This document shows, in pieces, positions 1 to 61,106 of a DNA stretch of 61,106 nucleotides. The stretch is from a virus (taxonomy: Duplodnaviria; Caudoviricetes). A program made the translations under genes and the position numbers. The notes under the pieces are model-generated. The model saw only the letters and a list, made by a program, of their open reading frames with translations, did no database searches and had not been told where the DNA came from. The stretch covers positions 1 through 61,106 of IMG/VR virus record IMGVR_UViG_3300027969_000110; one strand, given 5' to 3'. How positions within the stretch are numbered: the stretch's first letter is position 1; every line of letters starts with the position of its first letter.

Positions 1-146
1 TTCTGTCTTGCCCATTGGAGGGGGCCATATATCAATGGTCTCCCACTGCTGGCAACGATCTTGCGACCGTAATACCGGAGGCCCCAACCGTTAACGAAGG
101 CATGTTTCTTGCCATGCCACAACGGCAAATCATTGCATGGGGCAGC
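1..146. repeat. Terminal direct repeat (copy 1) of circular assembly
   Basis: Identical to 60961-61106 except G at 20 vs C at 60980; reading frame of the 59709 gene continues across the join. Confidence 0.95.
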
Positions 147-1142
147 ACGGACAATGGCATCAAAGACCCGCTATTAATCCGCTGGTGCGATGTTGAGGAT
201 TACAATTCTTGGATTCCTACGATCACCAATCAGGCTGGTTCCTATCATCTTCCCAAAGGCTCACGGATTGTCCAGTGCATTCAGGGTCCACAGCAGGGCC
301 TGATTTGGACCGATCTTGGTTGCTGGGCTATGCAATATGTCGGGCTTCCCTATGTCTACCAATTCAACGAAGTTGGCACCGGCTGCGGCTTGATTGGCAG
401 GAAAGCCGCAACGTCTGTCAATGGCGTCGTTTATTGGATGGGATCAAGCCAATTTTATCGCCTGTCTGGTAATGGTGTCGAGCCAATCCGTTGCCCCGTT
501 TGGGATGTTGTTTTTCAAGATTTGGACCTCAACAATCTTGACAGGATTAGGGTTGCGCCCAACTCCCGGTTTGGAGAAATTACATGGTATTACCCAACTG
601 TTAGCAATGGCGGCGAAAATTACGCCTATGTAAAGTACAACTTCGTTCTTGATCAGTGGGACTATGGGTCTAATTCGGCTGCAAACCCTTATGTGGCGCG
701 TTCTGCTTGGACTAATGAATCCGTGCTTGGGCCACCTATTGGGGCCGGTCTGAACCAATACCTGTTTCAGCATGAGACATCGCCTAATGCCGATGGGGCA
801 GTGATGCAGTCTTCGTTCAGGACTGGATATTTTGCCTTAAGCGAAGCGGATGTTTTGATGTTTGTTGACCAGATATGGCCTGACATGAAGTGGGGTTATT
901 ATGGTAGTGCTTTCCAAAATGCTAACGTGAACATAACATTTCATGTTGCCAGCTACCCCAATGACCCCAATGAACAGACCTATGGCCCATACACGATGAC
1001 AAACGGCACAACATACCTGACTCCACGCTTCAGGGGGCGTCTTGTTTCCATAGAAATTAGCGACACAGCTACCGACATCAACGCATGGTGGCGGCTTGGA
1101 AACATTCGCTACCGTGTTCAACAGGATGGGAAATTCTTATGA
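1..1142 (+). CDS. 3' part of tail tubular/nozzle (P22 gp10 / T7 gp12-like) protein that begins at 59709
   Basis: In frame with ATG 59709 across the circular junction (about 797 aa total); beta-propeller-like motifs (LLIRWCDVEDY, GCGLIG, WRLG); lies just before the ejection genes. Confidence 0.7.
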   Translation, partial: LSCPLEGAIYQWSPTAGNDLATVIPEAPTVNEGMFLAMPQRQIIAWGSTDNGIKDPLLIRWCDVEDYNSWIPTITNQAGSYHLPKGSRIVQCIQGPQQGLIWTDLGCWAMQYVGLPYVYQFNEVGTGCGLIGRKAATSVNGVVYWMGSSQFYRLSGNGVEPIRCPVWDVVFQDLDLNNLDRIRVAPNSRFGEITWYYPTVSNGGENYAYVKYNFVLDQWDYGSNSAANPYVARSAWTNESVLGPPIGAGLNQYLFQHETSPNADGAVMQSSFRTGYFALSEADVLMFVDQIWPDMKWGYYGSAFQNANVNITFHVASYPNDPNEQTYGPYTMTNGTTYLTPRFRGRLVSIEISDTATDINAWWRLGNIRYRVQQDGKFL

Positions 1143-1597
1143 GCGCCAGCCTCTCTGATATTCTTACAGTCCAGAAGAATGGCGTTGTGGCTATCAATGG
1201 GCTTGGTCAAATTCTCAAGACGATTGAGGCTGATTTGCCATGTATTTGCAGCAACTTAGCTCTTCTTGTTACAGCATTAAACAAGTCTATAGCTGGCAGC
1301 TTTCCATCAAATATCAGCACGACAGTAGCAGATTCTACCACTGCGTTTGTGGTATCAGGTTCCGGTAGGCTGTTCAGTGTATCCATCCCGGTTCACACGG
1401 GATCGGCTCAAGTGTTCGTTTATGATGCAGCGACAGTTGGCGATATATCTGCGACAAACCTCATCTACGCATCGCTACCATCAAATTCGGCATCCTTTAC
1501 GCCTTACCAGACAGTTGAGCTTCCATATAGCAATGGGCTTGTTCTAAAAACTGAAGCAGGAATGAATTTCTGCGTCGGCTATACCCCGAACACATGA
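1139..1597 (+). CDS. Putative virion structural protein
   Basis: ATG overlaps upstream stop (ATGA); MSASLSDILTVQKNG; beta-rich C-terminus; in tail operon. Confidence 0.55.
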   Translation: MSASLSDILTVQKNGVVAINGLGQILKTIEADLPCICSNLALLVTALNKSIAGSFPSNISTTVADSTTAFVVSGSGRLFSVSIPVHTGSAQVFVYDAATVGDISATNLIYASLPSNSASFTPYQTVELPYSNGLVLKTEAGMNFCVGYTPNT

Positions 1598-1604
1598 GGA
1601 CGCC

Positions 1605-2171
1605 ATGCCACTGAAGAAGGGTTCCTCACAGAAGACAATCAGCGCCAATGTCAGCGAATTGGTGCATAGCGGACGTCCACAGAAGCAGGCTGTGGCGATA
1701 GCTTTGGACACGGCTCGAAAGGTATCACGCGCCAAGAGGGCGGCTGGTGGGCAGGCTCCCATGGGGGATTCTCCGCAGCCTCAGTCGCATGTTGGGCCAA
1801 TCCATAGCCCCGTGGCAGGCAGGACCGATCATCTGCCAATGCACGTTCCTTCTGGCTCGTATGTGATTCCGGCTGACATTGTGTCTTCTATGGGTGAAGG
1901 CAACACTATGGCAGGGTTCAGGGTCTTGGACGCTGCGTTAAGGGAGTTTGGCAATTCCCCGCAGGCACGGGCTCGCGGTGGCAGGGGGGGTGAAAATCAG
2001 GTGCCGATTGTTGCCGCTGGCGGGGAATATGTTATTCCTCCAGAAGTTGTCACGGCTATTGGGGATGGGGACATAAATTTGGGGCATACGGAGCTAGATT
2101 CCTTTGTGACAACAATGAGGAAGAAGCTCATAGACACCCTGAAAAAGCTCCCCGGACCCAAAAAGAATTGA
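1605..2171 (+). CDS. Putative internal virion protein with xxxGG motifs and duplicated G(S/E)YVIP module
   Basis: RBS GAGGA; basic N-terminus MPLKKGSSQKTIS; RAAGG and RARGG; two half-repeats VPSGSYVIPADIV and AAGGEYVIPPEVV. Confidence 0.6.
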   Translation: MPLKKGSSQKTISANVSELVHSGRPQKQAVAIALDTARKVSRAKRAAGGQAPMGDSPQPQSHVGPIHSPVAGRTDHLPMHVPSGSYVIPADIVSSMGEGNTMAGFRVLDAALREFGNSPQARARGGRGGENQVPIVAAGGEYVIPPEVVTAIGDGDINLGHTELDSFVTTMRKKLIDTLKKLPGPKKN

Positions 2172-2196
2172 TCACGGACTAGAAAAGGGGAAGTCC

Positions 2197-2685
2197 ATGC
2201 TTGACGATCTTGGTATCAGGGTAGCGCAGCCGGAAGACATCCATGAGCTTATGGATGTGGCAATGAGTGCCTGTTCAGAGAATGGGTTCATAAATCCCAA
2301 TGTAAACAAGCTCTTAGAGCAAATCTGGTCCGCAGTTAATCTTGACAATGGCATTGTCGGGGCGATTGGGGAGCCGGGAAAAATTGAAGGCGCAGTGCTA
2401 CTCAGGTTGACAGATATGTGGTACTCTGACGATAAGGTGCTGGAAGAAAAGGGGATTTTCATTCTTCCGCAGTTTCGCGTTGCTAAGGGTGGGAGAGCGC
2501 GAAGGCTATGTGAATTTGCCAAAAGGGCGGCTGAAATGTTGGATGTACCGTTGTTGATCGGGGTTCTGTCCAACGACCGCACTGAGGCTAAGGTTAGGTT
2601 GTATGAGCGTCAATTTGGCAAGCCAACTGGCGCGTTCTTCCTCTATAATGCTCGTACAGGGTCTGTGCGAGAAGCAGCGGAGTAG
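2197..2685 (+). CDS. GNAT-fold (acetyltransferase-like) virion-assembly protein
   Basis: IRVAQPEDIHELM start, IFILPQFR..GG motif A-like, RLYER; position between nozzle and ejection genes as in other podoviruses. Confidence 0.55.
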   Translation: MLDDLGIRVAQPEDIHELMDVAMSACSENGFINPNVNKLLEQIWSAVNLDNGIVGAIGEPGKIEGAVLLRLTDMWYSDDKVLEEKGIFILPQFRVAKGGRARRLCEFAKRAAEMLDVPLLIGVLSNDRTEAKVRLYERQFGKPTGAFFLYNARTGSVREAAE

Positions 2686-2690
2686 ATGGC

Positions 2691-5600
2691 ATGAGTGGCG
2701 TCTTCGTCTTTAGGCAGCCTCCGCAGGGGTTTCACACCGAGTATTTTGGCGGCGGCGGCGGCAAAGGCGGCACCACGGTTCAGTCCACACAGATTCCTCC
2801 AGAGGTCTTGGCGCGCTACAATGCTGTCAACGCGCGGGCTGAAGAGGTCGCTAAAACGCCGTTTCAGCGATATGGCGGCGAGTTTGTTGCCCCTATAAAT
2901 GCACAGCAAACGGCGGGTATTGGCGGCATAAATGCTGCCGCAAATCAAGCACAGCCGTATTATAGCAATGCAACAGAACAGTTGTATGGGGCTCAACAAA
3001 GCGCACAGCCATTTCTGAACCAAGCTACTGCCGCCACAACAGCCGGTGGTCAGGCAATTAATCCTCAAAATATAAATACTGAAGCATATATGAATCCGTT
3101 CACGAAAAATGTTGTGAATGCTACGCAAGCTGCCATGCAACAGCAGTTTGGGCAGCAACGCTCTCAACAACAAGCACAAATGGCAAAAACAGGTGCTTTC
3201 AATAATTCACGATCTGGGCTTGAGCGAGCCACATTGGCAGGCCAACAAAGTTTGGCAGAAGCACAAGTTATTTCACCTCTTTACCAGCGCAATTATGAGC
3301 AAGCTTTACAAACCGGTCTTGGTGTTGCACAGACGAATCGTACCGCTCAATCTCAGATGGGCCAGCAACTTGCCGCTCTTGGGCAGCAAAATTATGGCAT
3401 GGGCGCAGATGTTTCGTCGCGCTTGGCGGGTCTTGGAACTGCGGCACAAACAGCAGGTCTTCAGGGCGCGCAAGCGCGGATTGCGGCTGGCACTTTGCAG
3501 CAGCAGACGGCACAGGCCAAAAATGCGGCGCTCTATCAGCAACACTTGCAGGAACAGGGCTATCCCTTTCAGGTTGCTCAGTTTCTTGCCAACATTGCTA
3601 CTGGTACTGGCGCGTTGTCTGGCAACACGACGACGCAGGATAAGTCTGGCGGCTTCTTCTCCAATCGTGGCGGCTTTAAGGTCAATGAACGCCCGGCCCG
3701 TGCTTATGGTGGTGGGTTAGATGTCAACTCTATGGGCGGCGCTGTCTACGATCCCGGCGAATATGCTCGTGGCGGCTATTCTGAAGGCGGCGTCCCATCT
3801 ATGGATGACATTCTTGCTACGAATCAAGCGATGTTCATGGGGCAGGGCTCCCCCTATGGGCAGGGCCAGAAGCCCGGTGTTGGTCTTGGCATTCCAAGTC
3901 AGGCTGCCAAAATAACTCCTCTTCAGGTCAAGCCAATTGCCCAAGAGGCAAAAGGCCCAGATCCGCTGACGCAGGCTGCCAACTTTGGCGAAGGTCTTGT
4001 TAAGACGAAGAAAGCTGGTCAGGAGATCAAAAGCTGGTTTGACAAGAAGCCTGAAGATGGCAAAGGCCCGACTGCGCCTGCTGACGGGAAAAGCGGCGTT
4101 CTGGCCGATTCTAAGGGGAATATCAGCGTTAATGCGCCATCGGTCGGGCAGGCAGTTCCGATTGAACGCCCTGCCGGGTTAGCTGTCCCCAAGAATGTCT
4201 ATTCCGGCCCCAATATCCAAAAGACGGATTTGGGTGACGTTCCTGATATGGGTGGAAACCTCAACTTTGGCCCCGAAATCAAAGACCCCGGCAAAGGTTT
4301 GGCCTTTAACACAAGCAACTCAACGCCCGATCTTGGCAGATCAACTGCTGATTTTGGTGGCGTTCCCGATATGGGCGGCGATCAAGTTGCCAATCTTGGT
4401 GAAGACTTGGGCGGCGCTGACTTTGGCGATCTTGGCTCGTGGTTTGGCAATCGTGGCGGTGTAGCGGGCGGCAGGCGCAACGGCTATGCAGTAAAAGGTT
4501 TTGTCACCCCCGGCTATGATCCAGAGGTTCCCGGCACTGACATTATGGACACCACCGTTGATGAGGGCGAGCAATCCGTCAATCAACTCAAAGGTGAACA
4601 GGATGCCATGAACCCCAAAATCTCCGGTGGCGGAGGCGGGGGTGGTGGTCTTGGTCAGGCACTTGGGACCGCTATCAGCATTGGCAAGTTTTTCCTTAAG
4701 GATGGTGGCGCTGCCTATCGCGATGGCTATGCAGAGGGCGGCGAGTCTGGGGCGGTATCTGGTGGTCTCGATATAGATCGCCTCAACGCGCTGCTTTCTG
4801 CTGGTTCAAAGGCCGCAAATACAGCACCTATCCGCTATAGAACGGATGATGGAACAGAGTTTCGTGGGCAGACCATGCGTTCTGGCCCGTTTGCCGAATA
4901 CGGCGTTGGGCTTGGCACTAACTTGGGCGGCGGCAGGCTTGATGTCGATGCCGCTCGCGGGGCCACGCCTAATAGTCCTGCTCAGTACAGGGGTGGGATT
5001 AAGTGGTCCAAGAACTTTGCCGATGGTGGTCTTGCTTATCGCGAGCATCATGCCAAACCAGATGAGACCAACGATTACAGCAATGTTGTCGGTGAAAAGT
5101 TCAATCCAGAAGATGTAGCGGCGGCGGCGGAAGAGATCGCGCCAACGGGTGTTGATCCCCGACTGGTTGCTCTAGCACCTGACCGGCCCGTTCGCGAAAT
5201 GACGATGGACTCCTCCCTCATGTCCCGCGAGAGTGGTGGAGATTTCCGCGAGAAGAACGACGCTGTTGGGCATGGTGGCATGAAGGGCCACTTTGGCCGG
5301 GGCCAGTTTGGTCAGGCTCGCCTGCAAGATGCGATGAACGCTGGTGTATTGCCGAAAGGCACGACCCCGGAACAGTTCATGGATAGCGAAGAACTTCAGA
5401 AGGCGACTGAGAAGTGGCACTTTGGCGATATTTCTCAGCACATTGCCAATAAGGGCTTGGACAAAGCCATTGGAACGACAATCAATGGCATTCCTGTCAC
5501 GGAACAGGGAATGCTCAACGTCGCGCATCTTGGCGGTAAGGGCGGGCTGGAGAAGTTCATTACTTCTGGCGGCAAGTACGACCCGGCTGATGAGAACAAG

Positions 5601-7265
5601 ACCCGTCTTTCCGACTACTTGGCTATGGGTGCGGGCGTTAAGCCCCCGGCAAAAACGCAAACTGCCCCTCCCCAGTATGCTGGCAACGCACCCAAGAATG
5701 CCAGCATCGGTGATGTTGTCAGGGAATATGCTCCTTCTGGTATGCCAACGTCTGAGAACTTCTGGGTTCCGGCTTTGGGCTTCTTGGGCGGTATGCTGAC
5801 TTCTCCGAATAGGAGCTTGGCAGGCGCTATTGGTAGCGGGCTTGTCTCTGGCACGTCGGGCTATATGGAGCTTCGTAAGGGGCAGCAGGAAGACATCAAG
5901 AACGCTTTCAACGTCTTCAAAGATCGCTTTGAGGATGCTGTTGATCCCAAAACCAATCTTCCGGCTAAGAGGGATAAATATAGCGGCAATTACTACGCGC
6001 CAGAACAGATTCAAAATTCGCTTGCAAGACAGCTTCGCGCAATCGGTGCTGATCCTGCCGCTTATGGCGTGGTAGAGAGCAAAGTTTCTGCACCAGAAAA
6101 GACTGGCGCTAAGTCGGACACTTCTCTTCCCCCTCCTGTTAAGGGCGATAAGGTTGCTGACAAGAAGGTAGAAGAAGAAGCCAGCCCGATGGCACAGGCT
6201 GCGGCGGAGATATATCCAAAGCCCCCCAAAGACATGCCAAAGACAGACATGAATCCAGCGCAGCTTGATGCCAATGCTTTTTGGAATTGGAAAGAAGCTG
6301 GCGTTTCTCAAGACCCAATGCCAATTTGGCAAGAAATTCAAAGACTTAAGGCGCAACAAAAAACTTGGTCTGGCATGGGCGCGAGCAATGTTGGCAAAGT
6401 GACAGCACTTCAGGCGGATATTAAATCATATGAAGATAAGCTTAACTCTTTGCTGTCAAATGCTACAAAGCAGGACGTTGCCAGCAACTTGAAAATTAAA
6501 GAGGCTTTGGTCGAGCGGTCCAACAAACATGCCGATACAATCAGCCCCCGCATAGCCAAGTACCGGCAGGCCATGAACGATGTCGATACTCTTGCATTCC
6601 TTCAGTCGGAAGGATTGGCAAGTGGCGTCTCGTCTGAGTCTGTGAACAAGCTGAAGAGCATCTACCAGTACTGGACCGGCAAAGAACTGCCTATGGCTGG
6701 CAAAGACCCGGCTGGCGAGTTTGAGCTTGCGGTCAAGCTGGCGGCTTCGCGCGTTGCTGATTCCATTAAGGAGATTGGTGGACAACGTGCGCCCGGCGTT
6801 ACCTCTGCGCTTGAGGGCAAAATTGCACCAGACCCGTCTCGCTTGACCCCAACCGGGCTGCACTTGCTGCTTGGTAAAATCAAAGGTGACGCAACGTACA
6901 ATCTTGAAAGCGACACCGATTATCTTAACAACCATATGTACCGCACGGACCCTGCCAAGCACCCGCTTGTGTTTGACAATGCGGCAGACGACAAAGGCGC
7001 GAAGGGACAGGAAAAGTACAACAGGTATGTCGCTAAGGCATACAGCAGCTTGCCCGTCCCAACAAAAGACCCGACCATGCCAGAAGTTGCCAGCCATCTT
7101 CGCAAAAAATATGGCGAAGATTACACGCCGCTTACCAAAGGCTCTGGAAAAACGGAGGGGCAGCCAGAGGGAAGGTCTGTTGTTCGCAGCGGCACAGTCA
7201 ACTCTGGACCCAATGCTGGCAAGCGCATCATTGAATACTCTGATGGCACACGGGAGTATCAGTAA
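2691..7265 (+). CDS. Large DNA-ejection/internal virion protein with lysozyme-like (transglycosylase) domain
   Basis: 1524 aa; Gln/Ala-rich pilot-protein-like N-terminus (GGGGGKGGTT, AYMNPF); SRESGG...GRGQFG...AHLGG lysozyme-like motif; multiple xxxGG motifs. Confidence 0.7.
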   Translation: MSGVFVFRQPPQGFHTEYFGGGGGKGGTTVQSTQIPPEVLARYNAVNARAEEVAKTPFQRYGGEFVAPINAQQTAGIGGINAAANQAQPYYSNATEQLYGAQQSAQPFLNQATAATTAGGQAINPQNINTEAYMNPFTKNVVNATQAAMQQQFGQQRSQQQAQMAKTGAFNNSRSGLERATLAGQQSLAEAQVISPLYQRNYEQALQTGLGVAQTNRTAQSQMGQQLAALGQQNYGMGADVSSRLAGLGTAAQTAGLQGAQARIAAGTLQQQTAQAKNAALYQQHLQEQGYPFQVAQFLANIATGTGALSGNTTTQDKSGGFFSNRGGFKVNERPARAYGGGLDVNSMGGAVYDPGEYARGGYSEGGVPSMDDILATNQAMFMGQGSPYGQGQKPGVGLGIPSQAAKITPLQVKPIAQEAKGPDPLTQAANFGEGLVKTKKAGQEIKSWFDKKPEDGKGPTAPADGKSGVLADSKGNISVNAPSVGQAVPIERPAGLAVPKNVYSGPNIQKTDLGDVPDMGGNLNFGPEIKDPGKGLAFNTSNSTPDLGRSTADFGGVPDMGGDQVANLGEDLGGADFGDLGSWFGNRGGVAGGRRNGYAVKGFVTPGYDPEVPGTDIMDTTVDEGEQSVNQLKGEQDAMNPKISGGGGGGGGLGQALGTAISIGKFFLKDGGAAYRDGYAEGGESGAVSGGLDIDRLNALLSAGSKAANTAPIRYRTDDGTEFRGQTMRSGPFAEYGVGLGTNLGGGRLDVDAARGATPNSPAQYRGGIKWSKNFADGGLAYREHHAKPDETNDYSNVVGEKFNPEDVAAAAEEIAPTGVDPRLVALAPDRPVREMTMDSSLMSRESGGDFREKNDAVGHGGMKGHFGRGQFGQARLQDAMNAGVLPKGTTPEQFMDSEELQKATEKWHFGDISQHIANKGLDKAIGTTINGIPVTEQGMLNVAHLGGKGGLEKFITSGGKYDPADENKTRLSDYLAMGAGVKPPAKTQTAPPQYAGNAPKNASIGDVVREYAPSGMPTSENFWVPALGFLGGMLTSPNRSLAGAIGSGLVSGTSGYMELRKGQQEDIKNAFNVFKDRFEDAVDPKTNLPAKRDKYSGNYYAPEQIQNSLARQLRAIGADPAAYGVVESKVSAPEKTGAKSDTSLPPPVKGDKVADKKVEEEASPMAQAAAEIYPKPPKDMPKTDMNPAQLDANAFWNWKEAGVSQDPMPIWQEIQRLKAQQKTWSGMGASNVGKVTALQADIKSYEDKLNSLLSNATKQDVASNLKIKEALVERSNKHADTISPRIAKYRQAMNDVDTLAFLQSEGLASGVSSESVNKLKSIYQYWTGKELPMAGKDPAGEFELAVKLAASRVADSIKEIGGQRAPGVTSALEGKIAPDPSRLTPTGLHLLLGKIKGDATYNLESDTDYLNNHMYRTDPAKHPLVFDNAADDKGAKGQEKYNRYVAKAYSSLPVPTKDPTMPEVASHLRKKYGEDYTPLTKGSGKTEGQPEGRSVVRSGTVNSGPNAGKRIIEYSDGTREYQ

Positions 7266-9604
7266 TGGCCGATGAAAGCATCTCTTGGGATGAAGATGTT
7301 AAATGGGACGCACCCAAGCCCATAGCCATTGTCCCCGGCCAGCAGACCTATGCGGAAGACGAAGCTCTCATTGCCAAGAACCGTGGGGTCATTCCCGATG
7401 AAGTGAAGACCTTCGCAAAGAATGCCGGTAATACGGCACTCTTTTACGCGCCAAGAGCGGCTTCCGCAGTCTATTCGTCTTTTGCTGAAAACAAGCCACT
7501 CAGCCAAGCATGGGAGGAAGAAAAGGCTCTTGATGAAGCGCGCTCTCGCCAAAACCCCAAAGCTTCTATGGCGGGAACTGGTTTTGGCGCGGTTGCCGGT
7601 CTAGCTGTTCCTCTTGGCCCAATCGGCACTCTTGGCAAAGCGGCTGAAGCAGCTACTGCGGCTCGCTTTGGCGCAACTGCTGGCAAGATTGCTGAAGGTG
7701 CCACGGTTGGCAGTACTGCATCTGGTGTCAGCGGCTTGTTGGCAACTGCCGATCCGCGCGAAGCCCTGAAGGATGCTGCCATTGGTGCTGGCATTGGCGG
7801 CGCTGCCGCCCCTGTTATTGGCGCGTTGGGCAACTACTTCACGAAACTGCCTGCGGTTCAAGATGCCAGCGGCAAGCTGACTGCGGAAGCAGAACAGGCT
7901 ATCAACACTGCCTTTAAGGGCAAGATGACGGATGCAGACATTGCGTCCTTCAAGACAGAGCTTGTTGGCGCTTTTGAAAAGAAGGGCATATCCCCAGAGG
8001 TTGCCCGCGAAGCACTTCTGACCAAAGAAGGCATTACACCGACCGCAAGCTTGACAACGGGGAAAAAACCCCCGGAAGCCGCTGCTGATATTGGCGAGCA
8101 AGCTGCCAGAGAGGGCGCTGAGACGGTCGCCAAGAGAGCCGAAACATTGGCTGGGGCGCAACCCGCGCCGGGTGAAGTGGCGCGGCTTGTTCATGGCGCT
8201 GAAACGCAGGCGCATGATGTTGGCTCAAAAGCCTATGAAAAGCTTAATCAATATCCAGAGATATTCAAACCAGAAGCACAAGAATTGTTCCCAAAAGCAA
8301 TTCAAAAGCAGCTTTTTGGAACCGGGACAGGCGATTTCCCAACAACGCAACCAGACCTTCTCGCAAGCGGGCTGAACAAAGCTGCCCAAGCCTTTAAGCT
8401 TGTTGATGAAGGGATTGGTGCGGGTAACTTCCTGATCAAAGACCCGGCAACAGGTGTGGCTCAGTTCAACTTTGCAAACATGAACGCCGTCCGTAAGGCG
8501 CTCAATCAATTTGAGCGTGAAGCCAGTGGCGCTGATCGAACTGCCGTTCTCAGGATCAAGACTGGATTTGACACCGCATTGAACGATGCCGTTGCCAACA
8601 ATCTTTTCACGGGAAGTTCGCAGGCTCTGACAGACCTTCGTAAGGCCGATGCTCTTTGGAAGGATTATCGGTCTACCTTCTATGACAAATCAGGCCCGAG
8701 TGCTGGTACGTTCAAAAAGTCACTGAACGCTATGCTAGATTCCCAGATCAACAAGATGCCCACCAACCTCTCTGGAACTGCCGCAGAGACCGCGCAGGGC
8801 ATTCTTACGACTGGTCTACTGAATAAGGGCTACGGTTCCGAACTTTATGACCGTATGGCTCGCGCTCTAAAGCAAAATCCAAATGCTCTTGCTACTGTCA
8901 AAAACGAAATGCGAAATACCGTTCTCAAGAACCCAGCCGACACGAAGGAATTTACCAAATCCATCGACAACTTCTTGAAGGACCACAGCGGCCCCAATGG
9001 GCTTGCTAGTAAGATATTTGACCAACCCGGCGAACTTGCCGCCCTGCGTCGGATGTCTGAAGCTGCCAAAATCATTGAAGCCAAGCCTATCTCTCAGCAG
9101 GAAAAAACATCCATGCTGGTGAGGGCGCTTAAGCAGCTTACGAAAACTACCACAAGCGGGCTTATCGGATTTGCTCTTGGCAATGTGCCGGGCGCAGTTC
9201 AGGGTATCGCAGCGGGCAAAGCGGCTGAAGTGGTGGGCGCTCCTGTTGCCAACTTTCTGGCGCGTCGTGCCGAATCGGCTGGCGCACCTAAGACAGCCAT
9301 CAAAGCCCCTAAGCCTCTGCGGGTGTTTGACAAAGCCCCTGAGACCGGCTCGTTGGTCAGGAACGTAGAAGCTTTCGATCCTGTAGGCGTCTCTGGCTAT
9401 CAGGAGCCCACCATGCTCCCGCCTTTGACAATCAATAGGGACAGAACTGCCCGTGCATCTGGTGGCAGAATTTCTGACAAACTTGTGGTATCAGTTGAAC
9501 GTGCCAAGAAATTGGTGAACAATGCCACAAAGCCGCTTCTCAACGCCGATGACACCCACATTGCTCGCGCACTTGAGATCGCTAACCAGAATTTTGAGGG
9601 TTGA
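7265..9604 (+). CDS. Second DNA-ejection/internal virion protein
   Basis: 779 aa, Ala/Gly-rich hydrophobic segments, helical; coupled to upstream gene; C-terminal RASGG motif. Confidence 0.6.
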   Translation: MADESISWDEDVKWDAPKPIAIVPGQQTYAEDEALIAKNRGVIPDEVKTFAKNAGNTALFYAPRAASAVYSSFAENKPLSQAWEEEKALDEARSRQNPKASMAGTGFGAVAGLAVPLGPIGTLGKAAEAATAARFGATAGKIAEGATVGSTASGVSGLLATADPREALKDAAIGAGIGGAAAPVIGALGNYFTKLPAVQDASGKLTAEAEQAINTAFKGKMTDADIASFKTELVGAFEKKGISPEVAREALLTKEGITPTASLTTGKKPPEAAADIGEQAAREGAETVAKRAETLAGAQPAPGEVARLVHGAETQAHDVGSKAYEKLNQYPEIFKPEAQELFPKAIQKQLFGTGTGDFPTTQPDLLASGLNKAAQAFKLVDEGIGAGNFLIKDPATGVAQFNFANMNAVRKALNQFEREASGADRTAVLRIKTGFDTALNDAVANNLFTGSSQALTDLRKADALWKDYRSTFYDKSGPSAGTFKKSLNAMLDSQINKMPTNLSGTAAETAQGILTTGLLNKGYGSELYDRMARALKQNPNALATVKNEMRNTVLKNPADTKEFTKSIDNFLKDHSGPNGLASKIFDQPGELAALRRMSEAAKIIEAKPISQQEKTSMLVRALKQLTKTTTSGLIGFALGNVPGAVQGIAAGKAAEVVGAPVANFLARRAESAGAPKTAIKAPKPLRVFDKAPETGSLVRNVEAFDPVGVSGYQEPTMLPPLTINRDRTARASGGRISDKLVVSVERAKKLVNNATKPLLNADDTHIARALEIANQNFEG

Positions 9605-9607
9605 TCC

Positions 9608-11092
9608 ATGAGTTCCACCTTTACCCCCAACAAGAACCTCAACAAGCCCGCTCGCGGCGATCTCCCCGGCACATGGGATACTCCCGTCAACTATGACTGG
9701 GACTACATTGATGATGCTTTTGGCGGTTACGTTCTGTTCTCGGCCACCGCAGGCGGCTCCCACACACTCACATCTGGCAAAGATGACCCGTACAGCTATA
9801 TTCCGCTAGTCATAGAAATTGCGGGCGTTCAGAATGCCAATCTCACATATATCATTCCTGCCAATGTTGGCGGCCAATGGATTGTAAAAAATTCAGCTAC
9901 TGATGGGTCTGGTGGCCCCTATACAACTACTTTCACCACCGATACCCCCTTTTCCCCCACTAGTGTTGTGGTAGAGAAGGGCACTTCTAACCATATCTAC
10001 ACAAATCAGGGCAGAGTTTACTCCGTTAGCGCGCCAGTCGTCTCATCAACCTACCAAAATGTTAATAAGCTCATCAACGGCAATATGCTTGTTGACCAGC
10101 GTGGCGCTGGAACGACTCCTGTAACAGGTGCAGGAAGAATATACACAGTTGATCGTTGGTATTCTTATGCCTCTACGTCTGGAAAAATGACTGTTCAGAA
10201 GGTGACAAGTAGCACCTCCGGTTCATCTACGATTGGGTTTCCTTCATACCTTTATGTTGTGCCTACATCCAGTTTTACACCCGGCGCTACTGATACTTAC
10301 GGCGTAGGTCAGATAATCGAAGGGTTGAATATGGCTGATCTTGGCTGGGGATATCCCGGCGCTCAAAGTGTCACGCTTTCCTTTTGGGTTAGCGCACAAG
10401 ATGCAGGAACTTGGGGAGGCTGTATTTCAAATGGAGCGGAAAATTATTACTATCCATTTTCGTACTATACAGTAGGTGGTTGGCAATACATACAACTGAC
10501 AATTCCCGGCCCAACAACCGGAACTTGGTCTATAGACAATAATAAAGGCATGTTCGTTTATTTTTCTGTTGGGACCGGAGCAACTATTTCCGGCACACCG
10601 GGAGCTTGGGTCGCTGCCTCTCGTTTGTCAGCAACTGGTGCCAATTCTATTTTTACAAGCGCCAGTGTTTGGCGCGTAACAGGGGTACAACTTGAAGTTG
10701 GTATTTCAGCAACTCCTTATCAAAATCAAATTTACAGCGATCAGTTAGCTGAATGTCAAAGGTACTATTATAAGACCTACAATCAGAACCAATATGCTGG
10801 CGCGGCCCCATCCGTGACAACCTATCGGGCAAGAGCATATTCTGGAACGGCTGGTTCTGCTTATGCCGCCGCGGTTGTACAATTCCCCGTTCTAATGCGA
10901 ACTACGCCAACTGTAACGCTGTATAACCCCATTACAGGCGGCACTAATAGTTGGTATAATTCAGATGACACTACAAATGCGGTAGCATCTGTTGGAAACG
11001 CTTTGGACAATGCTGTTGCTGTAGAATCGGCTGTCCTAACTCCAAACAACTCTTACTTCTTCCAGATTGTTGCGAACTCGGAGTTTACCTGA
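9608..11092 (+). CDS. Tail fibre/receptor-binding protein
   Basis: N-terminal NLNKPARGD..GTW anchor; NKLINGNM.VDQRG...DRW and GVQLEVG..ATPY...LAECQRYY motifs common in phage tail fibre carbohydrate-binding modules. Confidence 0.7.
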   Translation: MSSTFTPNKNLNKPARGDLPGTWDTPVNYDWDYIDDAFGGYVLFSATAGGSHTLTSGKDDPYSYIPLVIEIAGVQNANLTYIIPANVGGQWIVKNSATDGSGGPYTTTFTTDTPFSPTSVVVEKGTSNHIYTNQGRVYSVSAPVVSSTYQNVNKLINGNMLVDQRGAGTTPVTGAGRIYTVDRWYSYASTSGKMTVQKVTSSTSGSSTIGFPSYLYVVPTSSFTPGATDTYGVGQIIEGLNMADLGWGYPGAQSVTLSFWVSAQDAGTWGGCISNGAENYYYPFSYYTVGGWQYIQLTIPGPTTGTWSIDNNKGMFVYFSVGTGATISGTPGAWVAASRLSATGANSIFTSASVWRVTGVQLEVGISATPYQNQIYSDQLAECQRYYYKTYNQNQYAGAAPSVTTYRARAYSGTAGSAYAAAVVQFPVLMRTTPTVTLYNPITGGTNSWYNSDDTTNAVASVGNALDNAVAVESAVLTPNNSYFFQIVANSEFT

Positions 11093-11094
11093 CC

Positions 11095-11277
11095 ATGATG
11101 ATGCCTCAGTACACTAACGCTCAATATGTGCGCGGCCCATTTGGGGAGGATATCAGCATTAGCTGCGATATTGATGGTGTGGCAAGTTTTGTCCCCATTG
11201 ATCCAGCAAATTCTGATTATCAAAACATCATGGTGCTTGTCGCTGCTGGTGAGTTGGTAATTCTACCGGCTGCATAA
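11095..11277 (+). CDS. Small tail-fibre-associated protein
   Basis: 60 aa, FVPIDPANSDYQ motif, directly after fibre gene. Confidence 0.55.
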   Translation: MMMPQYTNAQYVRGPFGEDISISCDIDGVASFVPIDPANSDYQNIMVLVAAGELVILPAA

Positions 11278-11284
11278 CGAAAGA

Positions 11285-11310
11285 CCCCAGCCTGACTGAA
11301 CGGGCTGGGG
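11285..11310. terminator. Hairpin terminator between convergent operons
   Basis: CCCCAGCC...GGCTGGGG stem at the junction of + and - strand operons. Confidence 0.6.
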
Positions 11311-11369
11311 CAAGTTCGCGTTTAGAGACCAATCAACAGAGACTGAGCTAGAAGTGCCGAGCTTCCTGC

Positions 11370-11654
11370 TCAAAGACCATTCTTTGGCGTTTTCAGTGTC
11401 GCACAAAAGACGGTGGCGTCAAGACTTTTTGGCGCAGGGTGCAAACAAACATATTTTTCACCGGTTTTTGAATCCACTCGACAAGCCAGATAGACCTTCT
11501 GCCTATGCGGCGGCACAGGCGTATAGATCAGATCACCATCGCCGTCTTCATAGCAAAATCCATATGGCTGATCTTCTTCTGGCCTACGCAACCACCCATA
11601 GGACCAGTGCCAACCAGTCGATACAATCTCATCATCCATTTGGCACTCTCCCAA
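11370..11654 (-). CDS. Hypothetical protein
   Basis: ORF at end of tightly packed - strand operon. Confidence 0.45.
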   Translation of the reverse strand: MGECQMDDEIVSTGWHWSYGWLRRPEEDQPYGFCYEDGDGDLIYTPVPPHRQKVYLACRVDSKTGEKYVCLHPAPKSLDATVFCATLKTPKNGL

Positions 11655-11829
11655 ATGTCACGTTCGTATCGGCACGGATGTCTTGGTTTTTCCAGCACCA
11701 GCATTCGCCGTTTGCTTCAAAGCACACCCATATCAGATCATAATCTGGCCCGTAATCAATTAGCACCTGTGCCAAAGCTTTGCCGTTGGGGGTTACTACG
11801 GGCAGCGGGGGGTTGAGTTGCAGCATCAT
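11632..11829 (-). CDS. Hypothetical phage protein
   Basis: 65 aa, MLQLNPPLPVVTPNGKA..LIDYG..LIWVCF; overlaps neighbours. Confidence 0.55.
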   Translation of the reverse strand: MMLQLNPPLPVVTPNGKALAQVLIDYGPDYDLIWVCFEANGECWCWKNQDIRADTNVTFGRVPNG

Positions 11830-12331
11830 TGAGTTTTTCCTTTTGCTTCATGGTGTAGTTTGGAACGCAGCATCTGGCATGGTGTTCAGGACAATACGAG
11901 CTTCCCGTCTTTTTGACAGCATTGCAGAACAGAAAGTCTTTTGCTGCGACACCGCTCACAACATACCGGCAAGACAACGGGCCAAGCTTCATAAACTTCA
12001 CAGGCTGACCTGTCGGCTTCTGTGCCGTCTCCGTCACCAATGGCCGAATGTTTGCGGCAACGCTCTCAACCTGTTTCAACTCCATTTCTTTGAGGCGAGC
12101 TTCCCCTACACGGACGATCTTTCTGTCCATCTTCGTAGCGTTGGCCTTCATCGCAGAAACGCGCCTCTGGAGGCTTTTGTAGCCGATGGCGTGATTGGCG
12201 CGCAGTCTGTGGAGCTTCCCGGCTACGACGTTGCGGGAGACACTTATGGCCTCCGCAATTTCTGTGGCGGTCTTCCCGTCTTCCCACATCTTGATGACTA
12301 GTTTTTCGTTTTCTGTAGCTTTGGAGATCAT
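11756..12331 (-). CDS. gcrA: GcrA-like cell-cycle transcription regulator
   Basis: N-terminal HTH (KMWEDGKTATEIAEAISVSRNVVAGKLHRL) and C-terminal L...SCRY...FLFCN......SYCPEH motif of GcrA; ATG 12331 with AGGA RBS. Confidence 0.85.
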   Translation of the reverse strand: MISKATENEKLVIKMWEDGKTATEIAEAISVSRNVVAGKLHRLRANHAIGYKSLQRRVSAMKANATKMDRKIVRVGEARLKEMELKQVESVAANIRPLVTETAQKPTGQPVKFMKLGPLSCRYVVSGVAAKDFLFCNAVKKTGSSYCPEHHARCCVPNYTMKQKEKLNDAATQPPAARSNPQRQSFGTGAN

Positions 12332-12383
12332 GTTTTTGTTCCTGTGATTGGTGGCGACTGACTGCCAATCGCCACCGTTGATT

Positions 12384-12758
12384 TTACAATCCAGATACCT
12401 CTCTGTCAGCAGCATACCGTGCGGCAATGTCTGCAATTCCATCCTCAAGAGACTTGATGTCAACGGGCGGGGCAGAAGCAGATGGCTGTGCGATCTCCAC
12501 CGGCTGGATCAACTCGCCAGCGAATGCCAGATAGTTAACGCCGTCGATGTAGTGGTCAGGATTACTCCGGTCGTTGTTGAGGCGTGACAGTTTGACAGCA
12601 TGAAGCACAAGCGCCACATCATGGCTCGTCAAATGTATCCCGGTGATGAGGGTTGCAATGTCAGCCACCCTGTCCATTCCGGCTCTCATGTCGCCATACT
12701 TTGGGTTCCGATCATTGAAGGTTTTGGCAGCTTCGTGCATGATATGGCAATAGTCCAT
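12384..12758 (-). CDS. DUF6378-like phage protein
   Basis: DR...YGD, DVALVLHAVKLSR, DHYIDGVNYLAFAGEL motifs. Confidence 0.7.
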   Translation of the reverse strand: MDYCHIMHEAAKTFNDRNPKYGDMRAGMDRVADIATLITGIHLTSHDVALVLHAVKLSRLNNDRSNPDHYIDGVNYLAFAGELIQPVEIAQPSASAPPVDIKSLEDGIADIAARYAADREVSGL

Positions 12759-12769
12759 TGTTGTTCCCC

Positions 12770-13102
12770 TTAGATGTTACGCCCACCGGGCCTGATTGGG
12801 CCGCGCAAGCTTCCTACTCGTTTGTCAGACGGGGGGTCTCGTCTTGGTTCCCCCAACTCTAAGAACTCTACTACTTTGCCGATATGGGCCGTGTTGATGA
12901 TGACATCACCGCGATCTTGCCATGTCCAGTCCTCCGTGTAGCGGTCTTTCAACCGATACCATTGATGCCCAATAACGAACTCATCACGGTTCATCATGTT
13001 GCACATATCTTTGAGTGATTCAGCTTCATGGACATCGACAGTGATTTGCTGGACCAGACTGCCTTCGTAGGCTGGCATGTTCATTGTGATTAAAAACCTC
13101 AC
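12770..13102 (-). CDS. Hypothetical protein
   Basis: GTG start overlapping HNH stop, GGAGAG RBS; MRFLITMNMP. Confidence 0.55.
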   Translation of the reverse strand: MRFLITMNMPAYEGSLVQQITVDVHEAESLKDMCNMMNRDEFVIGHQWYRLKDRYTEDWTWQDRGDVIINTAHIGKVVEFLELGEPRRDPPSDKRVGSLRGPIRPGGRNI

Positions 13103-13452
13103 GGCTCTCTCCTTACTACTGTGCCATCCATCTTTCGCTTCCATTGTGATCCCCTACTACCGGGGATTGGATTCTTGGATTTTGGCTTTGCTCCAATGTG
13201 GTTTTGATGAACACGCTTAACCTTAGCGATCAGGGGCATGTCAACAGTGCTAGTATGAACCCGGTGGCACTTGCGATGAGCAACGAACCAATTAGTTGCA
13301 TCGTCTTTGCCGCCAGCTTCAAGAGGTATATCGTGACTGACATCCCACTCTTCGCCGGGGACGACTTTCATGTTGCAAAGATGGCATGTGCCACCCCGCG
13401 ACAGGAATATGTCGGCCCGGCCCTTTGCTGTTATGCGGACGCGCTTTATCAA
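13099..13452 (-). CDS. HNH endonuclease
   Basis: CHLC...HDIPLEAGGKDDATN..VAHRKCH. Confidence 0.8.
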   Translation of the reverse strand: MIKRVRITAKGRADIFLSRGGTCHLCNMKVVPGEEWDVSHDIPLEAGGKDDATNWFVAHRKCHRVHTSTVDMPLIAKVKRVHQNHIGAKPKSKNPIPGSRGSQWKRKMDGTVVRREP

Positions 13453-13775
13453 TGCTTTGGCCCCGCCTCTTCTGGCTCGTCTTCTTCCTCACCATCTTCT
13501 TCTGACTGCTGCTTTTCTACCTGCTTGTCGATAGCCTCAACCAGCGTATGACTAATGCGAGCGACGTAAGCCATAGCCTCACCAAAGTCGTCTGACTCTT
13601 CCAAGATGGTCTTGGCAAGACACATATTTAACAGGCTCATTTTGACAGCAAACTCATGCTCCCCTAACAAGCCGTCAATCTTTGTATGAAGGTCAGCTAC
13701 TTCCTTTGCCTTCTTGAGGACTTCTGTGATCTTTTCCAGCACTTCATCAAGAGTGTCTTTTAGCTGCTCGCTCAT
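13449..13775 (-). CDS. Hypothetical acidic helical protein
   Basis: 108 aa coupled ORF with acidic tail. Confidence 0.55.
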   Translation of the reverse strand: MSEQLKDTLDEVLEKITEVLKKAKEVADLHTKIDGLLGEHEFAVKMSLLNMCLAKTILEESDDFGEAMAYVARISHTLVEAIDKQVEKQQSEEDGEEEDEPEEAGPKH

Positions 13776-13776
13776 G

Positions 13777-14094
13777 TCATAACCTCATTTCTGCTCTGCG
13801 TGACGCCTCTACGGACTGCCACTCGTGGAACTTCATCCTGATGTATTCCAACTTCACTTTTAGCAGAGCCGCTTTTTCCCGCGCCTCCACCATCTTCGTT
13901 ACGAACTCACGCCAGTCGTCGGACCCCTTAACTTGCATTTCTGCCCGGCTAACTGGCATGTCACCACAGGCTAACATCATACGCGCCAGCACTGCGGATT
14001 TAGTTTCTTCCAAAAGGTTAGCAGCGGAGTCGGCGTCAACCCAAGCCTTTGCCACCACACGGTATTGCTCAGAGATTGGGATGTCGTGGTCCAT
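13777..14094 (-). CDS. Conserved phage coiled-coil protein (recombination region)
   Basis: 105 aa helical; strong RBS; in recombination operon. Confidence 0.55.
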   Translation of the reverse strand: MDHDIPISEQYRVVAKAWVDADSAANLLEETKSAVLARMMLACGDMPVSRAEMQVKGSDDWREFVTKMVEAREKAALLKVKLEYIRMKFHEWQSVEASRRAEMRL

Positions 14095-14095
14095 A

Positions 14096-14575
14096 CTATT
14101 CCCCTTTCAGTACAGAAGCGTTTCTCATGTCGATGAAGGCGCTTGATCTGACTGCCGTGCCACCATTGACAGTTGCTTGCATTTTCACTGGTCGAATGTG
14201 CATGTCACACAGCCATCCAGTTTTTGGCTCCCAAAGCTTTTGATACAGAAGCGTATCTTCTGGCACGATATAGAGAAAACCAATGAGGGGAACTGACAGC
14301 CCGGAAGCAATGTCAGCACACTTTACCAGCTTCTCATATGTGAACATCCATTTGCTCTCAAATCTGCCCCGAAACTCTGCCATGGCATATTCACGGCATT
14401 TTGTTTCAACGACACCTTTGATGACATTATCAACGCTTAAGACGGCATCGACAATTGCAGGATTGTCCTTTGGGGTCTGGACGTAGGAATACGCCGGGAA
14501 GTGCTTTGCCCAGATAGCTGCGGCCCGCTCTTCCTGTTGGCGCGTTACCTGTCCTTTGGGGGTTAAAACGTCCAC
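14096..14575 (-). CDS. PD-(D/E)XK-type nuclease-like protein
   Basis: IVDAVL......VVETKCR catalytic-like motif. Confidence 0.5.
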   Translation of the reverse strand: MDVLTPKGQVTRQQEERAAAIWAKHFPAYSYVQTPKDNPAIVDAVLSVDNVIKGVVETKCREYAMAEFRGRFESKWMFTYEKLVKCADIASGLSVPLIGFLYIVPEDTLLYQKLWEPKTGWLCDMHIRPVKMQATVNGGTAVRSSAFIDMRNASVLKGE

Positions 14576-14584
14576 TAGAACGCC

Positions 14585-14833
14585 TCAAAAAGGTATCGAA
14601 TCGTCATCAAGATCGTAGGATGTCGCCTTCGATGCTTGAATGGTTGGTGCTTCCTTCCGCTTAAATGACATGCTGATCCACTTTTCCCCATTGTCACGGG
14701 TCTTGGTCCAACCGCTCACCCAATACTCGACACCATCGACAAGCGCATTGCCCGTCAGGTTGGCAGACTTGTCGCTCATGGGCTTCTGGTTCTTGAAGAG
14801 CGCACCGCTCAAGTCGCGTTTCTCAAATGCCAT
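14585..14833 (-). CDS. Short single-stranded DNA-binding protein (OB-like)
   Basis: SGALFKN, EYWVSGW, acidic DDDSIPF C-terminus typical of SSB tails; next to exonuclease/ERF. Confidence 0.7.
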   Translation of the reverse strand: MAFEKRDLSGALFKNQKPMSDKSANLTGNALVDGVEYWVSGWTKTRDNGEKWISMSFKRKEAPTIQASKATSYDLDDDSIPF

Positions 14834-15440
14834 CGTACTTGTCCTTTAGCTTGCGGAGCTTGTCTTCCAATTCACTAAGGAAGCTCATCACTTCCCGTTC
14901 TAGTTCTGCGATGAAAGCATCATCACGGGGCACACGCTTGACGAACAAGCGCATGTTCTCTGAGAGGCGCGGGTCGTATGACAGGAAGTCACACCATTTG
15001 CGGCCTGTACACGCCATCTGCCACTGCATCTGGATGATATACTTAGATGGCACAGCATCCGACAGGAGGGTGTCGATGTGGGTTGCTGTTTGAGGGCACT
15101 TAATCTCAATAAGCCCATCATCATCCACAAGCCCGTCAGGAGACGCGCCAGACATGTGAATGACTCTATGGGGGACGAACCCGGCTTCGACAACCAAAGC
15201 GCCTACAGCACTCTCGTAGGCAGAACGCGCCATCGGTTCGGTGTCGATGCCGTGTTGCATAGCCGCAGATGTATAGCCTTCTGTCGGCATTCCCGTAAGC
15301 CGTTCACAAATCAGCTCTGCCATATAGTTAGCCCGAGACGCACCATATCCAGATTTTGTTTTTGCGATTACATCGGCAACACGAGAAGCTGTCACTTTCC
15401 CGCATCTAGCCAATTTCCATTCAGATGTTCCCTGTTCCAC
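14823..15440 (-). CDS. YqaJ/lambda-type exonuclease
   Basis: MEQGTSEWKLARCGKVTAS, GASPDGLV, IEIKCP, QMQWQMAC. Confidence 0.9.
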   Translation of the reverse strand: MEQGTSEWKLARCGKVTASRVADVIAKTKSGYGASRANYMAELICERLTGMPTEGYTSAAMQHGIDTEPMARSAYESAVGALVVEAGFVPHRVIHMSGASPDGLVDDDGLIEIKCPQTATHIDTLLSDAVPSKYIIQMQWQMACTGRKWCDFLSYDPRLSENMRLFVKRVPRDDAFIAELEREVMSFLSELEDKLRKLKDKYDGI

Positions 15441-15900
15441 TTTTTGCCTCCTTTAGATAAATCTGACTTACTGTTCCAAAACTGATCCCATACACGCTTG
15501 CCAGTTCCTGCAATTTTTTGCCGGAATCCCTTAGCCTTATAAGGTCTTTAACCTGATCGCTCGTAAGCTTTGAATTATGGTGCAAGTCTCTTGAAACTAT
15601 GGGCTTCCGGCCTTTCTTCACCATGTCGGCGGTGTTATCTTTCGGCGTCCCCAAAAAAAGATGGTCAGGGTTTACGCATCTTGGAACATCGCATGTATGG
15701 CATACAAGCATTCCATCAGGTATTGGCCCGACAAAACACTCGTATGCCATACGATGGACGCGCTTCTGCTTGCGGCCCACCCCCATCACCCCATACCCAT
15801 CGTTCCCACAGCATCCGCTCCAAAGCCAGCAGGCTCCCCCTTCTTTGGAAACTTTCTCTATGATGCGGATAGGTATAGGGATTCTTTTAGGTGCCATCAC
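15421..15900 (-). CDS. HNH homing endonuclease (HNH_3) with C-terminal HTH
   Basis: CWLW, VHRMAYE, VCHTCDVPRCVNPDHLFLGT..DN; inserted between ERF and exonuclease. Confidence 0.85.
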   Translation of the reverse strand: MMAPKRIPIPIRIIEKVSKEGGACWLWSGCCGNDGYGVMGVGRKQKRVHRMAYECFVGPIPDGMLVCHTCDVPRCVNPDHLFLGTPKDNTADMVKKGRKPIVSRDLHHNSKLTSDQVKDLIRLRDSGKKLQELASVYGISFGTVSQIYLKEAKSGTGNI

Positions 15901-16520
15901 TCTAGTTCCTTCTTAGCTGCATCTGCGTCAGCAGCAATCTTCTTCAAATCAGCCACAGCATCCGCATCAAAGACGGAACGCTGGTCTGCATCCAGAGAGC
16001 GCCACTTAGATGTCAGCGCCTCTAGCCCCTGTTCAGCAACGGACTGCATGAGTGCAGCCAGTTCTGTGATTTCCTTTTTGCTCATCTTTGGCGTAGTCGG
16101 TTCAGCTTTCTTTGCTGGCTGGGCCGGGGCCTTCTCGACGGCAGCGTTGCCATCATCATCGACGGCGGCAAGACACAAGATCGACATGAGGCCATAGCGA
16201 CGGCCATAGGTAATGCCAGAACCAATGCCATGAGCATCAAACTTCGAGACAGGTATCTCCAGCGTCTCAGAGACAAACTCACCGGATTTATGCACCAAGA
16301 TCGTTTCGACTTCGACATAGCCGGGGCGAGTTCGGGGAAGCTGCATAATAGCCAGATCATTGACTGCCAGAGGCTCCCGAATCACTGCGCGGTATGCAGC
16401 AAGATCAGCGTATTTGGAGCGGAAGGCCGGGTTGATGCCGTCCTTCGTAGCATCCTCAATCTGGCCCTGCGCTTTGGATAGAGCGACGGCAAGCTCTGCG
16501 ATATTTTCACTCATTTTCAT
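15897..16520 (-). CDS. erf: ERF-family single-strand annealing protein
   Basis: NPAFRSKYADL, HKSGE, GSGITYGRRYGL, DDDGNAA. Confidence 0.9.
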   Translation of the reverse strand: MKMSENIAELAVALSKAQGQIEDATKDGINPAFRSKYADLAAYRAVIREPLAVNDLAIMQLPRTRPGYVEVETILVHKSGEFVSETLEIPVSKFDAHGIGSGITYGRRYGLMSILCLAAVDDDGNAAVEKAPAQPAKKAEPTTPKMSKKEITELAALMQSVAEQGLEALTSKWRSLDADQRSVFDADAVADLKKIAADADAAKKELE

Positions 16521-16534
16521 CGGTTCGTCTCCTG

Positions 16535-16828
16535 TTAGGACCACATGCCTTCACGGGCGCAGTCATCGAATATGTCATCCATCAGCTTCTTGTCTTTGTG
16601 GAAAAACTTCTGAATTTCCAGACAGTTGGGGTCTTTATGCTTGAGGTTAGAAGCGAAGTGATAGCCGCCTGTGCGGCCTGTGGTTTCGTTGCGGGCATTC
16701 AGATCGAAGCCCCAGACATAGGGAAGATCGTCTGTCTCGTCTATTTCGATGTAGAGAATGCCGGAAACAAACAGGTGATCCGGCAGTTCGTAGTCCTCTA
16801 TCCTGTATTCAATCGGTATCAGTTTCAT
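16535..16828 (-). CDS. Hypothetical protein
   Basis: ATG 16828 with GGAG RBS; first gene of the leftward operon. Confidence 0.55.
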   Translation of the reverse strand: MKLIPIEYRIEDYELPDHLFVSGILYIEIDETDDLPYVWGFDLNARNETTGRTGGYHFASNLKHKDPNCLEIQKFFHKDKKLMDDIFDDCAREGMWS

Positions 16829-16855
16829 TTCTCTTCTCCCGTAGTAGGGTTCCCC

Positions 16856-16921
16856 ATACATACTCTCTTGGCTGAACAAGTCAACCCCCTACTTGACTTC
16901 TGTTGAAAACACCGGCATGGT
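16856..16921. promoter_or_regulatory. Back-to-back sigma70-like promoters
   Basis: TTGACT-N17-CATGGT on + (16893-16921) and TTGACT on - (16879-16884); inverted repeat AAGTCAA...TTGACTT between divergent operons. Confidence 0.55.
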
Positions 16922-16927
16922 TAGCCC

Positions 16928-17296
16928 ATGAGACTAGATAGAGACGCATCCCTAATGGAAGTCCTTCGCCGTTTTGGTACAGCCAAATCGCTTGCGGAGA
17001 AGCTTGGCATCACAAATCGGGCAGTCGCAAATTGGAAGATGATTCCAGCCAAGCATGTGAAATACATCGCTATCACTACTGGGATGCACCCCTATCGAAT
17101 CCGTCCAGACCTTTACATAGAAGGCTTCTGGAACCTCCAAATGAACACAGCCGACATAGCTACGGAAATGAAGCTTCCAGAGCCAGAGGTATGCCGTTAT
17201 CTTGCCATGGTGATCGCTCGCAGAAGGACTTCAAGCAGTGATAGTACTATCGCTTCCCTTCCCCCCGTCAGTGAACCGCCTATGGAGAGCGACTAA
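16928..17296 (+). CDS. Cro/YdaS-like HTH regulator
   Basis: FGTAKSLAEKLGITNRAVANWK.IP...IRPDLY. Confidence 0.8.
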   Translation: MRLDRDASLMEVLRRFGTAKSLAEKLGITNRAVANWKMIPAKHVKYIAITTGMHPYRIRPDLYIEGFWNLQMNTADIATEMKLPEPEVCRYLAMVIARRRTSSSDSTIASLPPVSEPPMESD

Positions 17297-17627
17297 GGGA
17301 GGGGGCGTCTACAGGTCTCCCAAGTATGTGGCATGGCGTAAAGCCGCTATGTGGCAGTTGGCAGGACAGGCGAAAGGTAAGAAGGTCATTGGCGCGTACA
17401 AGCTAACGATCTTGGCAGTTCGCCCCGACAAGAGAAAACGTGATTTAGGAAATCTGGAGAAGGCAATAAGCGACATTCTGGTGAGCCAAAACATCATACA
17501 GGATGACTGCTTATGTGAATGGATGGAAATGAAATGGGTCGATGAAGGCCCAGAGTGTCAGGTGACAATACAAACGATGGAAGAGGTGCCCAATGAGAAC
17601 GAAGAACTACTACGAAGCTCAGAATGA
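17238..17627 (+). CDS. rusA: RusA-like Holliday junction resolvase
   Basis: LPFPPSVN, PDKRKRDLGNLEKAISD, IQDD. Confidence 0.85.
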   Translation: MIVLSLPFPPSVNRLWRATKGGGVYRSPKYVAWRKAAMWQLAGQAKGKKVIGAYKLTILAVRPDKRKRDLGNLEKAISDILVSQNIIQDDCLCEWMEMKWVDEGPECQVTIQTMEEVPNENEELLRSSE

Positions 17628-17787
17628 CAGGTGGTATGAGCATTACCTTAACAGTGAAAAGCTTCTTAGCGAAATGGAAGACACTCTGCGAGCCGTCGAA
17701 GCTTTGGCACTGGAAAACATCACCGACGAAACAATACGCGCCAAGATTGTGAAGATGGTCGATGACATTTGGAGGGGGAAACGCTGA
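17593..17787 (+). CDS. Hypothetical protein
   Basis: 64 aa with GAGGTG RBS. Confidence 0.5.
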   Translation: MRTKNYYEAQNDRWYEHYLNSEKLLSEMEDTLRAVEALALENITDETIRAKIVKMVDDIWRGKR

Positions 17788-17788
17788 C

Positions 17789-18172
17789 ATGGATCACTCT
17801 AGCCGCACGGATCACCTGTATGAGCGCATATCCATTTTGGAAGAAGAACTTCGCCAACTTCGAGAAGCTATAGCTCCCGCTGATAATCCGTTCCTTCGCA
17901 TACTGCCACGCCAACACGCTGCTCTGTTGATGGGCCTCTATAGCAGGCGCACAGCTACCTACGCCCTTCTTGATGCCATTGGTTCGGAGACAGGCCGTTT
18001 GGGCAGAGGTGAAGGTGAGGACTACGCCCACCATAGGGTCAAAGTAGCGATGCACAAATTGCGAAAGAAACTGCGTGAGCATGGCATAGAGTTCTACACG
18101 ATCACTGGCATTGGCTACTATCTGGACGACGAGAACAGAACGAAAGTTGAAATGTTGATGGGGGAAGAATGA
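17789..18172 (+). CDS. OmpR/CtrA-type winged-helix DNA-binding protein without receiver domain
   Basis: Coiled coil (RISILEEELRQLRE) then VKVAMHKLRKKL...EFYTITGIGYYL, the Trans_reg_C recognition helix and wing. Confidence 0.75.
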   Translation: MDHSSRTDHLYERISILEEELRQLREAIAPADNPFLRILPRQHAALLMGLYSRRTATYALLDAIGSETGRLGRGEGEDYAHHRVKVAMHKLRKKLREHGIEFYTITGIGYYLDDENRTKVEMLMGEE

Positions 18173-18303
18173 TGGATTACCTTAAGGTGCTGGGCCAACT
18201 GATCTTCATTATCTGGGCGCTGTTTATGATAGGCGGAACAGTGGTTATTTTCACTTACATGATGTGGCATGTGCTGCGTGACATCTATAAAGGGGAATGG
18301 TGA
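18169..18303 (+). CDS. Small membrane protein (44 aa)
   Basis: MMDYLKVLGQLIFIIWALFMIGGTVVIFTY..., coupled to both neighbours; below ORF track cutoff. Confidence 0.5.
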   Translation: MMDYLKVLGQLIFIIWALFMIGGTVVIFTYMMWHVLRDIYKGEW

Positions 18304-18590
18304 TGGGAACGATTAAGCAGCACATACCAAACTTCGTGTCTGGATTTGATCCGGTAACGACGGAATTTGAAACACTTGATGAATTGCTAAATCTAGATTT
18401 TGTGAAAAGATTTAATGATGGAGATCATAGCTTCTATCGGTTCAGCGTTAATGATTATTCTACGCGAGTACATTTGATGGCAGAGTACGACGAAGGAAGG
18501 AAATGGTGGGTCGTCGGGTACATCTATGGAATCGCAAAAGACGACATTGGCCTTCCGCAATGGAAGCCTAACAAAGAGGAAAAGAAATGA
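18297..18590 (+). CDS. Hypothetical protein
   Basis: Coupled ORF, lower GC. Confidence 0.5.
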   Translation: MVMGTIKQHIPNFVSGFDPVTTEFETLDELLNLDFVKRFNDGDHSFYRFSVNDYSTRVHLMAEYDEGRKWWVVGYIYGIAKDDIGLPQWKPNKEEKK

Positions 18591-18937
18591 TCGACATAAC
18601 TAAAATGTACAGCACCCGCAATGGTCTAAAAGTTCGCATTTATGCGGTAGATGGGCAGGGCAAAAAGTCTATTCACGGCGCTTACTGGGATGGCTTCGTA
18701 GAAGGGTGGATCTCACTTTCTTGGACGAAATATGGAAAGGTAGATCTCTATCAGGAAATCCAGCCTTTAGACCTCATCGAAGTCCGCCCCCGCCACAAGC
18801 GGACGGTGTGGGTGAATGTGTATGACGACACATGCCGCACCGCTGACAGCAAACAAAGTGCTGACGCATATGCTACGGCAAACCGCATCGCCTGCATCAA
18901 AGTCGAACTGGATTTTGCCGAAGGAGACGGGCTATGA
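18587..18937 (+). CDS. Hypothetical phage protein
   Basis: YSTRNG.KVRIYAVDG...DLIEVRPRHKRTVWVNVY. Confidence 0.55.
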   Translation: MIDITKMYSTRNGLKVRIYAVDGQGKKSIHGAYWDGFVEGWISLSWTKYGKVDLYQEIQPLDLIEVRPRHKRTVWVNVYDDTCRTADSKQSADAYATANRIACIKVELDFAEGDGL

Positions 18938-19164
18938 CCAACGATCTTGTGAAGCGGCTGCGCTATGAAGTTATTTTGGAACGATTTGAAGGCGGGCATG
19001 TCAGTCAAATGCGGAACCCCGATGGGCCGGAAGCCGCCGACCGCATCGAGAAGCTGGAGGCGGCGTTGCGGGCAATCATCGTGCATTGTGAGGTGCCAGC
19101 ACCACCAAACGCTGAAGCATTAAAAATGTTTGCCCGCAAAGCACTGGAGGGGAAAAATGACTGA
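18934..19164 (+). CDS. Hypothetical phage protein
   Basis: DLVKRLR...EAADRIEKLEAAL motif. Confidence 0.55.
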   Translation: MTNDLVKRLRYEVILERFEGGHVSQMRNPDGPEAADRIEKLEAALRAIIVHCEVPAPPNAEALKMFARKALEGKND

Positions 19165-19397
19165 ATCATTAGAGGCTGTATTCGCCTGTGCCATCGTTGT
19201 GATGGCAATCGCAACCGCCATCGCTGTGGCACAAGAAATCGTGTGGGGGACAAATGACTGACTACATGCAAACGCTAATTAACATATGCTTCACAATGGT
19301 TACGGGCGTTGTCATTGTCGCCAGTGTCAGCGCCATCCTGTTTATGGGATTGTTGCTTAAGACAATGATCTCAGACTATCTGGAGTAGGACGCGCCA

Positions 19398-19922
19398 ATG
19401 GGTAAGCGATCAGACTTTGACAGGAAGAAGCTAGATTTCTATCCCACCCCCCCAGAGGCTGTAACGCCTCTACTGGATTGCTTGTGGCCGCGAACGCAGT
19501 TCTGCGAACCCTGTGCTGGTGCTGGCGATCTGGCGCGTCACTTGGAGGCTCATGGTCACAAATGCACTTCTGCGTTCGATGTGGCACCACAGTCGGATGA
19601 CGTTTGGCAGCATGACGCCTCTTTTATCTGTAGGGATGATCTGAGGGGAGCCAAAACGATCATCACCAATCCGCCATGGGACAGGAAGCCGCTTCACCAG
19701 ATCATCGAGCGGTGTTCCATCTTGGCACCGACTTGGTTACTGTTTGACAGTGACTGGATGTTTACGCGCCAAGCAGCGCCCTACCTCAAGTTCTGCGACT
19801 ACATCGTAGCAGTTGGCAGGGTGAAATGGATACCAGACAGCCCAAACACTGGCATGGACAACTGCTGTTGGTATCGGTTCCGGGCAGACAAAGTTGAGAA
19901 CACGTCGTTCGTGGGCCGATGA
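19398..19922 (+). CDS. Small DNA amino-methyltransferase
   Basis: DFYPTP, EPCAGAG (motif I), ITNPPW (motif IV). Confidence 0.8.
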   Translation: MGKRSDFDRKKLDFYPTPPEAVTPLLDCLWPRTQFCEPCAGAGDLARHLEAHGHKCTSAFDVAPQSDDVWQHDASFICRDDLRGAKTIITNPPWDRKPLHQIIERCSILAPTWLLFDSDWMFTRQAAPYLKFCDYIVAVGRVKWIPDSPNTGMDNCCWYRFRADKVENTSFVGR

Positions 19923-20149
19923 AGATAGGCATAGACGAGCAAGTGGCGGCTCTGGAAGACGCCGTAAACAATCATCGCAGTTGGGTCAGTACTGTCAAAC
20001 GGTACGTCAACAAAGGGGAGCGCCCAGCAGAAATCTTGGCAGAAACAGAAGCACGGCTTCCAAAGATGGAGGCTGCGTTAAATACGCTTAAATGGGTTCA
20101 GAAAAATAAGGAAGCAATCATAAATGCAAAAAAATCGCTTGAAAAATGA
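19919..20149 (+). CDS. Hypothetical protein
   Basis: 76 aa helical, coupled start. Confidence 0.5.
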   Translation: MKIGIDEQVAALEDAVNNHRSWVSTVKRYVNKGERPAEILAETEARLPKMEAALNTLKWVQKNKEAIINAKKSLEK

Positions 20150-20191
20150 CAGAAGGTCAGAAATAAATGGCCTTTGGTCTCAAATGGGAGT

Positions 20192-20386
20192 ATGAAAATG
20201 GGTGTGAAGTACAAGAAAGCGGACAAAGAAAAGCTCGCAGAGGTAATTAATTCCCTGAATATGCAGAAGGTGGACATAGCCGAGTTTCTGGGGGTGTCAG
20301 AGCGAACGATCTATCGGTGGCTAAGTGGGGACAGGTCGTTCCCGCGCATGGTGTTCATCGCGCTTGAGTCGCTACAGAAACAGTAG
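20192..20386 (+). CDS. XRE-like HTH protein
   Basis: QKVDIAEFLGVSERTIYRWLSG. Confidence 0.75.
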   Translation: MKMGVKYKKADKEKLAEVINSLNMQKVDIAEFLGVSERTIYRWLSGDRSFPRMVFIALESLQKQ

Positions 20387-20397
20387 TATGAAAAGAC

Positions 20398-20431
20398 AGA
20401 GACCCGCTGGGGGCGAATCCAGCGGGTCTCT
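20398..20431. terminator. Stem-loop (putative terminator)
   Basis: AGAGACCCGCTGG-N8-CCAGCGGGTCTCT, perfect 13-bp stem. Confidence 0.6.
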
Positions 20432-20556
20432 TAAACTAACCATGCAGGGTGCGGCATGGCATATCTCCAAACTGTATAGGGCAGTAGGAGACGATTAAGG
20501 CTAATAGTCTTTTTCCGTCTTTTTAGCAACCCTATACGCCACATATAGGGTGTACT

Positions 20557-20823
20557 ATGTCATTTCAGGCTATGGCTTGGGCGATCAAACAGATTGCCCC
20601 CACAAAGGCGAAGTTCACGCTTCTGGTTCTTGCCAACTATGCTGACGACGCCAACAAAGCTTGGCCGTCGCTGGCAACCCTGTCTCGCGACACCGGGATC
20701 AAGCGATCAACTCTCATCGAGAACCTTAACAAGCTAGTTGAGCTTGGCCTTATCACAAAGGTGAAAAGGTATCGTGGGGGGCACCGCACAAGCAACGCTT
20801 ATGTTCTAAATGCCCCCTCATAG
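20557..20823 (+). CDS. HTH_36-type replication initiator N-terminal domain (short)
   Basis: MSFQAMAWA...AKFTLLVLANYADD..AWPSLATLSRDTG...SNAY. Confidence 0.75.
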   Translation: MSFQAMAWAIKQIAPTKAKFTLLVLANYADDANKAWPSLATLSRDTGIKRSTLIENLNKLVELGLITKVKRYRGGHRTSNAYVLNAPS

Positions 20824-20826
20824 CAT

Positions 20827-20960
20827 GGTCCAGAACTTGGACTTACATAGGTCCAGAATCTGGACTGTAACCTATCAGACATTAACCTATTACCTAATAT
20901 CTCCTAATACGAGCCAGTAGAAGGAGATAATAGGTATATAGGAGATAATACGCGAAACAG
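20827..20960. promoter_or_regulatory. Putative replication origin: two palindromic iterons plus AT-rich tract
   Basis: GGTCCAGAACTTGGAC (20827-20842) and GGTCCAGAATCTGGAC (20850-20865), then AT-rich DNA, between initiator and helicase. Confidence 0.5.
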
Positions 20961-20970
20961 GAGCTTGACA

Positions 20971-22455
20971 ATGAAACTTAGGGACTATCAAGAAACAGCT
21001 ATTGAACGGCTGAAACAAGCTCTGCTAGAAGGAGCCAGAAGGCCGGTGGTCCAAGCTCCCACGGGAGCCGGTAAGACGGTCATCGCTGCCGCCATCGTCA
21101 ACATGGCGCGTCAGAAAGAAAAGCGGGTTTTGTTCTGCGTACCCGCGCTTTCTCTCATAGACCAGACGGTAGAGCGGTTCAGGGCGAACGCCATCTTCGA
21201 CATTGGCGTGATGCAGGGCCAGCACGAGATGACAGACTGGACGCAGCCTGTTCAGGTCTGTTCCATCCAAACACTGGCGCGTCGAACCATCCCGCAGGCT
21301 GATCTTGTCATCATTGACGAATGCCATGTCATGTTCAAGCTATACGACGACTGGATGAATCGCCCTGAGTGGAAGGGCGTCCCGTTCGTAGGTTTGACAG
21401 CAACCCCATGGGCAAAGGGGATGGGGGCGTCTGGTCGGTGGGACAAGCTCATTATTGGGACGACGACTGAGGAACTGATCGAGCGCAAGCACCTGTCGGA
21501 CTTCAAGTGCTATGCCCCGGCGCATCCTGATCTGTCTGGCGTCAAGACGAAGCTGGGCGATTACGAAATCAAAGGGCTTGGCGAAGCGATGGATAAGGGC
21601 CATCTGGTCGCTGACATCGTGTCAACTTGGCTGGAGCGGGGCGAAGGCCGGTCAACCATCTGTTTTGCGGTGAACAGGATACATGCCAAGCACATCGAGA
21701 CACAGTTCAAAGACGCTGGGGTTTCGGTCGAGTATATGGACGCCTACACCGATCTGGGGGATCGCGCCGCTATCGTGGAGCGGTTCGCTACAGGCGAGAC
21801 GAAGATCATCTGCAATGTGGGTGTTCTGACAACCGGGTTTGACGCAGACGTTCGGTGCATCATTCTGGCGCGTCCTACCAAATCAGAAATCCTGTACACG
21901 CAAATGATTGGCAGGGGCTTGAGAACGGCTGACGGTAAGGATCACTGCCTGATCTTGGATCATAGTGACACTACGCTTAGGCTTGGCTTTGTCACGGACA
22001 TCCATAAATTTGAGCTTCACGATGGCTCTGCCAATAAGGCGACAGTCGAGAGGAAAGCGCCTCTGCCCAAAGAGTGCGGGCAATGCCACTTCCTCAAGCC
22101 ACCCAAAGCCGTGAAGTGTCCAGCCTGTGGGTTCCAAGCTGCCCCCCAGAATAAGGTTGAGTCCGCGAATGGCGAGCTTTACGAGATTGGCCGGGGCGGT
22201 GTTGTCAAAACATCTGCGCCGTCACAGGCCGAGCTACAGCGATGGTACAGCGAGCTTATCCGATATGCCGATCTGAGGGGCTACAAAACTGGATGGGCGG
22301 CCCACGCATTCAAAGACAAGTTTGGCAGGTTTCCAGAAGGCGCATTGCATCCGTGGCCGTCACAGATGGTTTCGATGGATGTTGATGGATGGATCAGGCA
22401 CCGGAATATCAGACGCGCCAAAGCTGGCAACACATTTAGCAGGAGGAAAGCATGA
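20971..22455 (+). CDS. Superfamily 2 DEAH helicase with C-terminal zinc ribbon
   Basis: LRDYQ, APTGAGKT, IIDECH, GLTATP, QMIGRGLR, CxxC...CxxC. Confidence 0.9.
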   Translation: MKLRDYQETAIERLKQALLEGARRPVVQAPTGAGKTVIAAAIVNMARQKEKRVLFCVPALSLIDQTVERFRANAIFDIGVMQGQHEMTDWTQPVQVCSIQTLARRTIPQADLVIIDECHVMFKLYDDWMNRPEWKGVPFVGLTATPWAKGMGASGRWDKLIIGTTTEELIERKHLSDFKCYAPAHPDLSGVKTKLGDYEIKGLGEAMDKGHLVADIVSTWLERGEGRSTICFAVNRIHAKHIETQFKDAGVSVEYMDAYTDLGDRAAIVERFATGETKIICNVGVLTTGFDADVRCIILARPTKSEILYTQMIGRGLRTADGKDHCLILDHSDTTLRLGFVTDIHKFELHDGSANKATVERKAPLPKECGQCHFLKPPKAVKCPACGFQAAPQNKVESANGELYEIGRGGVVKTSAPSQAELQRWYSELIRYADLRGYKTGWAAHAFKDKFGRFPEGALHPWPSQMVSMDVDGWIRHRNIRRAKAGNTFSRRKA

Positions 22456-22718
22456 CTGAGCCAGCAAAATGCCACTGCGGTTCTGCCAGTTGGGAGCGCA
22501 AGATCGAAGAGAGCCGCTATATCTGCGCCAGTTGCAAGCGCCCGTTGTGGCAACCGATAGAGACTGCGCCAAAGGACGATACTGAGGTGCTGGTGCTTGT
22601 TGAGGATGGGGGCATTCTCATCGGGTGCTTTGCGGGCGGAATGTGGTGGATTGAGCAAACATTTTATCAAAAACGCGAACCTACGCATTGGATGCCAATA
22701 CCGGAGCCGCCCAAATGA
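22452..22718 (+). CDS. DUF551-like protein
   Basis: WQPIETAPKD...PTHWMPIPEPP. Confidence 0.75.
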   Translation: MTEPAKCHCGSASWERKIEESRYICASCKRPLWQPIETAPKDDTEVLVLVEDGGILIGCFAGGMWWIEQTFYQKREPTHWMPIPEPPK

Positions 22719-23662
22719 GCCACATTGGAACAGTAGCGAAAGGGAATTGGCGTCACCTTCTTACCAGCTTGGGGGTTGATAGCCGGTTTCTGGTCAACAA
22801 GCACGGCCCCTGCCCGATCTGTGAGGGGAAGGACCGATTCCGGTGGGACAACCAGAACGATGGCGGCGGGTTCATTTGCTCCCAATGCGGGGGCGGCGAC
22901 GGGTTCGATCTGGCGCGTCGAGTAACCGGCAAGAGCTTTCGGGAGATTGCCGACCATATCGCCACCGTTATGGGGACACCCAACGAGTTTGAGCGCAAAG
23001 GACCAGACATGGAGGAGCAGCGCCAACTGGATGCCATGCGAAGGGTTTGGGTATCATCGAAGCCAATCGCTGACATTTCGCCTGTCGCCAAATACTTACG
23101 CGCCAGATTGGGGGGCAGCCCCCCACAAGTCCAGTATCTACGAGAAGCAGATGGTGTTTTTCATTCTGGCGACAAAAACTGTCACCCCGCGATGGTTGCT
23201 AAGGTGGTTGGGTGGAACGATGTCGCTGTCAATCTTCACATGACATATTTGACGCGAGACGGGAGGAAGGCTGATCTTAGCCCGGCCAAGAAGGTTATGC
23301 CGGGCAAGTTACCGGAAGGTTGTGCCATCCGGCTTATGCCAGCAGCAGAAATCATGGGGGTAGCAGAAGGGATTGAAACGGCCCTATCTGCCAGCCTTCT
23401 TCTTGGCATACCTGTCTGGGCCTGCGTTAACGGTGGATTGCTTGCCAAATGGAGACCCCCAGAGGAAGCGCATGAGATTGTAGTGTTTGGTGACAATGAC
23501 ACCAATTACACCGGGCAAGCTAAAGCTTATGAATTAGCTAACCGGCTAGAAGTCCAGTTCAAGCGCAGGACGAAGGTTATGATCCCGCAAATTGCAGGAA
23601 CAGACTGGAATGATTTCTATCTGGCCGATAAATCAGCAGCGGAGGCCCGTGGCAGCCTTTAA
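22715..23662 (+). CDS. Primase (zinc ribbon plus TOPRIM)
   Basis: KHGPCPICEGKDRFR...CSQCG; VAEGIETALS; FGDND; DWND. Confidence 0.85.
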   Translation: MSHIGTVAKGNWRHLLTSLGVDSRFLVNKHGPCPICEGKDRFRWDNQNDGGGFICSQCGGGDGFDLARRVTGKSFREIADHIATVMGTPNEFERKGPDMEEQRQLDAMRRVWVSSKPIADISPVAKYLRARLGGSPPQVQYLREADGVFHSGDKNCHPAMVAKVVGWNDVAVNLHMTYLTRDGRKADLSPAKKVMPGKLPEGCAIRLMPAAEIMGVAEGIETALSASLLLGIPVWACVNGGLLAKWRPPEEAHEIVVFGDNDTNYTGQAKAYELANRLEVQFKRRTKVMIPQIAGTDWNDFYLADKSAAEARGSL

Positions 23663-23721
23663 TGCCAATAGGTAGACATGGGTAGCTAAATGCGTTATCA
23701 TACGCAGCATTGGGGCTTAAA

Positions 23722-23910
23722 ATGGCAAAAGAAAAACCGACCTTTCTGTGTAAATCTTGCGGGGAAGAACGCGCCCTGCAAAGGAAATGGCAGAGGTACT
23801 GTTGCGTCTATTGCCGATTGAAGGCTCACCGCAAGCGAGAGGCTGCTTTCGCTAAGATTGGCAGGGGTGTGGCAAATGACGATCCACAAGAGGCGGACGT
23901 TTGTAATTGA
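23722..23910 (+). CDS. Small zinc-finger protein
   Basis: CKSC...QRYCCVYCR. Confidence 0.5.
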   Translation: MAKEKPTFLCKSCGEERALQRKWQRYCCVYCRLKAHRKREAAFAKIGRGVANDDPQEADVCN

Positions 23911-24289
23911 TGACTGTAGCTATGACACGATTGGCCGCATTGGCGATCCGTGTGTCTATTGCGGTCAAGAATCCACTGGGCATGACCATATACCGCCATT
24001 GGTGCATGTTAACTCTTTGGACGAAAAAGCAAGAAACATGCTTAACCTTCGCAAGTACCCCGCTTGTATCGAGTGCAACAGCATACTTGGCAAAACATTG
24101 CTGGCTTCAGTGCCAGAGCGCCGCAAATATGTTTTGGGCAAACTGCGTAGCAAATACGCAAGCTGTTTGCGTATGCCAACATGGGATGAGGAAGAGCTTG
24201 ATGAGCTTGGCAGAAACCTGCAAGACGACGTTCGTGCCAAATCATCGTTTGGCAATCATTTGCGCCAGCGATTGGCTTATTACAAATAA
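23876..24289 (+). CDS. HNH endonuclease
   Basis: CVYCG.....DHIPP...PACIECN. Confidence 0.75.
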   Translation: MTIHKRRTFVIDDCSYDTIGRIGDPCVYCGQESTGHDHIPPLVHVNSLDEKARNMLNLRKYPACIECNSILGKTLLASVPERRKYVLGKLRSKYASCLRMPTWDEEELDELGRNLQDDVRAKSSFGNHLRQRLAYYK

Positions 24290-24312
24290 AAAAGGGGGCC
24301 TAAGCCCCCAGT
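24288..24312. terminator. Terminator between convergent operons
   Basis: A-tract plus GGGGGC-CTAA-GCCCCC stem. Confidence 0.65.
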
Positions 24313-24539
24313 TTCTCCTTTTCCTTCTGTAGCTCATGTTCGTGTAGGAAGACTTCCATAAATTCTATCATGGCCCTGACATCATCGACTTCCATTGCTA
24401 CGCTGATGACGCAAAATTCACCCTTCGCATCTGGCTTGAAGTTTCGCACTACAAAGTGGGTGCATCCGTCCGTGTCAAATTCGAGCGATGTATTTGATCT
24501 GCCGTTTTTCTCTGTGATTTCTAAGCTATAAGCTCGCAT
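24300..24539 (-). CDS. Hypothetical early protein
   Basis: ORF in coupled - strand early operon. Confidence 0.5.
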   Translation of the reverse strand: MRAYSLEITEKNGRSNTSLEFDTDGCTHFVVRNFKPDAKGEFCVISVAMEVDDVRAMIEFMEVFLHEHELQKEKEKLGA

Positions 24540-24540
24540 G

Positions 24541-24807
24541 TCATTCCCCTCTGGCTCGTTTGACAACGGTTATTGCATCGTAGATCGCGTCCTCTAAGGC
24601 TGCGCCATCGCCAGCACTATCGGCGTAAATGATGGCTTCCAATGCGTCCAGAAGGCCGGGCGCATGTAGCAGCAAACTCAGATTGTCTTTGCTGCGGTGT
24701 GACATAACCCGGCAAATGGCTTTGTCGCTGTCGCCGCTCTTGATGTAGATCGAGTTTCCGACCCATTCAACGCGCCACGGGGCGGAACTATGTGGGAGAA
24801 TTGCCAT
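24541..24807 (-). CDS. Hypothetical early phage protein
   Basis: HSSAPW...NLSLLLHAPGLLDALE resembles the common HTPGPW/APELLEAL phage family. Confidence 0.6.
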   Translation of the reverse strand: MAILPHSSAPWRVEWVGNSIYIKSGDSDKAICRVMSHRSKDNLSLLLHAPGLLDALEAIIYADSAGDGAALEDAIYDAITVVKRARGE

Positions 24808-25028
24808 CACATCACCATAAGCTTGACAAAGATTGCCAGAATGACGGCCAACAACAGACCGGCGCCAAAACCCCACTTGAGTCCCTCAAGCAAAGATTGT
24901 TTTACCGCCCAAGTGTGAAACTCTAATGCCAACGTCTGGTTGATATAAACCTGACCCGTTTCCGTAGATAGCCTGTTCTTGACAATGTGCATCCATTGAG
25001 CGGGATGATCTATAAGCGTCTTTTCCAT
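24807..25028 (-). CDS. Small membrane protein
   Basis: C-terminal TM helix (WGFGAGLLLAVILAIFV); AAAGGA RBS. Confidence 0.55.
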   Translation of the reverse strand: MEKTLIDHPAQWMHIVKNRLSTETGQVYINQTLALEFHTWAVKQSLLEGLKWGFGAGLLLAVILAIFVKLMVM

Positions 25029-25109
25029 GGGGTGTCCTTTTTTGTATCTGTTGGGTGCGCTGCGGAAACCGTGACACGGCTTGGCTGGCGCGTATGGGGG
25101 TGACACGCA

Positions 25110-25415
25110 TTATGCGTACTCTTCCATGATGAACTCTCTGGCACTGTCAACGCCGTAGGTATGCTTGAAAGCACCGTGAACCGATACGGCCCGGTACTTA
25201 TGACCATTCTTGCTATGAACTGTAATAGGAGTGATCCAGCCGACCGTCTCTCCCCTATATACGATGGTATAGCACCCATCTTTGTCTTTGGCTGTCTGGA
25301 CAGGGTTACGCACCGTAGTGCGCCCCCATCCCAGAATGACCTCTGTATCGTCTATGAGGCCGCACATATCCGCTATGTGCTTGGGTAAATCAACCATCGA
25401 CCTTTTCTCCCTCAT
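25110..25415 (-). CDS. Hypothetical early protein
   Basis: ORF overlapping upstream gene. Confidence 0.5.
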   Translation of the reverse strand: MREKRSMVDLPKHIADMCGLIDDTEVILGWGRTTVRNPVQTAKDKDGCYTIVYRGETVGWITPITVHSKNGHKYRAVSVHGAFKHTYGVDSAREFIMEEYA

Positions 25416-25671
25416 AATCTTCTATCATATGACCGGCGATTTCGTGCCAGTTGACGCCCTGCATAAAAGCAAAAGCGTAATCCCGTGCAAGACCCGGTTC
25501 GCTGGTGCGTTCGATGATTTCATCCGCATATTCCCGCAAAGCCGCAGCCAAGCTTGACCTGTCACCTGTTTCAAACAGGTCAGAGAACATTTCGCTCATG
25601 TCCGACCCGTCAAAGATTTCCAAATTGATCCGCCAAGTGGCGTAATTGGTCCAACCGTTGTATTTTTCCAT
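25390..25671 (-). CDS. Conserved early phage protein (YNGWTNYATW family)
   Basis: MEKYNGWTNYATW...VNWHEIA; AGGAG RBS; TTGCTA-N17-TATGTT upstream. Confidence 0.7.
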   Translation of the reverse strand: MEKYNGWTNYATWRINLEIFDGSDMSEMFSDLFETGDRSSLAAALREYADEIIERTSEPGLARDYAFAFMQGVNWHEIAGHMIEDYEGEKVDG

Positions 25672-25764
25672 CTGTTTTCTCCTGTCCCGTCTTGGGCATG
25701 AATTGAACATAACCGACCATTGGACATTTAGCAAGAGGCTTTTTGAATTAAATTGATTTTTTTT

Positions 25765-26000
25765 CGACCGACCGACCGAAAGGCTAATCAAATGACCGAC
25801 GACCTAAAGATGTATATCGCGCTTGGCATATTCATGTTTCTGCCCATTGCCATTATGGGGGTGGCCTTAGCGACCGATTGGATCGACCGGAAGGTTAATC
25901 GACCGCGACCGACCGACCAGTGACCATCGACCGACCGACCAATCGACCGCGACCATCGACCGACCGACCGACCGCGACCGACCGCGCACGAAATGACCGG
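25765..26000 (+). repeat. Oriented GACC/GACCG micro-repeat array
   Basis: About 24 GACC copies in ~235 bp, all on + strand, many as tandem (GACC)n. Confidence 0.9.
25792..25923 (+). CDS. 43-aa single-pass membrane protein inside the GACC array
   Basis: GAAAGG RBS; MTDDLKMYIALGIFMFLPIAIMGVALATDWIDRKVNRPRPTDQ. Confidence 0.45.
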   Translation: MTDDLKMYIALGIFMFLPIAIMGVALATDWIDRKVNRPRPTDQ

Positions 26001-26054
26001 GGGTTTTCGTGTCAACCAGTGTTTGACATTGCCATTGCTATGGTTGTGTTGACA

Positions 26055-26208
26055 CAAGCTTGACAATAACAACATGTGCTTGGCAATAGTGGCAACATAG
26101 GCTTGGCATTAACGTAACAGCACAAGCTTGGCAATAGCAGCGCAACAGTATCACTGCAATAACAAAGCTTAGGCTTGGCAATAGCGTGGCAACGGTATCT
26201 GAGCAATA
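26055..26208 (+). repeat. Degenerate GCTTGGCAATA direct repeats
   Basis: About five copies of GCTTG(G/A)CA(A/T)TA at irregular spacing. Confidence 0.7.
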
Positions 26209-26209
26209 A

Positions 26210-26240
26210 GCAGCCCCTGCCCTCACAGGATAGGGGCTGC
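26210..26240 (-). terminator. Stem-loop ending the AAA/VWA operon
   Basis: GCAGCCCCT...AGGGGCTGC just past the 26249 stop. Confidence 0.55.
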
Positions 26241-26248
26241 CCTGTATC

Positions 26249-26566
26249 TCAGTATTCTGATGGCAGCAGCAGTGTGGTGCTGCTGCGGTCTGCCTCTGTG
26301 ATAAGCCACACAGTCCCAGCCCCATGCAGTTCATAACTGCTTACAATGCGATTCCCCATCCTGATGGCACTGTTATTTGTGGCCCAGTCTTCTGAGTCGA
26401 CGTTTCCCCAGTCGCCAAGCACATGGCGCGTAATAAGCAGCCCTGTTAAGTCTGTGTCATGTTGCAGCAGGGCCATTGCACCCGGAGTCGCCATTACATG
26501 CCCCAGAGCGAATAGGGGCTGCTTACCTATGAATCCTGCCCCTGTGCGTTTTGCTGTGTTTCCCAT
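26249..26566 (-). CDS. Small mobile-element protein of the RH..GDWG / LLPSEY family
   Basis: FALGHVMATPGA...RHVLGDWG...WLITEADRSSTTLLLPSEY. Confidence 0.75.
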   Translation of the reverse strand: MGNTAKRTGAGFIGKQPLFALGHVMATPGAMALLQHDTDLTGLLITRHVLGDWGNVDSEDWATNNSAIRMGNRIVSSYELHGAGTVWLITEADRSSTTLLLPSEY

Positions 26567-26676
26567 TGATCTGCCTTTCATGTGGTGCTGCCCCTGTATT
26601 CTGGGGCAGAGGGCCTGCTTGTGATCTGCCCTGTGATGCAGCCCCAGGTGAGGGGCTGCACTGCACGGCAGACCCA

Positions 26677-27543
26677 TCAGGCTGCTAGATGAATCAGGCT
26701 GGGGAAATTTGCATATCGGTCTGCAAGCAGTTCAAGCACTTTGGGCTGCATTGCCTTAAAGGCAGCCTCTGGACTAGCTAGTTCTGGGCTGCCGGGGCCA
26801 AACATCATTGGCCCCGGCAATAGGCAGACATCATGCTCTATATCCTGCCCATGCAGGGGCTGCTGTGCGCTGCCGTATGTGCTTTTCCAGAGTTCTGAGG
26901 GGCATCGCGCCTCAACAACTCCAAAGTGTAGGCGTCTGTTAAAGCTTGCGCTGCCCAGACAAAATGCCAAACGCTCTAAATCAAGAGGCTCACCCGCCCT
27001 CTTGATTATGGTTGTGATGGTGAGCCTATCTTTTCCGCTGCCACCATTCACAGACACATTGCAACGTATGCTTTGCAATTCTACTGAGAATCCTGTGCTT
27101 TCCAGAGCGTCAATAATTGCGACTAGTCCAGACCCATATGCAAACACCTCTTGAGGCTCAAACGCTGCTGAAAGTGCTGTGCTTGTTGCAATTCTCAGGA
27201 TGGGTCTGGCACGTTCTGAGACTGGAGTCGGGGCCATCATGCAAAAGGCATCACCTGATGCTGCTATCGCTGCATGGGGATAAGCACCCGCAACATCTAA
27301 CAGATAGGCTGGGGCTGGGCCTGTGGCAGTATTACTTGCTTGCACAGCACTGAGGGCTGCTTGCATCTTTTGCAGGCCCTCTGCCCATCCATGCAGTGCC
27401 AATGTGCAGGCATCTGCATGGGAATGGGTGCCGCAAAAAGCAAACGTGCCAGAGCGTGACTCGCGGTCTGCCCAGCGTGAATCCTCTTGTGAGGCTCTAA
27501 TTAGAGCCTCAAGAGAATCAAAGTGTATGGTCTGATGGTTCAT
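26677..27543 (-). CDS. VWA-like partner of MoxR-type ATPase
   Basis: 288 aa directly downstream of AAA; DVAGAYP, IIDALE..G..VEL, IKRAGEPLDLERLAF motifs. Confidence 0.6.
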   Translation of the reverse strand: MNHQTIHFDSLEALIRASQEDSRWADRESRSGTFAFCGTHSHADACTLALHGWAEGLQKMQAALSAVQASNTATGPAPAYLLDVAGAYPHAAIAASGDAFCMMAPTPVSERARPILRIATSTALSAAFEPQEVFAYGSGLVAIIDALESTGFSVELQSIRCNVSVNGGSGKDRLTITTIIKRAGEPLDLERLAFCLGSASFNRRLHFGVVEARCPSELWKSTYGSAQQPLHGQDIEHDVCLLPGPMMFGPGSPELASPEAAFKAMQPKVLELLADRYANFPSLIHLAA

Positions 27544-27555
27544 GTTTGGCCCCTA

Positions 27556-29043
27556 TTAAACGGTTTCAAGCTTGTTGCGGGTGTCTGCATCAATGCCTTT
27601 AAAAATGCAGGCGTCTTCTACCTCATTCCATGCCCAGCCTGCCTGTAACAGTTTTGCGCCCATCACAGAGGCTCTGGGTGATACCACATGCCGAATCTTG
27701 TGCTTTTCAACTCTGGAACGGATTGTCTGCACCCGTGCAAGCCACAGGGCTGCCTCTCTCTGCATCTGTGCTGCATCTGTGATGGGCTGCACTTTGGCAG
27801 GCTCTGGGGCATTGGCAGGCCGGGGCAGGCCCAGCAATCCTGCCTCAAGTGCGGAGTCTGTGTCCCATGTGAGAACGGCATATCTGTCGAGCACTGCGGC
27901 ATCCTGCTGATTCCTGCCCACATACTGCCTATCGGCCCCTCTGCCGAAAGTGTTACATGCCATGATAAGTCTAAAATTTTCATGGGCATTTATGATGGCA
28001 TCAGGAAAATCACACAAACCATTGGATGCAACGGCATTGATGGGCAGCAAAGCACCCGGCAGGCAGGCGTCTGCCTCATCCTGCAAAAACACAGCCCCAT
28101 GTTCTACTGCATCACGGAAAGGCGTTCTCACTACTCTGCCCTGAGCGTCTGTGAATCCTGTAAGTTTGTAAGGTGAATCAATGGCCCCTGTAAACTTAAA
28201 GTCTAGTTCAAGCAGTTCTGCTGCAAGCTTTACGGCATGTGTTTTGCCTGTGCCAGCAGGGCCAACAAGCATCACGTTCACATTTGCCTGCATTGCAGCG
28301 ATAAGCAGGGGCATCCTGTGATGTGCCAGAACGCCTGCCGCAGTTTTCAGCCCTGCGGGTGTGGTGAGGTTAATGTTAACTGTGGCAGGGCTGCTGCTGT
28401 GCTGCTTAATCAGTGCAATGATACGGGATTCATCAAGTGCAGGGGCCTGCTGGGCCTGCTGCAATGCGCCCTGCAATATGTCCAGTGCTGCCTGCACAGA
28501 GCCTGCAACGGGTGCAGGATGGGGCTGGGGCTGCCATTGGATGGGCTGGGCAGGCTCTGGCACGTTCACAGGCTGCACAGGCTCTGTTGTCACAGGCAAT
28601 GCCCCAGAACGCACAGCCTCTGCCCTGATAACAATGCCCAGTAATGTGGCCCTCTGCTTTTCTGTGGCCCATCCATCCTGCTTAATTGCTATGGTGGAGC
28701 AAATATCATAAAAACGCTCTCTCTCTGCTTGTTGTGCAAAGTCTCTGGCATTTTCCAGACGAATCTTGAGGTCTGCAATAATTGACGGTTCAACTGTTTT
28801 CGGTTTGGGCTGGGCAGAATAATAACCTGAGGGTATCGAGCGCATCGTGTTTCCCTTCTCATTCCCATATTGACTGCAATCAATGCCCAGCATTGATGCC
28901 AGAGATTCCATCAATTCAACTGTGAGCGTTGCGCTGCTTAAGTCATGTTGTGTTTTGAGGGCAGCCCAGCCTGCATGTGAAGTGATAGCAGAGCGCAATG
29001 CTGATTTTCCGGTTTGATCGTAACGATAACGGGTGTTTGCCAT
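27556..29043 (-). CDS. MoxR/CbbQ/CobS-like AAA+ ATPase
   Basis: Walker A GPAGTGKT, Walker B FLQDEAD, HENFRLIMACNT.G.G...YVGR...DAAVLDR, SPR. Confidence 0.9.
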   Translation of the reverse strand: MANTRYRYDQTGKSALRSAITSHAGWAALKTQHDLSSATLTVELMESLASMLGIDCSQYGNEKGNTMRSIPSGYYSAQPKPKTVEPSIIADLKIRLENARDFAQQAERERFYDICSTIAIKQDGWATEKQRATLLGIVIRAEAVRSGALPVTTEPVQPVNVPEPAQPIQWQPQPHPAPVAGSVQAALDILQGALQQAQQAPALDESRIIALIKQHSSSPATVNINLTTPAGLKTAAGVLAHHRMPLLIAAMQANVNVMLVGPAGTGKTHAVKLAAELLELDFKFTGAIDSPYKLTGFTDAQGRVVRTPFRDAVEHGAVFLQDEADACLPGALLPINAVASNGLCDFPDAIINAHENFRLIMACNTFGRGADRQYVGRNQQDAAVLDRYAVLTWDTDSALEAGLLGLPRPANAPEPAKVQPITDAAQMQREAALWLARVQTIRSRVEKHKIRHVVSPRASVMGAKLLQAGWAWNEVEDACIFKGIDADTRNKLETV

Positions 29044-29073
29044 GATACTGATTCCTGTATTGCTGTGGTTGTG

Positions 29074-29277
29074 TTAGGCTGCTTTAATGATGGTTTGGAT
29101 GGTTTGTGCCAGTGCTTTTGCCTCACAGGCTGCCGATTCAAGCAGGGCTGCATTTTCATCTGCATATGTGTTGCGCCATGTGACGGCATTTGCGTCTGCC
29201 AGAATTGCCAGAGCGTCTGCTATCATTTGCTGAAACTCTGCAATGTTTTGCAGCTGTGTGGTTTGTTCCTGTGTCAT
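29074..29277 (-). CDS. Hypothetical early protein
   Basis: 67 aa, AGGA RBS, first gene after promoter. Confidence 0.55.
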   Translation of the reverse strand: MTQEQTTQLQNIAEFQQMIADALAILADANAVTWRNTYADENAALLESAACEAKALAQTIQTIIKAA

Positions 29278-29334
29278 GTAACGTTCCTATACTTGAGCAT
29301 TGCTATAAGCAGGGCACAATGCCCCTGCACAGAA

Positions 29335-29363
29335 AATATGGCATTTTCTTCTATATGTGTCAA
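29335..29363 (-). promoter_or_regulatory. sigma70-like early promoter
   Basis: TTGACA-N17-CATATT on - strand upstream of 29277. Confidence 0.6.
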
Positions 29364-29433
29364 ATGGTCATGTGATGGGCCTGCCGTTATGGTATTATGT
29401 GAACAATATCAAAGGCATGGATGGGGCAGATAC

Positions 29434-30069
29434 ATGGCAGGCAAAGCAGCATCGCGCACAGCCTCTGGCACGTTGAAATCAGAACGATTCACAGGGCAGC
29501 AAATGAACGCTGCTCTAACAGGGGCATTGCCATCATTAAAGGCAGAGAGAGAGAGAAGAGAGGGAGCAGGCAGGAAATACACATATACAAGAGAGAGGTT
29601 TGATAGGGTGCTGGCCCACATGGCAGCAGGAAAGACTCAGAATGAGGCTCTGGCAGTTGAGGGCATTGCGCCCACAACATTCTGGGACTGGACACAGAGA
29701 GCTGATGGGGATGCGGCAGAGGCTGCTTATTGTCGTGCCAGCCTCACGCGCGCAAAGCACATGCTAGCAGATCACACATGGTCTGAGGCTCTTGACGTGC
29801 CCCGGCAGCTTTACGCTCAGGCAATATCGGGTGCTGGCACTGTAGACTCTGCCACAGTGCAGGCTGCCAAACTGCTAACAGACTCTCTGTGGAGATATGC
29901 AGAGCGTTTGCGCCCAGAAGCATATGCCGACAAGCAAAAAGAGCTGCCAGTAATGACGGTTACTAACAATAACTTGACAATATCGGGGCATGATTTGTCA
30001 CCTGAGCAAAGAGGGCAGCTGAGAGAGCTATTGCTAAGCTCAAGCAAAGGCACTGTCATTGATGGGTGA
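29434..30069 (+). CDS. terS: Terminase small subunit (Sf6/P22-like)
   Basis: YT.E.FDRVL..MA.G HTH, TFWDW, Y.RA, VQAAKL..DSL...AERLRPE.Y.DK; upstream of terL. Confidence 0.75.
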   Translation: MAGKAASRTASGTLKSERFTGQQMNAALTGALPSLKAERERREGAGRKYTYTRERFDRVLAHMAAGKTQNEALAVEGIAPTTFWDWTQRADGDAAEAAYCRASLTRAKHMLADHTWSEALDVPRQLYAQAISGAGTVDSATVQAAKLLTDSLWRYAERLRPEAYADKQKELPVMTVTNNNLTISGHDLSPEQRGQLRELLLSSSKGTVIDG

Positions 30070-30237
30070 TGCCATTGCCGTGATACAGTTTCACAGGAAC
30101 TGTTTAGAGCGTCACTGAATAGGGTCTAGCATTGGCAGGTATATGGGTAGCCGGGGCATCAATGTTCGACAAACGGACACTGTTTGTTCCTTTGCCAAAC
30201 GTGCCAATGGACATAGCAAGAACAGATAGCGAACCAA

Positions 30238-30253
30238 TGTTTCACGTGAAACA
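30238..30253. promoter_or_regulatory. parS: parS site 1
   Basis: Perfect palindrome TGTTTCACGTGAAACA, the consensus chromosomal ParB site. Confidence 0.85.
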
Positions 30254-30750
30254 ATAGCTAAGGCCATGTTGCGTCTGGCACGTCAATACAACCCAGAGTT
30301 GAGAGATTGGCAATGGTGGCAAGAAACACGGGGGTAGTACAACCTCAGGTTGCATTAGACTTGAGCATAGCCTTTGCGTGTTGCTATGTTAGTGTTGAGT
30401 GCTTGGCCTTTGCTTTGACACGGATTTGCTAGAGCTTTGCTTTGGCAGGATCGGTTTGGTTCCCAGCCAGAGACCGACCCCACAACCCTTTGGGGAAAGG
30501 CCCCCCGGCCAGTTTAGGTTCCCCGCCTCCCCCTCAAATTTCTCCATATATCCAAATTTCATTACGCCCCCTCAAATCTCCCAAAAACATTGGTTTTTAA
30601 TAGCGCATATACCCCCCAAAATTTTCCCAAAAAATTCCCCCAATCCTTATTGCTCTGCTCAGGTACCTCCCCTACATGCTGTACCCTGACTCTCTATACA
30701 GTGAGGCATTCCCTGCTACCCCAGCATTTAGGGTTACTCGGTCCTATGGA

Positions 30751-30766
30751 TGTTTCACGTGAAACA
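30751..30766. promoter_or_regulatory. parS: parS site 2
   Basis: TGTTTCACGTGAAACA. Confidence 0.85.
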
Positions 30767-30999
30767 CTATGGGGTATGACCGTTACCAGACCCATTCCGG
30801 CACCCCCTGACGCGCCAGCACGGTCAACACTGGCAGGGCAAATGTTTGAGCGAGTGGGGTCTACCCACACCCCCGGTCTACCCGGCGTTTGCCTTAAACT
30901 ACCGCTCAATTGCTGTGGTGGGCTGGGCGAGAGGTCCAGCATCTCAGCTTCTGTTGATCAGACAGGGCCTCACTGGTCTTCCCAGCCACCTATCCGCAT

Positions 31000-31548
31000 T
31001 TAGCATGAAGATGTTTCACGTGAAACACTACGCGCCAGTTCAGCCAAATGCTCTGTGTGCCTTTCGCCGCAATGCTCTTTTAGATCGAGCTTGCGAATGA
31101 AAGGGTGCTTCCCGCTCATTGCGTTGGCATCATCAAACACTGTCACTGGCTCGTACCTGACCGCATGTGGATGCTCAGGCGATGGCACGGGAACCATTTT
31201 CCATACTCCGCGCTGCATCCCAGCAAACCGATCCATTGGGTCAACGGGTATCAACCTATCCGGCATTTGAGTAGGGGAACCCACTATTGGCATAGGTACA
31301 GGTATTGGCTTTGTGTAGACCACTTCCGTTACCTCACGGAATTTGCCCAGCCCAGTATCCCAATGTCGAGAAAACATAAGCGCGTCTTTAGGCGTCCAGA
31401 CAACATGCTCAACAACCTCCAAGTCCCAACCAACGCCCCATACCGTAGCGTATGGCTTGATGATGGACCGTACTGGCATAAGCTTGTCAGCGGCTATGAC
31501 CGCAGGGGCGGCTATCAACCCGCCAAGAATAAATCTGCGTGTGAGCAT
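31000..31548 (-). CDS. Hypothetical protein with twin-arginine-like N-terminus
   Basis: MLTRRFILGGLIAAPAVIAA; GGGGGTG RBS. Confidence 0.55.
   Translation of the reverse strand: MLTRRFILGGLIAAPAVIAADKLMPVRSIIKPYATVWGVGWDLEVVEHVVWTPKDALMFSRHWDTGLGKFREVTEVVYTKPIPVPMPIVGSPTQMPDRLIPVDPMDRFAGMQRGVWKMVPVPSPEHPHAVRYEPVTVFDDANAMSGKHPFIRKLDLKEHCGERHTEHLAELARSVSRETSSC
31012..31027. promoter_or_regulatory. parS: parS site 3
   Basis: TGTTTCACGTGAAACA, overlapping the 3' end of the 31000-31548 ORF (VSRET). Confidence 0.85.
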
Positions 31549-31590
31549 GGAACACCCCCTTCCAACCCAATCACTATAGCAAAATAATCC

Positions 31591-31782
31591 ATGACAAGCT
31601 ATATTCTTTTTAGCAAAGGGGGCCTTATGCTGCGATCACTACAGCCACTGGAACTTGATCCGCTTGACGAGCTTGAGCTTGAAGCTACGCTTGTTGGCAT
31701 GATCCGCAGAGCATATCCGCCCCAGCCTTTGGCGCGTCGTTCCAAAATCTTCAACATAATCAAACGGTTCTTACAGCTATGA
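31591..31782 (+). CDS. Hypothetical protein
   Basis: Short ORF coupled to terL; start uncertain. Confidence 0.35.
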   Translation: MTSYILFSKGGLMLRSLQPLELDPLDELELEATLVGMIRRAYPPQPLARRSKIFNIIKRFLQL

Positions 31783-33500
31783 CAACCCTCAATCTTGACG
31801 GCAAACAAATTGACATTGAGCGCCAGCTTCTTGAACTGGACCGGGCAGACTGTGAAGATAGCCTCTACGAGTTCTTAAAGCACTCATGGAAATACATTGA
31901 CGCCTCCACCTTTACGGAAGGCTGGCCCATTGAAGCGATTGCTGAACATCTTCAAGCAGTTGTCGATGGCGACATCCGCCGCTTGATCATCAACATCCCG
32001 CCCCGCATGGGCAAAAGCTCGATCACATCCTGCGCGTTTCCGGCTTGGACTTGGACCCAACCCGCCAAGTCGCCAACCTCCGGGCCGGGCGTTCAGTTCC
32101 TTCATGCCTCCTATGCCCAGCAGCTTGCCCTGCGTGACAGCGTGAAGTGCCGCCGCCTAATTGAAAGCCCATGGTATCAAAGCATGTGGGGCGACCGGTT
32201 TGCCCTGACATCTGACCAAAACACCAAAACGAGATTTGACAATGATCAGAACGGGTCACGGCTCTCAACCTCAGTCGGGTCCGCTCTTACGGGTGAGGGC
32301 GGGTCTATTATTGTTGTCGATGACCCGAATGCAGCCCAAGAGGCATTCTCAGAAGCTACCATCGCCACAACGATTGACTGGTGGGACTCTGCGCTCTCAA
32401 CCCGCCTTAACGACCCCAAGACTGGCGCGTTTGTCGTTATTCAGCAGAGGCTTAGTGAGGAAGACCTGACCGGCCACATCCTGTCAAAAGACATTGGCGA
32501 GTGGACGCACCTTTGCTTGCCCATGAAATACGAATGGCGCAGACACTCCGTTACGTCTCTGGGATGGGAAGACCCCAGAGGGTTGCTGGAGGACGGCACC
32601 TCTCTCGTTGTGGTAGCCGATGACGGCGAGCGTATGCCCGCCAGCCCAGAAGCCGAGATAGAACTAGAAAAGCGGGAAGACACCCTGCTTTGGCCGGAAC
32701 GGTTTGGCGACCGCGAAGTTACCATTCTGGAAAAGCAGCTTGGCCCGTGGTCAGCAGCCGGTCAGCTTCAACAACGCCCCTCACCCAAAGGCGGTGGCAT
32801 TATCAAACGCGAATGGTGGCAACCGTGGGAGGCCGAGAAGTATCCCGATATGGATTTTATCATTGCCACGCTGGATACCGCCTACACCACAAAGACCGAA
32901 AACGATCCGTCAGCCATGACCGTCTGGGGAATTTTCTCTAAGGATGTCAATGCCATGGCACCAAACCAAGCTGGCCTTCGCGGCGGCGGTCTGGTCAATT
33001 ACTCCCGGTCCTACACGGAAGAGTCACCAAAGGTCATGCTGATGTATGCGTGGCAGGGCCGCTATGAACTGCACGATCTCGTGTCAAAAGTGGCACAAAC
33101 ATGCCGAGACCTAAAGGTTGACCAGCTTCTGATTGAAAATAAAGCCGCAGGACACTCTGTTGCTCAGGAAATTCGGCGGATGTACGGGTACGAGAAGTTT
33201 GGCGTGACCATGTTTGACCCCAAGTCGCAGGATAAGGTGGCCCGTCTCTACTCCGTTCAGCATCTTTTTGCGGAAGGCTTGGTCTACGCGCCACTTAAAC
33301 AGTGGTCAGAGATGGTAATCACTCAAGTCGGCCAGTTCCCCAAAGGCAAACACGACGATTTGGTAGATACCGTGAGCATGGCAATGCGCCATCTGCGCGA
33401 CACCGGGTCAATTTTGCGGTCGGATGAGTGGCGGTCTGAGGTTCAGGATGCCCGTTCCTTTGAAGGGCGCGGAAATTTGTCACCGCTCTATCCATCCTGA
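31779..33500 (+). CDS. terL: Terminase large subunit
   Basis: INIPPRMGKS Walker A, IIVVDDP Walker B, QQR, nuclease motifs DTAY, IENKAAG, HDDLVDT. Confidence 0.95.
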   Translation: MTTLNLDGKQIDIERQLLELDRADCEDSLYEFLKHSWKYIDASTFTEGWPIEAIAEHLQAVVDGDIRRLIINIPPRMGKSSITSCAFPAWTWTQPAKSPTSGPGVQFLHASYAQQLALRDSVKCRRLIESPWYQSMWGDRFALTSDQNTKTRFDNDQNGSRLSTSVGSALTGEGGSIIVVDDPNAAQEAFSEATIATTIDWWDSALSTRLNDPKTGAFVVIQQRLSEEDLTGHILSKDIGEWTHLCLPMKYEWRRHSVTSLGWEDPRGLLEDGTSLVVVADDGERMPASPEAEIELEKREDTLLWPERFGDREVTILEKQLGPWSAAGQLQQRPSPKGGGIIKREWWQPWEAEKYPDMDFIIATLDTAYTTKTENDPSAMTVWGIFSKDVNAMAPNQAGLRGGGLVNYSRSYTEESPKVMLMYAWQGRYELHDLVSKVAQTCRDLKVDQLLIENKAAGHSVAQEIRRMYGYEKFGVTMFDPKSQDKVARLYSVQHLFAEGLVYAPLKQWSEMVITQVGQFPKGKHDDLVDTVSMAMRHLRDTGSILRSDEWRSEVQDARSFEGRGNLSPLYPS

Positions 33501-33541
33501 CGCAGTTAAGCTATTGTTTTGGCTCGTAAAGAGGGGAAATC

Positions 33542-33754
33542 ATGTCTCGCATTCTAGCAAGCGCAGTTGTTGACGCCATTAAGGAGCCAACTCCGTTCAC
33601 CATCGGTAACTTCAAAGTTGAAGTTTGGGGCCAAACGCCCTTTGATTACGTTCGCGTCTATGAAATCTTGGCAAAATCCGATACAGTGGCAGCCCAAGAA
33701 GGCATTCGACGCTTTGTCACCGAAATGGAAAAGCTCGATCTTTCAAAGGAATAG
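33542..33754 (+). CDS. Hypothetical protein
   Basis: 70 aa with strong RBS between terL and portal. Confidence 0.6.
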   Translation: MSRILASAVVDAIKEPTPFTIGNFKVEVWGQTPFDYVRVYEILAKSDTVAAQEGIRRFVTEMEKLDLSKE

Positions 33755-33759
33755 CTCAA

Positions 33760-36075
33760 ATGCCTATGGTTCCCGGTCTTGGTTTGAATGTGCGCCAACC
33801 AGCCCCTGAACAGGAGCCGCTGAGTGTCGATGATGTCATGGTTGAGATCATTGAAGGCAATGATAACAACAAGATAGACGAAAAAGGGAACATTCTGGAG
33901 ATTGAACACCCAGACGGGTCGCTGACAATCTCTTTGGATGGCAAGCCCATTGGCGATAATGCCAAAGAGCGCGACGAAACCGATTGGTTTCGCAATCTTG
34001 TAGAAGATGTAGCCGAAAGCAATCTTGGCAGCATCGCTGAAGAACTGCTTCGTGGCATTCGCGACGATCTTGAGAGCCGGAAAGACTGGATTGAAGACCG
34101 CGCACAGGGCATCAAGCTTCTTGGACTGAAGGTTGAGATACCCGGCTTGCAGGGTTCCGGCGATGGAGCCCCCATTGAGGGCATGTCAAAAGTCCGACAC
34201 CCCCTTTTGCTGGAAGCCGTGCTGCGTTTTCAGGCCAATGCCCGGTCTGAACTGCTTCCCACCGATGGCCCGGTCAAAGTTCGCAACGACAACAACAACG
34301 CCACGCTGCAAAATGACCAGCTTGCCAATGCTCTTGAGAATGATCTCAATCATTATCTGACCGCCACAGCCACCGAGTATTATCCTGACACGGATCGTAT
34401 GCTTCTGATGCTTGGCTTTGGTGGCACGAGCTTCAAGAAGGTCTATTTTTGTCCGTTACGAAATCGTCCCGTGTCAGAAACTGTCGATGCGGACGATTTG
34501 ATTGTCAATAATGCTGCCACAGACCTGTCAAATGCCAAGCGGATCACGCACCGCAGCTATATGAGCCCCAATACCGTTAAGCGCCTTCAGATTTTGGGCG
34601 TTTACCGCGATGTTAGCTTGTCTACGCCTAAAGCTGCCGATCCTGACAGCTTCCAGCGCGAAAAGAACGCCCAGCAGGGCATTTCCATGGACAGCTACAA
34701 CCCGGACGACCGCGACAGGCTCATTTACGAAGTCTATTGCGATCTGGACCTGACCGGCTTTGAGCATAAGCACAAAGGCAAGCAGTCTGGTCTGGAAATT
34801 CCGTACATTGTGACCATTGACGAGTCTTCCAGACAGATTTTGTCAATTGTTCGCAACTACGATGAGGACGATCAGGAGCTTCCGTCCTCCAAGAAGCGGT
34901 TCGTGAAGTACACGTTTGTGCCGGGGCTGGGTTTCTATGACATTGGACTGCTCCACATTCTTGGCAACACGACAAATGCCATTACAGCAGCTTGGAGAGA
35001 GCTTCTGGACGCTGGCATGTACAACAACTTCCCCGGCTTCCTCATGGCAGACACCGGAGCCCGGCAGAACACCAACATTTTCCGCATTCCTCCCGGTGGC
35101 GGCGCGCTGGTAAAGACCAATGGTATGCCGATCTCTCAAGCGATCATGCCGTTGCCTTACAAAGAACCTTCTGGCGCGTTGATGAACTTGGTCACGCAGA
35201 TGGCTGAGACTGGTATGCGTGTTGGTGGCACATCTGAGGTGATGGTCACGGAAGGCAAGCCCGACGCGCCAGTGGGAACCACTCTGGCGATGATCGAGCA
35301 GTCCCAGAAGGTGCTGAACTCCGTTCACAAGCGCCTTCATTCCGCCCAGTCAGAGGAATTTGAGCTTTTGGTACAGTGCTTTAGGGAAAATCCCGAAAGC
35401 TTCTGGCAAAAGCGCCGCAAGCCTGCCTATCCGTGGGACGAGAAGACATTCTTGGACGCGCTAGACAGCTACTTCTTTGTCCCGCAGGCTGACCCCAATA
35501 CCGCCAGCCAATCGCAGAGGCTTATGAAAGTCTTGGCGTTGAAGCAATTGGTTTCTTCCAACCCCACACTGTATGACCCAATTGCGGTCGATACGGCTGC
35601 GCTTCAGGCTCTTGGCTGGTCGAACCCGTCTCAGTTTATGGTGCCTGCGTCCGCGCAGGGCAAGCCGCCGCCAGAATTGCTGAAGATGATGGCTGAAGCT
35701 GAGAACGAGAAGACAATTGCTCAGGCTCGTATGATGGACAGCCAGACCCGCGCCAACGAATCACAAGCCAAACTTGAGCTTGAACGGATGAAACTTGGCA
35801 TGGATCAGAACTTCCAAGATCCCGCCAAAATGGCTGAGTTGCAGCTTCGTCAGGAAGAACTTCAGCAAAAACAACAAGATGCGATGATTGACGCCATCAA
35901 CCGGAAGCGTGACAGGGAAAGCCGTGAGCGCCTGTCTGCGGTCAAGTTGGCAGAGGAACTGATCCGTAACCCGCAGGGTATGGGGGTTGTTGGGAATGTT
36001 CTCGATCAGGGTATGATCGACCGTCTTGAGACCAACGAGCCGACGCTGGACGGCACACAAACCGGAGAACTCTGA
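33760..36075 (+). CDS. Portal protein (P22-like, long C-terminal coiled coil)
   Basis: HPLLLEAVLRFQANARSELLP..GPVK, GTSFKKVY, GFYDIGL, PLPYKEPS, APVGTTLA; follows terL. Confidence 0.9.
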   Translation: MPMVPGLGLNVRQPAPEQEPLSVDDVMVEIIEGNDNNKIDEKGNILEIEHPDGSLTISLDGKPIGDNAKERDETDWFRNLVEDVAESNLGSIAEELLRGIRDDLESRKDWIEDRAQGIKLLGLKVEIPGLQGSGDGAPIEGMSKVRHPLLLEAVLRFQANARSELLPTDGPVKVRNDNNNATLQNDQLANALENDLNHYLTATATEYYPDTDRMLLMLGFGGTSFKKVYFCPLRNRPVSETVDADDLIVNNAATDLSNAKRITHRSYMSPNTVKRLQILGVYRDVSLSTPKAADPDSFQREKNAQQGISMDSYNPDDRDRLIYEVYCDLDLTGFEHKHKGKQSGLEIPYIVTIDESSRQILSIVRNYDEDDQELPSSKKRFVKYTFVPGLGFYDIGLLHILGNTTNAITAAWRELLDAGMYNNFPGFLMADTGARQNTNIFRIPPGGGALVKTNGMPISQAIMPLPYKEPSGALMNLVTQMAETGMRVGGTSEVMVTEGKPDAPVGTTLAMIEQSQKVLNSVHKRLHSAQSEEFELLVQCFRENPESFWQKRRKPAYPWDEKTFLDALDSYFFVPQADPNTASQSQRLMKVLALKQLVSSNPTLYDPIAVDTAALQALGWSNPSQFMVPASAQGKPPPELLKMMAEAENEKTIAQARMMDSQTRANESQAKLELERMKLGMDQNFQDPAKMAELQLRQEELQQKQQDAMIDAINRKRDRESRERLSAVKLAEELIRNPQGMGVVGNVLDQGMIDRLETNEPTLDGTQTGEL

Positions 36076-38024
36076 TGGCTGGTGCGCGCGAATTTCCTGA
36101 AGACAAATTTTCCCCGTCTTCGCTTCGCCGCATAGGCGACCCTGCTGCTGGCATGTTTGACATGACATCGCCGAGCGGCGTTCCGCTTGGTCAGGCGGCA
36201 ATGTTTATTGGTGCGCACGGTATGCAACGCGCCATGGACTTTGTTAAGCGGGTTGAGCGCGGTGAAATTGACCCCAGTTCAGATGAAGGTCTTCGCCAGA
36301 CGCTTGATTTAGCACTGCTAACGCTTGGCCGTCCGGGCGGCGTGTCTCGTCCGGGTACTGGCCTCCCGCGCGGGATAGAAGGTGAGATTTTGGCAGCGGA
36401 GCCGCGCGCAACGCCGCAGCTTGGCGTTAGGGAGCCCACCGTATTAGATCAGCGTGCCATGCCGTCTTCGCCTATGGGTCGCGGAACCAGCGGGGATGCA
36501 ATCCGTGGCACAAGCGCAGAAGGTGCGCCGCGATTGACGCGCGTAGACCCGTTGACACGCTATAGTCTTGTTGGTGAGCAGGGTCAGCGCATTGGGCCTA
36601 ACCGCCCACCAGAGGCTTTGCGTCCTGAAGTTGATGCAATGTATTCCCCAACTGGCCGCAATGAATTTTTGCCCAACGTGACAACGCAAAGCCGGTTGGC
36701 TCGTCTTGGCGATGAAAGCCCATTGCAGGCTGACCGGGCTGGGGTGGCACGGCAATCTGCTCAAGATGCTGAAGCTGCTTTTAGGGCGCGTCAGGCTGCC
36801 ATTGCAGAAGAAGAGGGTTTTGGCAGGCCTATGACACAATCCGAAAAGGATTTTGCTCAATTTCAACGCGAGTTGTCTTTGGCTGACAGGGGGGCAAATG
36901 TTCCTTTTGAGCCACCGGCTTCTGCGGGCGCTCCCCGGTCTCCGTTTCTTGACATGCCTGTTCCCGGCGTAAGAGCCCGACCGCCTGCTCCTGCACCAGA
37001 GCCGCTTCAGCTTGGCTCTAGCGGCTCTGCCTCTGGCACGTTGGTTGACCCGCTGACCGGTCACGCATATCAACCGCGCCAGTTTGGCCCGTTGTCGCAG
37101 TCTGGTTCTGGCTCGTTTAGCCCCATGACACGCGCAGAAGCATCTTTTCCTTCGCGCCCTCCAGCGGCCCCTATGGACCCAATTGCTGCCGCGCAAAAGG
37201 CCGCTATTGATGCCACTGCTAAACGGGTTGCTCTTGAGCGTGAGGGTGCTGGCGCAACGCAACTTAGGCAAGCTGTTATTGATGAAGCCGCTGCGCGAGT
37301 TGCTGCCGAGAGGGTTGCTGCTGACCAGACCTCCATGCTTCCATCTAGCTACAGGCCCGGCTGGAGTGGCAACATGGCGACCATGGGCGGCATTGGTGCT
37401 GGCACTGCGGCATTAATTACTGGCAGCCAAGAAGCTCAACGTAGGACTGAGCCTGTTGACCGGATGCCAGAGGGCTACAGACCCCAAAGTGCTGAAGACT
37501 TTCAACGGATGCTTTTTGGCGAGCCTCCCGTAAAACGTCAGATACCCGCTGCCGATGCCGATAGTATCACGGCGGGCTATGATGCGATCCCGGCGCAGCG
37601 TAGGCAAATACCGGCTGCCGATGCTGACAGCATTACGGCTGGCTATGACATGCCTGCTCAACGTGCCAAAACGACCGCTGCTTCAGTTTTGGGCGGCTCC
37701 CGCGCTGGCGCGTCTGCCCCCGCACAAGCTGCACCCGCAGAGTCCCGTGGGTTTCTGTCAAACCTGATCAGTTCTGCTGGCAAACTCTATGACCCCGACT
37801 ACCAGAAAGGCATGACTTCCCAGCAATTATTTGCAGAGTCCAACAAGAACCCAGACGACCCGGCTGCATTCTTCCGTGCTGACAAGCGTTGGAAGGAAGA
37901 GAACCCGAACTACGGGCAACCTCAAACTGAGAAGCGTGGCGGTGCTGTTGAACAGAAGCCCAGCAAAGAAGCTATGCTTCACAAGTCTCTTGAGATAATC
38001 CACCACATGATCAGGAACCGGTAA
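36075..38024 (+). CDS. Putative internal virion protein, low complexity
   Basis: 649 aa Pro/Ala-rich; RQIPAADADSITAGYD repeated twice; C-terminal EKRGG. Confidence 0.55.
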   Translation: MAGAREFPEDKFSPSSLRRIGDPAAGMFDMTSPSGVPLGQAAMFIGAHGMQRAMDFVKRVERGEIDPSSDEGLRQTLDLALLTLGRPGGVSRPGTGLPRGIEGEILAAEPRATPQLGVREPTVLDQRAMPSSPMGRGTSGDAIRGTSAEGAPRLTRVDPLTRYSLVGEQGQRIGPNRPPEALRPEVDAMYSPTGRNEFLPNVTTQSRLARLGDESPLQADRAGVARQSAQDAEAAFRARQAAIAEEEGFGRPMTQSEKDFAQFQRELSLADRGANVPFEPPASAGAPRSPFLDMPVPGVRARPPAPAPEPLQLGSSGSASGTLVDPLTGHAYQPRQFGPLSQSGSGSFSPMTRAEASFPSRPPAAPMDPIAAAQKAAIDATAKRVALEREGAGATQLRQAVIDEAAARVAAERVAADQTSMLPSSYRPGWSGNMATMGGIGAGTAALITGSQEAQRRTEPVDRMPEGYRPQSAEDFQRMLFGEPPVKRQIPAADADSITAGYDAIPAQRRQIPAADADSITAGYDMPAQRAKTTAASVLGGSRAGASAPAQAAPAESRGFLSNLISSAGKLYDPDYQKGMTSQQLFAESNKNPDDPAAFFRADKRWKEENPNYGQPQTEKRGGAVEQKPSKEAMLHKSLEIIHHMIRNR

Positions 38025-38033
38025 GAGGTTGCC

Positions 38034-39335
38034 ATGACCAAGCGCCGTATCGCCAACGCCCTGCACATTGCCAAAACTATGCGCCGGGCAAATTATGATA
38101 GAGGCGGCCTTACGCCTGCGTCATTGGCGAAGGCATGGACGCCCCCCGAAGAAGCTATTGAGAAAAACGTAGGGCCGCGCGCTAGAGAGTTTATGGAAAA
38201 TTATCCTGAGAAACTGTATCAGGGGATCGCAAATGTGCCACAGGCAATCACAGAAATGCCGGGCAAAGCTTATGAATTTATGAAATATCCCGGACAACTT
38301 TTGTATGGCGAAAAAACATTCAATCCTGATGAAGCCGCAGATTGGTCTAACACTCTTGGCAGCAACTTGCTTGGTATGTCTGCGCCTTCAGTGGTTAAAA
38401 TGCCAACGGATGGCGCATCTACCGCCCGCATTTTTGCTGGGCTCAATGCAGACACTGCTAATTTAGGGGCTTATCGCGCTGCGGAGGCGGCAAAAAAAGC
38501 TGGTATTGCTGAAGATGCAATATGGAAACAGCACGGTTGGGGTTGGACTAAAGATGGTAAACCATTTTTTGAAATATCTGACGAAAAAGCCGCTCTAACG
38601 CCTAAAACTCAAAAGTATTTTGAACACGGCGAACCTATGGAGGGGCATCTTAGAGACCACTTGCATCATCCAGAGTTTTTTGCTGCGTACCCAGAAGCTG
38701 CCCGTATGAGAGTAACAATTGACCCCAAAACTCCTATGCTTGGACAACCAAATGGTTGGTATCGGGAAGACCCTATATATGGCTTTATGAGAAATTCAGA
38801 ACTAGAAGTTCGGCAACCTACGCCTGAAAAAGCACTTAGCGTTCTTATGCACGAAGTTAATCATGGTGTTCAGGGATATGAAAATTTCCCCCGTGGCTCT
38901 AGTCCATCAACAATTAAACAAGATATTCTTGCAGATATTCAAAAGAGAATGGATGATGTTTTGGCGCAACGTGCACAATACGAAGAGGCTATCGCAAACG
39001 CGCCAGACTCTGCAACAAGAATAAAAATGAGGGAAAAGATAAATGAGCTAACGGAAACCTATAAAGACATTAGCCAATACAAAAACACAGCAGATATAGA
39101 CATGCAATCATACCGCGAATACTTCAAAACGCATGGCGAAGCCGATTCAAGAAATGTTCAAAATAGATTGGACATGAAAGCAGATGAACGCAGGCAAGTG
39201 TTGCCACGGCATACAATGGATGTGCCATGGGAAGATTTGATTGTCAGGTATCCACGAGCGCGCGGAGGCTCTATTGTAAATCGTGCGCTTATGGTAATGT
39301 CATCAAAGGCCAAGCGCCAACGGGGACGCCCGTAA
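38034..39335 (+). CDS. LPD23-like zincin metallopeptidase internal protein
   Basis: GW....DGK.FFEISD, HPEFFAAYP, HEVNHGVQ (HExxH), GEADSRNVQNR; flanked by YDRGG and RARGG. Confidence 0.7.
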   Translation: MTKRRIANALHIAKTMRRANYDRGGLTPASLAKAWTPPEEAIEKNVGPRAREFMENYPEKLYQGIANVPQAITEMPGKAYEFMKYPGQLLYGEKTFNPDEAADWSNTLGSNLLGMSAPSVVKMPTDGASTARIFAGLNADTANLGAYRAAEAAKKAGIAEDAIWKQHGWGWTKDGKPFFEISDEKAALTPKTQKYFEHGEPMEGHLRDHLHHPEFFAAYPEAARMRVTIDPKTPMLGQPNGWYREDPIYGFMRNSELEVRQPTPEKALSVLMHEVNHGVQGYENFPRGSSPSTIKQDILADIQKRMDDVLAQRAQYEEAIANAPDSATRIKMREKINELTETYKDISQYKNTADIDMQSYREYFKTHGEADSRNVQNRLDMKADERRQVLPRHTMDVPWEDLIVRYPRARGGSIVNRALMVMSSKAKRQRGRP

Positions 39336-39353
39336 TCCTAATTAGGAGCTATC

Positions 39354-40973
39354 ATGTCTGACATGGCAAAAGAGGCCCGCGCGGCCATGAAGGCGAAGGC
39401 CAAGAGCCTTACGACCGCCGACCCGCACCAGAAGGTTGATTCGTCTACTTGGACGCCGCCCGAGCCGCTGAACACGGAAGCCAAGACTGGCCTCCGTCCT
39501 CTCAGCCGCCGCGCGTTCAAGTTTGGCGGTAAGGTTCAGGGTCAGGCTGCCAAGTTCAACATGGGTAAGGCTGTTCGCACCGGCAACAAGCCGATGACCT
39601 CTGACTCCATGGCAAATAAGGACATGAAGTCGGCTAATCAGGAGCGGGCTGGCGTCAAGCACATTGGCGCGTTGAAGTCTGGTGGACGAGCCAAGAAGAT
39701 GATGGGCGGCCCTATGATGGGCGGCGACATGGACGGTGGCATGAACTCTGCTATGGCCCCCAGCGGTGGCCGTGGCACCGGCACCATGCCGCAGGGCGTT
39801 GACCCCAATGACAGCCGTTTTGGCATGGTCCCCGGCACTGCCAACGTCCCTTACAAGAAGGGTGGCAAAGTTCACGACGATGTAAAGCAGGATAAGGCGC
39901 TCATCAAGAAGATGGTGAAACCTGCGGCTCGCACCGGCAAAGATGAAGGTGGTCTTACCTTAGGATCGCCTAAAGCTGAAAGCCGGTATTCTGAAGCTAC
40001 TCGTAACGCCCGCGCACAGCGTCAGGCGCAGGATCTTTCTGATAAAGCATCTAACGCAAACTATGCTACTGCTGGTCTTCGTGGCGCTGAATGGGCAAAT
40101 AAGCAAAGTCTTGCGGACACGGCTAACAAAGAAGCTGGTGCTGCAAGAAGCCAAGCTGACACGATTTCTGAGCAGACTGGGTATCCCAATACGCAGTATA
40201 AAAAAGGTGGCCGCACCAAGCGGGCTACTGGCGGTCAGGCTATGGGAATGGATGACGGGAGCCGTCAAAGTCGCATGGGTTCTGATGATCGGGCTGCGGC
40301 TCAGGCGGCGGCTGCAAATATGGGCGCAAGAGATGCCAGTCTTGCTGACCAGCAAAATGCAATGGGTGGAATGAAAAAGGGTGGCCGTACCGGTCGCGCT
40401 ACTGGCGGTCAGGTCTTCTCTGGTCCCGGCTATCCCGGTAAGGTTCCCGGCGTTGTTCCGGGTGGGCGCGATGCTCACGCGCGCGGGGGTAAGACCCGTG
40501 GCAAAGGCCAGACCAAAATCAACATTATGATTGGAGCGGCCCAGCCCGGCATGGGTGGCGCTAATCCTATGGGTGGCCCGACCCCGCCTCCGGGCATGGG
40601 TGGCGATCAGCCTCCGGGCGGTATGCCGATCCCGATGCCTGCCCCGGCTGCTGGCGCTCCCGCACCGGCTCCGATGCCAATGCCAATCCCGATGCCCGGC
40701 CCGGCTGGTCCTGCTGGTCCTCCCGGTATGCCTATGGCGCGTAAGTCTGGTGGCCGTACCTACAAGTCTTACAAAGACATGGACGCTGGCGCTGGCTCCG
40801 GTGAAGGCCGTCTGGAAAAGACGGAAATCGCTGAACACAAGCGCGGCGAGCGTAAGGCTGGTGGGCGCACTTACCGTTCTTATAAGGACATGGATGCTGG
40901 TTCTGGGTCTGGGCTTGGCCGGTTGGAGAAGACTGAGATTGCCGCGCACAAGAGCGGCATTCAGAAAGCTTGA
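39354..40973 (+). CDS. Basic GG-motif-rich internal virion protein
   Basis: About 12 xxxGG motifs, a Pro/Met-rich stretch and two ~38-aa C-terminal repeats RKxGGRTY.SYKDMDAG.GSG.GRLEKTEIA.HK. Confidence 0.65.
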   Translation: MSDMAKEARAAMKAKAKSLTTADPHQKVDSSTWTPPEPLNTEAKTGLRPLSRRAFKFGGKVQGQAAKFNMGKAVRTGNKPMTSDSMANKDMKSANQERAGVKHIGALKSGGRAKKMMGGPMMGGDMDGGMNSAMAPSGGRGTGTMPQGVDPNDSRFGMVPGTANVPYKKGGKVHDDVKQDKALIKKMVKPAARTGKDEGGLTLGSPKAESRYSEATRNARAQRQAQDLSDKASNANYATAGLRGAEWANKQSLADTANKEAGAARSQADTISEQTGYPNTQYKKGGRTKRATGGQAMGMDDGSRQSRMGSDDRAAAQAAAANMGARDASLADQQNAMGGMKKGGRTGRATGGQVFSGPGYPGKVPGVVPGGRDAHARGGKTRGKGQTKINIMIGAAQPGMGGANPMGGPTPPPGMGGDQPPGGMPIPMPAPAAGAPAPAPMPMPIPMPGPAGPAGPPGMPMARKSGGRTYKSYKDMDAGAGSGEGRLEKTEIAEHKRGERKAGGRTYRSYKDMDAGSGSGLGRLEKTEIAAHKSGIQKA

Positions 40974-41011
40974 GTAATTCGCGCTGGCTTTGACCGCCAC
41001 TGCGAATGACC

Positions 41012-41045
41012 GGGTGGGAGCGTGACCCCCTTCATGCTCCCACCC
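41012..41045. terminator. Stem-loop after internal protein cluster
   Basis: GGGTGGGAGC...GCTCCCACCC. Confidence 0.5.
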
Positions 41046-41079
41046 ATGGATACCAAAGGGGACCGCTAAGGGGGCGGTT

Positions 41080-41307
41080 ATGGCAGCTACAACATACCAG
41101 ATGTACTATCAGTACGAGCTAAAGAAGGCTCTTGAGGAAAATATAGAGCGACTTAAAGAAGCTCTCGTAACCTCTTATCAAATCGAAGGTTTTGACTTTT
41201 CGGCCTACCGTCACCAAGTAGGTAGGATCGAAGGACTTCGCATGGCTGTGGAGCTTTGCGATGAGGCAGATGCCATTGTGAATGGCAAAGAGCGTGAAGG
41301 GGGTTAG
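41080..41307 (+). CDS. Conserved small head-region protein
   Basis: DFSAYRHQVGRIEGL; precedes GroES-like gene. Confidence 0.6.
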   Translation: MAATTYQMYYQYELKKALEENIERLKEALVTSYQIEGFDFSAYRHQVGRIEGLRMAVELCDEADAIVNGKEREGG

Positions 41308-41308
41308 A

Positions 41309-41701
41309 ATGCCTTTTATGACCATGGAACACGAGAATGATCCGGCAGAACTCTTGCGGAAGCAGGCCGGTGACATTTCATCAGTTGAAGTGTTCAACAA
41401 TCAGCTTTTGGTGGCAGTGTATGTACGCCCCCAGAAGACCAAGAGTGGTCTGTATTTGACCGACAAGACGACTGAAGAAGACAAGTATCAGTCCAAAGTT
41501 GGTCTGGTCCTGAAGATGGGCGCGTCTGCTTTCCATGACACGACTGGCGAGTGGTTTAGCGATGTTGAGATTAATGAGGGTGATTGGATTGTCTTTCGCC
41601 CCTCTGAAGGTTGGAGCATCACTGTCAACGGCCAACTGTGCCGGATGATTGATGACATCAACGTAAAGGGTCGGGTCGATCAACCTGACCGTGTATGGTA
41701 A
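41309..41701 (+). CDS. groES: GroES-like co-chaperonin
   Basis: KTKSGLYL, VGLVLKMG..AF, GDWIVF, CRMIDD. Confidence 0.8.
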   Translation: MPFMTMEHENDPAELLRKQAGDISSVEVFNNQLLVAVYVRPQKTKSGLYLTDKTTEEDKYQSKVGLVLKMGASAFHDTTGEWFSDVEINEGDWIVFRPSEGWSITVNGQLCRMIDDINVKGRVDQPDRVW

Positions 41702-41713
41702 CAGGAGGATAAT

Positions 41714-42622
41714 ATGAGTGAAGTTGAAGAGCAGATTGAGTTTCCGCTTGATGATACCGCTGTCAAACCGGAACCCGATAAGGAAGAGCCTGTACTTGAG
41801 ATAGTGAATGAAGCCGCCCCGGTTGAGGCTGCCAAAAATCCGTCTCATGATGCAGAAGAGGCCCTGAAAAATCTCAGGAAGCGGCTTGAGAAGGAAAGGG
41901 AAGCCCGGAAGGAAGCCGAATCTCAGGCCAGACAGTCTGCGGAACAGGCCCGTCAGGCTTCGATGGAGGTGCAGGATAGCCGCTTGCATCTTGTTGGTGG
42001 CGCAATCGAAACGCTCAAGCGCGACGATGATATTTTGACCGCCCATCTTCGTAATGCCATGGAGACTGGCGATTACGATAAGGCGGCTGAGATCAATCGG
42101 ACGCTTGCCAGCAATGCCAGCAAGTTGTCTGAGCTTGAGCGTGGCTATAATGATCTTCGTAATGCTCCAACGCCGCCGCCTATCCAGCAAGCGCCAAAGG
42201 AAATGACCGTTGACGATGTAATTCAACAGGTTACACCCCGGTCTGCTGAGTGGCTACGCGCCAATAAGCAGCATCTGCCAGACACTCGCAGCCTGCGAAT
42301 CATGGGTCGCGCCCATGACGATGCGGTTGATCTTGGGATTATCCCTGAATCGGATCAGTATTTCCGATTTATAGAGAGCCGTGTCGGCATTACCTCCAAG
42401 CCTGCCTCCTACGAGAGTGATGATGCCATGTCAGGTGCTGCCAAAGTGACAAAAAACCGGCAATCGCCTCCGTCTGCGCCTGTTTCGCGCCAGCCGGTTG
42501 ATACCCCAAACCGTCCGGGGACCATCCGACTGACCGCAGAGCAAGTTGAAGCCGCAAAGATCAGTGGTGTCACTCCGCAGGAGTACTACAAGCTGATGAT
42601 GCAAGAACGTAACCGGAATTAA
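41714..42622 (+). CDS. Scaffolding protein
   Basis: Acidic N-terminus, coiled coil, C-terminal IRLTAEQVEAAKISGVTPQEYYK; upstream of capsid genes. Confidence 0.75.
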   Translation: MSEVEEQIEFPLDDTAVKPEPDKEEPVLEIVNEAAPVEAAKNPSHDAEEALKNLRKRLEKEREARKEAESQARQSAEQARQASMEVQDSRLHLVGGAIETLKRDDDILTAHLRNAMETGDYDKAAEINRTLASNASKLSELERGYNDLRNAPTPPPIQQAPKEMTVDDVIQQVTPRSAEWLRANKQHLPDTRSLRIMGRAHDDAVDLGIIPESDQYFRFIESRVGITSKPASYESDDAMSGAAKVTKNRQSPPSAPVSRQPVDTPNRPGTIRLTAEQVEAAKISGVTPQEYYKLMMQERNRN

Positions 42623-42630
42623 GGAGTAAT

Positions 42631-43254
42631 ATGATGACTGAGACCGCAGCACGACGCCGTGGACGCCCGCCCCGCCCTATGGCGCAGGCAAAACCCAACG
42701 ATTTCCCCAATTCGGATGAGCCGATCATGGAAACCGCTGAAATTGCAGGGGTTGTAGCCAATGATCGACCTTCTATGAGGCCGACAATGCGCGCAGAAGA
42801 CCCCCGAGTTGCCGCCGCCCGCCGTGCGGCTGAAATTCGCGGCCATTTGGGCGATATTGACACCGGAATTGATGAATTTCGGGCTCCCAAAGCTCCCGAT
42901 GGTTGGGAATACGAGTGGAAGCGCAAGACCGTGCTTGGTCAGGAAGACCCTGCTTATCAGGTTCAACTGGCGCGTATGGGCTGGGAATCTGTCCCGACTG
43001 CCGCCCATCCTGAAGAAATGCCCGGTCGTGGCAACCATCCCGTTATTGAGCGTAAGGGCATGGCATTGATGATGCGCCCTGCGGTCATTTCTGAGGAAGC
43101 CCGCTCGATTGACAAGCAACGCGCCAAAGATCAGGTGCGCGCTAAGGAACAGCAGCTTAATGCGGCTCCTGACGGTCAGTTTGAGCGTAATGACCCGCGC
43201 GTTAAGGCGAATATCAAGAAGGGATACTCGCCAATTGCAGTGCCAAACGACTAA
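42631..43254 (+). CDS. Conserved head-assembly protein
   Basis: PDGWEYEWKR..VLG....GWE.VP...HPE...ALMMRP. Confidence 0.6.
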   Translation: MMTETAARRRGRPPRPMAQAKPNDFPNSDEPIMETAEIAGVVANDRPSMRPTMRAEDPRVAAARRAAEIRGHLGDIDTGIDEFRAPKAPDGWEYEWKRKTVLGQEDPAYQVQLARMGWESVPTAAHPEEMPGRGNHPVIERKGMALMMRPAVISEEARSIDKQRAKDQVRAKEQQLNAAPDGQFERNDPRVKANIKKGYSPIAVPND

Positions 43255-43276
43255 TTGGCATGACATTTTGACATTT

Positions 43277-43304
43277 AGGGGCTGCTGTCATGGCGGCCCC
43301 TTTA
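43277..43304 (+). terminator. Stem-loop with T-tail
   Basis: AGGGGCTGC...GCGGCCCCT followed by TT. Confidence 0.55.
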
Positions 43305-43351
43305 CATTTTTAATTTATGTGGGTATTTTGTTGCCACGGTCTTGATGGCCT

Positions 43352-43411
43352 CTTTCCCCCGGCGCGGAAAGTAAAAATCCCCCCGGTCTCCTAACTCCCC
43401 CGGCGCGGAGT
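43352..43411 (+). promoter_or_regulatory. Twin hairpins with identical loops in capsid operon leader
   Basis: CTTTCC-CCCGGCGC-GGAAAG and ACTCC-CCCGGCGC-GGAGT. Confidence 0.5.
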
Positions 43412-43441
43412 GATGGGACTTCCTGAAAAGGAGGCACCGTC

Positions 43442-44026
43442 ATGGCGAATAGCAATACGCCTTTCGGTTTTAGTCAGTACTCTGGTACGGGTTCTGCCCC
43501 TACCTATGAGCAGGTGACAGGCATTGTCGCCTATAACGCTTCGAACATCTTTAGCGGTGATCCCGTAGAGCCTCTGGCTGATGGCACGCTCCAGCGTGGC
43601 GATGGCACAACCGGCGCTGAAGGCATTGCTGGCATTTTTGTCGGCTGTCAGTACCTTTCTGTTTCGCAGAAGCGTACCGTCTGGTCCAACTGGTGGCCGG
43701 GCAGCGATGTCGCTTCTGCGAATGTCGTGACGGCGTACATTGTCAATGATCCGAATGCCAAGTGGCTGGTGCAGACTGACAGTTCCGGTCTGGCTCAGAC
43801 CGCTGTTGGTGGCACCATTGGCTACAACACCGGCACTGGCAATACTGCCAGCGGTCTCTCTGGCGCGTATGTCACGGGTCTTGGCCCGGCGACTGCTACC
43901 CTTCCCTTCCGTGTTGTAAGTCTCGTTGTTGATCCGCCCGGTTCTGCCGGTACGGAAGCGGGTGCCTACAACCGGGTTATCGTGTCGTTCAATAACGTAA
44001 CGACCCGTAATCTCACTGGCATCTAA
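43442..44026 (+). CDS. Capsid decoration/cement protein
   Basis: MAN.N.PFGF, IFSGD.V, GIFVGCQY, DP; directly upstream of the major capsid gene. Confidence 0.65.
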   Translation: MANSNTPFGFSQYSGTGSAPTYEQVTGIVAYNASNIFSGDPVEPLADGTLQRGDGTTGAEGIAGIFVGCQYLSVSQKRTVWSNWWPGSDVASANVVTAYIVNDPNAKWLVQTDSSGLAQTAVGGTIGYNTGTGNTASGLSGAYVTGLGPATATLPFRVVSLVVDPPGSAGTEAGAYNRVIVSFNNVTTRNLTGI

Positions 44027-44039
44027 GGAGTAAGGACCA

Positions 44040-44954
44040 ATGGCTGTCAATCTCTCAGCGATTAAAGACCTTCTCCTCCCCGGCCTCCGTGGGGTTGAAG
44101 GCAAGTACGAGATGATCCCGTCTCAGTACGACAAGATTTTCACGAAGCATGATTCCAAGATGGCGCTTGAGCGCACTGCGGAAATGCGCTTCTTGGGTCT
44201 TGCCCAGTTGAAGACTGAAGGCGGTCAGACCGCTTTCGACAACGGCGCTGGCGAGCGTTATGTGTACAATCAGGAGCATACTGAGATTGCTCTTGGCTAT
44301 GCCATCACCCGCAAAGCCATCGACGACAACCTCTACAAGACCCAGTTTGCGCCCAGCAATCTTGGCCTTATTGAGTCCTTCCAGCAGACGAAGGAAATCT
44401 ATGGCGCGAACGTCCTGAACACTGCCACGACCTACAATGCGTCGATTGGTGGTGACGGTCAGGCCCTTTGCTCCGCTTCCCATCCCATTGATGGCGGCAC
44501 GGTTTCCAACATTCCGACGACCCCGGTCGATCTGAATGAGTCCACCCTGCTGAACGGCATGATCTCGATCAGGACGAACTTTAAGGACCAAGCCGGTCTG
44601 AAAGTGTTCGCCCGTGGTCGCAAGCTTGTTGTCCCCGCGCAGCTTGAGCCCGTCGCTATTCGTCTGACGAAGACGGAACTGCGTCCGGGTACTGCGGACA
44701 ATGATGTTAATGCGATCATGATGACCGCTGGTGGTCTTCCTGAGTCGTATCTGGTCAACGACTTCCTCACCTCCCCCTATGCTTGGTTCCTGCTGACCAA
44801 CATCGACGGGCTCTCCTACATGGAGAGAGTGAAGTTTGAAACCGATATGCAGGTAGATTTTGTTACAGATAATCTGCTTGTGAAGGGTTACGAGAGATAT
44901 TCGTTCGCCTACTACAATTGGAGGAGTATCTGGGGAAGCTTCCCAACCTCTTGA
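44040..44954 (+). CDS. Major capsid protein (HK97 fold, Mu gpT-like)
   Basis: LLLPGL...EIALGYAITRKAIDDNLY...KLVVP..L...AWFL.T...ERYSF...WR.I.GS; strong codon bias. Confidence 0.9.
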   Translation: MAVNLSAIKDLLLPGLRGVEGKYEMIPSQYDKIFTKHDSKMALERTAEMRFLGLAQLKTEGGQTAFDNGAGERYVYNQEHTEIALGYAITRKAIDDNLYKTQFAPSNLGLIESFQQTKEIYGANVLNTATTYNASIGGDGQALCSASHPIDGGTVSNIPTTPVDLNESTLLNGMISIRTNFKDQAGLKVFARGRKLVVPAQLEPVAIRLTKTELRPGTADNDVNAIMMTAGGLPESYLVNDFLTSPYAWFLLTNIDGLSYMERVKFETDMQVDFVTDNLLVKGYERYSFAYYNWRSIWGSFPTS

Positions 44955-45043
44955 TTTGGTTGGGTTTTTCGTCCTTAGAACGCTACAATTGACAAAAATT
45001 AATCTTCCGGTGTATGGTTCAAAACCAACATCGGGAGATTAAA

Positions 45044-45754
45044 ATGAAGGGCAAAGCTAAGGTTCCAAGTCTAACACACCAGCAAGTTCGGGATGCTTTG
45101 GACTACAATCCTGCTACCGGGGTGTTTGTGTGGAAGATCAGCCCGGCAAAGAATGTAAAATCTGGAACCACTGCTGGCGGAAATAGCAAAGGCAATGGCT
45201 ATCGCTATATCCGGCTTAGTGGGGAAGAGATTACTGAATGTCGAATGGCTTGGTTTTATATGACGGGGCAATGGCCGGAGCGAAGGGTTCGGTTCAAGAA
45301 CGGCGATAAATCAGATTGTCGTTTTAAAAATCTAACTCTTTTTAATGGTCTTGCTGGTGAATTTGACCATAAGACACGAGAGGGCCGCAGGGCTTATCAA
45401 AATGCTTATCGGGCAATGACACCAAACCAGCAGAAAGCTCGTGCTTTACGCGATAGCTTTGATCTTTCGCTTGATAAATACAACAAAATGTTTGAGGCCC
45501 AACATGGCAAATGCGCTATCTGTAACCAGCCAGAAACGCAGATGCGTAAAGGAAGGCTAAAAACATTAGCTGTCGATCATAACCACAAAAGTGGTGCAAT
45601 TCGGGGCTTGTTGTGTTTTGATTGCAATACAGGCATTGGAAAGCTAAAGGATGATCCTCAAATCCTCCGGCTGGCTGCCCAATATCTGGACTTTCATTCT
45701 AGGCACCTAAACCATCTGACCGGCCTAGCGGACGCTGCACAGACAGATGGTTGA
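45044..45754 (+). CDS. Free-standing homing endonuclease: degenerate HNH-like N-domain plus endonuclease VII domain
   Basis: LDYNPATGVFVW...; CAIC...LAVDHNH..G.IRGLLCFDCN.GIG; own promoter TTGACA-N18-TATGGT at 44989-45018. Confidence 0.8.
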   Translation: MKGKAKVPSLTHQQVRDALDYNPATGVFVWKISPAKNVKSGTTAGGNSKGNGYRYIRLSGEEITECRMAWFYMTGQWPERRVRFKNGDKSDCRFKNLTLFNGLAGEFDHKTREGRRAYQNAYRAMTPNQQKARALRDSFDLSLDKYNKMFEAQHGKCAICNQPETQMRKGRLKTLAVDHNHKSGAIRGLLCFDCNTGIGKLKDDPQILRLAAQYLDFHSRHLNHLTGLADAAQTDG

Positions 45755-45767
45755 CTCGTGCAGGAGG
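45699..45767 (+). ncRNA. Candidate pseudoknotted cis-regulatory RNA
   Basis: Stem AACCATCTG/CAGATGGTT enclosing CCG-GCCTAG-CGG, whose loop complements upstream CTAGGC; TGCAC complements GTGCA next to the RBS. Confidence 0.4.
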
Positions 45768-45772
45768 TTCCT

Positions 45773-46219
45773 ATGGGAACAAGCACTTTTACCGGCCCCC
45801 TGAAGGCTGGCGATGTTATCGACACGACTGGCACTACGCCGGGTACTGTCTCGAATGTGGGCTTCGTTGCAATGGCACAGACTGCGGCTATCACGCAGGC
45901 TGGCTCGGCTACGGCGTATAAAACCGACATCTGCATTCCGGCCTACAGCCATATCTTGAACATCCAGTTCTTGAACTCGACTGCTTGGGCTGCAACGAAC
46001 ACCGTTAGCGTTGGCACTAGTGCGACCGCTACTGAACTGGTTGCTAGTGTGGCTATGACTCAGGGTCAGGTTTCGGCTAACCCCGGAGCGGACGCAACTC
46101 GTGTCGCCAACTGGTCAAATGTCGGCGCTAACGATGTGATCATCTATGTCCTGTCCACCAACGCTGGTGCAGGCGTCGGTGACATCGTTGTTCGTTACAT
46201 CCAAGCTGAAAACGCTTAA
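45773..46219 (+). CDS. Virion structural protein
   Basis: MGTSTFTGPLKAG; beta-rich; AGGAGG RBS. Confidence 0.65.
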   Translation: MGTSTFTGPLKAGDVIDTTGTTPGTVSNVGFVAMAQTAAITQAGSATAYKTDICIPAYSHILNIQFLNSTAWAATNTVSVGTSATATELVASVAMTQGQVSANPGADATRVANWSNVGANDVIIYVLSTNAGAGVGDIVVRYIQAENA

Positions 46220-46240
46220 TCAGAGCCATAGGAGGTTCAC

Positions 46241-46540
46241 ATGAAAGGTCGCATTGCTCGTAAGGATGGCGGTCCTGCTAAGGGCGTCAACGAAATGGCT
46301 CAGGATTCTTCTAAGAAGAACATGCGCTATACCTATCAGTCCAACGTCAACGATGAAGCTGAAGAGCGGAAGCGTGGCGGTAAAGCTGTCGGTAAGGTTA
46401 AGGGCGAAAAGGGTAAGGCTGACATGGGTCGCGCCCCCCGCAAGTCTGGTGGCCGCACTGGTTCGAACATGAACCCGCTGTCGTCTGCCGCGAAGGGGAC
46501 GAATGCCCCCGGTCGTGACACTTCTGGCAGCCTGTCGTAA
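46241..46540 (+). CDS. Small basic GG-motif protein
   Basis: RKDGG, RKRGG, RKSGG; AGGAGG RBS. Confidence 0.65.
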   Translation: MKGRIARKDGGPAKGVNEMAQDSSKKNMRYTYQSNVNDEAEERKRGGKAVGKVKGEKGKADMGRAPRKSGGRTGSNMNPLSSAAKGTNAPGRDTSGSLS

Positions 46541-46566
46541 TCATCCTCCCTGATTACTGGTTGCGG

Positions 46567-46590
46567 ACGGGGGCTTCATGCCCCCGTTTT
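46567..46590 (+). terminator. Rho-independent terminator
   Basis: ACGGGGGC-TTCAT-GCCCCCGT-TTT. Confidence 0.75.
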
Positions 46591-46604
46591 CATAGGAGAG
46601 TGCT

Positions 46605-46844
46605 ATGTCTGGTGCTTGGACACGCAAAGAGGGCAAGAACCCTGAAGGTGGGCTTAATGAGAAGGGCCGGGCCTCTTTGAGGGCGCAGGGCCATGACATT
46701 AAGCGTCCACAGCCAGAAGGGGGGTCGCGAAAAGATTCATTTTGTAGTAGGATGACTGGCATGAAGCGGAAAATGACTGGTTCTGCCAAAGCTGCGGACC
46801 CTGATAGCCGCATCAACAAGTCACTTCGAAAGTGGGATTGCTGA
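46605..46844 (+). CDS. Conserved small basic phage protein (DUF6321-like)
   Basis: AWTRKEGKNP.GGLN.KGRAS...SFCSRM...DPDSRINKSLRKWDC. Confidence 0.65.
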   Translation: MSGAWTRKEGKNPEGGLNEKGRASLRAQGHDIKRPQPEGGSRKDSFCSRMTGMKRKMTGSAKAADPDSRINKSLRKWDC

Positions 46845-46845
46845 C

Positions 46846-47007
46846 ATGAGCAAGCCTTTCTGGGAGAAAGACGCGCCAAAAGATGCTAAAGAGAAGCATC
46901 TTGATCGCAAGCAGAAGCAATCTGCTAAGGCGATGGCTAGAGCTGCTGGACGGCCCTATCCAAATTTGGTTGATAATGCCGCTGCGGCTCGCACGAAAAG
47001 GAAGTGA
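46846..47007 (+). CDS. 53-aa basic protein
   Basis: MSKPFWEK...AKAMARAAGRPYPNLVDN; fills the gap between genes exactly; below ORF track cutoff. Confidence 0.6.
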   Translation: MSKPFWEKDAPKDAKEKHLDRKQKQSAKAMARAAGRPYPNLVDNAAAARTKRK

Positions 47008-47008
47008 C

Positions 47009-47332
47009 ATGAAGCTCACGACAATCACAGCGTCTGGCGTTAGCCGCAGCAATGTCTGCGCCGTTGACGACTTTCAGGCCCCCTTCAATATCGGGATTGG
47101 CGCAAAACTCGTCTCTGGCGCGGCTACCTTTAACATCGAATACTCGTTCGATGATCCGATGGCAGATGGCTACACGGCGGCGGGTGCAACTTGGTACGTT
47201 GCTACGGGCTTTTCCGGTGTCAGCGCCTCTACTGGTGGCGCGTTTACCATTCCGTGTAAGGCGATCTCGATCAACATTACCGCTAGTGCCGGTACTGTCA
47301 CGGCTACGATCATCCAAGCTGGGCCTGTCTAA
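47009..47332 (+). CDS. Virion structural protein
   Basis: MKLTTITASG...PFNIG...EYSFDDP...QAG. Confidence 0.6.
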   Translation: MKLTTITASGVSRSNVCAVDDFQAPFNIGIGAKLVSGAATFNIEYSFDDPMADGYTAAGATWYVATGFSGVSASTGGAFTIPCKAISINITASAGTVTATIIQAGPV

Positions 47333-48051
47333 TGGCGACCTCTAACACCTATGCGTTCAACCCCGGTTTAGGCGAGCTTACGCTCTATGCCTACAACCTG
47401 ATTGGTGTCCGCAATACCGCCGTGCTTCAGGAGCATATGGAGGCCGCTCGTATGGCTTCTAACATGCTCTTGGCGCGTTGGTCTAATCAGGGTGTTAACT
47501 TGTGGGCGGTTGATCTCGTTGAGACAACGCTTGTGACGGGCCAATCGACGTACCCGGTGGACGGAAATACCGTAGCAATTCTCGATGCTTACGTGACAAA
47601 TGACCAGACCGGCGAGAACATCGACCGCATCATCTTGCCGGTAAGCCGCACTGAATATGCCAGCTATCCCAATAAGGAACAGCAGGGCTTTCCTACGGTC
47701 TACTGGTTTGACAGGCTGATCAGCGCATCGCGTTCGACTGGTTCAGCGGGTCCGTCCGTGACACTTTGGCCCGTGCCGAATGTGGACAATGGCCCTTCGA
47801 CGCTGAAATACTATCGTGTTCGGCAAATTCAGGATTCGGCGCTTCAAAACGGCCAAACCGTTGAAATCCCTTACCTTTGGCTGGAAGCGTTTGCGTATGC
47901 ACTTGCCCTTCGTCTTGCTCAGATATGGAATCCTAATGCTATCCCGCTCATTAAGCCGATGGCAGATGAGTCGTATCAGATCGCGGCGGATCAGAACATT
48001 GAGACTGCCCAGCAATACATCAGCCCCATGATCAGCGGGTACTTCCGATAA
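47332..48051 (+). CDS. Head-tail adaptor / tail tubular protein A-like
   Basis: MATSNTYAFN...WSNQGVNLW...SRTEY...PNK.Q.G.P..YWFDR..LWPVP. Confidence 0.7.
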   Translation: MATSNTYAFNPGLGELTLYAYNLIGVRNTAVLQEHMEAARMASNMLLARWSNQGVNLWAVDLVETTLVTGQSTYPVDGNTVAILDAYVTNDQTGENIDRIILPVSRTEYASYPNKEQQGFPTVYWFDRLISASRSTGSAGPSVTLWPVPNVDNGPSTLKYYRVRQIQDSALQNGQTVEIPYLWLEAFAYALALRLAQIWNPNAIPLIKPMADESYQIAADQNIETAQQYISPMISGYFR

Positions 48052-48061
48052 GGGGACATAG

Positions 48062-48796
48062 ATGGGGTACGCATCACGGTCAGGACGCGCCAGAACAGAC
48101 GCCCGCAACCCGCGAGCTTTTGCCGTCTGCGACCGTTGCGCCATCTGGTACAACCATAACCAGCTTACTTGGCAGTATGACTGGGCTGGCGCGTCTCTTG
48201 TCAACAAACGCATCTTGGTCTGCAATACGTGCTATGACACGCCTCAAGAGCAACTTCGTGCCATTATCGTGCCTGCCGATCCCGTCCCGATTGTGAACCC
48301 GCGCGTTGAGCCATACGCTTGGGACGAGATCGACCGCCGTCAGGTGTCTGGTTATGACACAACGAGCCAAGTGACTGGTATCCCGGTTCAGGCTGGCCCC
48401 TCTCGCGCGACGACTATCAATAGCACTGTGCCGGATGGCATTCGTGTCACGCAGCAGACTGGCGAAGCTCCGGGCGGCAAGAACCAACTGCCCGGCACCG
48501 ACCCAAATGCCGTGACATTCAGAAATGTTGTCTCTGTCACGAACAATGGCATTGGGGTAATTCGGATCACGGTTAGCCTGACTTCAGGGTTCATCACCGG
48601 CCAGCGTGTCATCATTCAGGAAGTTGCTGGCGTCACCAATGCCAATGGGCGTTGGACGATCACGGTCATCAACCCGCAGCAGTTTGACCTTCAGAACTCC
48701 AGTTTCGCTGGCGCGTACACCAGCGGCGGATATGTTATAAATGATCCAAGCTTGCCTTATGGGTTCGATCAAATCCCGCGCACTGGACCTCTCTGA
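48062..48796 (+). CDS. Virion protein with CxxC zinc motifs and C-terminal beta domain
   Basis: AFAVCDRC...[13 protein letters not shown]; C-terminal domain G..V.I..V.G...NG.W.IT..F.L. Confidence 0.6.
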
Positions 48797-50991
48797 TGCC
48801 CACATACTCTAGTAACATCCAAATCCCCAATCTTGGCGCTGTCACTTCGCTGAATGGCACGGAACAGATTGAGGTGGTGCAAGCTGGCGTATCCAAGCGG
48901 GCTACGACGCTACAGCTTGCCAATCTGCTGGGTGGCGGTGCTACGGGGCCTATCGGGCCAGTAGGCGCGACGGGACCAACCGGCCCCACGGGTAACTCTG
49001 GCCCCACCGGTCCTACGGGAGTGCAGGGCGTCACCGGACCAACGGGGCCAACTGGCCCCACCGGGCCTACAGGGCCTACGGGTTTTGGTGCCACCGGCCC
49101 CACCGGCCCCACCGGGATACAGGGAATTACCGGGCCTACCGGCCCCACGGGTGCCACGGGCGCAGCTTCAACCGTCGCCGGTCCAACGGGCCCCACAGGG
49201 CCCACGGGAGCCACAGGGGCGAATTCAACAGTCGCAGGCCCCACTGGGCCCACCGGCCCCACTGGAGCCACCGGAGCAGCATCCACTGTGGCTGGCCCGA
49301 CTGGTCCTACGGGTCCAACTGGCGCTACGGGAGCCGCTTCTACAGTCGCGGGGCCTACTGGTCCAACCGGGCCTACGGGTGCAACAGGAAACGGCGGTCC
49401 AACTGGCGCAACCGGCGCAGCTTCAACCGTCGCTGGCCCCACCGGCCCCACCGGGCCTACTGGTGCCACAGGGGCCGCCTCTACGGTTGCGGGCCCGACA
49501 GGCCCTACCGGCCCCACGGGCGCCACGGGTGCCACGGGCGCAGCTTCCACGGTTGCAGGGCCTACGGGGCCTACTGGTTCTGCCTCAACAGTTGCCGGCC
49601 CCACAGGCCCCACTGGCCCTACAGGAGCATCCTCCACTGTCGCGGGGCCGACGGGTCCAACGGGTCCAACTGGCGCTGCGTCTTCAGTGGCTGGTCCCAC
49701 TGGCCCCACTGGCCCCGCTGGGACAGGGACAAATATATCTGTTTCAGACGAAGGTTCACTGCTTACGTCAAGTGTGACAAGCTTCAATTTTGTTGGAACT
49801 GGTGTGACTGCAACGGCTGCGACCAATGCTGTTACTGTGACAATTCCCGGAGGCGCTAGTTTTACGTGGCAAACTGTAAAAACAGCTAGTTTTACCGCAG
49901 TTGTTGGAAACGCATATCCGGTCAATACAACATCTGGAGCGGTGACAGTTACGCTTCCTGCCAGCCCATCTGCTGGTGAGGTTGTTCAGATAACGGACTA
50001 TGCGGGGACGTTTGGAACAAATATTTGTACAGTTAATCCCAATGGTGGAAAATTAAATGGAATAGCAACTAACGCAAATTTTTCTATATCCCGTGAAAGT
50101 GTTGCCATCGTTTACATTGATTCAACGCAGGGGTGGATTGCATATTCCGGTTTTGCAAATACTCCTCTAATTACTCAATACACTGCATCTTATCTCATTA
50201 CTGCTGGAGGAGGAGGTGGTGGAACATGGATTGGCGGCGGCGGCGGTGCTGGTGGCCTTCTAACAGGAACAACAACTTTTACGCCCGGCACAGTTTATTC
50301 CGCTGTTATTGGTGCTGGTGGCGCTGGATCTTCAAGCAGAGCCTCTTCTGGAACAAGTGGGTCTACCACTACATTTACAGGATTAACATCTCCAACTGGG
50401 GGCGGCGGCGGCGGGTCATATACCTCTGGTGGAGCACCTTCAACCCCCGGCAGCGGTGGTTCTGGAGGTGGTGGCTCAGGCTATCCTTCTAACTCTTCAC
50501 CGGGTGGCTCTGGAACATCTGGTCAGGGCAGTGCGGGTGGAACAGGGGCATCAGCATCTCCGTATGGCGGTGGTGGTGGTGGCGGCGCATCTGCCGTTGG
50601 CGGGGTGCAATCTGGAACAACCGCTGGCGCTGGCGGCGCTGGCACAGCATCATCAATTACAGGATCATCAGTCACTTATGCAGGCGGCGGCGGAGGCTCT
50701 CCTACTAGTGGTGCTAATACTGGCGGCTCTGGAGGTGCGGGCGGTGGCGGTGCCGGTGGAAATGGAGGGGCTGCTGGAACAGCAGGCACTGCAAATATTG
50801 GTGGTGGTGGCGGCGGCGGAAGCAATGATGGTACAAATGCTTTGGCCGGCGGAACTGGTGGATCTGGCGTTGTAATTATTTCAATTCCAACAGCCAATTA
50901 CACTGGCACGGTAACTGGTTCCCCTACAGTTACGACATCAGGGTCTAACACCATCATTAAATTTACCGGATCAGGGAGCTATACGGCATGA
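48796..50991 (+). CDS. Collagen-like tail fibre with glycine-rich C-terminal domain
   Basis: Long (GPT)n runs interrupted by AASTVA; [18 protein letters not shown]; GGGGG-rich tip ending FTGSGSYTA. Confidence 0.85.
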
Positions 50992-51365
50992 GCCACTTTT
51001 CTAAAGTTCTAGATGGCAAAGTTGTCCAAGTCATTGTCGCTGAGCCCGACTTCTTCAACACATTTGTTGATAGTTCGCCGGGGACATGGATACAGACCAG
51101 TTACAACACCCGTGGCGGGTTGCATTATGGTTCAGATGGGCAACCGGATGGCGGTGTGGCATTGCGTGGCAACTACGCTGGCATTGGGTACATTTATGAT
51201 GCCCCCAACGATGTTTTCTACGCGCCGCAACCGTATGGGTCATGGACCCTAAATCAAACGACATGGTTGTGGGAGCCGCCGGTGGCTTATCCTGCTGATG
51301 GTAAATTGTATCTTTGGGATGAGCCGACAAAAAACTGGATGTTAGCGCCCGATCAGGAGCAATAG
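50988..51365 (+). CDS. Tail-fibre-associated protein
   Basis: [35 protein letters not shown]...W..PV.YP. Confidence 0.7.
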
Positions 51366-51368
51366 GCG

Positions 51369-51470
51369 ATGACTATTTCTCGCAACCTATCAATTCTTGC
51401 GGAAGGAGCCAGCGCCTCTGGTGTTCTTGCGCCCGCCAATGCGGCAGGCAGTTTCTTCTTCATGTTCTGA
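51369..51470 (+). CDS. 33-aa mini fibre-like ORF or remnant
   Basis: MTISRNLSILAEGASASGVLAPANAAGSFFFMF. Confidence 0.4.
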   Translation: MTISRNLSILAEGASASGVLAPANAAGSFFFMF

Positions 51471-51523
51471 TCAAGTTGATACATAACTGAAATTGTGGCA
51501 AAAAGGGTCGTCGGAGTCACCAC

Positions 51524-52722
<1,199 letters not shown>

Positions 52723-52723
<1 letters not shown>

Positions 52724-53205
52724 TGGCTGTTACAGCAACCCCAATTTTCGCCCAGACCGCCAACGTAGGCGCGCTGAATGCGATTATCTCAACCGCGATG
52801 ACTAACACCACTGCCTTTGATGGCACGATGGCGGCGGGCACTGCAATGGCGCTCTGCTACACGGCAGGCGCAAACGGGTCTCGCATTGACCAGATACAAA
52901 TTAAGTTTGCGTCTACCAACGGCGCAACTGCTTCGGGAACATCGTCCGCTACGTTGGTTCGCCTTTGGATCAATAACGGTTCTGTAAATACCACAGCAGG
53001 AAACAACATTTTCTTGGGTGAAGTGGCGATGCCTGCAACTACTGTGACTGCGCTTGGGACGACCGCTAACACCGTGTACGGTCTTGCGGTTCCTGTTGGC
53101 GGGCTCAATATCCCTGCGGGTTATCGCATCTATGCTGGCCTCACCGTTGCTGCTGGCGGCACCAATATCGCTATTGCAATCAACACCATCGGTGGAGATT
53201 ACTAA
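52723..53205 (+). CDS. Fibre tip/accessory structural protein
   Basis: MAVTATPIF...TAGANGSRID...GGDY. Confidence 0.6.
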
Positions 53206-54308
53206 TGAGCGTCCCACAACAACTTTCTGGCTTTAACAATCAGCTTCCACCACGCCAGCCGATTAGAAACATCACGGCTGCGTATCAAGTCACGGGCGCT
53301 GATTACGGCCAGACTCTTAGTTGTACGGGGGCAACATCATATACTGTTTCGCTAACTTCTGCGGCGTCTATTGGGGCGGGATTTAATTTTACTATTTGGA
53401 ATAGAAGCACTTCGGCAACAACCATAATAACAATTGATCCAAACGGGTCTGAAACTATAGATGGAAAAACAACTCGCACAATTTACATTGGAGAGGGTCT
53501 ACAAATAATTTGTGATGGGTCTAATTGGCAAACGGGATCAAAAAAGACAATGCGGGCCTATGCTGAAAACATAGCGTCCGGCACTCAAGCAACTGCCACA
53601 GGCTCCAGTTCTGTTGCCATTGGGTATAACGCAGCTTCATCTCAGACTAGCAGTATATCGTTTGGGGCTCTTGCATCTTCGTCGGGTTCGTATGGCTCTG
53701 CAATCGGGCATCTTGCAGCAGCTTCTGGTGCATATTCTGTTGCCATTGGCTGGTCAACAATAGCTTCAAGCACAAGTTCTGTTGCCATCGGATTTAGTGC
53801 TCAAGCGTCAGGGCTAGCTTCTTTTGCTTTAGGCTCGTCTTGTAAGAGTCCATATGAAGGCAAATATGCTTATGCCTGTGATTTTATTTCCTCCGCGTCT
53901 GACAGCCAATATGGGCTAACGGTGCTACATGGAGGCACAACAACCGCAACACCTTTGATTCTATGGGCCGGGTCTTCAGGGTTTGCAACTGCAAACAATC
54001 AAGTCATTCTACCCGACAATTCGGCTTACACTTTTAGTATTCTTGTTGTTGCGCGACAATCCGCTGCGGGAGGAACAGCTTCTGCTGCTTGGAAAATAGA
54101 AGGTCTAATTCGCCGTGAAAGTGGTGTTGCGACCACAACAATTGTGGGGACTCCAACAACAACGGTAATTAGTAATGTTCCCGGATGGTCTATTGCCGTG
54201 TCCGCTGATACGACAAACGGGTGTCTTGCGCTTACGGCTACTGGCGCAAGTGCTACAAATATCAACTGGTCGGCCACCGTCCAAACATCTGAAGTCACTT
54301 ACGCATAG
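53205..54308 (+). CDS. Fibre protein with YadA-head-like repeats
   Basis: TIDPNGSETIDG; ~14-aa S.AIG..A.AS repeats. Confidence 0.65.
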   Translation: MSVPQQLSGFNNQLPPRQPIRNITAAYQVTGADYGQTLSCTGATSYTVSLTSAASIGAGFNFTIWNRSTSATTIITIDPNGSETIDGKTTRTIYIGEGLQIICDGSNWQTGSKKTMRAYAENIASGTQATATGSSSVAIGYNAASSQTSSISFGALASSSGSYGSAIGHLAAASGAYSVAIGWSTIASSTSSVAIGFSAQASGLASFALGSSCKSPYEGKYAYACDFISSASDSQYGLTVLHGGTTTATPLILWAGSSGFATANNQVILPDNSAYTFSILVVARQSAAGGTASAAWKIEGLIRRESGVATTTIVGTPTTTVISNVPGWSIAVSADTTNGCLALTATGASATNINWSATVQTSEVTYA

Positions 54309-54316
54309 GGTGCAGC

Positions 54317-54616
54317 ATGGCAATCCAACTTGATCTTCAAACTACTCAATATGGGATTGGTTTTCAGGGTGCATATTTTCGCATTTTGAAAACATTCATT
54401 TGTCGCGAAGAAAATCCCGCCGCCCGCTTTAGCGTCACAATTGACGTTGTTGGTTATGCGGGCCAACCACAGAATGCCAATCAAAAAGACATAGAGTGGC
54501 GGCAATATCGCGCACCTATGGACCAGATTGAAGTTCAATCCGGTGACAACTTTTTGGCGCGTTGCTACGAATGGGTAATGGCGCAACCTGACATGGTTGG
54601 CGCTGTGGCCGTGTAA
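54317..54616 (+). CDS. Tail fibre assembly-like protein
   Basis: MAIQLDL..TQYG..F.GAYFRI...CYEWVMAQPDM. Confidence 0.55.
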   Translation: MAIQLDLQTTQYGIGFQGAYFRILKTFICREENPAARFSVTIDVVGYAGQPQNANQKDIEWRQYRAPMDQIEVQSGDNFLARCYEWVMAQPDMVGAVAV

Positions 54617-54644
54617 TCTTCATCATGGCAAAGAGGGGGGTCTC

Positions 54645-56972
54645 ATGCCGTTTAGCTCAAAAGATGGTAAAAAGCACATCGAAAATATCGTATCTCGGCT
54701 TCCGCACCAAAGGATGCTTGATATTGGCTGTGGGTGCGGAACCTACGCCAAAATGTTCCCAGACGCTGACTGGACTGGCGTGGAAATATGGGGGGCATAC
54801 GTTGAGAAGTATGGTCTTGCGGGTTTGTATGGCAAACTTCACATTGAAGATGCTCGCATATGGACCCCAACGGATCATTATGACGTAGCCTTTGCTGGCG
54901 ATGTTCTTGAGCATATGACGGTTGATGAGGCCAAAAGTCTGTTGGCCCGCCTTAAGTCATGCGCCGATACGGTTGTTGTCAGCATTCCGATTGGGCATTA
55001 CCCACAGGAAGAATATGGGGGCAACCCTCACGAAGCACACGTCACCGACAATTGGACTGACGAAGAGGTTCGCCGGGTGTTTGGTGAGCCAAGCTGGGCA
55101 CATGTCGATGGCGAGATTGGCGTCTACATTTGGTCTAAACACCCGATCAGGCTCAAAATTTGCGTCTACGCGATCAGCAAGAATGAAGCGCACTTCATCC
55201 AACGGTTTTGCGAGTCTGCCAAAGAGGCCGACATGATCCTGATCGCGGACACTGGCAGCACTGACGGGCTACCGGAAGAGGCTGAAAGGCATGGCGCAAT
55301 TGTCCACCACATCAGCATCAGCCCGTGGCGTTTTGACACTGCCAGAAATGCGGCTTTGGCGCTCGTCCCGCGCGATATGGATGTCTGCATCAGTCTCGAC
55401 ATTGATGAGGTTCTTCAGCCCGGCTGGCGTGAGGAGATTGAACGTGTATGGGTCAAAGGCGAGACGACCAGACTGCGCTACATGTTTGATTGGGGCTGCG
55501 GCATCAACTTCTATTACGAGAAAATTCATGCCAAGCACGGCTACATGTGGCACCACCCCTGCCACGAATATCCAATCCCTGACGGGCGGATCACGGAAGT
55601 CTGGGCGCAGACAGACATGCTGCTTGCCGTCCACAAGCCCGACCCGACCAAGAGCCGGGGGCAGTACATGGATCTTCTGGAACTTTCTGTAAGGGAAGAC
55701 CCCCAGTGCCCGCGCAACGCCTTCTACTACGCCAGAGAGTTGAGCTTCCACGCCCGCTGGCAGGACAGCATCGACGCCTGCAAGAACTATCTGGGCCTCC
55801 CACGCGCCACATGGATGAACGAGCGGTGCTACGCCTACCGTGTCATGGGCCGCTGCTACAGTGAGCTTGGCAACGCAGCGGAGGCCGAAAAGGCGTTCCA
55901 GATGGCGGCGTCTGAGGCCCCCAACACCCGTGAGCCGTGGTGTGAGTTGGCGATCTTGTGCTACCGCCAACAGCGTTGGGAGGAGTGCTTTGCCTACTCC
56001 ATGCGGGCGCTGCAAATCACAAATCGGGAAGCGGTTTATACCTGTGACCCAGCAGTTTGGGGCTATCAGGCGCATGACTTGGCGGCGATTTCGGCTTGGA
56101 ATCTTGGCATCAAAGACATTGCCATCAAACAGGGCCAGATTGCCGTCGATCTGGAGCCACATGATGAGCGCCTGAAGGCCAACCTGAAGTTCTTCAAAGG
56201 CATCCAGAACGCGCCAAATGTTGTCCACTTCATCTATTTTGGCGGCGAAGGCTCCCGGCCCTACAGCTACACGAACTATCTGGCGGTCAGGGCTGCGGCG
56301 GATGTCCAGAAGCCCAGTGAAATCATCATGTGGTGCGATGATGAGCCGGTTGGCAATCCAAATTGGGACGCAATCCGGCCATATGTCACGATCAGGCATG
56401 TGTCTGCGCCCAAGACGATCTGCGGCATGGAACTGAAATACCGGCACTATCAGTCCGATGTTTTTCGCCTGCGGACCCTGCATGAGCATGGCGGCATCTA
56501 TCTGGACAACGATCTGGTCCTCACCAAATCGCTGGCACCCCTTATGAGCGACAAGATCGTAATGGGGTATGACGCGCCAGACACGGTGGATTCCATTGCC
56601 AATGCGGTCATCATCTGCCCTCCCGGCCATGAGTTCATCGACATCTGGCTGGCGCGTATGGCCGACCGGATCAGTGAGAAGTGGGCTGATCACTCGGTTG
56701 TGCTTGCCGCCGACTTGGCAAAAGAGTTCCCGCACCTGATCCAAGTGGAGCCGTATACATCATTCATCCCATTCCATTGGGACAATAGAGCGATCTTTGA
56801 CGAGACTGGCGACGGCGCTGATCTTACCAATGCCTATGGCGTACACCTCTGGGAGACGTTCTGGGGGGAAACACTGGCTCGCCTTAACGATGAATATCTG
56901 GCATATTCAACCAGTCAGTTCGCCGGCCTATTTGGCGCGTATGCAACCAAGTCAGCAATGGCAGCAGAGTGA
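54645..56972 (+). CDS. Fusion: SAM methyltransferase + GT2 glycosyltransferase + TPR + GT32-like DxD glycosyltransferase
   Basis: LDIGCGCG, GDVLEHM; ICVYAISKNE, DTGSTDG, ARNAAL, SLDIDE; TPR helices; PNVVHFIYFG, SDVFRL..L..HGGIYLDND. Confidence 0.85.
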   Translation: MPFSSKDGKKHIENIVSRLPHQRMLDIGCGCGTYAKMFPDADWTGVEIWGAYVEKYGLAGLYGKLHIEDARIWTPTDHYDVAFAGDVLEHMTVDEAKSLLARLKSCADTVVVSIPIGHYPQEEYGGNPHEAHVTDNWTDEEVRRVFGEPSWAHVDGEIGVYIWSKHPIRLKICVYAISKNEAHFIQRFCESAKEADMILIADTGSTDGLPEEAERHGAIVHHISISPWRFDTARNAALALVPRDMDVCISLDIDEVLQPGWREEIERVWVKGETTRLRYMFDWGCGINFYYEKIHAKHGYMWHHPCHEYPIPDGRITEVWAQTDMLLAVHKPDPTKSRGQYMDLLELSVREDPQCPRNAFYYARELSFHARWQDSIDACKNYLGLPRATWMNERCYAYRVMGRCYSELGNAAEAEKAFQMAASEAPNTREPWCELAILCYRQQRWEECFAYSMRALQITNREAVYTCDPAVWGYQAHDLAAISAWNLGIKDIAIKQGQIAVDLEPHDERLKANLKFFKGIQNAPNVVHFIYFGGEGSRPYSYTNYLAVRAAADVQKPSEIIMWCDDEPVGNPNWDAIRPYVTIRHVSAPKTICGMELKYRHYQSDVFRLRTLHEHGGIYLDNDLVLTKSLAPLMSDKIVMGYDAPDTVDSIANAVIICPPGHEFIDIWLARMADRISEKWADHSVVLAADLAKEFPHLIQVEPYTSFIPFHWDNRAIFDETGDGADLTNAYGVHLWETFWGETLARLNDEYLAYSTSQFAGLFGAYATKSAMAAE

Positions 56973-57217
56973 TGAGGTTTGGCCCCGTGGATCAATCAAC
57001 GATCAATATGGTCTTTGGGGCCATTCTAGCGGTATCCGGTTGGTTCTTTCGAATGCTATGGGAAGCAGTCCAAACGCTGAAAGACGATTTGCACAAAGTT
57101 CAAATTGATTTGCCGGTAAACTACGTTCGAAAAGACGATCTCGACAAGCGGATGGATCACATAGAAACGATGTTCCAGCGCATCTATGACAAGTTAGACG
57201 GGAAGGCTGACAAATGA
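56969..57217 (+). CDS. Small membrane/coiled-coil lysis-region protein
   Basis: TM helix then LP..YV.KDD...KLDGKADK. Confidence 0.6.
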   Translation: MMRFGPVDQSTINMVFGAILAVSGWFFRMLWEAVQTLKDDLHKVQIDLPVNYVRKDDLDKRMDHIETMFQRIYDKLDGKADK

Positions 57218-57687
57218 GCACAACTGAAGAGAAGCAGGAAAAGATTGCTCTTGAAATGGCTGCAAGCGCCAGCAAAGGCGCGCTGGTCGAGAAGATCACT
57301 TTCGCTGGCATTCCAATCTTGTTCTCTTGCGTCGTCTATTTGATGAGCGCCCTTTCCAATGCCAACAATGAAATCATCCAAATCAAATCCAAGATTGCCG
57401 TTGTGGTGAACGCTGACAATAAGGCGATCCCGCCGCAGGGAACGACCATTGACATGGCGCAGATCAGGGAAGCCCTGAGCGACAAAATTGAAAAGGTCGA
57501 GCGGGAGGCGGCGCTTGCCCGTGCAGCCATGACGCTTGATCGCGAGCGTTCGATGTCTGCCATAGAGAAATCTCGCATGGACATGAATACTGACGCAGCT
57601 ATGGCCCGTGCCGCCATACGCTTTGATGTGGCCCAATTGGTCGCAGCGTTAGACAAGCGCATTACGCTGTTGGAGAAAGACAAATGA
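57214..57687 (+). CDS. Membrane-anchored coiled-coil protein
   Basis: Single TM helix and coiled coil; in lysis cluster. Confidence 0.5.
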   Translation: MSTTEEKQEKIALEMAASASKGALVEKITFAGIPILFSCVVYLMSALSNANNEIIQIKSKIAVVVNADNKAIPPQGTTIDMAQIREALSDKIEKVEREAALARAAMTLDRERSMSAIEKSRMDMNTDAAMARAAIRFDVAQLVAALDKRITLLEKDK

Positions 57688-58205
57688 GCCTTCTTGATCA
57701 GTTTGGGCCTTTGCTTGGTCAAATTGCCCCCACTATCGCCACTGCGCTGGGCGGTCCATTGGCCGGTATTGCTGTCAAGACGCTGTCTGCTGTCCTGCTG
57801 GGCCACGAAAACGGCTCTGAGGATGATGTAAAGGCGGCAATGACATCTGCGTCCCCAGACCAACTTGTGGCCCTGAAGAAGATCGACGCCGAGTTCAAAT
57901 CGCACATGAAAGAGTTAGACATTGATCTTGAGCGGATTGCCGCAGGGGATCGTGACAGTGCCCGGCAGATGCAGCGCGAAACCAAAGATTGGGTGCCCAA
58001 GCTTCTGGCGATTGTCATCACAGTTGGGTTCTTTGGCATTTTGGTCTGGATGCTGGTGATGGGTATGCCGCAGACGGGAACTGAAGCTTTGCTTATGATG
58101 CTTGGGGCTCTTGGCACAGCATGGACGGGCGTTGTGAACTTCTATTACGGCTCTTCCGCTGGCTCTAAGGCGAAGAACGACCTTCTGGCAGCAAAGGACA
58201 AGTGA
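57684..58205 (+). CDS. Holin (GTA 3TM-like)
   Basis: APTIATALGGPLAG, DRDSAR, TM helices, FYYGSSAGS. Confidence 0.75.
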   Translation: MSLLDQFGPLLGQIAPTIATALGGPLAGIAVKTLSAVLLGHENGSEDDVKAAMTSASPDQLVALKKIDAEFKSHMKELDIDLERIAAGDRDSARQMQRETKDWVPKLLAIVITVGFFGILVWMLVMGMPQTGTEALLMMLGALGTAWTGVVNFYYGSSAGSKAKNDLLAAKDK

Positions 58206-58206
58206 C

Positions 58207-58716
58207 ATGAAAGAGAATTGGGACAAAAGCTTCAACATGGTTTTGGTCCATGAGGGCGGCTACGTCAACGATCCGCGCGATCCGGGCGGGCGCACCAACA
58301 TGGGCGTGACCCAGCGGGCGTGGGAATCCTACCTCAACCGCAGCGTGACTGAGGCGGAAATTCGCGGCCTGACACGCGAAGTTATCAAGCCGTTCTATAA
58401 GGCGATGTATTGGGACAAGCTCAAAGGCGATCAGCTTCCGGCTGGCGTGGACTATGCCGCCTATGACTTGGCAGTAAATTCCGGCGTGGGCCGGGCGGCA
58501 AAATACCTTCAAGAGATTGCCGGTGTGGTGGTAGATGGAGCCATTGGCCCCAAATCTATGGAAGCCATTGCGGCCTGCGACCCGCAAGAAATGGTTGATG
58601 CTCTCTGCGGAATGCGGCTTGAGTTCCTTCAGCGCCTCCCCACTTTTGGCACGTATGGCAAAGGCTGGAGCATCCGTGTTGCAGAGGTTAAGGAAAAGGC
58701 GACCAGTATGGCGTAA
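58207..58716 (+). CDS. Endolysin, glycoside hydrolase 108 (ZliS-like) with peptidoglycan-binding domain
   Basis: HEGGYVNDPRDPGGRTNMGVT, YW, D.AVNSG, DG.IGP, GKGW..RV. Confidence 0.9.
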   Translation: MKENWDKSFNMVLVHEGGYVNDPRDPGGRTNMGVTQRAWESYLNRSVTEAEIRGLTREVIKPFYKAMYWDKLKGDQLPAGVDYAAYDLAVNSGVGRAAKYLQEIAGVVVDGAIGPKSMEAIAACDPQEMVDALCGMRLEFLQRLPTFGTYGKGWSIRVAEVKEKATSMA

Positions 58717-58760
58717 ATGATTTGGCAGTGGTATAGTCGCAGCGTCTTGGAGTTTCAGAC

Positions 58761-59705
58761 ATGACCACCGGCCTTACTTACTCGCAGTATGTCGAACAGA
58801 TAGCCACGATGGCGGTCGTTCCTTCGTCGGACCCTGCTTTCCAAATAATTCTGCCGCAAATGATCACATATGCCGAAAACCGGATGTATCGTGATCTTGA
58901 CTTCCTTTTCACATCGTCAGCGACAACATCCTACAGCATGACGGCTGGCAGTCGGTCAATCAACGTCAATGCAGATACATTCCCCAGTGGCACGTTAGTG
59001 GTCCCCGAACAGATTAACGTCTTGGTTCTGACGGCTATCTTTACCGGCTACATATCTGGCACAACTCTGACGGTTACTGCTGTGAATTCTGGAACCATTG
59101 TCACTGCAATGGTGATTTCTGGGCTTGGCATTACTCCCGGAACGACGGTGGTATCGCTCGGGACAGGAACTGGTGGCGTTGGCACATACACCGTTGGCAC
59201 ATCGCAGACTGTTGCATCCACCAGCATCACCGGAAATAAGACATCTACTAGTGCCGACACGGCAGACCGGGTTCCATTGCTCCCGACGACAAAGGAGTTT
59301 TTGGATGCCACTTACGGGTCAGGGGCTGTAGCAAATCGCGGCGTCCCCCAGTATTGGGTGCCGTTTGACAATTACACTTTCTTGGTTGGCCCGTACCCTG
59401 ATCAAAGCTACACCATTGAATTGGTTGGCACTTATCGCCCTGCGAGCCTGTCGTCTTCAAACACAACTACCTTCATCAGCCAAAATCTGCCAGATGTTAT
59501 GATTATGGCTTCGATGGTCTACATCAGCGCGTATCAGCGCAACTTTGGACGAGCCAGTGATGACCCGCAAATGGCAGTCACCTATGAGGCTCAGTACCAG
59601 ACCCTTCTGAAGGGCGCGATGTCTGAAGAGAACCGCAAGAAGTTTGAAGCTTCTGCTTGGTCTTCGCAGTCTCAGTCCACCACCGCCACCCCGACACGGG
59701 GGTAA
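58761..59705 (+). CDS. Head-tail connector protein with inserted beta domain
   Basis: LTY..Y...I...AENR.YRDLD; GVPQYW; VGP.PDQSY..EL; T.FIS.N.PD; Thr/Gly-rich insert. Confidence 0.65.
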   Translation: MTTGLTYSQYVEQIATMAVVPSSDPAFQIILPQMITYAENRMYRDLDFLFTSSATTSYSMTAGSRSINVNADTFPSGTLVVPEQINVLVLTAIFTGYISGTTLTVTAVNSGTIVTAMVISGLGITPGTTVVSLGTGTGGVGTYTVGTSQTVASTSITGNKTSTSADTADRVPLLPTTKEFLDATYGSGAVANRGVPQYWVPFDNYTFLVGPYPDQSYTIELVGTYRPASLSSSNTTTFISQNLPDVMIMASMVYISAYQRNFGRASDDPQMAVTYEAQYQTLLKGAMSEENRKKFEASAWSSQSQSTTATPTRG

Positions 59706-59708
59706 GCC

Positions 59709-61106
59709 ATGCCACATAGTTCGCTCAAACTCATCCCCGGCGTCGATCAGAACAAGACACTTGCGCTCAATGAAGCGGCTATCTCTGAAAGCCAGCTTAT
59801 CAGGTTCATCCCTGACAGGACGTTGGGCGGGCTTGTTCAAAAGCTGGGGGGTTGGACAAAGTATTTTGGCTCCACGATGGGTTCTATCGTTCGTGCTCTA
59901 TGGGCATGGCAAGATACTAGCAACGAATCTTATTTGGGCATTGGCGCGGACGGAATTGCTGGCGGCGGCGGAAAAGCCCTGCAAGTCATTTCAGTTGTCG
60001 ATAGCACCATAGACGATATAACGCCAAGACAACTAATTGTTAACAATGGAAGTCTTGTACCGCCAGAAGGCCCTGCCACTACCTTTGGTAGCAATCTGGT
60101 TGTTATGAATGATACAGGCCGCGGCATATCCAGCAATGATGTCGTTAACATTAAAACGCAAATAAGCGTTGGTGGCATTATCTTGTTCGGGCAGTATCAG
60201 TGCTACAACCCCGGCAATGACCCTGATTCCTACAACATCTATGCGTTGAATGTTGCGGGTAATCCCGATCTAGCACCTCTCCCTGCGCTCGCCTCCGATG
60301 TAGTCGGCAATGGGACGACAGCAACTATAACCTATGACAGTACATATATTTTTGCTGTTGGCTCACAAGTTCTCGTAAGCGGAATGACAGGTGGGGCAGC
60401 GGGGTACAATGGAACATGGACCGTTACCGCATCTATAGCGGGAGAGGTTTCTTTTGCTAGCGTCCTGACAGCATCACTAAGCGGTCTAGCTACAGTAAAC
60501 ACTGTCACCAGCGTCCCAAAATTCAACACGGTTTTAGATTCTAACAGCATAACGGTAACGCTTAACGACCACAGGTATGAAGCTGGAGACCTGTTTCCAG
60601 TTTTGATTAGTACGGTTGTTGATGGGTTTACGATTTTTGGCAACTACATAGTTATACAGAAGCTACTGGCTAGTAATAGCACCGCCACGCGAGAAGTTTC
60701 CTATCAATTTGTCATACAAGAAAAAACAATAGCAACATCAACAACTTCTGGATATGAAAATGGCGGATATGCCTACTACGTCTACAGCAAAGGGCAGACT
60801 CCTACGATTGCCGGGTATGGTTACGGCATTCGCGGATATGGCGGTACTGGAAGCCCAACCTCTGGGTATGGCGGAACTATTTCCGGCACAACTCCAACTT
60901 TCCCAACCGGAACACCTATAAATGCGGTTGATTGGACGTTAGACAATTGGGGTGAAGTGCTTCTGTCTTGCCCATTGGACGGGGCCATATATCAATGGTC
61001 TCCCACTGCTGGCAACGATCTTGCGACCGTAATACCGGAGGCCCCAACCGTTAACGAAGGCATGTTTCTTGCCATGCCACAACGGCAAATCATTGCATGG
61101 GGCAGC
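59709..61106 (+). CDS. 5' part of tail tubular/nozzle protein (continues at 1-1142)
   Basis: MPHSSLKLIPGV...IRF...QKLGGW; open frame to end of window, in frame with ORF 15-1142. Confidence 0.7.
   Translation, partial: MPHSSLKLIPGVDQNKTLALNEAAISESQLIRFIPDRTLGGLVQKLGGWTKYFGSTMGSIVRALWAWQDTSNESYLGIGADGIAGGGGKALQVISVVDSTIDDITPRQLIVNNGSLVPPEGPATTFGSNLVVMNDTGRGISSNDVVNIKTQISVGGIILFGQYQCYNPGNDPDSYNIYALNVAGNPDLAPLPALASDVVGNGTTATITYDSTYIFAVGSQVLVSGMTGGAAGYNGTWTVTASIAGEVSFASVLTASLSGLATVNTVTSVPKFNTVLDSNSITVTLNDHRYEAGDLFPVLISTVVDGFTIFGNYIVIQKLLASNSTATREVSYQFVIQEKTIATSTTSGYENGGYAYYVYSKGQTPTIAGYGYGIRGYGGTGSPTSGYGGTISGTTPTFPTGTPINAVDWTLDNWGEVLLSCPLDGAIYQWSPTAGNDLATVIPEAPTVNEGMFLAMPQRQIIAWGS
60961..61106. 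repeat. Terminal direct repeat (copy 2)
   Basis: Matches 1-146 at 145/146 positions. Confidence 0.95.

Follow-up and report, generated by a model that had tools for sequence, protein, structure and literature searches.

The plasmid prophages of P1, N15 and the cluster A mycobacteriophages carry their own ParA and ParB together with element-specific parS sites. Host proteins may also have sites on phage DNA, as IHF acts at cosB of lambda and at pac of P1. The ParB of Alphaproteobacteria has links to polar anchoring, to MipZ-controlled division and to SMC loading. Bacteriophage phi29 is reported to carry five parS sites and to be trapped in the spore with the help of Spo0J (Meijer et al. 2005, cited in PMC2731898 and PMC9437464). 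By direct scan of the phi29 genome (NC_011048) we found four exact copies of TGTTCCACGTGAAACA, and one site lies in a zone of convergent transcription just after the packaging ATPase gene. Piracy of the host centromere by a phage devoid of ParB has so far rested on this one system in a sporulating Bacillus.

On bacterial chromosomes several parS copies are found within about 1 kb near oriC (Livny 2007, cited in PMC7383237 and PMC10197239; Tran 2018). Phages of Alphaproteobacteria with 'lytic deferment' carry dense sites for a host regulator, the CtrA boxes, in a large intergenic region, which several lineages acquired independently of one another (PMC9437464). This paper mentions neither parS nor ParB, and the same applies to two pelagiphage papers. 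Full-text searches of the literature gave no description of clustered host-type parS in phages that infect Gram-negative bacteria and have no ParB.

Three parS sites between terS and terL

The DNA analysed here (the window, 61,106 bp) is a whole virus record, the complete genome of a freshwater phage, and is classed as linear without end repeats. It contains three exact copies of TGTTTCACGTGAAACA at positions 30238–30253, 30751–30766 and 31012–31027, which form a single cluster of 790 bp, and a fourth match is not found in the window even if up to three mismatches are allowed. At this stringency 0.24 matches per genome are expected by chance, and none of 100 dinucleotide-preserving shuffles reached three. 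The mismatch scan and the shuffles thus bear out the earlier note, which had reported the palindrome three times and nowhere else. With these values and with the sites being kept across a whole clade of phages (see below), chance was rejected as an explanation.

The sites, to which no strand is assigned, lie on viral DNA and not in the vicinity of a chromosomal oriC or parAB locus. Their placement between the terminase genes is confirmed. Upstream, terS (29434–30069, plus strand, 211 aa, with Met 29434 chosen in the open reading frame 29014–30069) encodes a small terminase subunit of the Sf6/P22 type (Pfam PF20901 Sf6_terminase, E 1.3e-08; phrog_1482, E 7.8e-10). Downstream, terL (31779–33500, plus strand) encodes the large terminase subunit and served as the anchor for finding relatives. 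A TerS of the Sf6 type suggests headful packaging with permuted ends, and the ends of the record lie elsewhere. Therefore the proposal that the sites are beside the genome end and could enter the cell early finds no support.

Site 1 (context AATGTTTCACGTGAAACAATA) starts 169 bp past the terS stop codon. Together with site 2 it falls into a repeat-rich, mostly non-coding cis region (30070–30999, no strand assigned) whose open reading frames are short, overlapping and not conserved. This region harbors three iteron-like, C-rich/AT repeats of 21 nt at 30529, 30567 and 30613, a TTTAGGTTCC motif at about 30512 and a block CTCTCTATACAGTG..GCTACCCCAGC at about 30690–30750; these repeat types and blocks are seen again in relatives. 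Site 2 has 21 nt (GATGTTTCACGTGAAACACTA) in common with site 3, which lies inside the final codons (..VSRET..) of a minus-strand gene, orf182 (31000–31548); the cluster is situated between the convergent genes terS and orf182. The latter is a conserved accessory gene of 182 aa with a Tat-like signal (MLTRRFILGGLIAAPAVIAA). Homologues are present at 14 of the 80 TerL loci (L120–L199), no Pfam or PHROG family matches it, and its atlas matches are weak, all being below 0.9. Between orf182 and terL there is a small plus-strand open reading frame (63 aa, 31591–31782) whose stop codon overlaps the start of terL; it is preceded by a −10-like element AGCTATATT (31597–31605), which is also found upstream of terL in L127 and L140. 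For the motif TAGCTATAWT, no enrichment is seen in the window. Furthermore, no Rfam family was found in 29500–32000 at E values up to 1, and a scan of 29900–31900 for sigma-70 promoters and terminators gave no excess over shuffled sequences.

An assembly artefact was ruled out by independent contigs with the identical region: Logan contigs of the runs X1 and X2, which may stem from the source samples, span positions 28000–34000 with 0 differences, and run X3, from another sample and another study, yielded pieces with 0 differences at 29618–30548 (including site 1) and 30774–31098 (including site 3).

Identity of the palindrome and search for partition proteins

All three sites match the published consensus of chromosomal parS in 16 of 16 positions (Jalal et al. 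2020, PMC7383237; PMC10197239), in line with the assignment of the palindrome to the ParB/Spo0J centromere. ParB of Hyphomonas is reported to bind the identical oligonucleotide in EMSA, and the 16-mer is the core of GATGTTTCACGTGAAACATC, the DNA which was crystallised with ParB (PMC7383237). The flanking bases preferred by the phages lengthen the 16-mer to the 18-bp palindrome of this crystallised DNA.

A ParB encoded by the phage itself was not detected. Six-frame searches of the whole record gave no match to ParB_N (PF02195), HTH_ParB (PF17762), ParA (PF13614) or the integrase and resolvase families PF00589 and PF00239, and the only hit to PF01656, at the Walker A motif of a helicase, scored 12.9 bits against a cut-off of 25.4. 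Likewise, tblastn with ParB and ParA of Caulobacteraceae found no match in the window, Pfam scans of 40 open reading frames found no ParA, ParB or integrase kind, the loci L120–L199 have no ParB-like tblastn match and none of five records of relatives contains ParB_N. As far as profiles reach, the phage is thus devoid of ParA, ParB and integrase, as had been claimed from the sequence. Neither ParB nor ParA of a self-contained ParABS cassette of the P1/N15 type was detected; the window rather presents orphan parS sites of the phi29 type, namely several host-consensus sites and no detectable ParB or integrase. An integrase or a clear repressor module was not found in the search, which gave only a Cro-like HTH protein, and the gene content looks lytic. 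As parS sites are present and a centromere-binding protein of the phage is undetected, the phage probably borrows ParB from its host.

The host is probably an alphaproteobacterium. Among cultured phages, the nearest relatives by TerL are phages of Roseobacter and Paracoccus. A search of 185,579 species, each represented by one genome, found only two TerL relatives (65% and 43% identical), the former on a contig of a Caulobacteraceae MAG; with regard to lifestyle this result is neutral. In one host example (G006) parS lies between mnmE and mnmG upstream of parAB. In addition, the window encodes a GcrA-like cell-cycle regulator (11756–12463, minus strand; Pfam PF07750, E 2.7e-18), which points to an alphaproteobacterial host and to meddling with its cell cycle, and a DNA methyltransferase (phrog_799). 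A tRNA scan found no genes and thus gave no tRNA-based clue to the host. The motif TTAA-N7-TTAA, which we take to be the full CtrA box and the alphaproteobacterial analogue of the Spo0A box, does not occur in the window (0 vs 0.42 expected).

Conservation of the sites among relatives

Relatives were collected as TerL-anchored loci, and those with a TerL of at least 78% identity (n = 31) are referred to as the close set. Exact sites are found in 24 of these 31 loci. In each of the seven loci without a site the upstream DNA is shorter than 2.9 kb, and for one of them (L128) the whole record reveals three exact sites and one with a single mismatch; among the close relatives with at least 3 kb of upstream DNA, 17 of 17 have exact sites. 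Altogether 74 exact sites, accompanied by few copies with one mismatch, occur upstream of terL (109 kb scanned) as compared to none downstream (170 kb scanned). In the longer records (5 of 5) all sites are kept within one cluster of less than 1 kb, which begins 15–300 bp past terS in the relatives. At least 119 viral stretches bearing parS are among the matches listed.

When 72 distinct contexts are compared, only the 18-bp palindrome is common to them and the flanks contain about 0 bits; the position −1 is A or G in 69 and the position +16 is T or C in 64 of the 72. In a tree of TerL, the loci with sites group into a single clade within which no informative loss is seen, and there is a second apparent gain in L165–167. 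On the other hand, the sister lineage L141/L142, the lineages L148–157 and most lineages with 58–69% TerL identity have no site. The terS–terL gap is a hot spot of accessory genes and a mosaic, in which the gene content between the sites differs among relatives and the number and the spacing of the sites are free to vary. An absence of the sites from close relatives, which the earlier note had named as a refutation of its reading, is thus not what is seen. Chimeric host DNA, which the note had named as well, was rejected, since the region belongs to the phage, its synteny is conserved and the relatives have the sites.

These comparisons also bear on the view that the sites have no function and are relics of captured host DNA or short recombination points between related phages. 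The mosaic structure of the gap would fit, in particular the orf182 gene of L136, which is broken into two halves that are each preceded by a site, and so would short contigs of other organisms from the same samples that match the window at the sites only. But neutral 16-mers would decay, whereas here the 72 contexts keep all 16 positions amid random flanks, no informative loss is seen within the clade, host-like genes are absent beside the sites and the chance expectation is as low as given above. We therefore regard a lack of function as highly improbable.

Outside of this clade, single sites are found in a distant clade of phages (TerL 26–29% identical), where 15 of 18 loci have a site upstream of terL at any distance and 7 of 18 have it 33–151 bp upstream; these loci are related and hence do not represent 15 independent events. 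Marine relatives of the HTVC023P type have single exact sites, and in HTVC027P, a cultured phage of Pelagibacter, a site with 15 of 16 matches lies between terS and terL, whereas six of the seven named relatives (MW202675, HTVC023P, CRP-901, Pkon1, 023Pt_psg01 and DSL-LC04) have no site at up to two mismatches. Finally, uncultured phi29-like phages from the gut have several sites.

Which protein reads the palindrome

Considering the identity with the consensus, the upkeep throughout the clade and the turnover of the flanks, the sites are best read as putative loading sites for the host ParB, that is as a pirated centromere. Based on these sequence comparisons, the recruitment of host ParB proposed in the earlier note has gained in strength, and in vivo the sites are probably bound by host ParB.

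Alternatively, a protein of the phage could read the palindrome, for example TerS, an HTH protein such as the Cro-like one or a ParB analogue beyond recognition, and the identity with parS would be mimicry or coincidence. The window encodes many small proteins without a family match and several HTH proteins (16928–17296, 20174–20386 and 20557–20823), terS adjoins the sites, and in L169 a different 16-bp palindrome is found twice in the equivalent region, so that this slot may accept other binders. A repeated motif next to terS would also be expected of a pac-like array read by TerS; however, the motif does not co-vary with the DNA-binding domain of TerS. The HTH block of the window protein is only 14–26% identical to that of type-1 TerS relatives with identical sites (the median identity is 31% for 91 pairs of 14 proteins). 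As the HTH block diverges while the site is invariant, TerS is unlikely to be the reader, a possibility that the earlier note had raised. Moreover, the site is the universal ParB site in 16 of 16 positions and symmetric to 18 bp, it is found as well in the phages with 26–29% identical TerL and in the phi29-like phages, and host ParB would bind such sites regardless. Thus, a phage-encoded reader appears very unlikely.

Possible roles of ParB on the phage genome

If host ParB is the reader, the pirated centromere might work as follows. After entry of the phage DNA and its circularisation or the formation of concatemers, ParB dimers of the host would nucleate on the sites, convert with CTP into closed clamps and spread across the terS–terL region. 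Host ParA, and polar anchors where present, would then treat the phage DNA as if it were an origin region that has just been replicated, and the phage genomes would be positioned and shared out when the infected cell divides in a slow or deferred infection. This is the way in which phi29 is reported to use Spo0J. We give positioning or partition a somewhat less than even chance of being the main selected function. Several observations were counted against it: there is no sign of a maintained state, with no integrase or clear repressor module found and with the two TerL relatives across the species' genomes not being close; the trait is patchy, with L141/L142, most of the 58–69% lineages and six of the seven named relatives being site-less; the fixed spot beside terS within a conserved repeat array is explained neither by partition nor by titration; the equivalent slot of L169 has another palindrome; and there are no CtrA boxes that would parallel the Spo0A boxes of phi29.

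The ParB complex on the phage would also compete with the chromosomal centromere, and this should therefore disturb segregation and division of the host, an effect which is possibly part of what is selected. In Caulobacter, one strong parS site on a low-copy plasmid lowers the viability about 1000-fold, two plasmid-borne sites are lethal, and MipZ foci are disturbed (Tran 2018). Taken to its end, this would make the sites a sink: hundreds of perfect sites on the replicating phage DNA would deplete host ParB, and with it MipZ, PopZ or SMC, and freeze segregation and division for the lytic infection. Besides the plasmid toxicity, this is in line with the presence of the GcrA-like and methyltransferase genes, with the lytic-looking gene content and with the perfection of the sites, which conform to the consensus of highest affinity (74 exact vs few single-mismatch copies). 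A sink could however sit anywhere, whereas the actual sites are always confined to one cis region adjoining terS, and some lineages have a single site only. In addition, a gene product is the more usual means of blocking division, and phi29, the sole precedent studied, is reported to use its sites for segregation. Depletion of ParB as the main role is, in our opinion, unlikely.

The position beside terS would fit a role in cis in packaging, replication or late transcription, with ParB–parS as an architectural or regulatory part of the phage control region. ParB could act in an IHF-like manner, could form a boundary next to an iteron array that resembles an origin, or could repress the divergent promoters of orf182 and terL; in the last variant repression would be relieved when ParB is diluted across many genome copies, which amounts to a copy-number timer. 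In support of a role in cis, the cluster keeps its short distance to terS in the relatives, and the sites are interleaved with conserved non-coding motifs containing GGTACC, with C-tracts and with iterons of about 40 bp. Furthermore, a site is located 16–31 bp upstream of the orf182 start in L126, L127, L136 (twice), L137 and L164. In L127 and L140 a site abuts, 24–25 nt upstream, the −35 side of a TATAAT/TATATT element before terL. The single sites closely upstream of terL in the distant clade and the phi29 site right behind the packaging ATPase gene point in the same direction. Conversely, in the window the terL promoter is free of sites, of which the nearest is 767 bp away, and the number and spacing of the sites vary freely. 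The close lineages L141/142 and L148–157 manage without any site, hence the site is not essential for packaging, and the hot spot of accessory genes could alone explain the position. We therefore consider such a role in cis quite unlikely. A more specific form, in which the ParB–CTP clamp would be a working part beside terS that helps a packaging-initiation or origin-like complex or silences the terL operon until it is diluted, seems equally doubtful. If true, the phage would read its own copy number and the cell-cycle state of the host via the centromere protein. Such a use of ParB would differ from segregation and from all that has been described for phi29.

For the pirated centromere as a whole, the idea of a host parS on a ParB-less phage has a precedent in phi29, which the earlier note did not mention. 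What is added is an entire clade of phages that are abundant in freshwater and probably infect Alphaproteobacteria, and that keep a perfect parS cluster under strong selection, and besides it the single sites of the marine HTVC023P-type phages, including HTVC027P (15/16), and the phi29-like gut phages with several sites. Taken together, the strategy looks widespread and not tied to sporulation. Given the wiring of ParB in Alphaproteobacteria and the near lethality of a single extrachromosomal parS in Caulobacter, the phage must strongly perturb or exploit the cell cycle of its host, which opens testable hypotheses on how aquatic bacteria of slow growth might undergo pseudolysogeny or deferred lysis. 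The site also serves as a simple sequence marker for host prediction, as each host group tends to have its own parS variant.

Comparison with known systems

Like the window phage, phi29 is a virulent phage which has several host-type parS sites and no ParB; for phi29, host ParB is reported to be needed for bringing the infecting genome into a daughter compartment. The phi29 site next to the ATPase gene in a convergent zone resembles the cluster between the convergent genes terS and orf182. Nevertheless, phi29 is a podovirus that has a protein-primed genome of 19 kb and infects a spore-forming Firmicute, and the window is an unrelated 61-kb phage which packages its DNA by a terminase. The phi29 sites are distributed over about 8 kb, are mostly intragenic, conform to a Bacillus variant of parS and work together with Spo0A boxes. 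In contrast, the sites of the window are packed into 790 bp next to terS, in non-coding DNA, conform to the symmetric consensus and have no CtrA boxes with them. Spore entrapment, the purpose in phi29, is not possible for the window phage, whose host is probably a non-sporulating alphaproteobacterium.

The cassettes of the P1/N15 type share with the window the centromere repeats on a phage genome, and there binding of a ParB-family protein gives positioning and stable inheritance. They include their own ParA and ParB, whereas in the window neither is detected and the site is of the chromosomal consensus. With the chromosomal parS clusters the window has in common the same 16-bp palindrome in clustered, perfect or near-perfect copies; the chromosomal clusters are located by parAB and oriC and usually include weaker variants, whereas those of the phages reside on a virus and consist almost entirely of perfect copies.

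The CtrA-box phages infect the same class of hosts and also have clustered sites for a host cell-cycle protein. In their case the protein is a transcription factor, whereas the window has sites for a centromere clamp and no full CtrA box. IHF at cosB and pac is similar in that sites of a host protein lie amid phage repeats next to the small terminase gene. However, IHF bends DNA and ParB is a sliding clamp rather than a bending protein, and among the close relatives of the window there are lineages which have no site.

The parS cluster of the window

The window contains exactly three exact copies of TGTTTCACGTGAAACA, the centromere consensus for ParB/Spo0J, at positions 30238 (site 1), 30751 (site 2), and 31012 (site 3). 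As the earlier note had stated, there are none elsewhere: a scan of all 61,106 bp with up to three mismatches yielded no further match. At this tolerance 0.24 matches are expected by chance, and three copies were reached in 0 of 100 shuffles. Sites 2 and 3 have 21 nt in common, and site 1 agrees at 19 of these. The record (61,106 bp) is classed as linear without end repeats and has an estimated completeness of 100%. Contigs of the sequencing runs X1 and X2, the possible source samples, cover the region 28000–34000 with 0 differences, and run X3, from another sample and another study, contains identical pieces across sites 1 and 3. As these independent contigs match the region, the observation is confirmed and an assembly chimera is excluded. 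In the same freshwater samples (runs X1–X4) short contigs of other organisms match 28000–34000 at the parS sites only, one recurrent form having two sites 19 nt apart; thus several other parS-bearing replicons co-occur with the phage.

The proposed position between the genes of the terminase subunits also holds. Upstream of the cluster lies terS (29434–30069, plus strand, start placed by us), which is of the Sf6 type (PF20901, E 1.3e-08; phrog_1482), and downstream lies terL (31779–33500, plus strand), immediately preceded by a 63-aa ORF and followed by the portal gene. Sites 1 and 2 are contained in ∼930 bp of mostly non-coding, repeat-rich DNA between terS and orf182, together with three iteron-like 21-nt repeats (30529, 30567, and 30613), C-tracts, and blocks found again in relatives. 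Site 3 is within the last codons of orf182 (31000–31548, minus strand). The product of this gene is a conserved accessory protein without a family match in Pfam or PHROG; it has a ATVWGVGWDLEVVEH motif and a Tat-like signal peptide. Since terS is directed rightward and orf182 leftward, the cluster is located where transcription converges. The argument that the sites lie beside a genome end and could enter the cell early is without support.

A second conserved non-coding set (30500–30750) is interleaved with the parS sites and consists of TTAGGTACC(AAATCCCCTC) motifs, long C-tracts, ∼40-bp iteron-like repeats, and the block CTCTATACAGTGCGG..GCTACCCC. This set may serve as pac site, origin, or promoter array and is also present in the gaps of L124, L126, L127, L130, L132, L134, L135, L139, L140, L147, L158, and L164.

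Conservation among related phages

Relatives were taken from a TerL search of viral contigs (80 loci), and the close ones likewise carry sites near terS and terL. Among the 31 loci with a TerL ≥78% identical, 24 have exact sites (1–5 each), as do all 17 with ≥3 kb of upstream DNA. The upstream DNA of the seven site-less loci is <2.9 kb in every case; one of them, L128, has three exact sites and one 1-mismatch site when its complete 57.9-kb record is read across the ends. Altogether 74 exact sites were counted upstream of terL (109 kb scanned) versus 0 downstream (170 kb), these events not being independent. In all five longer records the sites fall within a single cluster of <1 kb, and none of the five has a ParB_N match. 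The gene order is fixed: terS, the site cluster 15–300 bp later, variable small genes including orf182 homologues (L120, L122, L123, L125–L127, L136, L137, L139, L145, L151, L159, and L164), and terL. A further site is frequent 16–31 bp upstream of orf182 or 70–600 bp upstream of terL, and in L136, where orf182 is represented by two split genes, parS is found 18 bp upstream of the aligned start of each.

The part common to 72 distinct site contexts is the 16-mer with a purine at −1 (69/72) and a pyrimidine at +16 (64/72), hence an 18-bp palindrome, and the flanks hold ∼0 bits of information. In a TerL tree of the window and 76 of the 80 loci (four were left out because the match was <480 residues) the site-bearing loci form a single clade with no informative loss, the sister lineage L141/L142 is without sites, and a second, separate gain is seen in L165–L167. 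L150 and L151 have one 1-mismatch site apiece. The three-site observation is real, significant, and conserved, and the pattern of conservation is, as judged from the sequences, the signature that long-term purifying selection on a protein-binding site with an unchanging reader would leave. That sites conserved in this way have no function appears highly improbable to us.

In L169, the sister of the parS-bearing L165–L167, the corresponding repeat-rich stretch ahead of terL contains another perfect 16-bp palindrome, TTGCAAGCGCTTGCAA, twice (121–136 and 157–172), as though one binding-site module had been exchanged for another.

Reader of the sites and host

The TGTTTCACGTGAAACA 16-mer is the published consensus parS. 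Exactly this 16-mer is the probe bound by Hyphomonas ParB, and it is the core of the GATGTTTCACGTGAAACATC duplex made for crystallography in a ParB/Noc study, whose account of the duplex does not name the ParB species. The window itself has no recognisable gene for ParA, ParB, or an integrase, as the earlier note had stated: six-frame profile searches detected no ParB (PF02195, PF17762), no ParA (no PF13614 match, and for PF01656 only a sub-threshold Walker A match in the helicase), no tyrosine integrase, and no serine recombinase, and tblastn with Caulobacteraceae ParB and ParA gave no match.

A phage-encoded protein might read the sites, with TerS as one candidate. The helix-turn-helix block of 14 TerS proteins adjoining identical sites has a median pairwise identity of 31%, and that of the window is 14–26% identical to the second TerS subtype. 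TerS is an unlikely reader because this block has diverged beside identical sites. We found no other conserved phage-encoded candidate; many small ORFs are without family, and a reader of phage origin seems to us very unlikely. Host ParB probably binds the sites in vivo.

Three leads point to Alphaproteobacteria as hosts: a gene for a GcrA-like cell-cycle regulator (11756–12463, minus strand; PF07750, E 2.7e-18), the identity of the cultured phages with the most similar TerL (Roseobacter phages, 41.6%; a Paracoccus phage, 35.7%), and a Caulobacteraceae MAG, one contig of which carries a TerL 65% identical. ParB of Alphaproteobacteria has this symmetric consensus as its native site. The GcrA-like gene and a DNA methyltransferase (19398–19922, phrog_799) together suggest that the phage interferes with the GcrA/CcrM cell-cycle module of Alphaproteobacteria. 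Immediately ahead of terS, the opposite strand encodes an AAA ATPase (495 aa; phrog_249, annotated as 'porphyrin biosynthesis') and its DUF7192 partner (26677–29043, minus strand). Elsewhere Erf, a YqaJ exonuclease, RusA, a Cro-like HTH protein, a helicase, a primase, and an SU10-type adaptor are encoded; the gene of an HNH endonuclease (15421–15900, minus strand) lies between the recombination genes for Erf and the YqaJ exonuclease.

Wider occurrence

Searching viral contigs for exact TGTTTCACGTGAAACA yielded at least 119 stretches. Among the matches listed, a ParB-like gene is found in the fetched DNA of 1 of 119, and clustering gives two large groups and 50 singletons. Group A (28 loci among these matches) is a super-clade that includes the window and has a distant branch with a TerL 26–29% identical to that of the window and 61% to that of Pelagibacter phage HTVC027P. 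In the distant-TerL set (18 loci among the matches listed, 17 at 26–29% identity and L104 at 49%) a site lies upstream of terL at any distance in 15 and downstream only in 3; in 7 of the 18, the HTVC023P-type uncultured phages L010, L025, L035, L038, L058, L092, and L118, a single exact site is 33–151 bp upstream of terL. As these loci are related, few events are represented. The surroundings of the L010 site (4391–4406) are AT-rich, and a promoter-like sequence with TATAAT follows closely. The cultured HTVC027P (MN698241.1) has a 15/16 site, CGTTTCACGTGAAACA, at 16412–16427. This site, flanked by the convergently oriented gp31 and gp32 and located in the terS–terL interval, is not mentioned in the literature found on that phage type; six other named relatives have no site within two mismatches.

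A cis-acting role of a host factor in packaging, replication, or late-promoter control would fit the proximity to terL in the distant clade, the fixed position amid other conserved repeats, the sites of L127 and L140 that abut a TATAAT-like element before terL, and the other palindrome filling the same slot in L169. We nevertheless consider such a role quite unlikely.

Function and comparison with known systems

Recruitment of host ParB, the central proposal of the earlier note, is the best available explanation of the sequence data. Host ParB would load on the cluster and then spread, and host ParA and its partners would position and share out the phage genomes in slow or deferred infections. 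We put forward this use of the cluster as a pirated centromere tentatively. Competition with the chromosomal centromere would be a built-in consequence, and its strength is documented by the toxicity of plasmid-borne parS in Caulobacter: one strong parS lowers viability ∼1000-fold, two are lethal, and the MipZ foci are abnormal (Tran 2018). It is conceivable that titration of host ParB is itself the selected function, which we regard as unlikely.

The window is not a self-contained ParABS cassette, because it lacks ParA and ParB, and not a TerS-specified pac array, because the sites show no co-variation with TerS. As far as the available accounts describe it, the exploitation of host ParB by phi29 is the precedent. 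We checked directly that phi29 (NC_011048) has four exact TGTTCCACGTGAAACA at 10445, 15903, 17243, and 18760, one of them directly behind the packaging ATPase gene and ahead of a bidirectional terminator. Group B (27 loci among the matches listed: L006, L013, L020, L064, L070, L105, and 21 further loci) takes this phenomenon to uncultured relatives. These are small phi29-like phages with up to four exact TGTTTCACGTGAAACA each, an upper collar connector, and a 349-aa packaging ATPase most similar to those of uncultured gut phages and Amedibacillus phages, the latter being the nearest named relatives; in L006 two sites 34 bp apart are just downstream of the ATPase gene.

Both phi29 and the window are virulent-looking phages with several host-type sites and no ParB. 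However, the window belongs to another phage family with another probable host class, its sites are clustered in non-coding DNA beside terS, it lacks accompanying sites of a master regulator (a search of the window for CtrA boxes found none), and the purpose is necessarily different. In our full-text literature search no account of comparable site clusters turned up for phages that infect Gram-negative bacteria. The cluster would extend the phi29-type use of host ParB to a large aquatic phage clade and a cultured pelagiphage.

What the first reader, a model, noticed from the sequence alone, without database searches (positions are those of the whole stretch)
36075..40973. Shared x-x-x-G-G motif across seven internal virion proteins: candidate processing or packaging code
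Seen: a motif roughly [RYFKLMH]-[AKSD]-x-G-G recurs about 28 times. 1605: RAAGG, RARGG. 2691: SNRGG, RAYGG, YARGG, YSEGG, GNRGG, LKDGG, YAEGG, FADGG. 7265: RASGG. 36075: EKRGG. 38034: YDRGG, RARGG. 39354: FKFGG, LKSGG, YKKGG x2, KDEGG, RATGG x2, MKKGG, HARGG, RKSGG, RKAGG. 46241: RKDGG, RKRGG, RKSGG. These otherwise unrelated proteins place the motif at domain boundaries or just before short terminal peptides. It is not evident in this pattern in the capsid, portal or replication proteins. Known: di-glycine motifs are cleavage signals for adenovirus protease ((M/I/L)xGG) and ubiquitin-like proteases, and T4 uses short capsid-targeting sequences. No HK97-type prohead protease is recognisable here. 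Inference: a GG-directed system tags proteins for encapsidation and/or cuts polyproteins into peptides delivered with the DNA.
Basis: partly seen in the sequence, partly recalled or inferred. Interest (0 to 1): 0.8.

Follow-up and report, generated by a model that had tools for sequence, protein, structure and literature searches.

The report
Gly-Gly junction tag on phage cargo
A short peptide ending in two glycines really does mark the ends and module joints of the proteins this uncultured phage probably carries inside its head. It belongs to longer conserved address tags on swappable cargo, and whether it is cut or only docks is still open.

Summary
All 28 listed peptides exist. It replicates in three related genomes when the protein sets are defined by gene order. 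The GG pairs are invariant columns in three large metagenomic families.

The motif is not free-standing. It is the junction element of conserved terminal modules (an amphipathic helix plus [bulky/basic]-[A/K]-x-G-G) attached to otherwise unrelated protein bodies. It also occurs about 11 times in a conserved, predicted-disordered, strongly basic protein encoded just upstream of the GroES-like and scaffold genes.

This supports a loading or address code for internal and ejected proteins. A cutting role is neither shown nor excluded. No conserved protease was found, and the only zincin-like motif (in 38034) is absent from most relatives. No cultured relative or proteomic data exist.

Verdict: a real, lineage-wide and apparently undescribed signal of a known general kind (capsid-targeting or processing tags). 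The mechanism is unresolved.

The parts
36075..38024 (+). First gene after the portal (649 aa). The body is variable and the C-terminal module is conserved (nt 37842-38021): ..AAFFRADK.. EKRGG (nt 37929-37943), a 10-aa linker, then the helix LHKSLEIIHHMI.
   Evidence: A tag HMM built from relatives only hits aa 614-649 at E 3.7e-19. Alignment A6. 372 cluster representatives carry the module at their C-end.
38034..39335 (+). Cargo-type protein (433 aa). It has an N-tag helix plus YDRGG (nt 38034-38108), a WTPPE module, LPD23 (aa 133-188), the zincin-like LMHEVNHGVQGYENF (HEVNH at nt 38850-38864), and a C-tag RARGG-SIVNRALMVMSSKAKRQRGRP (nt 39246-39332).
   Evidence: Pfam PF18838 scores 35.7 bits against a cutoff of 27. 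The C-tag HMM hits at E 4.8e-12 and the N-tag HMM at E 0.054. Alignment A2.
39354..40973 (+). Conserved Gly-rich basic protein (539 aa, 16% Gly, net charge +38) with 11 motif copies. Its C-terminal module RK(S/A)GGRTY.SYKDMDAG.GSG.GRLEKTEIA is repeated twice.
   Evidence: At least 2288 homologues, none with a Pfam family. The GG pairs are invariant in A1. The AF2 mean pLDDT is 50.4, with 352 of 539 residues below 50. Charge.
46241..46540 (+). Small basic protein (99 aa) with RKDGG, RKRGG and RKSGG.
   Evidence: The same three sites are present in the G001 homologue.
1605..2171 (+). 188-aa protein in the position of T7 gp14. It has a two-helix N-module, then KRAAGG (nt 1737-1751), a variable linker, core repeat 1, ARARGG (nt 1968-1982) and core repeat 2.
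   Evidence: A7 has 34 sequences, with A46 G48 G49 and A123 G125 G126 invariant. In the AF2 model the helix of aa 26-46 ends at the GG, and aa 46-75 and 119-138 are disordered.
2691..7265 (+). 1524-aa protein with an ejection-protein-like N-part and a lysin domain (the position of T7 gp16). RAYGG, YARGG, YSEGG, LKDGG, YAEGG and FADGG lie in its Gly-rich linkers.
   Evidence: phrog_4287 and phrog_26675. RAYGG and the following Y/F-A-x-GG are conserved in G001 and G004.
7265..9604 (+). 779-aa protein in the position of T7 gp15. Its conserved C-terminal module (nt 9440-9601) reads RASGG-RISDKLV..ERAKK..LLN.DD.HIARALEIAN.
   Evidence: The motif lies 45 to 55 aa from the C-end in 6 of 6 homologues. 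In G001 and G004 only aa ~717-779 stay 51-53% identical.

Best explanation
The x-x-x-G-G peptide is the junction element of short modular address tags.

Each tag is an amphipathic helix of the type A-L-x-I-A-K or H-K-A-L-E-I-I-H-H. It is joined to the protein body through [bulky or basic]-[A/K]-x-G-G, often with a variable linker. Tags sit at the N-end, at the C-end, or between modules of the proteins that this podovirus-like phage is inferred to hold inside the head and eject. These are the gp14/15/16-like core proteins, the variable cargo genes after the portal, a 99-aa basic protein, and a disordered basic protein that carries about 11 copies.

The tags let unrelated and frequently exchanged bodies (a zincin with LPD23, ParB-like and SLT-like domains, and unknowns) be loaded by one shared mechanism. 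T4 and P1 do the same with capsid-targeting sequences.

My committed reading is that the GG element is an uncut helix stop and docking site. It would be read in one direction by a still unknown partner, either a head-interior protein or the multi-copy Gly-rich protein acting as a hub.

Shown: the enrichment, positional conservation, modularity, predicted disorder and helix-end placement of the motif. Inferred: that the proteins are in the virion, that the tags have a loading function, and that they are not cut.
For: The enrichment is real and replicates.

Constant tags on variable bodies. The first post-portal ORF carries the ..GG..HKALEIIHH C-end in 34 of 44 distinct relatives. A profile of that 60-aa module finds 372 cluster representatives. 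In 149 of the 150 best it is the extreme C-end of proteins of 55 to 1445 aa, and all 149 have GG 10 to 37 aa before the helix, in the context G-[MKER]-[KA]-[RSA]-G-G-[AST]-[VA]. N-tags (13 examples) and RGRP-ended C-tags (10 examples) sit on different bodies.

The C-module of 7265 is the only part conserved in the G001 and G004 homologues.

The GG pairs are invariant in A1, A6 and A7 and lie next to linkers of variable length.

AF2 places the GG at the end of a confident helix in 1605, and all the motifs of 39354 in coil.

No protease gene was found, and the head module is of the portal-scaffold-capsid type without one.

Precedents for conserved targeting tags on diverse internal proteins are T4 (PMC3012670, passages read) and P1 DarB, whose N-terminal 30 residues suffice (PMC9024508, abstract and passages read).
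Against: The conserved residues always lie on the N-terminal side of the GG, whether the helix is upstream or downstream. A plain helix cap would be mirrored, so this polarity fits a protease subsite pattern at least as well.

In the 36075-type module the motif is conserved while the linker to the helix is not. A mere hinge would not need that.

No partner was identified.

Virion location is inferred only.

Caulobacter phage RW shares the head module but shows no enrichment (14 vs 11.4), so the signal is not required by that module as such.
Confidence: 0.45

Rival explanations
1. The motif is a maturation cleavage site, cut after GG. Tags would be removed after loading, and the Gly-rich protein would be diced into short basic peptides that stay with the DNA. 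This would resemble T4 gp21 acting at L/I-x-E, or adenovirus protease acting on its core precursors. The enzyme would be an unrecognised phage protein, the cargo zincin where present, or a host protease.
For: The polarity is fixed whatever the tag orientation. The sites lie between constant tags and variable bodies and next to variable linkers.

There are many sites in one disordered basic protein.

38034 carries LHExxHxxQxxEGF, conserved in 8 of 12 rows of A2. Iyer et al. 2017 propose that such zincins process polyvalent virion proteins (PMC5512222, section 8 read).

Lambda gpH is cut in its glycine-rich C-terminal region by an unknown enzyme at an unknown site (PMC12617516, passages read). 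That region holds FATGG and YATGG.
Against: No peptidase family was found in any window protein.

HExxH occurs in only 1 of 23 distinct middle ORFs of relatives.

43442 has no His and 42631 has no Cys. Profiles of both found nothing significant in the PDB (no hit, and one at E 0.22).

The 1605 model has no Foldseek match at E <= 0.001.

Positions +1 and +2 after the GG are also constrained.

T7-type heads without a protease do not process their core proteins (recalled, not from a call).
Confidence: 0.32
2. The motif is a sticker in basic disordered regions that bind the packaged DNA or co-condense with it. The multi-copy Gly-rich protein would be the scaffold, and proteins with one or two copies would be clients.
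For: 39354 has net charge +38 and 46241 has +12. Disorder is predicted. Basic residues flank many copies. AT-hook-like RGRP ends occur on the C-tag of 38034 and near the N-end of the conserved 42631 family.
Against: Many copies are acidic or neutral (YADGG, YAEGG, FADGG, YSEGG). 2691 and 36075 have no net positive charge. Exact positional invariance and single copies at module joints are more than a compositional grammar needs.
Confidence: 0.15
3. There is no function of its own. The motif would be a by-product of shared descent and shuffling of a few Gly-rich linker modules among these genes.
For: The internal repeats in 39354 inflate the count (two RK.GGRTY.SYKDMD modules and two KKGGR..RATGGQ units). 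Modules such as WTPPE and ADFFRADKA are also shared.
Against: The GG and position -2 are invariant across families at 30-60% identity while the adjacent linkers vary freely. The motif occurs in seven proteins that share no other similarity.
Confidence: 0.06

Closest known systems
T4 capsid targeting sequence (CTS) of internal proteins, removed by prohead protease gp21
   Same: A short conserved terminal tag on a diverse, fast-changing set of head-internal proteins, with a short shared motif at the tag-body joint (PMC3012670, passages read; the gp21 site L/I-x-E is recalled).
   Different: No prohead protease gene is present. Tags occur at the C-end and internally as well as at the N-end. The sequence is different, the head type is podovirus-like, and cutting is not shown.
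P1 DarB N-terminal packaging signal
   Same: About 30 terminal residues suffice to send a large ejected protein, or a reporter, into the head (PMC9024508, abstract and passages read).
   Different: That signal is on a single protein, and no shared GG motif is described in the passages read.
Polyvalent proteins with zincin-like metallopeptidase (Iyer et al. 2017)
   Same: 38034 has LPD23 and an HExxH..E motif. The cargo bodies are modular, and processing into units has been proposed (PMC5512222, section 8 read).
   Different: That paper's text has no occurrence of 'glycine' or 'GG motif'. The zincin is missing from most relatives that keep the motif.
Adenovirus protease sites (M/I/L)-X-G-G|X in core precursors
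   Same: A GG-ending motif shared by internal core proteins, including basic DNA-associated ones (recalled, not from a call).
   Different: Here the residue two before the GG is A or K and the bulky residue lies one position further out. No clan CE protease was found.
Lambda tape measure gpH, glycine-rich C-terminal region (gpH* and gpHC)
   Same: An ejected protein is cut in a Gly-rich region that holds FATGG and YATGG, with enzyme and site unknown. The segment that follows resembles core repeat 2 of 1605.
   Different: The similarity is weak (hhalign probability 20%). gpH is a tail protein rather than a head protein, and the cut site is not mapped to the motif.
crAss-like phage cargo proteins
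   Same: Large ejected cargo is stored in the head, and cargo protein C1 is bound at the portal (PMC10172136, passages read). Earlier notes of this scan report the same kind of GG junction motif there.
   Different: There is no sequence relation to this phage. The Atlas likeness to crAss cargo protein 1 is only 0.76. The paper's text has no word beginning 'cleav' or 'proteoly'.

Membership tests
T4-type CTS plus prohead-protease processing | Conserved short terminal tag on otherwise unrelated internal proteins | tested here: met
T4-type CTS plus prohead-protease processing | Prohead protease gene in the head module | tested here: not met
   No peptidase family in PHROGs, Pfam or NCBIfam. The A3 and A4 profiles have no significant PDB match.
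T4-type CTS plus prohead-protease processing | Tag removed by cleavage in mature virions | not testable with these tools
   No cultured relative exists. tblastn of 39354 and of the C-tag against 50,697 phage records found only the metagenomic MW202675.
Adenain-type GG sites | M/I/L two residues before the GG (P4) | tested here: not met
   Position -2 is K or A in 142 of 149 sequences. The bulky residue is at -3.
Adenain-type GG sites | Clan CE cysteine protease encoded | tested here: not met
   No such Pfam or PHROG hit.
Double-glycine leader with C39 peptidase | N-terminal amphipathic leader ending in GG about 15 to 30 residues from the start | tested here: met
   The N-tags end at GG at residues 19 to 29 in 13 examples, and at aa 25 in 38034.
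Double-glycine leader with C39 peptidase | C39 peptidase or exporter partner | tested here: not met
   None in the window.
Polyvalent protein with zincin-like peptidase | LPD domain plus HExxH and a downstream Glu | tested here: met
   PF18838 scores above its cutoff. LHExxHxxQxxEGF is present in 8 of 12 rows of A2. The fold was not modelled.
Polyvalent protein with zincin-like peptidase | Peptidase present wherever the GG motif is present (needed if it reads the motif) | tested here: not met
   HExxH occurs in 1 of 23 distinct middle ORFs.
AT-hook | R-G-R-P core flanked by basic residues | tested here: met
   38034 ends in KAKRQRGRP and 42631 begins ..RRRGRPPRP, with RRGRPP in the A3 consensus. 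DNA binding cannot be tested here.
Lambda gpH C-terminal region | Detectable homology of the GG-plus-GE(Y/F)V segment | tested here: inconclusive
   hhalign probability 20%, E 0.0011, 57 columns. Pfam finds nothing in either segment.

The most novel reading that the evidence does not exclude
A widespread and undescribed sorting grammar of tailed phages. A directional [bulky]-[A/K]-x-G-G signal next to a short address helix would specify which proteins are loaded into the head and ejected, and it would be cut by a so far unknown, possibly host-supplied, Gly-Gly endopeptidase. The same signal would explain the unmapped cut of lambda gpH and the junction motifs noted in crAss-like cargo. It would also give a portable tag for loading foreign proteins into phage heads.
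Probability: 0.15. Interest if true: 0.9.

Novelty: new variant of a known kind. Interest (0 to 1): 0.66.

Why it matters
How podovirus-like phages choose which proteins go inside the head and into the host is largely unknown outside T4 and P1. This lineage is large: at least 593 portal relatives, at least 2288 homologues of the Gly-rich protein and 3477 of 1605. Its cargo genes are swapped often while the tags stay constant. The tags are therefore a direct handle on the loading rule, on discovering injected anti-defence or takeover proteins by their tag alone, and on engineering protein delivery. If the sites are cut, an unknown protease activity awaits discovery.

Tried and rejected
Complex prediction of the portal (A5) with the C-terminal 60 aa of 36075 (A6) returned 'no answer' with scores 0.00 and 0.00. 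This is not evidence either way.

Search for a hidden protease. The AF2 model of 1605 (pLDDT 69) gave no Foldseek PDB match at E <= 0.001. The 42631 profile had no PDB hit and the 43442 profile only one, at E 0.22.

A C-terminal GG on the 75-aa protein at 41080 suggested a ubiquitin-like end, but it is not conserved in relatives.

A DNA-level cause was rejected because only the Gly codons are shared.

GroES mobile-loop and ribosomal L27 N-terminus look-alikes were considered from memory and dropped. The residues after the GG are not hydrophobic, and there was no test for either idea.

The acetyltransferase label on the MW202675 homologue of 2197 could not be confirmed (no Pfam, NCBIfam or PDB hit). 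A lysine-acetylation reading was therefore not pursued.

T7 and SP6 core proteins do not carry the motif (0, 0, 1 and 0, 0, 0), so they give no test of cut versus uncut.

A pattern search with 38034 and 7265 in viral contigs found no usable loci.

Literature searches for a described GG signal in phage virions found nothing (searches gave zero papers; one search gave only unrelated papers).
Full report
**What the window is.** The window is a whole 61,106-bp virus record, rated complete by CheckV.

Gene content:
- large terminase at 31779-33500
- portal at 33760-36075
- three genes after the portal: 36075, 38034 and 39354
- a 75-aa gene
- a GroES-like gene at 41282
- a scaffold-like acidic coiled-coil protein at 41714
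- 42631 and 43442
- major capsid protein at 44040
- collagen-like tail fibres
- an SU10-type adaptor at 58761

After these comes a block in the order of T7 genes 13 to 17: 1085, 1605, 2197, 2691 (with ejection-protein and lysin matches), 7265 and the fibre 9608.

The nearest GenBank record is the metagenomic MW202675 (portal 66.6% identical). More distant relatives are HTVC023P/027P-type pelagiphages, Roseobacter CRP-901/902 and Caulobacter RW. No peptidase family was found in any protein.

**The observation.**
- Whole-protein shuffles expect 5.0 +/- 2.2, and 0 of 1000 reach 25.
- The other 75 proteins have 4 against 7.1.
- Local-block shuffles give 5.2 to 5.6.
- Given a GG, the upstream context is present in 24 of 63 cases in the seven proteins against 3 of 85 elsewhere (p = 9e-8).

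Because the seven proteins were picked for the motif, I repeated the test in three related genomes with sets fixed by gene order. The counts were 22 vs 4.7, 20 vs 5.2 and 19 vs 4.4 (0 of 500 shuffles each), with no excess in the rest of each genome. MW202675 shows the same pattern (30 vs 13.5 overall, concentrated in the syntenic genes). HTVC027P shows little (13 vs 8.5) and Caulobacter RW none (14 vs 11.4). T7 and SP6 core proteins lack the motif. The signal is therefore real, at peptide level and specific to this lineage.

**What it is part of.** A portal search returned 593 relatives, of which 80 loci were kept. Three regularities emerged.

1. *The Gly-rich protein.* The gene just upstream of the GroES-like gene is nearly always a Gly-rich protein of 290 to 945 aa with 7 to 21 motif copies. 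This is the family of 39354. It has at least 2288 homologues, none with a Pfam family or a name. In a 27-sequence alignment the GG pairs and several flanking K/R residues are invariant. So are a helix HEDVAEDKALIKKMVKP and a twice-repeated C-terminal module. AF2 predicts mostly disorder (mean pLDDT 50.4), with every motif in coil.

2. *The first gene after the portal.* It has a variable body but a constant C-end..ADFFRADKA.., then G-[MKER]-[KA]-[RSA]-G-G-[AST]-[VA], a linker of variable length, then LHKALEIIHHLL. This C-end is present in 34 of 44 distinct proteins. A profile of these 60 residues found 372 cluster representatives among 1.84 billion proteins. In 149 of the 150 best the match is the very C-end of proteins of 55 to 1445 aa. 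All 149 have the GG 10 to 37 residues before the helix.

3. *The middle genes.* They differ in body (LPD23 with zincin, ParB-like, SLT, unknown) but share two tags. One is an N-tag: M..(A)L+(L/I)A+..YADGG. The other is a C-tag: [KR]-x-GG-(S/T)(I/V)V(D/N)(R/K)AL(M/V)L.SKKA..RGRP. HMMs built from relatives alone recover the window's own tags, 36075 at E 3.7e-19 and the 38034 C-tag at E 4.8e-12.

The core-like proteins follow the same rule.
- All six 7265 homologues carry the motif 45 to 55 residues before the C-end. It is followed by ..LV..ERAKK.. and H(I/V)A(R/K)ALE(I/V)AN. In two genomes only this end is still recognisably conserved.
- In the 1605 family (3477 homologues) two A-x-GG sites are invariant, and each adjoins a variable linker.
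- AF2 puts the first site exactly at the end of a confident helix.
- The first 47 residues of 1605 are a module that forms the N-terminus of prohead protease-scaffold proteins in BcepB1A and Acinetobacter phages, and it stands alone as SP6 gp51. That fits a head-interior role.

**Mechanism.** Constant short tags on exchangeable bodies are the hallmark of a loading signal. T4 internal proteins and P1 DarB are the examples (PMC3012670 and PMC9024508, passages read). What the GG element itself does is less clear.

For an uncut junction or docking element:
- the placement at helix ends
- the conserved helices
- the absence of any protease gene in a portal-scaffold-capsid head module
- constraints on both sides of the GG

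For a cleavage site:
- The conserved residues are always N-terminal of the GG, whether the helix lies before or after it.
- In the 36075 module the motif is conserved while the linker to the helix is free.
- The multi-site basic disordered protein looks like a precursor.
- Lambda gpH is cut in a Gly-rich stretch holding FATGG and YATGG by an unknown enzyme at an unknown site. The similarity of that stretch to 1605 is weak (hhalign probability 20%).

The zincin-like motif of 38034 cannot be the general reader, because it occurs in only 1 of 23 distinct middle ORFs.

A DNA-binding or sticker role fits the basic copies and the AT-hook-like RGRP ends. It does not fit the acidic copies (YADGG, YAEGG).

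I put uncut address junction at 0.45, cleavage at 0.32, sticker or DNA binding at 0.15 and no function at 0.06.

**What is known.** I found no description of this signal. Iyer et al. 2017 has no occurrence of 'glycine' or 'GG motif'. Two targeted full-text searches returned no papers. The library lacks most subscription journals, and I did not open any supplements. Earlier notes of this scan report the same kind of junction motif in crAss-like and other phages, also with no enzyme found. These are unchecked leads and not independent support. The phiCrAss001 structure paper has no word beginning 'cleav' or 'proteoly' and shows cargo C1 bound at the portal.

**Limits.**
- Virion location is inferred from synteny and from depositor labels.
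- No cultured relative exists.
- My gene calls are greedy ORF calls.
- Tag counts rest on regular expressions that miss variants.
- G001 to G004 overlap the loci used to train the tag HMMs, so only the window hits are independent.

Noticed in passing
window 38034-39335 (aa 425-433) and 42631-43254 (aa 8-16): AT-hook-like R-G-R-P cores: KAKRQRGRP at the C-end of 38034 and RRRGRPPRP near the N-end of 42631. RRGRPP is in the consensus of 19 homologues of 42631, a conserved head-module protein of unknown function.
   Followed up: partly
window 39354-40973 (aa 31-37) and 38034-39335 (aa 35-41): A further shared short module, (S/A)-W-T-P-P-E, in the Gly-rich protein and in the 38034 family. It is also present in SLT-bearing relatives (A2).
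   Followed up: partly
window 1605-1745: The first 47 aa (phrog_2423) recur as the N-terminus of prohead protease-scaffold proteins of Burkholderia phage BcepB1A and Acinetobacter Obolenskvirus phages, and as the stand-alone SP6 gp51. tblastn found 229 phage records with a match.
   Followed up: partly
window 1605-2171 (aa 80-115 and 136-181): Two internal repeats (..SGSYVIPADIV.. and ..GGEYVIPPEVV..) with many invariant His, Asp and Ser residues. No structural match was found. There is a weak likeness to the lambda gpH C-terminal segment IVHRGEFVF.
   Followed up: partly
window 11756-12463 (-): A GcrA cell-cycle-regulator-like gene (Pfam E 2.7e-18), which hints at an alphaproteobacterial host.
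   Followed up: no
window 45014-45754: An HNH plus endonuclease VII gene inserted directly after the capsid gene. It is likely a homing endonuclease.
   Followed up: no
window 41282-41701: The GroES-like (Cpn10) gene next to the scaffold and capsid genes is conserved from this lineage to HTVC027P and Caulobacter RW.
   Followed up: no
window 59709-61106 and 3-1142: The two end ORFs align to aa 1-440 and aa 393-758 of one 758-aa protein of MW202675 ('phage stabilization protein'). One gene therefore appears to be split by the ends of the record. The overlap and frame were not resolved.
   Followed up: partly
window 48062-48796: Pfam E1_FCCH (ubiquitin-activating enzyme beta-barrel domain) hits aa 166-226 of a tail-region protein at 36.6 bits. 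It is probably only a structural barrel.
   Followed up: no
window 54597-56972: A 791-aa protein combining methyltransferase, two glycosyltransferase regions and TPR repeats, inside the tail-gene region.
   Followed up: no
L023 / G002 (between about 14377 and 15982 of L023): This relative shows no called Gly-rich ORF upstream of its GroES-like gene, although the other tags are present. The gap was not examined.
   Followed up: no
window 1737-1751 and 40851-40865: Two A-G-G codon runs spell GCTGGTGG, the E. coli Chi octamer. That is only 2 of 25 motif sites, so it is probably chance.
   Followed up: no
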